A stretch of 64,000 nucleotides of DNA from Bdellovibrionales bacterium (GTDB lineage: Bacteria > Bdellovibrionota > Bdellovibrionia > Bdellovibrionales > JAUICD01). Below the pieces are notes generated by a model that had not been told where the DNA came from, made no database searches, and saw only the letters and a program-made list of their open reading frames with translations. A program made the translations under genes and the position numbers. The stretch is taken from contig OZ241865.1 of assembly GCA_965203275.1 (NCBI GenBank), positions 12,822 through 76,821 of the forward strand, given 5' to 3'. Each line of letters opens with the position of its first letter. The first letter of the stretch is position 1. Positions 1 to 64,000 of the stretch are shown one piece after another.

Positions 1-26033: not shown

Positions 26034-26495
26034 TTATGAATCTTTTTTATCTTTATCAATTTTTTTATATTTTCTTTTCTCTTTTATCTTTGGTATAAAG
26101 TTCTTTATTTTTATTCTTTTCTCTAGCTTTTTACTATCATCCATAATCTTTTTGTTAATTATTTCATTCTGGTCAATTTCATCGCCTTCAATATCACCAT
26201 GCCTTGTCATAAAATCGCCCATAGCGTCTATAAAGCTATCCTTGTCAATATCAATATATCTTGATGCTAAAATGACAGTCAAAAAAAGACTCTCAAATCG
26301 ACCGTGTTTTCTAAAATAATCAAAAGCCTCTTCAACACTCAGTGAAGTATTTCTTGGAGTATCAATAACTCTTTTCATATCTTTATAAATATTCTCAATA
26401 CCATAGCCAGTATGATCACTTAAAAAATTTATAAGACCATCAAGTATTTCAAATAAAAATTTTGCTTTAAGTTGGCTTGTTTCTTTTTTATTCAT
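26034..26495 (-). CDS. Hypothetical protein (acidic core, Lys-rich tail)
   Basis: ORF of 153-157 aa. The second ATG (26495) follows GGAGGG. I recognise no family. Confidence 0.5.
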   Translation of the reverse strand: MNKKETSQLKAKFLFEILDGLINFLSDHTGYGIENIYKDMKRVIDTPRNTSLSVEEAFDYFRKHGRFESLFLTVILASRYIDIDKDSFIDAMGDFMTRHGDIEGDEIDQNEIINKKIMDDSKKLEKRIKIKNFIPKIKEKRKYKKIDKDKKDS

Positions 26496-26698
26496 AAAAC
26501 CCTCCATGTTAGTTTATGTTTCTAAGTTGATTTCTTTTTATAGGATTATTTTTTGAAAAAAGCAAAAAAAAAGATATCCACATCCATAAATCAACTCAAT
26601 ACAAGGCATACAAAGCCGATTCAAAGCATCTTAAACGAATACGAACCTCTCGCTGTCGATATGCTTGACTATCATATCCTTTTTTAAGGCAAGGTGTT

Positions 26699-27583
26699 TA
26701 TCCGGGATCTGGGATCCGGGATCCGGGATCCGGGATCCGGGATCTGGGATCTAGTTCCAGAGTATTGATTGTAATGAATTTTTTCATCTAAAAAATTTCC
26801 TCCTGAGCCCTGGCGGGTTTAAAAAGAACTTTTTCCTTAACATTTCACTCAAAATGAGCCACACCTCTGTTTCCCTAAAATTGAACTAGCCTCTGGCTAC
26901 TTTTGGACAGTTAGCCCGACGGCTCTCGCCGTCGATCAAAGGCTAACTGTCTCAAAAGCCTGTTCAATTTTAGGAAGGAGGATGTCCTCATTTCTTAACA
27001 CAATGTTAAGGAAAAAGATTTCCTTCTGACATTTGCTCTGACAGCTATCGCTGTCTAAAAAGAGCAATGCCTCAAAAATCTGCTCATTTTGAGTAGAGCG
27101 GATCTCCTTGCTTCTGACACCATGTTAAGGAAACAAGATATGCCTCTAAAATCTTTTTGGGAAGCAAGCGGGTTGCAATAAATGAACTTTTTCCTTAACA
27201 CCGTGTAAAGAGAGGAGAGGATCCTCCCTACTCAAAGTGAACAGGCTTTTGAGGCAATGACCATTTTGCCAATGGCGAAAGCCATTGCGGTCATTGCCCA
27301 AAAGTGACCAGAGGTCAGTTCACTTTGAGTGAAACAGAGGCTGGTTTACTTTTAGTGAAACAACCCGGGATCTGGCAACCGGCATCAGGTCCTAAAACTG
27401 AACTGTTTCCTTAACATGGAGTTAAGGGACGAAGGGATCCTCCTTACTAAAAGTAAACGGACTTTTGAGGTAGCCAGCCTTTGATCGACGGCGGTAGCCG
27501 TCGGGCTGGCTACCCAAAAGTGACCAGAGGTCAGTTTACTTTTAGGGAAACAGCCCACTTTTAGTGAAACTTAGTGAACCAAC
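26699..27583. repeat. Family-A repeat cluster: heptamer array (26699-26752), 3 complete and 1 partial unit, an inverted dimer and arm fragments abutting the gyrA stop
   Basis: Units at about 26872-27015 (+), 27020-27135 (+, lacks left arm), 27185-27335 (-) and 27405-27550 (-). The connector at 27136-27184 is homologous to those at 10551-10600, 23436-23490 and 57436-57485. Confidence 0.9.
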
Positions 27584-30037
27584 TCACTTTGAATGAAAGT
27601 CTTCTTCTAAAATCAAGGCAAAGTTGGCTACAGATTGTCCACTTTTGAGATTAATAAGACGTACACCTTGAGCATTCCTGCCTATTGTAGAAATTTGCTC
27701 TGTTTTGAGACGAATCAATTGACCTTTATTGGTGATCAACATGAGATCATCATGTTTGCCAACACTGGCTGTACCTATAACAGAACCCACTTTATCTGTG
27801 ACCTTTTGAGTGATAATACCTGTTCCACCTCGCCTTTGAGTCCTATATTGATCTGCAAAGGTTTTTTTGCCATAGCCTTTTTCTGTGACCATCATGATAA
27901 TTTGCTTTTCTTCCTTACTAATATTTTCTTTTGGCTTTTCAAGGATTTCTATGCCCACAACTTGATCATCTTTTGCTAAAGCTATACCTTTGACACCTCT
28001 AGCAGTTCGCCCCATTGGCCTGACTTGATCTTCATTAAAACGAATGGACTTACCCTGTGATGTGGCAACAAAAATATCATTTTGACCAGAACTCAATTTA
28101 GCCCCTACAAGATGATCATTTAAGTCAATCGTCAAAGCAATGATGCCTGAAGGTCTTGGTTTTGAAAAAGCAGACAGTGGTGTTTTTTTAATGATGCCTT
28201 TTCCAGTAATTAAAACAACATGGCTATTCTCTTTAAACTCATCGACTGGTAAAATAGCCATCACCTTTTCTTGAGCAGATAAATTAATTAAATTAGCTAT
28301 AGCTTTCCCTTTAGAAGTTCTAAGCCCTTGAGGTAATTTATAAACCTTTAACCAATAGATTCGACCCTTGTTGGTAAACACCAATAAGGTTGTAAAGGTA
28401 TTGACAGCAAATATATTGCACACAAAATCTTCTTCTCTGGTACCTGCTCCTTTGATACCTCGACCCCCTCTATGTTGTGTTTTATAAGTTGAGCTGGGGA
28501 TACGCTTAATATAATTTGTGTGAGTTATTGTCACAATCACATCTTCTTTAGCAATGAGGTCTTCGTCTTCAAGATCTTCTTGCCTCTCCTCAATCACAGT
28601 TTGTCTTTTGTCGCCGTATCTTTCTTTAATAGCTATGAGTTCCTTTTTAATGATTTGATAAATCTTTTTAATATCACTTAACACCTCTTTAAGCCATTGA
28701 ATTTTCTTTTCTAACTCTTTGATTTCATTAAGGATTTTTTCTCTTTCAAGACCAGTTAAACGTGCTAACCTCATATCTAAAATGGCTTGAGTTTGTACTG
28801 GAGTAAAATCAAATTTTTTCATTAAGGTAGCCTTTGCTACAGAAGGCTCTCGGCTTTTTCGAATCACTTCAACCACTTGATCAATATGATCCAAAGCCTT
28901 TTTCAAACCTTGCAAAATATGAATGCGACTTTCTGCTTTTTGCAAGTCAAAAATACAGCGTTTGGTCACCACATCTTTTCTGTGTTCAATAAAAGCTTTT
29001 AGACAAGATTTGAGATCAAAAACTTTTGGTTGGCTCCCTTTATCTAAAGCTAACATAATCATAGAGAAACGAATTTGCATCTGTGTGTATTTATAAAGAC
29101 GATTTAATATAACTCCACTATTTTCACCCTTTTTAATGTCTAAAACAATTCGCATGCCGGCTTTTGAAGACTCATCTCGAATATCAGAAATACCTTCAAT
29201 CTTTCTCTCTTTGACAAGATCAGCAATGGATTCAATAAGGCGAGCTTTATTGACTTGATAAGGGATTTCTTTGACAATGATCGCCTCCCTATCACCTTTT
29301 TTGCTTTCAATATCCACAACTGATTTGATGGTGACGCCACCTCTGCCAGTTTTGTAGGCTGATATAATGCCATCCCTTCCTGAAATCACACCATGAGAAG
29401 GGAAATCAGGACCAGGGATAATTTTAATTAAAGAATCAATAGAACAATCAGGCTGGTCAATCAAGTGGATACAACCATTAATGACTTCTACGAGATTGTG
29501 GGGTGGAATATTAGTGGCCATACCTACAGCAATACCTGAAGATCCATTGATCAAAAGATTAGGGATCTTAGCAGGTAACACAGAAGGGATCTCTAGTGAA
29601 TCATCATAGTTAGGGTAAAAATCTACTGTATTTTTTTGAATATCTTCTAGCAACTCTTCTGCTAGTTGAGTCATGCGAACTTCTGTATACCTCATAGCAG
29701 CAGGGCTATCTCCATCAATGGAACCAAAATTACCTTGTCCATCTATTAGAGGGTATCTTAAAGAAAAACTTTGTGCCATTCTCACGATACTATCATAGAC
29801 AGCAACATCGCCATGAGGATGATACTTACCAATCACATCACCTACCACACGGGCTGATTTTTTATAAGGTTTATTATGTACATTGTTCATTTCGTGCTGT
29901 GCAAATAAGATGCGACGATGAACTGGCTTAAGCCCATCTCGCACATCTGGTAAGGCTCTGCCCACAATCACACTCATGGAGTATTGCAGGTAAGCGTCTT
30001 TCATTTCGAGTTCAATATCGACTTGTTGAGGCTTCAT
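27584..30037 (-). CDS. gyrA: DNA gyrase subunit A
   Basis: 817 aa with YSMSVIVGRALPDVRDGLKPVHRRIL, active-site region AAMRYTEVRM, the GyrA box QHRGGRGIKG and C-terminal beta-pinwheel repeats. Confidence 0.97.
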   Translation of the reverse strand: MKPQQVDIELEMKDAYLQYSMSVIVGRALPDVRDGLKPVHRRILFAQHEMNNVHNKPYKKSARVVGDVIGKYHPHGDVAVYDSIVRMAQSFSLRYPLIDGQGNFGSIDGDSPAAMRYTEVRMTQLAEELLEDIQKNTVDFYPNYDDSLEIPSVLPAKIPNLLINGSSGIAVGMATNIPPHNLVEVINGCIHLIDQPDCSIDSLIKIIPGPDFPSHGVISGRDGIISAYKTGRGGVTIKSVVDIESKKGDREAIIVKEIPYQVNKARLIESIADLVKERKIEGISDIRDESSKAGMRIVLDIKKGENSGVILNRLYKYTQMQIRFSMIMLALDKGSQPKVFDLKSCLKAFIEHRKDVVTKRCIFDLQKAESRIHILQGLKKALDHIDQVVEVIRKSREPSVAKATLMKKFDFTPVQTQAILDMRLARLTGLEREKILNEIKELEKKIQWLKEVLSDIKKIYQIIKKELIAIKERYGDKRQTVIEERQEDLEDEDLIAKEDVIVTITHTNYIKRIPSSTYKTQHRGGRGIKGAGTREEDFVCNIFAVNTFTTLLVFTNKGRIYWLKVYKLPQGLRTSKGKAIANLINLSAQEKVMAILPVDEFKENSHVVLITGKGIIKKTPLSAFSKPRPSGIIALTIDLNDHLVGAKLSSGQNDIFVATSQGKSIRFNEDQVRPMGRTARGVKGIALAKDDQVVGIEILEKPKENISKEEKQIIMMVTEKGYGKKTFADQYRTQRRGGTGIITQKVTDKVGSVIGTASVGKHDDLMLITNKGQLIRLKTEQISTIGRNAQGVRLINLKSGQSVANFALILEEDFHSK

Positions 30038-30223
30038 TATAGGTTCCCTTTTTTGTTTTGTTGATGACTATTGAATTAACTATTGAAAGGATTATGATAA
30101 AACAAATAGATATCATTAATCAAGTTATTTTTTAGAGCTTGCTACTGCATTATTTATTCACCTAATTTCTTACACAAATGCATTTATTTTCTTAAAAGCA
30201 TAGATATATTATTTCTTAAATAA

Positions 30224-31486
30224 TTATGTTGATTTTCGTTCAATGGCTCGGTCCATAGACTCAGGAGACATACCAAATATGTCAAAGTAAGTATCCTGAT
30301 CCTTTGATCCTGAAGCATTATATGCTTGAATGATCTGATCGGATAATTGAGTAAAGGCTTGAGCAGCTGTATCTAAATCTCTTTTTGTATGGGTTGCAAT
30401 AACAGAACATCGAATAAGTGCTTGACCCCTAGGAACTGCTGGATACATGACAGGGGTTGTAAAGACACCTATATCTAAAAGCTTTTGGCAAATGATAAGA
30501 GTGGCCTGATCGTCCCCTATTAATATAGGAATGATACTTGTCTGAGAATCAACTATGTCTAGTTTTGCTTGCTTGAGTTGATCTCTTAAATACTTTGCAT
30601 TAGCTCTTTGTTGGTTGATTCTTTCGGGTTCTGCCCTCAAAATATTCAAGGCTGTGTTAGCTGCTGCTGTATTTGCAGGTGAAAGCCCTGCCGAAAACAT
30701 AAAACTACGCGATCTATGTTTAATCCATTCAATAGTCTCATGGCTACTGCAAATGTAACCTCCCTGGGTAGCTAGTGACTTAGAAAAAGTTCCCATAATA
30801 ATATCAGGACACAAGCTATAATGACTGCTAGTCCCTCGACCTTCTTTGCCAATAACTCCCAATCCATGAGCATCATCTAAATAAATTTTAGCATTGTATT
30901 GTTCAGCTAAATCAGTCATTTTGTCTAAAGGAACAATATCTCCTTTCATAGAAAATACACCATCTGTAATAATGAGTTTGTCTTTTTTGTGAGAAGTTTT
31001 AAGCTTTTCTTCCAGATTGTTCATGTCTGAATGCTTGTAAACATGTACTTGAGCTTTTGTCAGTTTACAGCCTTCAATAATACAGGCATGGTTTTCTTCA
31101 TCACTAAATATATCAGTGTTTTCATCTGTGAAAGAGGCTATGGCTAAATTAGCCATAAAGCCTGCTGCATAAACTAAACAAGAGTCATAAGCTAAAAAAT
31201 CAGCAAGATTTTCTTCCAACTCCTCATGCAACAAAAGATTGCCATTTAAAAATCGCGACCCTGTACAACCTACTCCCCACTTTTTAATTGCATCAATAGC
31301 AGCTTGCATGACCCTAGGGTCATGGGTTAAGCCTAAATAATTATTGGATCCCATCATCACAAGCTTTTTGTTATTATGAATGACATGATCACTACGACTG
31401 TCTTCTAAGATTCTAAAGTAAGGATAAATCTTTTTACTTTTCAAGAGTTTTATAAGCCGTAAGCCATGCTTTTTAGAATCAAGCAT
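30224..31486 (-). CDS. PLP-dependent alpha-oxoamine synthase (serine palmitoyltransferase-like / BioF-KBL family)
   Basis: PLP-lysine motif GTFSKSLATQGGY plus DDAHGLG and SNNYLGL. Start set at ATG 31486 after AAGGAG. The tracked GTG at 31513 lies inside a repeat arm. Confidence 0.85.
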   Translation of the reverse strand: MLDSKKHGLRLIKLLKSKKIYPYFRILEDSRSDHVIHNNKKLVMMGSNNYLGLTHDPRVMQAAIDAIKKWGVGCTGSRFLNGNLLLHEELEENLADFLAYDSCLVYAAGFMANLAIASFTDENTDIFSDEENHACIIEGCKLTKAQVHVYKHSDMNNLEEKLKTSHKKDKLIITDGVFSMKGDIVPLDKMTDLAEQYNAKIYLDDAHGLGVIGKEGRGTSSHYSLCPDIIMGTFSKSLATQGGYICSSHETIEWIKHRSRSFMFSAGLSPANTAAANTALNILRAEPERINQQRANAKYLRDQLKQAKLDIVDSQTSIIPILIGDDQATLIICQKLLDIGVFTTPVMYPAVPRGQALIRCSVIATHTKRDLDTAAQAFTQLSDQIIQAYNASGSKDQDTYFDIFGMSPESMDRAIERKST

Positions 31487-31504
31487 ATTTTTTCTCCTTT
31501 TGGT

Positions 31505-32480
31505 TTTTTTCACTAAAAGTAAACTGACCTCTGGTCACTTTTGGGTAGCCAGCCCGACGGCTATCGCCGTCGATCAAAGGCTGGCTACCTCAAAAGTCCG
31601 TTTACTTTTAGTAGGGAGGATCCCTTCGTTTCTTAACCACATGTTAAGGAAAAAGTTCCTTCTAACACCTTTTCCTTCTGATGCCGGATTGCCGGATCCC
31701 GGATGCCAGATCCCAGAAAAAGTATCCCTTCATTTCTTTATACCATGTTGAGGAAATAAGGCATTCGTTTTTTTGTTTTTTTTACTCTCTTTTAGATTCT
31801 GCGTAATTTTCAAAAAAGCATGAATATTATGAGTGGGAGGCGGGGGTAGGCTGGAGGGGTTGTTTCACTAAAAGTGGTCTATTTCACTCAAAATGAGCCA
31901 CACCTCTGGTGTGTTTTTGGGCATTGCTCTGACAGCTTACGCTGTCTAAAAAGAGCAATACCACAAAAAACTGCTCATTTTTAGTAGGGAGGATCCCTTC
32001 GTCCCTTAACTCCATGTTAAGGAAAAAGTTCCTTCATCACCGCTGGCAACCTAGAAAGCCTGTTCACTTTGAGTAAGGAGGATCTTTTCGTCTCTTAACT
32101 ACATGTTAAGGAAAAAGAATTCCTTCTTTTTCACTAAAAGTGGTCTAGCCTCTGTTTCACTCAAAGTGAACTGACCTCTGGTCACTTTCTGGTTGCCAGC
32201 CGAAGGCTATTCGCCTTCTCAAATGCTGGCAACCTAGAAAGCTTGACCACTTTTAGTAGGAAGGATCCCTTCGTTTCTTAACCACATGTTAAGGAAAAAG
32301 TTCCTTCTTTTTCACTAAAAGTAAACTGACCTCTGGTCACTTTTGGGTAGCCAGCCCGACGGCGACAGCCGTCGGGCTAACTGCCAGAAAACATGCCAGA
32401 GGCATGATTTATTTTTAGTGAAAAAAACAATCGAAGGGTGGCGGGTGGGGTTAGGGAGTTAGTTGTTTCACTAAAAATAA
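31505..32480 (+). repeat. Family-A repeat cluster: 3 complete units, partial units, a heptamer tract, two G-rich modules and one apex-symmetric variant
   Basis: Units at about 31508-31655, 31880-32025 and 32155-32300. Partial unit at 32030-32115. Symmetric variant at 32308-32420. G-rich tracts at 31835-31859 and 32436-32456. Confidence 0.9.
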
Positions 32481-32739
32481 CCCAACCCATTTTAAAATCT
32501 ATTTTAGAATTTCATCATAGATAGGTGAATAAAGTCAAGATAAGAATAAGCATATTTTTATCAAATAACACAAAAAATAAGATAAATTTCAAAAAATGGC
32601 TTTATAGATGTTCTAAGATTTGATTTTATTTAGTAATTATTTTTTACGACAACCATAATATTTAGAGAACTCTTTTGTCAATGGTCAATAAAGTCAATAA
32701 ATAAACAATAAAATGTTAATGAGAAACTTATAATACTTT

Positions 32740-34863
32740 CTAAAATGTTTTAAAATTCCAAATAGATTCATAAGCTTTATGTATCTGATCTAACTTCCAA
32801 CAAATATGATGATTGGCAATCACATCTCCTCCTGTTTGACCTATGACTTGAGCTTTACAGTTATGTCCATTGAATTGCTCTAAAATATTCTCTTTATGCT
32901 GAAGATCTACAACTAGAATCACTTGGTAGAGCTGATCAGAAAATAAATTAGGAATATCTTCAAATAATTTTATGCCTACACAAGCTTCTTGAATAATATC
33001 TTCACAGCAACACATTTTACACAGACTGTACCCTAGCCCCCATCGACTCACAATATGGGAAGCTAGTACTTTTTGAGTCGAACATAAATCTTGCAAAGCA
33101 ACAATCCATTGAGCTAAGAGGTGATGTGTTGCATTTTGAGGAGAAATATCGTATGAAAACTCTAAAAGCAAAACATCTTGTCCTTCTTGCATAATATAGT
33201 CTTTTGGAATTGCTAAGGTGCTTTCTTTCAAGCCTACCATGCCAATGGCAGGAGTTGGTAATATATTATGACTTTGAAACTCATTATAAAAACTTACATT
33301 GCCAGAAACAATAGGTGTCTGTAAAACCTTACAAGCTACATTCATCCCATCAATAGTATCCACAAATTGAGTCATTATTTTTTTATTTTCTGGATTGCCA
33401 AAATTCAAGCAATTCGTCACAGCTAGAGGTTGGAAGCCTTTAATAGCAAGTTTTATAGCAGGATAAAAGATAGCATCATGCCCTCCTAAAAAGGCATTTT
33501 GTTGCATGAGGTGAGGACGACCTCCCAACACCACTGCTAAGTCTCTTTGGCTTTCTGGTAGTTTCAATACACCTATACTCCAGCTACAATCTTTGTAAGT
33601 GTTTGCCCCCACCCTTTGATCATACTGCTGGAAAATCCAACGCCGAGAACGTCCTCGAATATCAGAAAGCTTTTTGAAAATATCTTGATCATCTTTTGAT
33701 AGTGGCTGTGGAAAAATACATTGTGTATGATCCCTTTGGCTATGAGGTCTGTCGTATTCAGGGGCATCTTTTACTAAAATGTCAGGATCTATTTGAGCAA
33801 TTTGTTGATGGTGCCAGTAAAGTGTAATGCTTTTTTCTTTAGTTGTATGTCCTATTTGTTGGGCTTCTAAACCCCATCGAGCAAAAATCTTTTGTAGTTT
33901 TGAGAAATTTTCAGATCGGCATAAAATTAACATACGTTCTTGGCTTTCTGATAAAAGAATATCTTCTGGTGTGAGATTGGCATCTCTTAAAGGTACTTGA
34001 TCTAAAAAAAGTTTCATCCCTATTTGAGATTTAGAAGCCATTTCAAAGCTGGAGCTTGTTAAACCAGAAGCCCCCATATCTTGAATTGCTTCTACAAGAT
34101 GAGCCTTCATAACTTCTAAGCAAGATTCAATTAATAATTTTTCAAAAAAGGGATCTCCTATTTGCACAGTGGGTTTATTGTCAATATTTTTATCTGAAGG
34201 TTGACTAGCCATACTAGCACCATGGATGCCATCTCGACCTGTCTTAGCTCCTACGTAAACGATAAGGCTATTGGTATTGTCTGTATGAGATAAAAAAACT
34301 TGATCTTGCTTTCCAAAATACCCCAAAGCTAAAGCATTCATCACAATATTGTGATTGTAGCCAGGGTCAAACTCTGTCTGACCTGTGAGCATGGGGACAC
34401 CTACACAATTACCATAATCAGCTATACCTTCTACCACTCCTTGAAGTAGTTTTTTTGTATGGGCAGAAAGAGGGTATCCAAAACAAAGGTAATTGGCAAG
34501 GGCTATGGGCCTTGCTCCCATTGTAAAAATATCTCTTAAAATACCGCCCACACCCGTAGCAGCTCCTTGATAGGGTTCAATCAGGCTTGGATGGTTATGA
34601 CTTTCTATTTTAAAGGCAATCCTTTCGCCTTGTCCTAGATCTACAACCCCAGCATTTTCACCCGCTCCATGTAAAACCCTTTTATGTTGAGAAAAAAGTT
34701 TTTTAAGATGTTTTTTAGAGCTTTTATAGCTACAATGTTCACTCCAAAGAGCAGAGAAAATAGCCCACTCCACCCCTTCTAATGGTCTTTTAAGTTTTTG
34801 ACAGATGAGATCATATTCTGTTGGAGATAGACCATAATGTTTAAGCTTATCTTCTAAAAGCAT
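32740..34863 (-). CDS. purL: Phosphoribosylformylglycinamidine synthase subunit PurL (FGAM synthase II)
   Basis: EWAIFSALWSEHCSYKSS, GAGENAGVVDL, ESHNHPS and DMGASGL motifs. Start taken at MLLEDKL (34863), overlapping the purQ stop; the ORF is open to 34899. Confidence 0.93.
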   Translation of the reverse strand: MLLEDKLKHYGLSPTEYDLICQKLKRPLEGVEWAIFSALWSEHCSYKSSKKHLKKLFSQHKRVLHGAGENAGVVDLGQGERIAFKIESHNHPSLIEPYQGAATGVGGILRDIFTMGARPIALANYLCFGYPLSAHTKKLLQGVVEGIADYGNCVGVPMLTGQTEFDPGYNHNIVMNALALGYFGKQDQVFLSHTDNTNSLIVYVGAKTGRDGIHGASMASQPSDKNIDNKPTVQIGDPFFEKLLIESCLEVMKAHLVEAIQDMGASGLTSSSFEMASKSQIGMKLFLDQVPLRDANLTPEDILLSESQERMLILCRSENFSKLQKIFARWGLEAQQIGHTTKEKSITLYWHHQQIAQIDPDILVKDAPEYDRPHSQRDHTQCIFPQPLSKDDQDIFKKLSDIRGRSRRWIFQQYDQRVGANTYKDCSWSIGVLKLPESQRDLAVVLGGRPHLMQQNAFLGGHDAIFYPAIKLAIKGFQPLAVTNCLNFGNPENKKIMTQFVDTIDGMNVACKVLQTPIVSGNVSFYNEFQSHNILPTPAIGMVGLKESTLAIPKDYIMQEGQDVLLLEFSYDISPQNATHHLLAQWIVALQDLCSTQKVLASHIVSRWGLGYSLCKMCCCEDIIQEACVGIKLFEDIPNLFSDQLYQVILVVDLQHKENILEQFNGHNCKAQVIGQTGGDVIANHHICWKLDQIHKAYESIWNFKTF

Positions 34864-35492
34864 TGTAAAACCTTTCTTCCATCTTGACACCCCATCCAAG
34901 AAAATATAGCCCTTTCAGGGTGAGGCATCAAGGCTGCTACATTTTTAGTTTTGTTAAAAATACCTGCAATGCTTTTAACAGAGCCATTGGGATTGTTTGT
35001 ATATTGAAGCCAAATTTGTTCTTTGTCTTCCATAGACTTGAGTAAATCTACTGGAGCAAAGTACCGTCCTTCTTTGTGTGCGATAGGTAAAAAAATCTTG
35101 GTAGAAATAGTCCAGTAAGATGTCTTAGAGAAAGGCTTAAGTGCCGTCCATTGATCAATGAATTTGTGATGGATGTTAGGAAGTAAAACACCTGGGAGTA
35201 ATCCAGATTCGCATAAAATTTGAAAACCATTGCAGATGCCTAAAATGGGTTTTTGTTTCTGAGAAGCTAGAACAAGGTCTTTAATAGCAGGACTCATAGA
35301 GGCTAATACACCAGCTCTTAAATAATCTCCAAAGCTAAACCCTCCTGGTACCACAAAACCATCAAATGCTTGAGCATTGAATCGATCTCTATGCCAAAGC
35401 CAATGAGGTTGGTATGAAAGTGTTTTTAAAGCACGAAATACATCAAAATCGCAGTTTGTACCAGGAAATCTCAGCACACCTATTTTCTTCAT
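34854..35492 (-). CDS. purQ: Phosphoribosylformylglycinamidine synthase subunit PurQ (glutaminase)
   Basis: MKKIGVLRFPGTNCD, catalytic GICNGFQIL and C-terminal MPHPER. Confidence 0.93.
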   Translation of the reverse strand: MKKIGVLRFPGTNCDFDVFRALKTLSYQPHWLWHRDRFNAQAFDGFVVPGGFSFGDYLRAGVLASMSPAIKDLVLASQKQKPILGICNGFQILCESGLLPGVLLPNIHHKFIDQWTALKPFSKTSYWTISTKIFLPIAHKEGRYFAPVDLLKSMEDKEQIWLQYTNNPNGSVKSIAGIFNKTKNVAALMPHPERAIFSWMGCQDGRKVLQCF

Positions 35493-35975
35493 GCTGTCAC
35501 CTTCATTATTTTCATCATTGCCAGCAAACTCCTATTAATTTCTGTGGATGGTTCTGTGAATGGATTTGTTCAGAAATATAATTTGATACTGAAAAAATAG
35601 CAATTATTACATCTTTGAGTGACAAAGAATGTCTCATTTATTGACAGTTTTTGTCATTTTTTCATGGTTTTTTCTTCATACACCTCTATTCAACAAATTA
35701 TTTTAAAAAGCCTTTAAAATATTTATGTATACTTTTCCACCCCTTGAATGTCATCTAATATTTTTAAAAAATAAAGTTATTTCAATATGTTATAAAAATA
35801 TCATCATCCATTTTATATTTGCATATAAGGCTTAAATGAAAAATATAAATTTTATTCTGACAAATAACAAAAGATGGCTTTAGATTTGCACATATTTTTA
35901 GCGATTCATATAATTTTATGAATTTAGAGGAGTTTAAAGACTAAAAGACTAATTAATAAAAAGAAGGAGTTTAAA

Positions 35976-37157
35976 ATGCAAGTTTTAAGTAGTAAAAGAT
36001 TATTTATTATAGTATTTGTTAATTTTTTTATAGGTGTACAGCCAGTGGATGCTCAAAAACTGGATATGATTATAGACAGTGAATTAAATAACGAAATTAA
36101 CCGGGAGTTAAGATTTAAGTCTTTTCCTATATATCAAGCCAATGAAGAAGTGGTTAATGGTATCCCTTTAAAAGAAGTGGTCCATGGTCAGTGTGGACTC
36201 CATGTCAATACATGTATGAAAGGTCATGTGACGGATGTAAGAGAAATGAATGGCACAAGATGGTCTTGTCAGGGATCAGGCGGTGGTCGTACTGATTTTT
36301 GTTATGTTCCAGAATCAGCTGAAGCTAAAAGAAATCGTAGACTTTCGGATTTGGCAAAAGACATAGACAAAGAAGTCTCTAATAAAATGGAAGATGAAAG
36401 GTTGAAACTTTTAGAAGAACATGGTAGAAAGACTATGGAACGTCTTAATAAAAGACAAAAAGATGCCGATAGAGAAAGAGTAGCGGCTATAAATAATAAA
36501 ATTCTTACAACAACCCGCACGGCTTCACCTAGAATTAACAAAGTAGATGATCAGATCATGGCTTTTTACATTGGAGGTGGAGCAGGTGTGAGGTTCTTTT
36601 CAGGCAATGAAGATGTTGACAATGGTCTTAATGTCAATGCTACTTTAGGAGCTGCATTTTCTCAAAATAAAAACTGGCTATTTGAAACAGGCTTTTCTTA
36701 TTCTGATTTTAAGTTAAGTAATTTTTATTATTATGGAGGAAGAGGAGATAAGCCTATTCAATGTATTGATTGTCGTATAAAAGAATATGCAGCAACTGTG
36801 AATGTAAAACGTCATATTTTCACTGAAACGATCAGACCTTTTGTAGGATTTTCTGGAGTATATAGATACCGTGATTATCAAGAAGATAATATTCTTCGGG
36901 GTGGTTTTGATAGTCGAGATGGATATTATAATGCTTCAGACTCTCACGGGTTTGATATGGGTATCAATGCAGGTGTCGATTTTGCTTTAAACTCACAATT
37001 TATGGTAGGAGCAGAATTTAAGTATATGATTAACCTCGTAAGTGCTTATAAAAAACCATTTTACCCAGTTACGCCACGAGATCGCATGTTCAATGATCAT
37101 CGTGCGGATGATATGAACTACTTTACTTTTGGAGTTAATGCTAAGTTCTTTCTTTAA
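35976..37157 (+). CDS. Outer-membrane beta-barrel protein with an N-terminal four-Cys module and a charged linker
   Basis: Signal peptide ...FFIGVQPVDA. AAGGAG RBS. C-terminal half has alternating beta-strand patterns (FYIGGGAGVRFF..., YFTFGVNAKFFL at the C-terminus). aa 71-109 match the adhesin repeat motif. Confidence 0.7.
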   Translation: MQVLSSKRLFIIVFVNFFIGVQPVDAQKLDMIIDSELNNEINRELRFKSFPIYQANEEVVNGIPLKEVVHGQCGLHVNTCMKGHVTDVREMNGTRWSCQGSGGGRTDFCYVPESAEAKRNRRLSDLAKDIDKEVSNKMEDERLKLLEEHGRKTMERLNKRQKDADRERVAAINNKILTTTRTASPRINKVDDQIMAFYIGGGAGVRFFSGNEDVDNGLNVNATLGAAFSQNKNWLFETGFSYSDFKLSNFYYYGGRGDKPIQCIDCRIKEYAATVNVKRHIFTETIRPFVGFSGVYRYRDYQEDNILRGGFDSRDGYYNASDSHGFDMGINAGVDFALNSQFMVGAEFKYMINLVSAYKKPFYPVTPRDRMFNDHRADDMNYFTFGVNAKFFL

Positions 37158-37574
37158 GCTAACATGAATTTGTATTGCAAGATAATCTTTTGTGTGGTAT
37201 AGGCATTGTTCATTGCTACATTTAAAATATGTACAACTTGACATTGGAATACGTTTTAAATAAAGATTTAGATAGAGCTTTTGAACTACTCAACAGAGAG
37301 CTTTTTTCAATACAAAATACTGAGACTGGTGATGACTACCAACAATTTGAACCATTATATCTCCCTATAATTAAACATATAACTATTGGTCCTGCTATCG
37401 CACCTACAGTAAAAGATTTTTTTAGAAATAGAAGATGAAGTCATTAAATAATATTAATTTAATGACTATCAGTCCTATCAGGTAATAATGTCTAAAAACA
37501 TTAATAAAAGCACAATGCCAACACAACTTGGGTTTTAAAAAATGCTGGTGCCTCGCACCCCTTCTTGATCAATT

Positions 37575-38934
37575 CTGAGTTGATAGCCTGCAAAAATAAA
37601 GTTAAGTAGATTCAGTCTTTAGATATTCTAGCAGAACATAAGGAAGATATAGAAAAAAAACTCTACAATAAAAATAAAGCTCAGATGAATCTTTTTAATC
37701 AATGTAATGTTGTTTTATATGATCTAACCACTTTAAGATTTGAGAGTACAAGAGAAGATTTAGACCACCTTCGAAGATTTGGTTATAGTAAAGAAAAAAG
37801 AAGTGATTGCACACAAGTTGTATTTGGCTTGTTAGTAGATACAGAAGGTATGCCGTTAGGATTTGATGTCTATCCTGGTAATACTTATGAAGGTAAGACA
37901 ATGCCAGAAGCGATCTCAAAGTTAAAAGAGAAGTTTAACATAAGAAGATTTATATTAGTAGGAGATCGTGGATTATTTTCTAATGAAAATCTAAATTTAT
38001 TTAAGGAAGAAGGTCATGAGTTTATAGTAGGATTAAAGTTAGGTTTATTAAAAGATCGTTTTAAGGAGATATATAATCTAAAGAATTTTAAATGGGTTAA
38101 TGATGACTTAGCTATCTATGAGACAGAACACAAAGGTCGTCGTTGTATCATCGGTTGGTCAAGCAAGCGAGCAGAACGAGATAAAAAATTAAGAGAAGAT
38201 ATTTTATCTAAACTGCAAACAAAATTATCTAAAAAGACAATTAATCCCAAAGACTTTATATCTAATATGAATTACAAAAAATACATAAGTCATCCTACTT
38301 CAAAAGACAAGCCTCAATTAAATGAAGATGCAATAAAAGCATCAGAACAACAAGATGGATTTTTTGGAATTATTACAAATGCAAAAAACTTATCCTCTAA
38401 GGAGCTTATATTAAATTATAAACATCTTTGGAAGGTAGAGAAAGCATTTAGAGATATAAAAGGTTTTCTCAAGACTCGTCCGATGTTTCATTGGACAGAC
38501 AAGAGGATATTAGGTCACTTGGTATTATGTTTTATATCATATCTTTGTGAAGCTTATTTAAGCAAGAAGCTTTATGAAAAAGGTATTAAATGTAGAGAAG
38601 AATTAATGACAGGTCAGAATAAACAAGCAAGGCAACTGAGTGTTTCAGAAGCAATGTTAAAGTTAAAAGAAGTCAGAGCAGTGCCTGTCACATTAAAAGA
38701 TAAGACCCTGTGGATGAGAACAGATATCACAGGTCATGCAACAGATGTATTTAAAGCAGTCAAAATACCAGCAAAACAATTAAAAGTAGAATCATCACAA
38801 TCACAATCTTAATTAATCTTAATAGATTGTTCAAAATTCTGCCACAAAAACAAAAACCTAGTGGCACAAAAGCCCTTTCGACTCATAACTTACTGACTTC
38901 GCTCAACTTTATTTTTGCAGGCTATCAAACTCAG
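37575..38934 (+). mobile_element. Compact IS4-superfamily (IS1634-like) insertion sequence, about 1.36 kb, bounded by 29/30-bp imperfect inverted repeats
   Basis: Left end ctgagttgatagcctgcaaaaataaagtt (37575-37603). Right end aactttatttttgcaggctatcaaactcag (38905-38934) is its reverse complement with a 1-nt indel. The repeats enclose the transposase ORF. No clear target-site duplication seen. Confidence 0.6.
37685..38812 (+). CDS. DDE transposase, IS4 superfamily (IS1634-like), short form
   Basis: Candidate catalytic residues in VVLYDLTTLRFES, FILVGDRGLFSNENL and YKHLWKVEKAFRDIKGFLKTRPMFH. An in-frame stop at 37607 precludes a longer N-terminus. Confidence 0.8.
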   Translation: MNLFNQCNVVLYDLTTLRFESTREDLDHLRRFGYSKEKRSDCTQVVFGLLVDTEGMPLGFDVYPGNTYEGKTMPEAISKLKEKFNIRRFILVGDRGLFSNENLNLFKEEGHEFIVGLKLGLLKDRFKEIYNLKNFKWVNDDLAIYETEHKGRRCIIGWSSKRAERDKKLREDILSKLQTKLSKKTINPKDFISNMNYKKYISHPTSKDKPQLNEDAIKASEQQDGFFGIITNAKNLSSKELILNYKHLWKVEKAFRDIKGFLKTRPMFHWTDKRILGHLVLCFISYLCEAYLSKKLYEKGIKCREELMTGQNKQARQLSVSEAMLKLKEVRAVPVTLKDKTLWMRTDITGHATDVFKAVKIPAKQLKVESSQSQS

Positions 38935-39054
38935 GAAGATTTAAAAAACTCTTTGCCTATTTCTGAAATAGATACTCTTAAATCAGAACATATATTAAGA
39001 TGGATAGAATCCCTTAATGATAAAGCAAAGGAATAAAGAATAGATTTTTTTGAA

Positions 39055-39140
39055 GTCTTTTGTTTCCCTAAAATTGAAGTGGCCAGAGGTCCGTTTACTT
39101 TTAGTGAAAGAGAACCAGTGCAGTTTGAGTGAAACATTAA
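39055..39140 (-). repeat. Family-A arm and tail fragments abutting the sulfatase-family gene stop
   Basis: tttccctaaaattgaag, ggccagaggtcc, gtttacttttagtgaaa, cagtttgagtgaaacattaagg. Confidence 0.7.
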
Positions 39141-41137
39141 GGAAGTGATGCCGAGGAAGATATCCAGTCATCTAACCCTGTAAAATAAGTATAAAATTCT
39201 TGTTCTAATTGGGATTGGATATGAGGATCGTTTATTTTAATTTTTGTTTGAAATTTTTTTATCTGAAACACTTGTGTATTTCTTAAAGCTTTCTTGTATT
39301 CTAAAAGATAAGAGCCTTTTCTATACCAATAGTAATGACTGTCTGAAAAAAGTGCTATACCTTCTTCATCATTTAATAAATTTCTGCCTATAAAAGAATA
39401 CCATCCCTCATAACCTATCATATAAAGAAGAGTCGAAGAAACATCTTGATGAGAACCCACTTTTGAAATCTCTCCTTTTTTTGTTAGCCCCCTTTGATCT
39501 AAAATAATCAAAGGGACTTGTAGAGATTGCAAGGTATTAGCTTGATATGTGATAGGATTCCATGATCTATGATCTCCCGTGAGAACTATGATAAGATTAT
39601 CACCTAAAAGGGCAGAAATATCTTTAACAAAATTTTCTACAAGCCAATTCGTATAACATAATCCCTTTTGAAGATCTTGAGAATAAATAGATTGAGGATT
39701 AAGTTGACAAAACTCATCAAATGCAAATTGTTGAAATAGAGAATCTGAAGATGAGTTGATCACATCTCCAAAATGGAGTGAATTAAAAATCATCTTTACA
39801 AAAAGAGGCCCCTTCTGATGATGTCTTTGTATTTCATCTAAAGTACTACTGATCAGCTTTCTATCGTCTATTTGAATGACTCCTCTTAAAGAATGAGAAG
39901 AAAAATATTTAGGTACAATCACTTTATCTCCACCATATTCTAAAAAGTAAGGCTCCATATTATATAAACCAGATCCTACAGCTAACAAAGAGGTGTAACC
40001 CATTGGTTTAAGTAATTGCATGAGAGACTTTTTATTCAAACTATTGTCAGGTTGAAAATGATAACCATCAATCATGGGAAAACCCATGAGCAGAGAAAGA
40101 AGTGCATTGAAACTGCATTGCCAATGAAAATAAAAGTTTTTAAAGGATAAACCCTCCCGAGCCATTTGATTTAAATAAGGAAGAAACGAATCCTCCTCTG
40201 GAGTGCTTTCTAAAAATTTTGCAGAAAGAGAATCAATACTGACCAAAACAATATGAGGTTTTGTTTGAAGTTTTGTTTGAGGGTTTTTAAACTGTCTGAC
40301 TATATTGTTCTCGTTTAAAAGTTCTGTGTGACGACTTTTTATAATATCTTGAAATGTTTCTGAAACATCAGGGTCAGTGTTGAGTCCTAAATTTATTTTA
40401 TTACTAAGAAATAAATAGGAACTTAAGTTATAAAAAGCATTTTTAGCTACCACTTGATAGAAGGTTTTCTGAAAAGGACGATGAATAATATCATTTAAAG
40501 TGATCAAAGGTTGTAAATAAATAAAACTAGTTAAAAAAAGTAACAAAACATGAAAAAAGGCGATTTGATAATATTGAGTATTATTTAAGTGATGAATAAG
40601 TGGCTTTTTTAAAAAATAATGCCCAGAAATCAAATGGTAAAGTGTGACTAAGGAAATACTCCATCTTGTGAAAAAATAGGCAAATACAATAACTGAGGGA
40701 AGTAAAAAGATCACAAAAGGAAACTTATGATAAATAGATAAAAAAATAGGGATAGTAGAAGAGATATCTAAAAATTGTCCAAAGGCGTATGCATGAGTAC
40801 GATCATAATAAATTTGAAAAAAAACAATATCTACAAAAGACAACATAATGAATAGAAAAATCACAAAGGTCATATAAGCAGTCTTAAGTCTGTGAAAAAC
40901 AGATGATTTGAAAATAAATGATAAACAAGTTGGCATAAATAAAATAGATAAAACACTACTGTCTATCATCAAGCCAATGATAAAAACTTTTAGAATTTGC
41001 CAGTCAAAAGGGATAAAGCTTCCATTAATAAATAAAAATAAGGCTCTTAGAAAAAATCCTAAAAAGAGAGTCAAAGCAAAGGTTGTTAGGATATTAGAAG
41101 ATAAATCATCTTGTTTGCTCATAAGACTTTTGCTCAT
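39137..41137 (-). CDS. Membrane-anchored sulfatase-superfamily enzyme (LtaS/MdoB-type phosphoglycerol or phosphoethanolamine transferase-like)
   Basis: About 5 N-terminal TM helices, then HIVLVSIDSLSAKFL and VLTGDHRS, typical of the alkaline-phosphatase/sulfatase fold. Confidence 0.75.
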   Translation of the reverse strand: MSKSLMSKQDDLSSNILTTFALTLFLGFFLRALFLFINGSFIPFDWQILKVFIIGLMIDSSVLSILFMPTCLSFIFKSSVFHRLKTAYMTFVIFLFIMLSFVDIVFFQIYYDRTHAYAFGQFLDISSTIPIFLSIYHKFPFVIFLLPSVIVFAYFFTRWSISLVTLYHLISGHYFLKKPLIHHLNNTQYYQIAFFHVLLLFLTSFIYLQPLITLNDIIHRPFQKTFYQVVAKNAFYNLSSYLFLSNKINLGLNTDPDVSETFQDIIKSRHTELLNENNIVRQFKNPQTKLQTKPHIVLVSIDSLSAKFLESTPEEDSFLPYLNQMAREGLSFKNFYFHWQCSFNALLSLLMGFPMIDGYHFQPDNSLNKKSLMQLLKPMGYTSLLAVGSGLYNMEPYFLEYGGDKVIVPKYFSSHSLRGVIQIDDRKLISSTLDEIQRHHQKGPLFVKMIFNSLHFGDVINSSSDSLFQQFAFDEFCQLNPQSIYSQDLQKGLCYTNWLVENFVKDISALLGDNLIIVLTGDHRSWNPITYQANTLQSLQVPLIILDQRGLTKKGEISKVGSHQDVSSTLLYMIGYEGWYSFIGRNLLNDEEGIALFSDSHYYWYRKGSYLLEYKKALRNTQVFQIKKFQTKIKINDPHIQSQLEQEFYTYFTGLDDWISSSASLP

Positions 41138-41257
41138 AATGAGTTACCTTTTTGTTGGTAGTTTGTTTGTAGTTTTTGAAACTATAAGAATGTATTGAAA
41201 TATATCCTATTTAAATGAGATAGAGTACAAATAAGATAATCTCTTGTCAAGGCTATT

Positions 41258-41540
41258 TGGACCTTTTATTATCTAATTTCGGTGATCTTCGTCTACCCGT
41301 ACGTACCTCTCTCAGAGATACGTGAACTGTTTCCCTCAAAATTTCCCTTCCTTGAATATTCTATTTCTAATTTCTTACATTCACCAGGTCAAGCCCCTTT
41401 CAGAGAACCGGAAGGTCAATTTTGAGGCGATCGGCTAGAATCTCAATGCATAACATCCTACATATATGCTCTTTGTTGTATATATTATTCTCACTTCATT
41501 ATCTGGACCTTTTATTATCTAATTTCGGTGATCTTCGTCT
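41258..41540 (-). repeat. Family-B repeat: one diverged unit bounded by a 37-bp direct repeat (tggaccttttattatctaatttcggtgatcttcgtct)
   Basis: The reverse complement aligns with the 229-bp tandem units at 61091-61567 (core about 85% identical by eye). The terminal 37-mer occurs at 41258-41294 and 41504-41540. Confidence 0.85.
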
Positions 41541-42262
41541 TTTTCACTAAAAGTAAACTGACCTCTGGTCACTTTTGGGTAGCCAGCCCGACGGCTACCG
41601 CCGTCGATCAAAGGCTGGCAACCTCAAAAGTCCGTTTACTTTTAGTAGGGGAGGATCCTCTCGTCTCTTGACCACATGTTAAGGAAAAATTTCTTTCTTA
41701 TACCTGTTGCCTGCAAAGGCTTTCGCCTTTGACAAAATGGTCATTGCCTCAAAAGCCTGACCACTTTTAGTAGGAAGGATCCTCTCGTCTCTTTACACGA
41801 TGTTAGGGAAAAAGTTCCTTTTGTTTCACTAAAAGTGGTCTAGCCTCTGTTTCACTCAAAGTGAACTGGCCTCTGGTCACTTTCTGGTGATGACCACGAT
41901 GGCTTTCGCCATCGATAAAATGGTCATCACCTAGAAAGATTGACCACTTTTAGTAGGGAGGAAACCTTCGTTTTTTAACACGATGTTAAGGAAAAAGAGT
42001 TCTTTCTGATGCCTGACTGCCGGATCCCAGATCCCGGATTGTTTCACTAAAAGTAAACTAGCCTCTGGCTACTTTTGGGCATTGCTCTGACAGCTATCGC
42101 TGTCTAAAAAGAGCAATGCCTCAAAAGTCCGTTTACTTTTAGTAAGGAGGATCCATTCATTTTCTGACACGATGTTAAGGAAACAAGATATTCAGCCCCG
42201 GGATCAGGCAATCCGGCAAGCAGGCATCCGGGTTCCGGGACCTGATCCCGGATACTGGATAA
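41541..42262 (+). repeat. Family-A repeat cluster: 3 complete and 1 partial (+) unit with 2 heptamer tracts
   Basis: Units at about 41543-41690, 41850-41995 and 42040-42185. Partial unit at 41700-41815. Heptamer tracts at about 42008-42040 and 42195-42262. Confidence 0.9.
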
Positions 42263-42425
42263 ACACCATGTATAGTATAATTTCAAAATCATTATTTAAA
42301 ATACAAAGTAAGATTTTATAAAAGGTCTAGTACTCCAATGGAATAAAGCCGAAAAGGTACAATGTTTTTAGATAGATAAAGGCTTATAAAGAATTTAAGT
42401 TTTTAATTTTTACTTTTTTGAAGGC

Positions 42426-42454
42426 TTGACTTTATAAAAAAATAAGGGCATATT
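42426..42454 (+). promoter_or_regulatory. Candidate sigma70-type promoter upstream of pcnB
   Basis: TTGACT (42426-42431), 17-nt spacer, CATATT (42449-42454). ATG at 42467. Confidence 0.35.
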
Positions 42455-42466
42455 TAAATAGTTATT

Positions 42467-43675
42467 ATGCAAGGTAAACCTCAATTAAGTGTCAAATGGA
42501 TTGATCCGAAAGCTTTAGATATCATCAAACGGCTTCAAAAAAAAGGCTATCCAACATATTTTGTAGGAGGATGTGTTAGGGATTTGCTTTTAGGCATTGA
42601 ACCTAAAGACTTTGATATTGTCACATCGGCTCATCCTCGCCAAATCTGCAATATTATTCCAAACAGTCATGTGATTGGTCGACGGTTTTGTTTAGTTTTA
42701 GTCAAAAGAGGACAGGATCAATTTGAAGTGTCAACATTTCGCAGAAATGCTTCTGAAAATCAGAATAAACCTGAAGGTCAATCAAAGATAATTTTGAGAG
42801 ACAATCTCTTTGGAACACCTATTGAGGATGCAAACCGGAGAGATTTTACAATCAATGGTCTTTTTTATGATCCTTTCAAAGATCAGCTTATTGATCACTG
42901 TGATGGATTGAAGGATATTCGATCAAGAGTGATCCGTATGATTGGTGATCCTTATGTACGGATACCAGAAGATCCTATTCGTATTTTAAGATCTTTGCGT
43001 TTAGCTCATAAATTACAATTTTCCATTAATCCCATTTTGCGCAAGGCTATCTCTGCATTGTCTCAAGATATTGCTTTATCTGCTTTGCCGAGGATGCGTG
43101 AGGAGATGCTTAAAATCTTAAGGCTACAAAATCCTATATTAGCTCTTCAAGAAATTTATGATCTACAAGTGATGAAATATGCATGGCCTCAATTGCATCA
43201 AATTTTAGAATCTCAGCAATCAAGACATATTTTTTGGCATTATTTTCAATGTATTTCTGAAATGAAGCAACATGATCAAAATCAAAAAGCTTATAAAAAT
43301 TCACAAAAGGCAAGCTCTTTAGAACTTTTTGCTTTACTCACTTTGAGTTTATTTGTGGCTCAAAATATTTATGATCCTCTCAAGGTTGTTCCTGCTGGTA
43401 CTTATTTAGAGAACACAGAATTTAAGAGACCAATGAAAGAAGAATGGGGTATGTTTGGTTGGGAGATCACAGAAGTTTTAAGAGGTTTAGAAATTTTACC
43501 TTCACTGAAGGATAAATACAAAGTGTTTAAAAAGTGGCGAAAAACAAGGCAGAGAAATTTTTTAAGGCAAAAAGGTTTTGCTGTAGCACTTTATTTAGCT
43601 GCCGTAGAGCAGACAATACCTTATTGGGATATTTTGTCATGGACAAAAGCCTGTCAAAAATACTTATTAAAATAA
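42467..43675 (+). CDS. pcnB: Poly(A) polymerase I / tRNA nucleotidyltransferase family (PcnB-like)
   Basis: YFVGGCVRDLLLGIEPKDFDIVT, VIGRRFCLVLV, FEVSTFRRN, RRDFTINGLFYD. Confidence 0.8.
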   Translation: MQGKPQLSVKWIDPKALDIIKRLQKKGYPTYFVGGCVRDLLLGIEPKDFDIVTSAHPRQICNIIPNSHVIGRRFCLVLVKRGQDQFEVSTFRRNASENQNKPEGQSKIILRDNLFGTPIEDANRRDFTINGLFYDPFKDQLIDHCDGLKDIRSRVIRMIGDPYVRIPEDPIRILRSLRLAHKLQFSINPILRKAISALSQDIALSALPRMREEMLKILRLQNPILALQEIYDLQVMKYAWPQLHQILESQQSRHIFWHYFQCISEMKQHDQNQKAYKNSQKASSLELFALLTLSLFVAQNIYDPLKVVPAGTYLENTEFKRPMKEEWGMFGWEITEVLRGLEILPSLKDKYKVFKKWRKTRQRNFLRQKGFAVALYLAAVEQTIPYWDILSWTKACQKYLLK

Positions 43676-43679
43676 GCGT

Positions 43680-44085
43680 TCATTTCACTAAAAGTGGTCT
43701 AGCCTCTGTTTCCCTAAAATTGAACTAGCCTCTGGCTACTTTTGGGTAGCCAGCCCGACGACTTTCGTCGTCGATCAAAGGCTGGCTACCTCAAAAGCTT
43801 GTTCAATTTTAGGAAGAAGGATCTCCTTGTCTCTTAACACCATGTTAAGGAAACAAAATGCCTTTAAAATTATATTAAAAGAGCAATGTCTCAAAAGTCC
43901 GTTTACTTTTAGTAGGAAGAATCCTCTCGTCTCTTTACACGATGTTAAGGAAACAAATCTTTCTGATGCCTGACTGCCGGATCCCAGATCCCGGATTGGT
44001 TCACTAAAAGTAGCCAGAGGCTAGTTCAATTTTAGGGAAACAGAGGCATGGCTCATTTTGAGTGAAATGTTAAGGAAAAATTCCT
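43680..44085. repeat. Family-A repeat cluster: 1 complete unit, 1 partial unit, a heptamer tract and reversed arm fragments
   Basis: Unit at about 43715-43855 with apex cgacgac-tttc-gtcgtcg. Heptamer tract at about 43968-44000. Confidence 0.9.
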
Positions 44086-44195
44086 TCTATCAGTTTCCCT
44101 TCTTTGAATTTTTGATTTTATAACATCGTAATATCTAAAAAAACTTACTTAAGGATGTTCCTATTCGCTTTTTTTACTTAATTTTTAAAAAGTGC

Positions 44196-44224
44196 TTGAC
44201 TTTGGCCACTAAATAAGATATATT
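44196..44224 (+). promoter_or_regulatory. Candidate sigma70-type promoter upstream of the ankyrin gene
   Basis: TTGACT (44196-44201), 17-nt spacer, TATATT (44219-44224). Confidence 0.4.
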
Positions 44225-44351
44225 TACAAAAATTATCAAGGTTTATTTCTAAAACATAGAAAAAGCCCTTTTAATCAAGGCTTTAACCTTGTATGTACTT
44301 TATTGTTATTGAACTTAAAAATTTAAACCAATTTAAAAGGAGTAACAAACA

Positions 44352-45245
44352 ATGAGAAATATATTTATATTTTTATTTTTGTCCATGGTTGTATGTCAAA
44401 ATGTTGAAGGAACACAACTTTATTTTCATCGATCTGAACCTCTAAATATCCATACGGATTTAATACATGCTAGTAAAGATGGCGATATAGAGGCTGTAAG
44501 GAAATATCTAGAACAAGGTGCTAACGTCAATTATCAAAGTCATTATGGCTGGACGGCTTTAATGTGGGCTGGTAAACAAGGCCATATAGAGGTTGTAAGG
44601 GCATTACTAGAGGCCGGATCTAACGTCGATCTTCAAGATAGAGATGACGCGACGGCTTTAATGTATACTAGTACTAGAGGCCATATAGAGATTGTAAGGG
44701 CATTGCTAGCGGCCGGTGCGGACGTCAATATTCAAAGAAAAATTGGCAGGCACTATTTTGGCAATAGGACTTTAAATGGCGGTACGGCTTTAACTAATGC
44801 TAGTCGTGGATGCCATATTGAAGCTGTAAGGGCATTGCTAGCGGCCGGTGCTAAGGTCAATATGCCAGACCAAAAAGGCAAGACGGCTTTATGGTTTGCT
44901 AATAGGAATGGCTGTGTTGATATTGTAAGGACATTGCTAGAGGCCGGAGCTAACGGCGATATGGCTTTAATTTATGCTAGTCGTGAGGGATTTTTGCAGT
45001 CTGTAATGGCATTGCTAGCGGCCGGTGCGGACGTCGATCTTCAAACATCTAATGGCTATACGGCTTTAATGTATGCTAGTTTTGAAGACCATATTGAGAT
45101 TGTAAGGGCATTACTAGAGGCCGGAGCTAACGTCGATCTTGAAGACAAACTTGGATTTAGTATCTTAGACCATGAGAGAGTACTTTCAGAAGATGTGAAA
45201 AGGCTCTTAAGAGAGTCGACGTTCCAACACCCACCATTTCTTTAA
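44352..45245 (+). CDS. Secreted ankyrin-repeat protein (about 7 ANK repeats)
   Basis: Signal-like MRNIFIFLFLSMVVCQNVEG. Repeats of the form GWTALMWAGKQGHIEVVRALLEAGSNVDLQDRDD. AAGGAG RBS. Confidence 0.9.
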   Translation: MRNIFIFLFLSMVVCQNVEGTQLYFHRSEPLNIHTDLIHASKDGDIEAVRKYLEQGANVNYQSHYGWTALMWAGKQGHIEVVRALLEAGSNVDLQDRDDATALMYTSTRGHIEIVRALLAAGADVNIQRKIGRHYFGNRTLNGGTALTNASRGCHIEAVRALLAAGAKVNMPDQKGKTALWFANRNGCVDIVRTLLEAGANGDMALIYASREGFLQSVMALLAAGADVDLQTSNGYTALMYASFEDHIEIVRALLEAGANVDLEDKLGFSILDHERVLSEDVKRLLRESTFQHPPFL

Positions 45246-45891
45246 TTTCAGAAGATGTGAAAAGACTCTTAAGAGAGGCGACACAATAACTATCTATTTA
45301 ATAAGAATATACGGGCCGTAGCAATCGGCCTTTATGCTCTTTTCAAGCCGGTCTTTTTATAATTCACAAGGAAGTTTATCATCCTATTTATCTGAAAAAA
45401 GGCTATAGAACTTAAATATATAAGTAGAATTTATCAAAATTGGCAGTTTGGTGATGCTATCACGCCCCCTGGCAGGCCCTAACTATAACCCGTGCTTATA
45501 AACTACTTTAGAACATCCTGACAATTATAATTGAAGTTTATATTCGTAGGCTTGTCTTCAATCTTTGACTCAATCTTGTTTAGCTTGCAATTTGTCAGAC
45601 TCCAAAACATTAAAGGAATAAAAAAACATTTACAAACTTTCCAAACGTTCACTTTCTTTAAGAAATTCTTAGTATTTTTAAAATTCAAACTTAATCTCGA
45701 TTTATTTTCTTTACTAAAACTCAAACTCACATTCAAATTCAGCTTCAAAGTTAATTTATCTTTTCTATCTAAAATCAAAATATTCTTTACTCCTCATTAA
45801 GTAATCATTGTTAAAATGTATATTTCCCTCCGTAGGAGGTTATTTAACTCAAATTTATACACTTGTCAACAAAAAAATGAATTTTTCAAAT

Positions 45892-45916
45892 AAAAAAAAG
45901 GACCACAAGTGGTCCC
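45892..45916 (-). terminator. Rho-independent terminator candidate downstream of the 108-aa gene
   Basis: The minus strand reads gggaccacttgtggtcc followed by T8, about 50 nt after the stop at 45965. Confidence 0.5.
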
Positions 45917-45964
45917 TTCCTAGTATCATGGAAAACTTCAATTTTCATATCCACTTAAGATTGC

Positions 45965-46291
45965 TTATCTTCTCGTAAGGACGTCAATAATCTTTTCTAT
46001 ATTCCCTTTTATTTCATTAATCTCATTCTTTAATTCATTAATATCTGCCTTGAGTTCCGTCCTTACGTTTTCAATCTTTGTAGGTATATGGTTGTTTACT
46101 TGCTTTTTAATGTCTTCCATGTCTTTTTTTGTAGAAATAGCTTGTTCCTTAACAAAATCCACTTCTGCTTTGATAGGTTTATTTAGAACATTATTTATCA
46201 TAATTAAACTACCTACAACACTAAAAACGCCAATTATAAAGATACCTATAAGAATACCTATTATTGGTAGGGTTTCATATACTAATTCCAT
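45965..46291 (-). CDS. Small membrane-anchored coiled-coil protein, function unknown
   Basis: 108 aa. One TM (LPIIGILIGIFIIGVFSVVGSLIMI), then heptad-like charged helix. Followed by a terminator hairpin. Confidence 0.55.
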   Translation of the reverse strand: MELVYETLPIIGILIGIFIIGVFSVVGSLIMINNVLNKPIKAEVDFVKEQAISTKKDMEDIKKQVNNHIPTKIENVRTELKADINELKNEINEIKGNIEKIIDVLTRR

Positions 46292-46804
46292 TATTTTTAT
46301 CCTTTTTTAGTTTTTAGTTTTATTATTCATGCACCAATGTTCTTATTTGTCTTGCAAGTGGTGAGTTTAGGCATGGACTAGAATATCTATTGGTATATTT
46401 AATAAAGAAGTTGAGATTTCCAAATTCTGAGGATGTGTTGATTTAATATGCTCGACACTAGTCTGATTTATAAGACTGAAACGTCATGGAACAATTAAAG
46501 GGAAAAAATAAGTTATAAGCGTTCTCTCTAACTTATCAAACATTGATTGTTTAGTGCCATCGAATGTGACTTATCGAATGTGACTTTAGGATAAGGCCAT
46601 AGAATAAATGTCTCATTAGATAGAAAAAATACTAAAATAAACCTTATTTTCTTTTTCATACACTCACCATATATATATTCTTTTAAAAAATCAATAAAAG
46701 CTTTAACCCCCTGCATAAACTTATATTTATCTTATCATGTAGAACAAAGTATGTCAAACCATCTTGAAAATGAGGTCTTGATGAGCTTTAGCATTAAAAA
46801 AACT

Positions 46805-47095
46805 AGCCGTTTGGTTCACTCAAAATGAGCCACACCGCTGGTGTGTTTTTTGATGTTGCCTGCAAAGGCTTTCGCCTTTGACAAAATAGGCAACATCTAA
46901 AAAATCCGCTCATTTTGAGTAGAGGAGGATATCCTCATCTCTTAACTACATGTTAAGGAAAAATTTCAGTTTTAGGGCCTGATGCCAGGTTACCGGATGC
47001 CTGATCCCGGATCCCGGATGAAAATCATGTTAAGGAAATAAGCTGTTTATCACGATGGCTACTGCCGTCGATCAAAAGCTGGCTATCTCTACCCC
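46805..47095 (+). repeat. Family-A repeat: 1 complete unit, a heptamer tract and a partial apex
   Basis: Unit at about 46812-46965 (arms cactcaaaatgagc/gctcattttgag). Heptamer tract at about 46978-47028. Confidence 0.9.
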
Positions 47096-47107
47096 TTGTC
47101 AGAAAAC

Positions 47108-47758
47108 TTAAAGTAATTTCTTTAAAATTTTTAAAGATTCTACAGCACACAATCTTGGTCTATTACGACGGATGTACTCGTTATGAGTTAATCTTACTTG
47201 TGTATTACCTCTATATTCATATTTCATCATATTGTTTTCATACCGGCTTATTTTATTCTTTATAAATTCCTCCAGGGTCTTGTTGACATACCTATATTGA
47301 GTCTCATAATAATTATGATTGTCTTCTATTAAAGGTACTTGCCCTGCAAATGTATAATTATAATGATCTGCATTATAGTAATTTAATGGACCATCTAAAT
47401 TAACCCCTTGCTTGACCATATCTCTTAACAAGAGAGCTGCAATATCATACTGTCTGAGTTCAATTGCTATAACCACTAAATTTTTTGTATTAGAGTTTAC
47501 TGTAGCTCCATCTCGTAATGCAGTTTGTACACCTTGAACACTTTTATTCATAAGTGCTATAAGTAATTTTTGTTCAGGAGTTAGTAACCTAGCATCATAA
47601 AATAAAGGCAAAGGAGCAACATTAGAAGAGTCTGTAAATTCTTCGCATGAAAGACTTGCAAATCTTTCTGATACTATATCACCTAAGTATGCTCGCGATT
47701 GGGTTATAAATCCTAAACTCATAACACCCGCTATAACTAAATTGAGTAAAAATTTCAT
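47108..47758 (-). CDS. Secreted hypothetical protein with 1-2 degenerate ankyrin-like repeats
   Basis: Start at ATG 47758, 5 nt after GGAGGTG. Signal MKFLLNLVIAGVMSLGFITQSRA. LIALMNKSVQGVQTALRDGATVNS is ANK-like. Confidence 0.55.
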   Translation of the reverse strand: MKFLLNLVIAGVMSLGFITQSRAYLGDIVSERFASLSCEEFTDSSNVAPLPLFYDARLLTPEQKLLIALMNKSVQGVQTALRDGATVNSNTKNLVVIAIELRQYDIAALLLRDMVKQGVNLDGPLNYYNADHYNYTFAGQVPLIEDNHNYYETQYRYVNKTLEEFIKNKISRYENNMMKYEYRGNTQVRLTHNEYIRRNRPRLCAVESLKILKKLL

Positions 47759-47839
47759 AAAACACCTCCATTTTAATTGATTAAACATTCTTATTATAAT
47801 TAACTGACCATTAAAAAACTCTTAAAACACTTCCCTCTA

Positions 47840-48655
47840 AATATCCGGAATCCGGCACCCCGCACCCCAGCATCCGAAGGAAATCTTGTTTCCTTAACAT
47901 CATGTAAAGAGACAAGAGGATCCTTCTTACTCAAAGTAAACGGACTTTTGAGACGATGACCATTTTGTCAAAGGCGAAAGCCTTTGCGGTCATCGTCCAA
48001 AAGTGACCAGAGGCCAGTTCACTTTGAGTGAACCAGTGGCATTGCTCTTTTAATATAATCTTAAAGGCATTTTGTTCCCTTAACATCCTGTTAAGAAATG
48101 AAGGGATTCTCTCTACTAAAAGTGGTCAAGCTTTCTAGGTTGCCAGCATTTGAGAAGGCGAATAGCCTTCGGCTGGCAACCAGAAAGTGACCAGAGGTCA
48201 GACCACTTTTAGTGAGCCAACAGCGTAAGCTGTCAGAGCAATGTCCAAAAGCAACCAGAGGTTGGTTTACTTTTAGTGCAAATCAAATGAGGCAATCAGC
48301 CTTTGATCGACGGCGTGAGCCGTCGGGCTAACTGCCATTAGAAGGACATTTTCCTTAACATGTAGTCAAAAAACGAAGATATCCTCCCTACTCAAAATGC
48401 ATAGATTTTTGAGGCAATGACCATTTTGCCAATGGCGAAAGCCATTGCGGTCATCGTCCAAAAGTGACCAGAGGCCAGTTCACTTTGAGTGAGCTAAAAC
48501 ATCTTGTTTCCTTAACATCATGTTAAGAAATGAGGACATCCTCCTTCCTAAAATTGAACAAGCTTTTGAGGCAATCAGCCTTTGATCGACGGCGATAGCC
48601 GTCGGGCTGATTGCCCAAAAGTAGCCAGAGGCTAGTTCAATTTTAGGGAAACATA
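47840..48655 (-). repeat. Family-A repeat cluster: 4 complete and 2 partial (-) units
   Basis: Units at about 47888-48032, 48075-48215, 48345-48492 and 48505-48650. Apical loops read gaaa, gaata, gtaa, gtga, gaaa and gata on the + strand. Confidence 0.9.
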
Positions 48656-48896
48656 GGAAACCCTACCCCAACTTAAGTATTGCGACAAGAAATAAATTTT
48701 TATAATGAACATAATTTCATCTTATAACCATTGACGATCTTAAAGTTTGAGAGGTTGATTTATGAAATTAGAAGACGTCTTAAGTCTATAATTACATATT
48801 TTAGAAAAAATTCAGTCATCATTTAAGGTTCAACAGCCGATGTGTTTTTAAGGTTATATGTAAACTCATAAAACAACTTAAGATATAGGATACATA

Positions 48897-51800
48897 ATGA
48901 GTTTAACACATCTAAGTTTTATTAGCTTGTTCGTCCTGTTAATATCTTGTACAGATGATGTTATAGATAGAAATAAAAGCTGGGGACCTGCTCGTGGTTT
49001 AGAGGTTGTAGGATTAAGTGATGATTCAAAACCTAGGAAATCAAAAACATGGCTTCTTGCTTGTCAAGACGATGGCAACTTTGTTAATTGCACTTATCGT
49101 TACAAAATCAACAAAAAATCATCACACACCTTTACAAATAAAGATCAATATAAAAAGCAAACAAAAGTGATCAAAGAGGATGGAGATGGCCGGTATTATT
49201 TACATGTTCAAGCCAAAGCAACAACGCAACTAGCAACACAAACAGCAACACAAAAAGTTTCAAGAGTTAAAAGTGTCTTTGCTACACTCGATAACACCTC
49301 CCCAACTCGCCTGAGATCTTCTCAATTTGAAGCTCCAAAGAATTCCAGTACAAATTCCTTTAAAGTGACTGTGAATAAATTAACAGCTAGGCACACTGTC
49401 AAAGTATATGTTGCTGGAGGAAGTGGTGGGACCTCTCAACTGATCAATACAAATAAGGCAAATAATAATATCTCTGAAAACACAGATATTGAAGACGATG
49501 AAGACAACAATAAAGACGACGAAGACAGCAATGACGATAACAACGACAATGACGACAACAACAACAACAATGAAGAAAATGCAAAGTTTTGTACTAAAAA
49601 CAACCAAGTGGGCTTAGGTCAAGTGGGTAGCAATAAAACTTCAGTTAAGATCACAGTTAATGCAAAACCTGGAACCCACGACTACTATGCATCTGTAACA
49701 GATAGAGCCGGTAACACTAGTGGCTGTGTGCAGGCCTTCCGCCACACAAACACAAACACGAATAACAGAGACTCTGTTGCATCTTGTCCGTCAACTCAAC
49801 CATCCCCGCACTGGCAATTTGTTAAGGGAAAATGCCGTCCATCTTGTGGTCATGCAGCCACACAGGCAGGTTATGGGGGCAGTGGAGCAGATAAAAAGGC
49901 AAATACCCAAGATGATCTCTTTACTTATGATTCTAAAGCGACTTCTTGTAAAAGTTTAAACAAATGGGGACATGATGATTGGATAGAATTTAGTTTTCAA
50001 AATGCAGGAGAGAAAATAAATAGCCGTGAATCTATTATAGTCGCAAAATATGGAGGTGTTTGTTGTGGACGAGGGACTCCTATCAATCCTGTCACTCCCC
50101 CTACTGTGACTGGTCTTGAGGATAATAATAAAGTCACTGCTCCAGCCTCTTTCAGATGGAGTTGTGATAAGAATGGCTGTCAGTATCGTTATGCTATCAC
50201 TACATCTCGCAGGCATATATTTCAAGTGGCAGCTTTTACTGGTATAAATAAAATAATAAAAAAGAGCATAAGCCCCGGAACTGTTTATTATCTTCATGTC
50301 CAAGCAGCCTTTGAGGATAGGCTCTCTGCCATTAAGACAGTCCGTTTTGCATCCCATAATTTGTCTACGGGTAAGGGTACAGGCATCCCCAGAATTGCTT
50401 TAAAAACTCCTTTAGCTAATATGAGCCATAATTATTTACATGACAAACCGACCTTTATAATAAGCTATGTTGCTCAGGGTGACAAAGTCACTTTGTATCG
50501 AAGATCCAATACAGAAAAATGCTCAGGGGCAAGTTGTTGCACCACTGCCCATAGAGGTATTAAAGTAGCTTCTAAGGTATGCCCTTCAGGAGAGTGTACT
50601 CTTTCAGCAAGCTTGCCCTCTATTAAAGACAGGTACAGGGATTCTTATAAATTCTATGTTAAAAGAGAGTATAAAAATGCACAAACACGCAATCGCTTGA
50701 CTTCTTTATGCAGTAGCCAGTCTGATTCCAGTGAGTCAAAAAATACAAAAAATACACAAAATACAACTACTAAGAAGTTTGTTATTTATAATCGTTGGGT
50801 TTATAAGCCTCTTTCTATGGCTGAGCAATATGGGTGCTTTTTATCTAAGACAGGTCAGATCAAATGCTGGGGTCCTGACGCTTTTAGTGGAGTCAATCAG
50901 TGCTTACCACCTGGAGGTCAGTTTGAAGATACAAATCGTATTGCTACTTTTGATCCTGAAAAATTCTCACAAAATGTTGATTTAGGGTGCAGGGATGGTT
51001 CTAAATCATGTGCATCACATGAAAAATACACTGCACTAGCTTTATCTGTCTCTGGTTTAAAACATAAACCTTTTAGTTTTTGTAAAGTTTGTTCTAATAA
51101 TAATTGTGTTCGCGGACAGCACCCTTATTGTGATGTGGGTAGAACCAATGACAGACATACAGATGGTCGCAGTCTTCCTATCACAAAACATATTTGTGCT
51201 ATCTTAGATGATCAAAAGATCAAATGTTGGGGGCAAAATAATTTTGGTCAATTAGGTCAGGGTGTTGCAGGTAGCGGTTTTGTGAGTGCTTCAAATCTAA
51301 GGCCTATCAACTTAGGGAGTGGCTTAAAAGCAAAAGCTATCGTCACAGGGCTTTATCATAGCTGTGTGATTTTAGAAGATGCAAACAATAAACATGATGA
51401 TCAGGTCAAATGCTGGGGGTACAATCAAGATGGTCAGTTAGGGCAAGGGCATAAATGTCATTTAGGTATGACAGGTGCGAATTATCCTATAAGTCATTCT
51501 TGCAATTCTACCAATGCTGTTATTGATCGTGATGTGAAAGATACACCTCCTATCAACTTAAGTGTAGGAAATATCAAATTAACTGTAAAAGCTATTTCAG
51601 CAAAAGCAGCCCATACCTGTGCTGTTGTAGATCATAAAAACGGCAACCTTCATGATAATAAGGTGAAATGTTGGGGTTACAATGGTCATAAGCAATATGG
51701 TGATTATGCCAATAACCATATAGGTGATGCTACGGGTGAATTAAATGCTAGCAGTAGCAGTGGTGATGGTTATTTCTTTCATAATGGGATAAAGGTAAAG

Positions 51801-52253
51801 GCTCTTTCTGCGGGGTTATATGATACCTGTGTGATCCGAGATGATTCAAATGACGATACAATTATTTGTCGAGGAAGGGGCTTATATACTGGTATAGATG
51901 CAAGCCATGCTGTCAATCGTGGCATCCGCATATTTGGTAGCCGTCCTCACGAGATTAGCTTTACTTTTAATAAAAAACCTCTATCCATTGCGGTAGGAGA
52001 ATATATTGGTTGTGCAACCTTAAATGATGGAACAGTCAATTGCTTTGGCAATCATAATTTTGGTGATGCAAGTGTTTTTGGAGATTTAGGGATCAATCAT
52101 TTAAACTCTCAAAAAGTGATCCATTTTGATACAGGATCGTCAAGCCATTGTGCTTATTTAAGTAATGGCAGAGTCAAATGTTGGGGGAAAATGCTAACTG
52201 CATCTTCAGAAAACACTCCTTCTCGTCCATATATTTGTTCTCGTAATCGTTGA
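48897..52253 (+). CDS. Surface lipoprotein: Ig-like modules, poly-D/N tract, Cys-rich module, C-terminal 7-bladed RCC1-like propeller
   Basis: Lipobox LLISC. Modules ending YYLHVQAK...VKSV. D/N tract DIEDDEDNNKDDEDSNDDNNDNDDNNNNNEEN. Seven blades marked by [IV]KCWG.N..GQLG (e.g. KIKCWGQNNFGQLGQG, QVKCWGYNQDGQLGQG). Confidence 0.85.
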   Translation: MSLTHLSFISLFVLLISCTDDVIDRNKSWGPARGLEVVGLSDDSKPRKSKTWLLACQDDGNFVNCTYRYKINKKSSHTFTNKDQYKKQTKVIKEDGDGRYYLHVQAKATTQLATQTATQKVSRVKSVFATLDNTSPTRLRSSQFEAPKNSSTNSFKVTVNKLTARHTVKVYVAGGSGGTSQLINTNKANNNISENTDIEDDEDNNKDDEDSNDDNNDNDDNNNNNEENAKFCTKNNQVGLGQVGSNKTSVKITVNAKPGTHDYYASVTDRAGNTSGCVQAFRHTNTNTNNRDSVASCPSTQPSPHWQFVKGKCRPSCGHAATQAGYGGSGADKKANTQDDLFTYDSKATSCKSLNKWGHDDWIEFSFQNAGEKINSRESIIVAKYGGVCCGRGTPINPVTPPTVTGLEDNNKVTAPASFRWSCDKNGCQYRYAITTSRRHIFQVAAFTGINKIIKKSISPGTVYYLHVQAAFEDRLSAIKTVRFASHNLSTGKGTGIPRIALKTPLANMSHNYLHDKPTFIISYVAQGDKVTLYRRSNTEKCSGASCCTTAHRGIKVASKVCPSGECTLSASLPSIKDRYRDSYKFYVKREYKNAQTRNRLTSLCSSQSDSSESKNTKNTQNTTTKKFVIYNRWVYKPLSMAEQYGCFLSKTGQIKCWGPDAFSGVNQCLPPGGQFEDTNRIATFDPEKFSQNVDLGCRDGSKSCASHEKYTALALSVSGLKHKPFSFCKVCSNNNCVRGQHPYCDVGRTNDRHTDGRSLPITKHICAILDDQKIKCWGQNNFGQLGQGVAGSGFVSASNLRPINLGSGLKAKAIVTGLYHSCVILEDANNKHDDQVKCWGYNQDGQLGQGHKCHLGMTGANYPISHSCNSTNAVIDRDVKDTPPINLSVGNIKLTVKAISAKAAHTCAVVDHKNGNLHDNKVKCWGYNGHKQYGDYANNHIGDATGELNASSSSGDGYFFHNGIKVKALSAGLYDTCVIRDDSNDDTIICRGRGLYTGIDASHAVNRGIRIFGSRPHEISFTFNKKPLSIAVGEYIGCATLNDGTVNCFGNHNFGDASVFGDLGINHLNSQKVIHFDTGSSSHCAYLSNGRVKCWGKMLTASSENTPSRPYICSRNR

Positions 52254-52309
52254 TCAAACTGGCTTTGTAGCTAGGTATTTATGGATTATAGGATGTATTT
52301 TTACTAGAC

Positions 52310-52335
52310 TTTGTCTCAAATAGAGACGAGTTTTT
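52310..52335 (+). terminator. Weak terminator-like hairpin after the first RCC1 gene
   Basis: tttgtctc-aaata-gagacgag followed by TTTTT. The stem needs two G-U pairs. Confidence 0.3.
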
Positions 52336-52429
52336 AAAAATTTAAAAAATAATTAATTATTTAAAAATAAGCAGCCGATATAATTATAGAGTAAAGAATG
52401 AATATCATTCATTTAATAAAAAAGGTGTT

Positions 52430-55400
52430 ATGATGAATTATCAGTTTCGTTTTATTTATTGTGCAGTTTTACTATCATTGTCTTTCTTTTTGATGTCTTG
52501 CAATAAGGATGAAAGGAGAAACCCAGCTGGACTACCTACGACTTCGCCCACTCCTTCTAAATCCGCATCCCCTACTCCTTCTGCGTCCCCATCTCCTACT
52601 CCTTTTGTAGAGACGGCATGTCCGTCTATTAAGCCACCTCACTGGAAATTTGTCAAAGGAAAATGTCGTCCGTCATGTGGATATGCAGCATCTCAGGCGG
52701 GTTATGGAGGTTCTGGTTCGGATAAAAAATCAGGGACATCTGATGATCCTCATATTTTTACTTCTAAGGCATCTTCTTGTGGTAGGTTAAATGTTTTAGG
52801 ACATAATGATTGGCGGGAGTTTGAATTTAAAGATGCAGGTAAGACCATTACCAGTAACGATGCTCATGAAGTAGCTAATAAGAAAGGTAGTGTATGTTGC
52901 GGGCGTGGCAGTGCTAAAAATCCTATACCTCCTCCTGAGGTGACAGGTTTATCGAATGATAATACAGAGAGGTTATCGAAGCAATTCAGTTGGGGATGTC
53001 AGCGCAATAACAAGACAGAGAATTGTAAATATCGCTCTATCATAAACACATTTTCTAAGCATACATTTCGTTCAAGTGTTTCTTATACGAATAAAAAAAC
53101 AGTTACACAATCATCTGTCAGCAAGAAGACAACTTATTATTTGCATGTTCAAGCAGCCTTTGGTAGGAGGGAGTCTGCTGTCAAATCAGTAAGTTTTAAA
53201 TTAAAACCAAGGCCTACACCTCGGCCTAGCCCTATTTTACCTACGCCAAAGGTAACAGGGTTAGAAAGCGATACATCACCTGCAAGATCGAAAAGCTGGG
53301 AGTGGAGCTGTAGTACAGAGGGAACATATCCTTGTGAATATCGCCATGTAATTAATCAACGTGCTACACACAAGTTTGATAGCAAGGCAACTTATTCTTC
53401 AAAGAATACAGCAAGTACAAGTGGCAAAAGTGATGGTCGCTGGTATTTACATGTTCAGGCTAAGAATGCAGGTGCTATTTCAGCAGTCAAGTCTGTTTTT
53501 GTGAGGATAGATAGAACAAAACCAAAGACTCCCAATAAAAACTCTATGATCTATGATGCTTCTAATACCCATCAGATCACAGTGACATTTAGAGATTTTG
53601 TGCAAGGAGAGCGTGTTCGTTTATATAATGTATCGAATTGCAAGAGTAGCTCTTTGGGAGTTGCCACAGTGGGAGATAATGGTGAAGGTGTGATCACCTT
53701 TACAGCAGATTCAACGCTTCAAAATTATTATGCTCAGGTCACAGATCAGGCAGGCAATGTCAGTGGCTGTGGACTTATATTTGCTTATCCTGTAACAGGG
53801 ACTGCTATTTTGCCAGAAGTTACAGGTCTCACAAATGATGACACACCTCAAAGAATTAAAAGATGGAGATGGGGTTGTAGTACCCAGCAGTGTGAATATC
53901 GCTATGTGATTAACCAACGTGCTAGACACACATTTAGAAGTGGAGATAATTATCGTATAAATGATGAGGCTTCCACAGGTACAAGCCATGCTACTGGCAA
54001 ATGGTATGTCCATGTACAGGCTAAAAATGCAGCTGGAGAATCAGGAGTGAAATCTGTATATGCAAGGATAGACAGAACTCCGCCTAGGGTACCTAGTGCA
54101 GATTCAACAGTGTATCAAGTGGATGATGATGATGATGAGATCATTATTACTTTTTCAGACCTTGAAGCTGGGGATAGGGTGCAGGTTTATACAATGAGCA
54201 ATGGCCGACAGGGTACTCTTAAAGGCACAGCTACAGTAGCCAGTAGCCAGACATCTGTCAATGTAGAGATCACCCCTGAGTCAACTGAAACTGATTATTG
54301 TGCAAGGGTAACTGACAGGGCTAAAAATACCAGCACTTGTGGGTTTATATTGACTTACCCTGTTTTAAATCCACGACTTGTTTTAAAAACTCCCGTGCCG
54401 AACACATTGAACAACTACTTACATGATAGACCAGAGTTTACTGTGGAAAAAGCAAGGAATAGTAAAGTTTATCTTTATAGGGTCAATGGTGATGATGAAG
54501 ATATATGTAGTGGGGAGAATTGCTGTAATCCGGCTAGGGATAGTGATGTCGTGCTTGTAGGTCAGACCAGTGGTAACTGTGCTGCAAGTGCATGTACAGT
54601 TAAGGTGGCAGCAAATAAAAAATTAGCTTATCCTGGTAACTATGAGATAGATAAAAAATCTTATACATTCTTTGTCAGAAAAGAATATCAAGGTGCAAAT
54701 AATGCTTTGCAAAGCAAATGCTCTCGATTAGAAAATGACAACGAAGGCTCCGCTGAAGCAAAAAAACAAAAAGCTGTTTATCATTTATGGCCTTATAAGG
54801 CATTATCTGTAGGTCATAAGAATAGGGCTTGTTATTTGTCTAAATTAGGTGAAGTGAAATGTTGGGGAGAGCAAAAGGAAAATACACCTTCGTATTTTCA
54901 GCAGTGCTTACCTTCTGGAGGGGAGTTTGAAGAAGCAGCTATTGCAGGAAACGGTGATGTGTTTGCAGCTTTTAATCCTATGGAATTTGCTAACTCTGTC
55001 AATTTAGGTTGTAGAAGTGGTAGCGGTTCAAATTGTCCAAAATATACAGCCCTTGCAGTTTCCCTTAGTTATGCTGGAGGCTTTAGTGATGAGTATCATA
55101 CTTGTGCTATTTTAGATAATCAAAAAGTCAAATGTTGGGGGAAGAATTCTAAAGGCCAATTAGGGCAAGGCAGTAGTGTTGACGCAGATGGCAATAATGA
55201 TCCCTCTACCCTCGCACCACTTAAGTTAAAAAAGGTAAAGGCTATTTCAGCAGGTGGTCTAGCTCATAGTTGTGTGATTTTAGATACCCCTAGTGATAGT
55301 GGCAATGATGAGAGAGTGAAATGTTGGGGAAATAATGATGATGGGCAATTAGGGATAAATAGTACAATTAAAATAGGAGATGATGAAGCATTAGATCACG

Positions 55401-56134
55401 CACGAGCCATCACTGTTCCTGGCTTAGATGGTAATAGGGTCAAAGCTATTTCAGCAGGTCATAATCACACCTGTGCAATTCTGAAAGCTAGCACACATAA
55501 TGGAAAAGTTATATGCTGGGGAGAGAATGATGATAAACAATTAGGTACAAACAATAACGTGAATTATGGCAACGGTGGTAACGATGCGAATGTGGCCAAT
55601 GCCTCCCCTTTTGATCATTTCGGCGACCCCGCTCGTACTACAAAAGCCAAATATGTTGCAACAGGATATGCCCGTACATGTATTATTGAAGATACTCCTG
55701 ATTCAAAAGTGATCTGTATATCAGCAGAACGTCGTTTTAATGCTTTTGAGCGTGATACTGGTTTTGAATCTAATCCTGTAGTTGACTTTTCAAACTCAGA
55801 CACTGATGAAAGACAAGTTTTTAAGTATACAAGTGATAATTCTAAAAAAGCAACAAGAATATATCCTATGGATTATAGTATTTGTGCTTTATTAGATAGC
55901 GGTGAAGTCAACTGTGATCAGAGCGGTACTCAGGTTTGGGGACATCATTTGAATGCAGATTTATATTCTGGGATATTAGGTAGTAACAAAGTTCAATCTA
56001 TGGATGTAGGAGGCGATGATATGTGTGCTTATTTAGATAATGGTCAAGTCAAATGCTGGGGTCGTGAAGATAATAATGATAATGATGATGATAGACCTCT
56101 TATGTGCGAGCATGACGCTCCAACCTCAACATAA
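52430..56134 (+). CDS. Surface lipoprotein paralog: P/S/T linker, Cys-rich module, about 4 Ig-like modules, C-terminal 7-bladed RCC1-like propeller
   Basis: Lipobox FLMSC. The same Cys-rich module as the upstream gene. Repeated VTGL..D....W.W.C....CEYR.VINQRA.H.F...WYLHVQAKNA...VKSV..RIDRT.P units. Blades such as KVKCWGKNSKGQLGQG and RVKCWGNNDDGQLG. Confidence 0.85.
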   Translation: MMNYQFRFIYCAVLLSLSFFLMSCNKDERRNPAGLPTTSPTPSKSASPTPSASPSPTPFVETACPSIKPPHWKFVKGKCRPSCGYAASQAGYGGSGSDKKSGTSDDPHIFTSKASSCGRLNVLGHNDWREFEFKDAGKTITSNDAHEVANKKGSVCCGRGSAKNPIPPPEVTGLSNDNTERLSKQFSWGCQRNNKTENCKYRSIINTFSKHTFRSSVSYTNKKTVTQSSVSKKTTYYLHVQAAFGRRESAVKSVSFKLKPRPTPRPSPILPTPKVTGLESDTSPARSKSWEWSCSTEGTYPCEYRHVINQRATHKFDSKATYSSKNTASTSGKSDGRWYLHVQAKNAGAISAVKSVFVRIDRTKPKTPNKNSMIYDASNTHQITVTFRDFVQGERVRLYNVSNCKSSSLGVATVGDNGEGVITFTADSTLQNYYAQVTDQAGNVSGCGLIFAYPVTGTAILPEVTGLTNDDTPQRIKRWRWGCSTQQCEYRYVINQRARHTFRSGDNYRINDEASTGTSHATGKWYVHVQAKNAAGESGVKSVYARIDRTPPRVPSADSTVYQVDDDDDEIIITFSDLEAGDRVQVYTMSNGRQGTLKGTATVASSQTSVNVEITPESTETDYCARVTDRAKNTSTCGFILTYPVLNPRLVLKTPVPNTLNNYLHDRPEFTVEKARNSKVYLYRVNGDDEDICSGENCCNPARDSDVVLVGQTSGNCAASACTVKVAANKKLAYPGNYEIDKKSYTFFVRKEYQGANNALQSKCSRLENDNEGSAEAKKQKAVYHLWPYKALSVGHKNRACYLSKLGEVKCWGEQKENTPSYFQQCLPSGGEFEEAAIAGNGDVFAAFNPMEFANSVNLGCRSGSGSNCPKYTALAVSLSYAGGFSDEYHTCAILDNQKVKCWGKNSKGQLGQGSSVDADGNNDPSTLAPLKLKKVKAISAGGLAHSCVILDTPSDSGNDERVKCWGNNDDGQLGINSTIKIGDDEALDHARAITVPGLDGNRVKAISAGHNHTCAILKASTHNGKVICWGENDDKQLGTNNNVNYGNGGNDANVANASPFDHFGDPARTTKAKYVATGYARTCIIEDTPDSKVICISAERRFNAFERDTGFESNPVVDFSNSDTDERQVFKYTSDNSKKATRIYPMDYSICALLDSGEVNCDQSGTQVWGHHLNADLYSGILGSNKVQSMDVGGDDMCAYLDNGQVKCWGREDNNDNDDDRPLMCEHDAPTST

Positions 56135-56194
56135 TAACCCTTACTCCCTTTTCCATAAATTCGCATCACCACTACTATCTCCAAAACATTTCCC

Positions 56195-56810
56195 CTTTTC
56201 CACAAACATCCGGCAATCGGGGCAACGCATCAGATCCTGGGATGCCTGCTTGCCGGATCCCAGATAAATACCTTGTTAAGGAAACAGAGTTTCTTTTTTT
56301 TTCACTAAAAGTGGTCAAGCTTTCTAGGCAATGACCATTTTGCCAATGGCAAAAAAACATCTTGTTTCCTTAACATGTAGTCAAAAAACGAAGAGATCCT
56401 CCTTACTCAAAGTGAACAGGCTTTTGAGACGATGACCATTTTGTCAAAGGCGAAAGCCTTTGCGGTCATCGTCCAAAAGTGGCCAGAGGCCAGTTCACTT
56501 TGAGGGAAACAGAGGCTAGTTTACTTTTAGTGCAAATCAAATGAGGTGATGACCATTTTATCGACGTGAAATAAACATCTTGTTTCCCTAACATCGTCTT
56601 CATCCGGGATCCGGGATCCGGCAGTCAGGCAGTCCGGCATCAGTGAAGCAAACGTCTTGTTTCCTTAACATGGTGTTAAAAAACGAGGATATCCTCCCCT
56701 ACTCAAAATGAGCAGTTTTTTGCGGCATTGCTCTTTTTAGACAGCGTAAGCTGTCAGAGCAATGCCCAAAAACACACCAGAGGTGTGGCTCATTTTGAGT
56801 GAGACAGAAT
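56195..56810 (-). repeat. Family-A repeat cluster: 2 complete (-) units, partial units and 2 heptamer tracts
   Basis: Units at about 56362-56508 and 56655-56803. Heptamer tracts at about 56205-56268 and 56603-56640. Confidence 0.9.
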
Positions 56811-56820
56811 CTAATGATGT

Positions 56821-57940
56821 TTAAGTCTTTGTTATTTTGAGGATCTCTTCTTGAGAAAGTCCAGAACATTTCATAATAGTTTGTAAGTCTATTTTATTTT
56901 TGATCATATTTAAAATAAGATCTCTTTGCCCTTCCTGTCGCCCTTCCTGTCGCCCTTTTTGCAACCCTTCTTGTAAGCCCTTTTGCAATCCTTCCTGTCG
57001 CCCTTCTTGCAGGCCTTTTTGTCGGGCATGATTTTGAATAATCTCACTAAATTTTAACATAACATCTCCTTGCCTTTGTTTTATTTCTTCCCCTACTTCT
57101 TCCATTGTTTTGATTAAAAGCTTTTCTGCCATGTTTCCATCGTATGTGCAGAAATACCTTACCAAATCATTTGTCATCTCTATTATATCTAACTTATCAC
57201 CACTTTCATAGTCCTTTTCATTAATAATATCATCTTTTTGTAATCTACCCACTTCTCTTTCGACAATTAAAATATTTTCCCTTATTTGTTTCACTAAAAG
57301 TAAACTAGCCTCTGGCTACTTTTGGGCATTGCTCTGACAGCTGTCGCTGTCCAAAAAGAGCAATGCCTCAAAAGTTCGTTTACTTTTAGTAAAGAGGATC
57401 TCCTTGCTTCTTAACACCATGTTAAGGAAAAAGAGTTTCATTTGTAAACCCGCTTGCTCTTGAGGTAATAAAAAAACTTTTTCCTTAACATGCTGTAAAG
57501 GAATAAAAGGATCCTCTCTACTCAAAATGAACAAGCTTTTGAGGTAGCTAGCCTTTTACGACGGCGGTAGCCGTCGGGCTAGCTACCCAAAAGTGGCCAG
57601 AGGCCAGTTCATTTTGAGTGAAAGAATAAAACAAGAATGAACGGATTGTACTTTGATGCTCTATGTTGAAAACAAGCTTTACAATCAAGTGAGAATTCTT
57701 CAATTTAACCGCAACAACTAGGTCACAAAGACCTTTCATATATCCAGAAAACTCTCCTTTTTCTATTGTGAGCGTTTTTAAATCTATGATGTTTAAGAGT
57801 TTCGAAGGCAATGTGATTTCAAGAAAGGCCATCGCAATAATTTTTTTTGAAAAAAGCCGTTGAAAAGCAATGTTATGAGGATGGGCTTTTGAAGAAGTGT
57901 CCTGTTGCATTTGTTTGATCTGCTTTGATTTTGATGGCAT
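56821..57940 (-). pseudogene. Rpn/YhgA-like PD-(D/E)XK nuclease (transposase-like) gene interrupted by a family-A inverted dimer
   Basis: The N-fragment (57940-57623) reads HPHNIAFQRLF...AMAFLEITLPSKLL...CDLVVAVKL...VFNIEHQST. The C-fragment (57288-56821) ends with QKGLQEGRQEGLQKGLQEGLQKGRQEGRQEGQRDLILNMIKNKIDLQTIMKCSGLSQEEILKI, the family-typical tail. The fragments are separated by 334 bp of repeat. Confidence 0.65.
57289..57622. mobile_element. Family-A inverted dimer (MITE-like, 334 bp) inserted in the rpn-like gene
   Basis: (+) unit at 57289-57435, connector at 57436-57485, (-) unit at 57486-57622. Termini tttcactaaaagt... and ...attttgagtgaa are inverted repeats. Deleting exactly 57289-57622 joins ...FLFYS to QIRENILIVE... 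in frame. Confidence 0.7.
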
Positions 57941-58055
57941 GACTGCTCCTTATTGTTCCTTTAGGTTCACTTGAAATTGCATGTCTCTTATTAACTACAT
58001 GAATTTTAAAACTATATCTTTGTTTGTTCTCGACTGCAAGCAAGAACATTCGGTT

Positions 58056-58560
58056 TGTTTCATTAAAAGTGGGCTGTTTCACTAAAAGTGGGCTGTTTCA
58101 CTAAAAGTGGGCTGTTTCACTCAAAATGAGCCACACCTCTGGTGTGTTTTTTGGTGTTGCCTGCAAAGGCTTTCGCCTTTGACAAAATAGGCAACACCTA
58201 AAAAATCCGCTCATTTTGAGTAGGGAAGGATCTCCTTGCTTTTAACACAATGTTAAGGAAACAAGATATTCGCTTCATCCTTGCCTGTCTGCTTGATGCC
58301 GGGTTGCCGGATCCCGGATCCCGGATAAACACGATGTTAAGGAAACAAGCTATTTATATTTATTTCACTCCCGGGATCCGGGATCAGGCAATCTGACATC
58401 CCGGGATCCCGGAACTGATGCCGGGTTGCCGGATCCCGGATCCCGGATAAACAGGATGTTAAGGAAACAAGATTTCCTTCTGATGTTTGCTCTGACAGCT
58501 ATCGCTGTCTAAAAAGAGCAATGTCGCAAAAAACTGCTCATTTTGAGTGAAAAAGAATAA
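58056..58560. repeat. Family-A repeat cluster: 3.5 tandem 19-bp left arms, 1 complete unit, head-to-head heptamer arrays and 1 partial unit
   Basis: Tandem arms at 58056-58112. Unit at about 58113-58265. Heptamer tracts at 58286-58326 and 58371-58448 (two orientations meeting head to head). Partial unit at 58480-58555. Confidence 0.9.
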
Positions 58561-58596
58561 AATAGATCTTTTTTGATGCTTTTTGGATGTACTTAG

Positions 58597-60282
<1,686 letters not shown>

Positions 60283-60284
60283 TG

Positions 60285-61090
60285 TTCATCCGGGATCTGG
60301 GATCCCGGACTGCCTGCTTGCCCGATCCCGGATCCCGGGAGCAAATGTTTTGTTTCCTTAACATGTAGTCAAAAAACGAAGATATCCTCTCTACTAAAAG
60401 TGGTCAAGCTTTCTAGGCGATGACCATTTTATCGACGTGAAGTAAGCATCTTGTTTCCTTAACATCGTGTCAAGAGACGAGAGGATCCTTTCTACTAAAA
60501 ATAAACGGATTTTTGAGGCATTGCTCTTTTTGGACAGCGTATAGCTGTCAGAGCAATGCCCAAAAACAGCCAGAGGCTGGTTTATTTTTAGTGAAACAGA
60601 ATCTAAAAGAAAATAAAAAAAAACAAAAAAATGAACTCACTCTGGGATCCGGGATCCGGGATCCGGCAGTCAGGCAGAGATGAAGCAAACGTCTTTTTTC
60701 CTTAACATGGTGTTAAAAAACGAGGAGATCCTCCCTACTCAAAATAAATGGATTTTCTAGGCAGTTAGCCTTTGATCGACGACGACAGTCGTCGGGCTAA
60801 CTGCCAGAAAACATGCCAGAGGCATGATGCATTTTGAGTGAAACAAACCCTTAACATGTGGTTAAGGGACGAAGGGATCCTTCCTACTAAAAGTGGTCAG
60901 GCTTTCTAGGTGATGACCATTTTATCGACGTGAAGTAAGCATCTTGTTTCCTTAACATCGTGTCAAGAGACGAGAGGATCCTTTCTACTAAAAATAAACG
61001 GATTTTTGAGGCATTGCTCTTTTTGGACAGCGTATAGCTGTCAGAGCAATGCCCAAAAACAGCCAGAGGCTGGTTTATTTTTAGTGAAAT
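60285..61090 (-). repeat. Family-A repeat cluster: 3 complete and 2 partial (-) units, 2 heptamer tracts and an internal ~205-bp segmental duplication
   Basis: Units at about 60447-60597, 60690-60845 (apex-symmetric variant) and 60945-61090. Heptamer tracts at 60286-60340 and 60643-60682. 60385-60598 is nearly identical to 60885-61090. Confidence 0.9.
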
Positions 61091-61567
61091 AATAAAAGGC
61101 CCAATAATATACAAAGAAATCAAGTTAAATTCAAAATTCAGCAATGAATTTCTGACCGATCACCTCAAAATTGACCTTCCGATTCTCTGAAAAAAGCTTA
61201 ACCTGGTGAATATATGAAATTAGAGATAGAAGGTTCAAGGAAGGGAAATTTTGAGGGAAACAGTCCACATATCTCTGAAAGAGGTACGTACGGGTAGATG
61301 AGGATCAACGAAGTTAGATAATAAAAGGCCCAATAATATACAAAGAAATCAAGTTAAATTCAAAATTCAGCAATGAATTTCTGACCGATCACCTCAAAAT
61401 TGACCTTCCGATTCTCTGAAAAAAGCTTAACCTGGTGAATATATGAAATTAGAGATAGAAGGTTCAAGGAAGGGAAATTTTGAGGGAAACAGTCCACATA
61501 TCTCTGAAAGAGGTACGTACGGGTAGATGAGGATCAACGAAGTTAGATAATAAAAGGCCCAATAATA
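61091..61567 (+). repeat. Family-B repeat: two apparently identical 229-bp tandem copies plus a 19-bp third start
   Basis: aataaaaggcccaataatatacaaag... restarts at 61091, 61320 and 61549 (period 229). The two full copies are identical as far as I can read. Confidence 0.9.
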
Positions 61568-61577
61568 GAAAAAAACA

Positions 61578-61605
61578 TTGACAATTAAAATAAAGTCTTT
61601 ATAAA
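61578..61605 (+). promoter_or_regulatory. Candidate sigma70-type promoter for the 121-aa gene
   Basis: TTGACA (61578-61583), 16-nt spacer, TATAAA (61600-61605). AAGGAGG RBS before ATG 61652. Confidence 0.4.
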
Positions 61606-61651
61606 ATAAAAAAATCTTAAACTTAACATTTATTAACAAGGAGGTTATATT

Positions 61652-62017
61652 ATGTCATTGTATGAATCTTTTGCACAGTTAAAATTTGATATACGCATGA
61701 AGGATTGGAATGTGAATCAAAATCTCGTTACAGAGAAAGAAATTAAAAAAAACTTAGAAAGCCTTAAAGATATGAGTGACAATGTTGAAGAAGTCTCTCT
61801 ATTTTCTACAGATCAAACACAAGATCCATCTAATGCTCCATCAGAAGATTCATCTTCTGATACATCTGATACATCACCACCTCAACAAGCCGTGTCAGCT
61901 CAAGATGATCATCTTAATCCTAATCTTAATCCTAATCCTAATCATCCTCAACCTCATAACACAGAAGAGACAAATCCTGTCAAAACAAATGAAGATCCTT
62001 CTAATCCATGGTGGTGA
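61652..62017 (+). CDS. Hypothetical protein with an acidic S/P/N-rich C-terminal half
   Basis: 121 aa. Strong RBS AAGGAGG 8 nt upstream. C-terminal NPNLNPNPNHPQPHN low complexity. No family recognised. Confidence 0.6.
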   Translation: MSLYESFAQLKFDIRMKDWNVNQNLVTEKEIKKNLESLKDMSDNVEEVSLFSTDQTQDPSNAPSEDSSSDTSDTSPPQQAVSAQDDHLNPNLNPNPNHPQPHNTEETNPVKTNEDPSNPWW

Positions 62018-62178
62018 CATAGGGGTGGTGATATAGGCTACTAAATAATTTCAAAATAAAACCATAATAGCTGTTAAAAGGAAGTAAAAAGAAAAGTCTA
62101 TGCAATATAACTCTTTGAGTCATTAATTCTACTAGAGATTTGCTTTGACCATGCCTCTTTGTTAAATTATACCCTATT

Positions 62179-63294
62179 ATGGAAGTTATAGAAGTCAAAA
62201 ACCAATCCCATCTTCGTCAATTTTTAAAATTACAACCACGTATCTATAAAGATCAGCCCCATTATGTTTGTCCTTTAAATATTCTTGTGAAAAAAATGAT
62301 CAAAGGATTGCATGTTCCCCAACAACATTTATTAATGGCTACCGAAAATAATCAATATATTGCTCGCATAGCTTTTAAGGTTCATAAATACAAATCTCAA
62401 ACCTTTCTTCATTTTGGATTTTTTGATTGTGTAGAAGGATACAGCAAAGCAGTCAGTCAGCTCATTGCATGGGGCCGTAATAAATATCCTCATTGGATTT
62501 TGAAAGGTCCTTATCATTTCACTATGGAAGATCCCTATATAGGTGTTTTAGTGGAAGGTTTTGATCAAGATCCTTATTTTTTAATGCCTTATAATTTTGC
62601 TTATTACGATGACTATTTACAAAAAGCTGGATTGAAAAAAGCTATGGACCTTTTTACTTATCAACTCACCAGAGAAAATATAGATCAACTACTAGCTCCC
62701 CTCCAACCTCAAGCACAAAAGGCACAAGAGCAAGGTATTACTGTTCGCTTTCCTCACCCTAAAAACCATCAAGAGTTTAAAGAAGAAGGCTATAAAGCTG
62801 TGAATATCTTTAATGACGCTCTTTCTGACAATTGGAATTTTGAAACATTTCAAGAAGCTCAGGCCAAAGAGTTAATTCAATTTTTTAAATATTTATTAGA
62901 TATGCGTATGGTGGCTTTTGCTATGAAGGATGGTCAAGAGATTGGTTGTTTAGTTATGGTCCCTAACTATAACCAGCTTATTAAACCACATAAAGGTAAA
63001 ATCACACCATTGTTGATCTACAAATACTTTCGAAGATATAAATATATTTCAAGTACAAGAGGTTATGTCTTAGGAGTTAAGAAGAAATACCATAGCATGG
63101 GTGTTGGTAGCTTACTGACAGTGAAGGTGTTTGAACAAGGCATGAAGTGTGGATATCAAGTGGGTGAAATTTCATGGATTTTAGGCAATAACGATAAAAT
63201 GAATCGGCTAGCTCAAACCATGTCAAAAGAAAATCAACATAACAAAGTTTATCGTGTATATGAGGCTCCACCTTTAAATGAAAATTCTAAATAG
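62179..63294 (+). CDS. Hypothetical protein, possibly a GNAT-fold acyltransferase (tentative)
   Basis: 371-aa uninterrupted ORF of ordinary composition. Only a weak resemblance to N-acyltransferase-like proteins, so the function is not supported by a clear motif. Confidence 0.6.
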   Translation: MEVIEVKNQSHLRQFLKLQPRIYKDQPHYVCPLNILVKKMIKGLHVPQQHLLMATENNQYIARIAFKVHKYKSQTFLHFGFFDCVEGYSKAVSQLIAWGRNKYPHWILKGPYHFTMEDPYIGVLVEGFDQDPYFLMPYNFAYYDDYLQKAGLKKAMDLFTYQLTRENIDQLLAPLQPQAQKAQEQGITVRFPHPKNHQEFKEEGYKAVNIFNDALSDNWNFETFQEAQAKELIQFFKYLLDMRMVAFAMKDGQEIGCLVMVPNYNQLIKPHKGKITPLLIYKYFRRYKYISSTRGYVLGVKKKYHSMGVGSLLTVKVFEQGMKCGYQVGEISWILGNNDKMNRLAQTMSKENQHNKVYRVYEAPPLNENSK

Positions 63295-64000
63295 CAAAAA
63301 TGACATTCAAAATATCAACATCCAAAAAATATCTATTTTAAATTTTGTATCTTTATGGACTCAACAAAATGCCTCTCAAAATAATGTGTTTTTAGATGTA
63401 CGATCCGAGAGAGAATTTTCAAATCAAAAGCTCCCTTTATTTACTTCTGCCTCACTTTTAAATAATCAGCAACATGCTCTGATAGGTACTATTTATAAGC
63501 AACAGGGAGCAGATCAGGCTCTAAAAGAAGGGTTCAGACTGTCACAGCTTCATTTAGAAGAAAGATTAAAACTTTGGAAAACCCTCACACAATCAAAAAA
63601 TGTTTTTATTATTTGTCTCAGAGGAGGTTTGCGTTCTCGCATTGTCGCTCACTATGTGCAGCACCTTGCACATAAATGTTATCAAGTGGAAGGAGGTTAT
63701 AAAGCTTTACGTTCTTTCTTGTTAGATCAGTTAAAATATTTAAACAAATATACTTTTTATATTCTCACAGGGAAAACAGGAAGTGGAAAAACAAAACTCC
63801 TCAATGAACTTAAAATGGAAGGAGTCATTGATTTAGAAAAGTTAGCTGATCACAAAGGTAGTAGCTTTGGCTATTATATAGATCGAAAGCAACCCACTCA
63901 ATCGAGTTTTGAAAATGCCTTATTGTTTGAATTATTAAAAGGCAGATTTTCACAAGATCATCCTTTTTATCTCTTAGAAGACGAAAGTCATTTGATTGGA
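63278..64000 (+). CDS. selU: tRNA 2-selenouridine synthase (SelU/MnmH), 5' part (runs off the right edge)
   Basis: My own translation from ATG 63278. Rhodanese part FLDVRSEREF...IGTIYKQQGADQA...IICLRGGLRSR, then P-loop ILTGKTGSGKTKLLNELKMEGVIDLEKLADHKGSSFG. Not in the ORF track because there is no stop in the window. Confidence 0.85.
   Translation, partial: MKILNSKNDIQNINIQKISILNFVSLWTQQNASQNNVFLDVRSEREFSNQKLPLFTSASLLNNQQHALIGTIYKQQGADQALKEGFRLSQLHLEERLKLWKTLTQSKNVFIICLRGGLRSRIVAHYVQHLAHKCYQVEGGYKALRSFLLDQLKYLNKYTFYILTGKTGSGKTKLLNELKMEGVIDLEKLADHKGSSFGYYIDRKQPTQSSFENALLFELLKGRFSQDHPFYLLEDESHLIG

What the first reader, a model, noticed from the sequence alone, without database searches (positions are those of the whole stretch)
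56821..57940. Family-A inverted dimer interrupts an Rpn/YhgA-like nuclease gene; precise removal restores the frame
The minus-strand ORF 57940-57623 encodes the N-terminal PD-(D/E)XK part of an Rpn/YhgA-like protein (…AFQRLF…AMAFLEITLPSKLL…CDLVVAVKL…VFNIEHQSTIRSFLFYS). It then runs into the arm ttcactcaaaatgaac. The ORF 57288-56821 encodes the family-typical C-terminus (…QKGLQEGRQEGLQKG…LSQEEILKITKT). By codon bookkeeping, the last native codon of the N-fragment ends at 57623 (tct, Ser) and the first native codon of the C-fragment starts at 57288 (caa, Gln). Deleting exactly 57289-57622 (334 bp, termini TTTCACT…AGTGAA) gives a continuous 261-aa ORF, …FLFYS-QIRENILIVE…. I see no target-site duplication. 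This is direct evidence that the dimer is a discrete insertion, that is, mobile DNA. It also shows the element can insert without duplicating its target, as HUH/Y1-type systems do. That last point is inference only. The host gene is somewhat shorter than typical Rpn proteins, so additional decay is possible.
Basis: partly seen in the sequence, partly recalled or inferred. Interest (0 to 1): 0.65.

Follow-up and report, generated by a model that had tools for sequence, protein, structure and literature searches.

The report
Repeat-replaced Rpn toxin gene remnant
An Rpn-type nuclease (toxin) gene in a sponge-associated Bdellovibrio-like bacterium has had 109 codons of its core replaced by a pair of very abundant palindromic repeats, so it is an ordinary dead gene and not a clean insertion site, although its small antitoxin-like tail still looks intact and conserved.

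Summary
The arithmetic is right. Two minus-strand ORFs, 57940-57623 and 57288-56821, are the N- and C-terminal parts of an Rpn/YhgA-like gene. They flank a 334-nt tail-to-tail dimer of a ~145-nt palindromic repeat, and deleting that dimer gives an in-frame 261-aa ORF.

That ORF is not the gene. Two intact homologues (339 and 345 aa) have exactly 109 residues between the two fragments. Single-copy-depth contigs in three public runs join the same N and C parts (93-98% identical) through 328 nt where the window has 344. Their first and last 30 nt read HKLFKYQSFL and KTEAEKKSF, the native continuation. So about 327 bp of gene were lost where the dimer sits. The frame match is a 1-in-3 accident, and the locus says nothing about target-site duplication or HUH-type insertion.

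The repeat family is real: 33 full units in 64 kb, on the order of 1000 per genome, all extragenic, with strongly covarying stems. The dimer is copied as a unit, as REPINs are. No transposase was identified.

The gene remnant keeps an intact 79-aa RpnS-like ORF with its own ribosome-binding site. The C fragment shows purifying selection, whereas the N fragment's substitutions do not differ from neutral expectation. Interest is low to moderate.

The parts
57629..57940 (-). Native N-terminal fragment of the rpn-like gene, codons 1-104. It carries the PD-(D/E)XK motif residues D73, E94 and Q96 (GLCDLVV...NIEHQS). The present ORF continues 26 more codons (2 junction codons, then 24 repeat-encoded) and stops at 57548.
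   Evidence: PF04754 positions 2-82 of 203, E 4e-10. Similarity to the intact allele ends at 57629. The catalytic residues of RpnA are D63, E82 and Q84 (PMC5350276).
57285..57628 (.). The 344-nt foreign segment that stands where the intact allele has 328 nt (109 codons plus 1 nt) of coding sequence. It consists of 6 junction nt (tattct), the 334-nt dimer, and caaa.
   Evidence: Joint 57284->57629 with 328 letters between, in single-copy-depth contigs of runs X2, X3 and X4. The end letters of that stretch translate to native Rpn sequence.
57477..57621 (-). Family-A unit 1, ~145 nt. The body is a branched hairpin closed by the unit's 13-nt terminal inverted repeat, followed by a tail ...GGATCC...CATGTTAAGGAAA.
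   Evidence: nhmmer 136.6 bits; alignment; fold.
57434..57476 (.). Spacer between the two tails of the dimer. It is homologous to the spacers of the dimer at 23294-23635 and of the copy in the relative L001, apart from a 14-nt deletion.
57291..57433 (+). Family-A unit 2, inverted relative to unit 1 (tail to tail). Its long inner hairpin belongs to a different subfamily.
   Evidence: nhmmer 113.4 bits.
56821..57284 (-). Native C-terminal fragment of the rpn-like gene (IRENILIVERE...LKITKT, plus stop). It is currently callable as a 157-aa ORF from the GTG at 57294.
   Evidence: The same repeat|gene junction is present in relative L007. Against L007 there are 12 synonymous and 6 nonsynonymous differences.
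56821..57071 (-). RpnS-like internal gene. Shine-Dalgarno AAGGAG lies at 57071-57066 and the ATG at 57060. It encodes 79 aa (MLKFSEIIQNHARQKGLQEG...), and the 4-aa repeats begin 12 residues after the Met.
   Evidence: SD plus ATG conserved in L007, L003 and L002. RpnS features come from PMC10400941. There is a weak match to RpnA-S chain 7TH0.
56930..57022 (-). 12-nt (4-aa) repeat tract, (G/R)(L/R)Q(E/K)G... The window has one repeat fewer than relative L007.
   Evidence: (family D2).
56268..56833 (.). Cluster of family-A units and fragments downstream of the gene remnant.
58056..58556 (.). Cluster of family-A units upstream of the gene remnant. It includes four tandem 19-nt copies of the element's 5' end (58056-58131).

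Best explanation
The locus is a dead rpn (recombination-promoting nuclease, YhgA-like) toxin-antitoxin gene in an uncultured, sponge-associated Bdellovibrionales-like bacterium.

Shown: 109 codons (about 327 bp) encoding the second half of the nuclease domain are absent. A 344-nt segment stands in their place, made of one tail-to-tail dimer of the family-A palindromic repeat plus a few junction bases. The event is old, because both junctions are shared with relatives.

Shown: family A is a very abundant extragenic repeat with strongly covarying hairpins, and its dimer is copied as a unit, spacer included.

Inferred: the dimer landed in, or next to, this part of the gene, and the flanking coding DNA was lost through an element-associated deletion. 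Long palindromes are known to provoke hairpin cleavage and slipped or microhomology-mediated repair. One related contig shows the same C fragment cut back a further 75 bp to another family-A end. The frame continuity after removing 334 nt is incidental.

Inferred, with some support: the nuclease (toxin) half now drifts neutrally. The C-terminal part still encodes a functional RpnS-type small protein, meaning the intragenic antitoxin and oligomerisation domain. It keeps its own ribosome-binding site and start codon and has evolved under purifying selection since the disruption.
For: - **Missing codons.** Intact homologues P0003 (339 aa, 64% identity) and P0005 (345 aa, 56%) both have 109 residues between the two window fragments.
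- **Intact allele in public runs.** Contigs of 786, 925 and 654 nt in runs X4, X3 and X2 have flat single-copy depth (66, 15, 61), whereas repeat pieces reach thousands. They join 57629-57942 (4-13 differences) to ...57284 (9-10 differences) through 328 letters, which is 109 codons plus 1 nt and is in frame.
- **Native sequence at both ends of those 328 letters.** The 30 letters next to Phe104 read CAT AAG CTT TTT AAA TAC CAA TCT TTT CTT = HKLFKYQSFL, compared with QKLFKYQAFL and QKLFKYQSLL in the homologues. The 30 letters before the C part read KTEAEKKSF-L, compared with KTEQEKQEF-I.
- **Shared junctions.** L007 has the same unit-2|C-fragment junction. L001 and a contig of run X1 have the N-fragment|unit-1 junction at the same codon.
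- **Repeat family.** There are 33 full units and 92 nhmmer hits in 64 kb. The end motif occurs 32 times against 0 expected. All clusters lie between ORFs. Depth ratios near 1000 in X4 agree with extrapolation from the window.
- **Structure.** 27 of 49 base pairs show compensatory changes, and the fold z-score is -17. Dimers are homologous through the spacer.
- **Distribution.** The family is also present in MAG OZ253553.1 'Bdellovibrionales bacterium'.
- **Further erosion.** An X4 contig is identical to the window over 57141-57213 and then runs into a family-A end.
- **RpnS.** AAGGAG-N5-ATG lies 12 residues before the 4-aa repeats and is conserved in L007, L003 and L002, matching the published RpnS layout (PMC10400941).
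- **Selection.** C fragment versus L007: 12 synonymous to 6 nonsynonymous changes, P = 1.2e-5 against neutrality. N fragment versus L001: 6 to 11, not different from neutral. Against the intact allele the window's N part has 8 nonsynonymous to 2 synonymous changes and the C part 2 to 6 (Fisher P = 0.054).
Against: - Only 60 of the 328 letters of the intact allele could be read. The rest rests on its length and its depth.
- The genomic position of the intact allele is unknown, because the contigs end in repeats. It may be a paralogue or belong to a co-resident strain rather than being the ancestral state of this exact locus.
- The order of events is not resolved. It could be insertion then deletion, two insertions then loss of the interval, or one replacement event. 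No clear microhomology was seen at the junctions.
- Substitution patterns among the N-fragment alleles are mosaic, so recombination between rpn copies has occurred and complicates the selection tests.
- The purifying-selection argument assumes that the junction shared with L007 reflects a single ancestral event.
- No expression data were available.
Confidence: 0.72

Rival explanations
1. The 334-nt dimer is a simple, discrete insertion into an otherwise complete gene, made without target duplication (HUH/Y1 style). Exact excision would restore the gene.
For: Removing 57289-57622 gives a continuous 261-aa ORF, and no direct repeat flanks the dimer. Dimers behave as copied units elsewhere.
Against: 109 codons present in both intact homologues and in the near-identical intact allele are missing. 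The fused ORF covers only about the first 100 of the 203 positions of PF04754. An in-frame result has a 1/3 prior. No Y1/HUH gene was found among the 33 window ORFs of 150 aa or more that were scanned.
Confidence: 0.03
2. The N and C fragments were never neighbours in one gene copy. Recombination between dispersed family-A copies brought together the 5' part of one rpn paralogue and the 3' part of another.
For: In relative L001 the same N fragment with unit 1 lies in a different neighbourhood (mnmE / yidC / dnaA) and is followed by unrelated DNA. Gene order around pyrG is not conserved among relatives. Several rpn fragments and alleles coexist in the runs, with mosaic substitution patterns.
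Against: The segment between the fragments is a single coherent dimer. Its unit 1, spacer and unit 2 are collinear with an independent dimer at 23294-23635 and with the L001 copy up to the middle of unit 2. Both fragments lie at a similar distance (2-7%) from one intact allele that contains both. The missing interval is exactly the 109 codons that lie between them.
Confidence: 0.15
3. Two family-A units inserted independently, in opposite orientation, at two sites about 330 bp apart in the gene. The interval between them was then lost, which created the dimer in situ.
For: The two units belong to different hairpin subfamilies. The length removed (328 nt) is close to the length present (344 nt). 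Family-A modules are visibly reshuffled elsewhere, as partial units, 19-nt tandem ends and mini-elements.
Against: The spacer between the tails is homologous to the spacer of other dimers rather than to rpn sequence. This argues that the dimer arrived ready-made. Recombination between inverted copies inverts DNA rather than deleting it.
Confidence: 0.08
4. Assembly artefact: the juxtaposition was produced by mis-joining across repeats.
For: The region is saturated with near-identical repeats, and short-read unitigs break inside them.
Against: Both junctions are seen independently. Contig L007 and an X1 contig identical over 56928-57314 show the C side. L001 and an X1 contig show the N side. 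The window's proteins map to a 2.58-Mb single contig.
Confidence: 0.02

Closest known systems
Rpn (YhgA-like, PF04754/TIGR01784) toxin with intragenic antitoxin RpnS (Kingston 2017, PMC5350276; Zhong 2023, PMC10400941)
   Same: N-terminal PD-(D/E)XK motif D...E-x-Q. C-terminal helical domain with variable 4-aa repeats. An internal SD plus ATG 12 residues before the repeats. The repeat number differs between close relatives. Multiple copies and fragments are present in the population.
   Different: The nuclease domain is truncated: 109 codons are replaced by repeats. This subfamily has Asn where RpnA has the essential D11 (HPHN(I/N)AF). The function of the surviving small ORF is inferred and has not been tested.
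REPINs (REP doublets forming hairpins) mobilised by RAYT transposases (Bertels & Rainey 2011, PMC3116915)
   Same: An extragenic palindromic unit present at roughly 1000 copies. Inverted doublets with a spacer that fold into long hairpins and are conserved and copied as a unit. Singlets, fragments and higher-order clusters also occur.
   Different: The unit is ~145 nt with a three-branch structure plus a conserved tail, against 20-60 nt for REPs. No RAYT/Y1 gene was found in the DNA available. Activity (excision or new insertion) was not observed.
Bacterial MITEs and structured repeats of 100-150 bp (Correia/NEMIS, ERIC, RUP, Rickettsia palindromic elements; from my own knowledge)
   Same: Similar size, terminal inverted repeats, strong secondary structure, high copy number, and occasional location inside genes.
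   Different: No target-site duplication could be assessed. The one DDE insertion sequence in the window has unrelated ends. Unlike RPEs, the element is not read through in frame. It ends the ORF and replaces coding sequence.
IS200/IS605-type (HUH/Y1) elements and their palindrome-associated derivatives (from my own knowledge; cited within PMC3116915 and PMC6006769)
   Same: Hairpin-rich ends. Insertion without target duplication would fit the absence of flanking direct repeats.
   Different: Nothing at this locus tests the mechanism, because the target is deleted. No TnpA/RAYT was found in the window.

Membership tests
Rpn / YhgA-like (PF04754, TIGR01784) | N-terminal PD-(D/E)XK core with the D...E-x-Q(K) motif | tested here: met
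   PF04754 E 4e-10 over profile positions 2-82. D73, E94 and Q96 correspond to RpnA D63, E82 and Q84.
Rpn / YhgA-like (PF04754, TIGR01784) | Complete transposase_31 domain (~200 residues) | tested here: not met
   Only positions 2-82 (fused ORF: 2-100) of 203 are matched. 109 residues present in P0003, P0005 and the intact allele are absent. The locus is therefore a pseudogene of the family.
Rpn / YhgA-like (PF04754, TIGR01784) | C-terminal Rpn domain with variable 4-aa repeats | tested here: met
   TIGR01784 positions 192-273, whole-protein E 8.6e-13 (48.7 bits, just under the 52.1 cutoff). 7TH0 RpnA C-terminal chain, E 0.37. Precomputed PF27070 HTH_Rpn_C on P0001. A 12-nt repeat tract, with a one-repeat difference from L007.
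RpnS intragenic antitoxin | Internal translation start 8-20 residues before the 4-aa repeats | tested here: met
   AAGGAG-N5-ATG at 57071-57058, 12 residues before the repeats. The same arrangement is present in L007, L003 and L002. The criterion comes from PMC10400941. This is sequence-level evidence only.
RpnS intragenic antitoxin | The small protein is made and blocks the cognate long protein | not testable with these tools
   No RNA or ribosome data were found. Purifying selection on the C fragment is indirect support.
REPIN-RAYT system | Extragenic palindromic unit at high copy number | tested here: met
REPIN-RAYT system | An inverted doublet with spacer is the conserved, replicated unit | tested here: met
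   Whole dimers including the spacer align at 23294-23635, at 10410-10743 and in L001.
REPIN-RAYT system | REP unit of about 20-60 nt with a single imperfect palindrome | tested here: not met
   The unit is ~145 nt, with a three-branch body of ~106 nt plus a ~40-nt tail.
REPIN-RAYT system | A cognate single-copy RAYT (Y1 transposase) gene flanked by the repeats | tested here: inconclusive
   None of the 33 window ORFs of 150 aa or more that were scanned matches a Y1/HUH family. However, the window is only 2.5% of the genome, and no genome-wide search was possible.
MITE | Target-site duplication and terminal inverted repeats matching a parent IS | tested here: inconclusive
   The 13-nt terminal inverted repeats are present. 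No filled/empty pair was recovered. The only DDE IS in the window has unrelated 37-nt inverted repeats.
IS200/IS605-like insertion (no TSD, fixed target motif) | A precise empty site lacking duplication, next to a conserved target tetra- or pentanucleotide | tested here: not met
   At this locus there is no precise empty site, because 328 nt of target are gone. Other loci gave no empty sites.

The most novel reading that the evidence does not exclude
Family A is an undescribed REPIN-like replicator with an unusually large, three-branched unit. It is maintained at about 1000 copies in a clade of sponge-associated Bdellovibrionales. Its copies repeatedly decapitate rpn toxin genes: three different breakpoints next to family-A ends were seen in related rpn C fragments. 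This leaves orphan RpnS antitoxins that are kept by selection, for example as protection against incoming or co-resident Rpn toxins. The repeats would then reshape a defence or addiction system rather than simply littering it.
Probability: 0.12. Interest if true: 0.55.

Novelty: new member of a known kind. Interest (0 to 1): 0.3.

Why it matters
The practical lesson concerns method. An in-frame junction after removing a repeat is not evidence of a clean insertion, and here comparison with an intact allele overturns that reading.

Biologically the locus is an ordinary pseudogene. It does point to two things that may deserve a look. The first is a very abundant, strongly structured, apparently undescribed repeat family (about 6-9% of a 2.6-Mb symbiont genome) whose mobilising enzyme is unknown. 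The second is a natural case in which the toxin half of an Rpn gene-within-a-gene system has been destroyed while the antitoxin half stays under selection. That bears on how such intragenic toxin-antitoxin pairs decay.

Tried and rejected
- **GTDB genomes, protein profile.** A scan with a profile of the gene found no relative. The window's species is therefore not in that collection, and no intact paralogue could be fetched that way.
- **JGI metagenomes.** A scan for the NIEHQS-coding stretch gave two chance hits in unrelated contigs, L008 and L009.
- **Synteny around pyrG.** I looked for an orthologous empty site in three relatives, L004, L005 and L006. Gene order is not conserved there, and a 260-aa ORF at the equivalent position in L004 is unrelated.
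- **Reading all 328 letters of the intact allele.** The read-laying tool prints at most 30 letters per loose end. Searches did not show them, and searches gave 30 at each end.
- **Filled/empty polymorphisms of family-A copies.** At 43300-47400 and 22800-23900 I saw only repeat-to-repeat joints and no clean empty site.
- **Rfam.** No family matches anywhere in the window.
- **Parent IS.** The DDE_Tnp_1 insertion sequence at 37580-38928 has unrelated ends.
- **RNA runs.** None could be identified for the locus.
- **Microhomology at the breakpoints.** The native sequence TTGTTTCAT at the N breakpoint resembles the usual element end TTGTTTCACT. However, the actual junction (TTGTTT-tattct-TTCACT) is not a microhomology join, so I did not build on this.

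Full report
**Observation.** On the minus strand an ORF starts at 57940. Its 106th codon (tct) ends at 57623, and the sequence then enters TTCACTCAAAATGAAC... A second frame has caa at 57288 and stops at 56821. Removing 57289-57622 (334 nt) joins them into a 261-codon ORF. As it stands, the first ORF reads 24 repeat-encoded codons and stops at 57548. The N part matches Pfam PF04754 (Transposase_31, YhgA-like) at E 4e-10, but only over profile positions 2-82 of 203. The C part matches the end of TIGR01784, the Rpn family model (positions 192-273; whole-protein E 8.6e-13, 48.7 bits against a curated cutoff of 52.1). It also matches, weakly, the crystallised RpnA C-terminal chain 7TH0. The description and the gene identity are therefore correct.

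**The fused ORF is not the gene.** A search of the large protein collection returned two intact homologues, P0003 (339 aa, 64% identity) and P0005 (345 aa, 56%). In alignment, both have exactly 109 residues between the window's ...IRSFLF and IRENILIVERE.... These residues make up the second half of the nuclease domain.

**An intact, near-identical allele exists in public runs.** Public sequencing runs that hold this DNA come from sponge metagenomes and from coded host organisms. I laid their contigs on the locus. In runs X4, X3 and X2, contigs of 786, 925 and 654 nt match 57629-57942 (4-13 differences) and ...57284 (9-10 differences). Between the two parts they carry 328 letters, where the window has 344. 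These contigs have flat single-copy depth (66, 15, 61). Every piece of the repeat has depths in the thousands and breaks the assembly. The 328 letters are therefore unique sequence. 328 equals 109 codons plus 1 nt, which is exactly what keeps Phe104 and the following Ile/Leu codon in phase.

**The ends of the 328 letters are native Rpn sequence.** The 30 letters adjoining Phe104 translate to HKLFKYQSFL; P0003 has QKLFKYQAFL and P0005 has QKLFKYQSLL. The 30 letters before the C part translate to KTEAEKKSF followed by L-R-E-N; P0003 has KTEQEKQEF followed by I-K-E-G. The intact allele therefore carries the native middle of the gene. The window has lost about 327 bp precisely where the repeat dimer sits. 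The frame continuity follows from a deletion of whole codons plus 9 leftover junction bases. It has a 1/3 prior and used boundaries chosen after the fact. Because the target is gone, the locus cannot say whether a target duplication was made.

**Age and context.** The junctions are shared with relatives. The 733-bp contig L007 (94% aa identity) has the same unit-2|C-fragment junction and the same downstream element. Contig L001 (33.9 kb) and a contig of run X1 have the N fragment ending at the same codon against the same unit 1, with a 6-nt difference at the joint. In L001 the N fragment lies between mnmE and yidC/dnaA and is not followed by the C fragment. Gene order around pyrG also differs among relatives. 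Rearrangement at repeats is therefore common in this clade. That keeps open a minority rival in which the two fragments were brought together by recombination. Against that rival, the DNA between the fragments is one coherent dimer. It is collinear, spacer included, with the dimer at 23294-23635 and with the L001 copy.

**The repeat family.** Iterated nhmmer finds 92 hits and 33 full-length ~145-nt units in the 64-kb window. A 26-nt end motif occurs 32 times against 0 expected. All clusters lie between ORFs. Depth ratios in run X4 (about 60,000 against about 60) and extrapolation from the window both suggest on the order of 1000 copies per 2.58-Mb genome.

Each unit has a ~106-nt body, closed by pairing of its 13-nt ends, that contains a short hairpin around CCTCTGG and a long hairpin with an apical stem. 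A conserved tail follows (GGAGGATCC...CTTAACAnnATGTTAAGGAAA). Of 49 predicted pairs, 27 show compensatory changes across 38 copies. The dimer folds at -104 kcal/mol with a z-score of -17. There is no Rfam match.

The family also occurs in relatives L001 and L004 and in MAG OZ253553.1, 'Bdellovibrionales bacterium'. The window's pyrG is 80-88% identical to that of these relatives and 62-70% identical to named Bdellovibrionales/Bdellovibrionota MAGs.

Tail-to-tail dimers recur and are homologous through the spacer. This resembles REPINs (PMC3116915), but the unit is far larger, and no Y1/RAYT gene is present among the 33 window ORFs scanned. The single DDE insertion sequence in the window has unrelated ends. 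Two attempts to catch filled/empty polymorphisms failed. Mobility is thus inferred from copy number, unit-wise copying and differences between strains. It was not observed directly.

**What remains of the gene.** Rpn proteins are toxic PD-(D/E)XK endonucleases. Their variable C-terminal domain is also translated separately, from an internal start, as the antitoxin RpnS. Four-residue repeats begin 8-20 residues after that start (PMC10400941). The catalytic residues of RpnA are D63, E82 and Q84 (PMC5350276).

The window's C fragment has AAGGAG-N5-ATG at 57071-57058, 12 residues before its repeat tract, giving an intact 79-aa ORF. The same SD plus ATG is conserved in L007, P0003 and P0005. The window and L007 differ by one 4-aa repeat.

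Since the shared disruption, the C fragment has accumulated 12 synonymous and 6 nonsynonymous differences from L007 (P = 1.2e-5 against neutrality). The N fragment shows 6 synonymous and 11 nonsynonymous differences from L001, which is not different from neutral. Relative to the intact allele, the window's N part carries 8 nonsynonymous and 2 synonymous changes and the C part 2 and 6 (Fisher P = 0.054). I therefore propose that the toxin half is dead and drifting while an RpnS-like product is retained. This is inference. The tests are small and are complicated by mosaicism among alleles.

**How the deletion arose.** This is not resolved. A contig in run X4 is identical to the window over 57141-57213 and then runs into another family-A end. 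A more diverged C fragment in X2 and X3 is cut near 57188. Coding DNA next to these palindromes thus appears to be lost repeatedly. This fits established knowledge that long palindromes provoke hairpin cleavage and imprecise repair. A ready-made dimer inserting and then causing an adjacent deletion is my preferred sequence of events. Two independent insertions followed by loss of the interval is less likely, because the spacer is family-typical.

**Verdict.** The key interpretation, a clean insertion with precise restoration that supports a no-duplication HUH mechanism, is not supported. The locus is an ordinary repeat-disrupted rpn pseudogene in a repeat-saturated symbiont genome, with a plausibly surviving antitoxin ORF. 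The repeat family itself seems undescribed but belongs to a known kind (REP/REPIN/MITE-like).

Noticed in passing
window 58056-58131: Four head-to-tail 19-nt copies of the family-A 5' end (TGTTTCACTAAAAGTGGGC) lead into a full unit. In addition, a 26-nt 5' fragment ending in the hairpin loop (...CTAGCCTCTG) sits directly before a full unit at four or more sites (27334, 32130, 41825, 43684). This suggests nested insertion or slippage at that loop.
   Followed up: partly
window 56233-56288, 56604-56641, 58294-58349, 58371-58408, 58416-58471; L001 11740-11930: A second, GC-rich repeat (CCGGGATCCGGGATCC... motifs) shares the family-A tail ATGTTAAGGAAAC but has a different body.
   Followed up: no
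runs X2-X4 laid on window 57141-57288: Other rpn C-terminal fragments are cut by family-A ends at different positions: after 57213 in a contig otherwise identical to the window, and near 57188 in a more diverged copy. Several N-fragment alleles coexist in one sample.
   Followed up: partly
window 57865-57888 (HPHNIAFQ); P0003, P0005: This Rpn subfamily has Asn (HPHN(I/N)AF) where E. coli RpnA has D11. Mutating D11 to Ala abolished all RpnA phenotypes. The more distant homologue P0006 keeps Asp.
   Followed up: no
window 14139-16175: A 678-aa ORF built from many short HTH_Tnp_1 / MerR-like helix-turn-helix matches, with no catalytic domain detected.
   Followed up: no
window 37580-38928: A complete-looking insertion sequence: a DDE_Tnp_1 transposase (37685-38812) flanked by 37-nt inverted repeats that are unrelated to the family-A ends.
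   Followed up: yes
window 39060-39110: A mini-element of about 48 nt, made of two family-A 5' ends in inverted orientation around one CCAGAGG hairpin loop.
   Followed up: partly
window 1552-2967, 44352-45245, 48897-52253, 52430-56134: Eukaryote-like repeat proteins (mTERF, ankyrin, two large RCC1-repeat proteins, plus several TPR proteins) lie beside housekeeping genes. This fits a host-associated lifestyle, and the DNA is found in sponge metagenomes.
   Followed up: partly
L001 10001-16815: In a relative, the same rpn N fragment with its repeat lies between mnmE and the yidC-yidD / dnaA-dnaN-recF genes that typically flank a replication origin. This is a different neighbourhood from the window's (RCC1 gene / pyrG).
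   Followed up: partly
L005 (2.10-Mb relative, 17.7 kb sampled) versus L010-L017 (OZ253553.1): Family A was not detected in the region sampled from the relative whose pyrG is 83% identical. It is frequent in the relative at 80%. The distribution may be patchy, but the sample is small.
   Followed up: no
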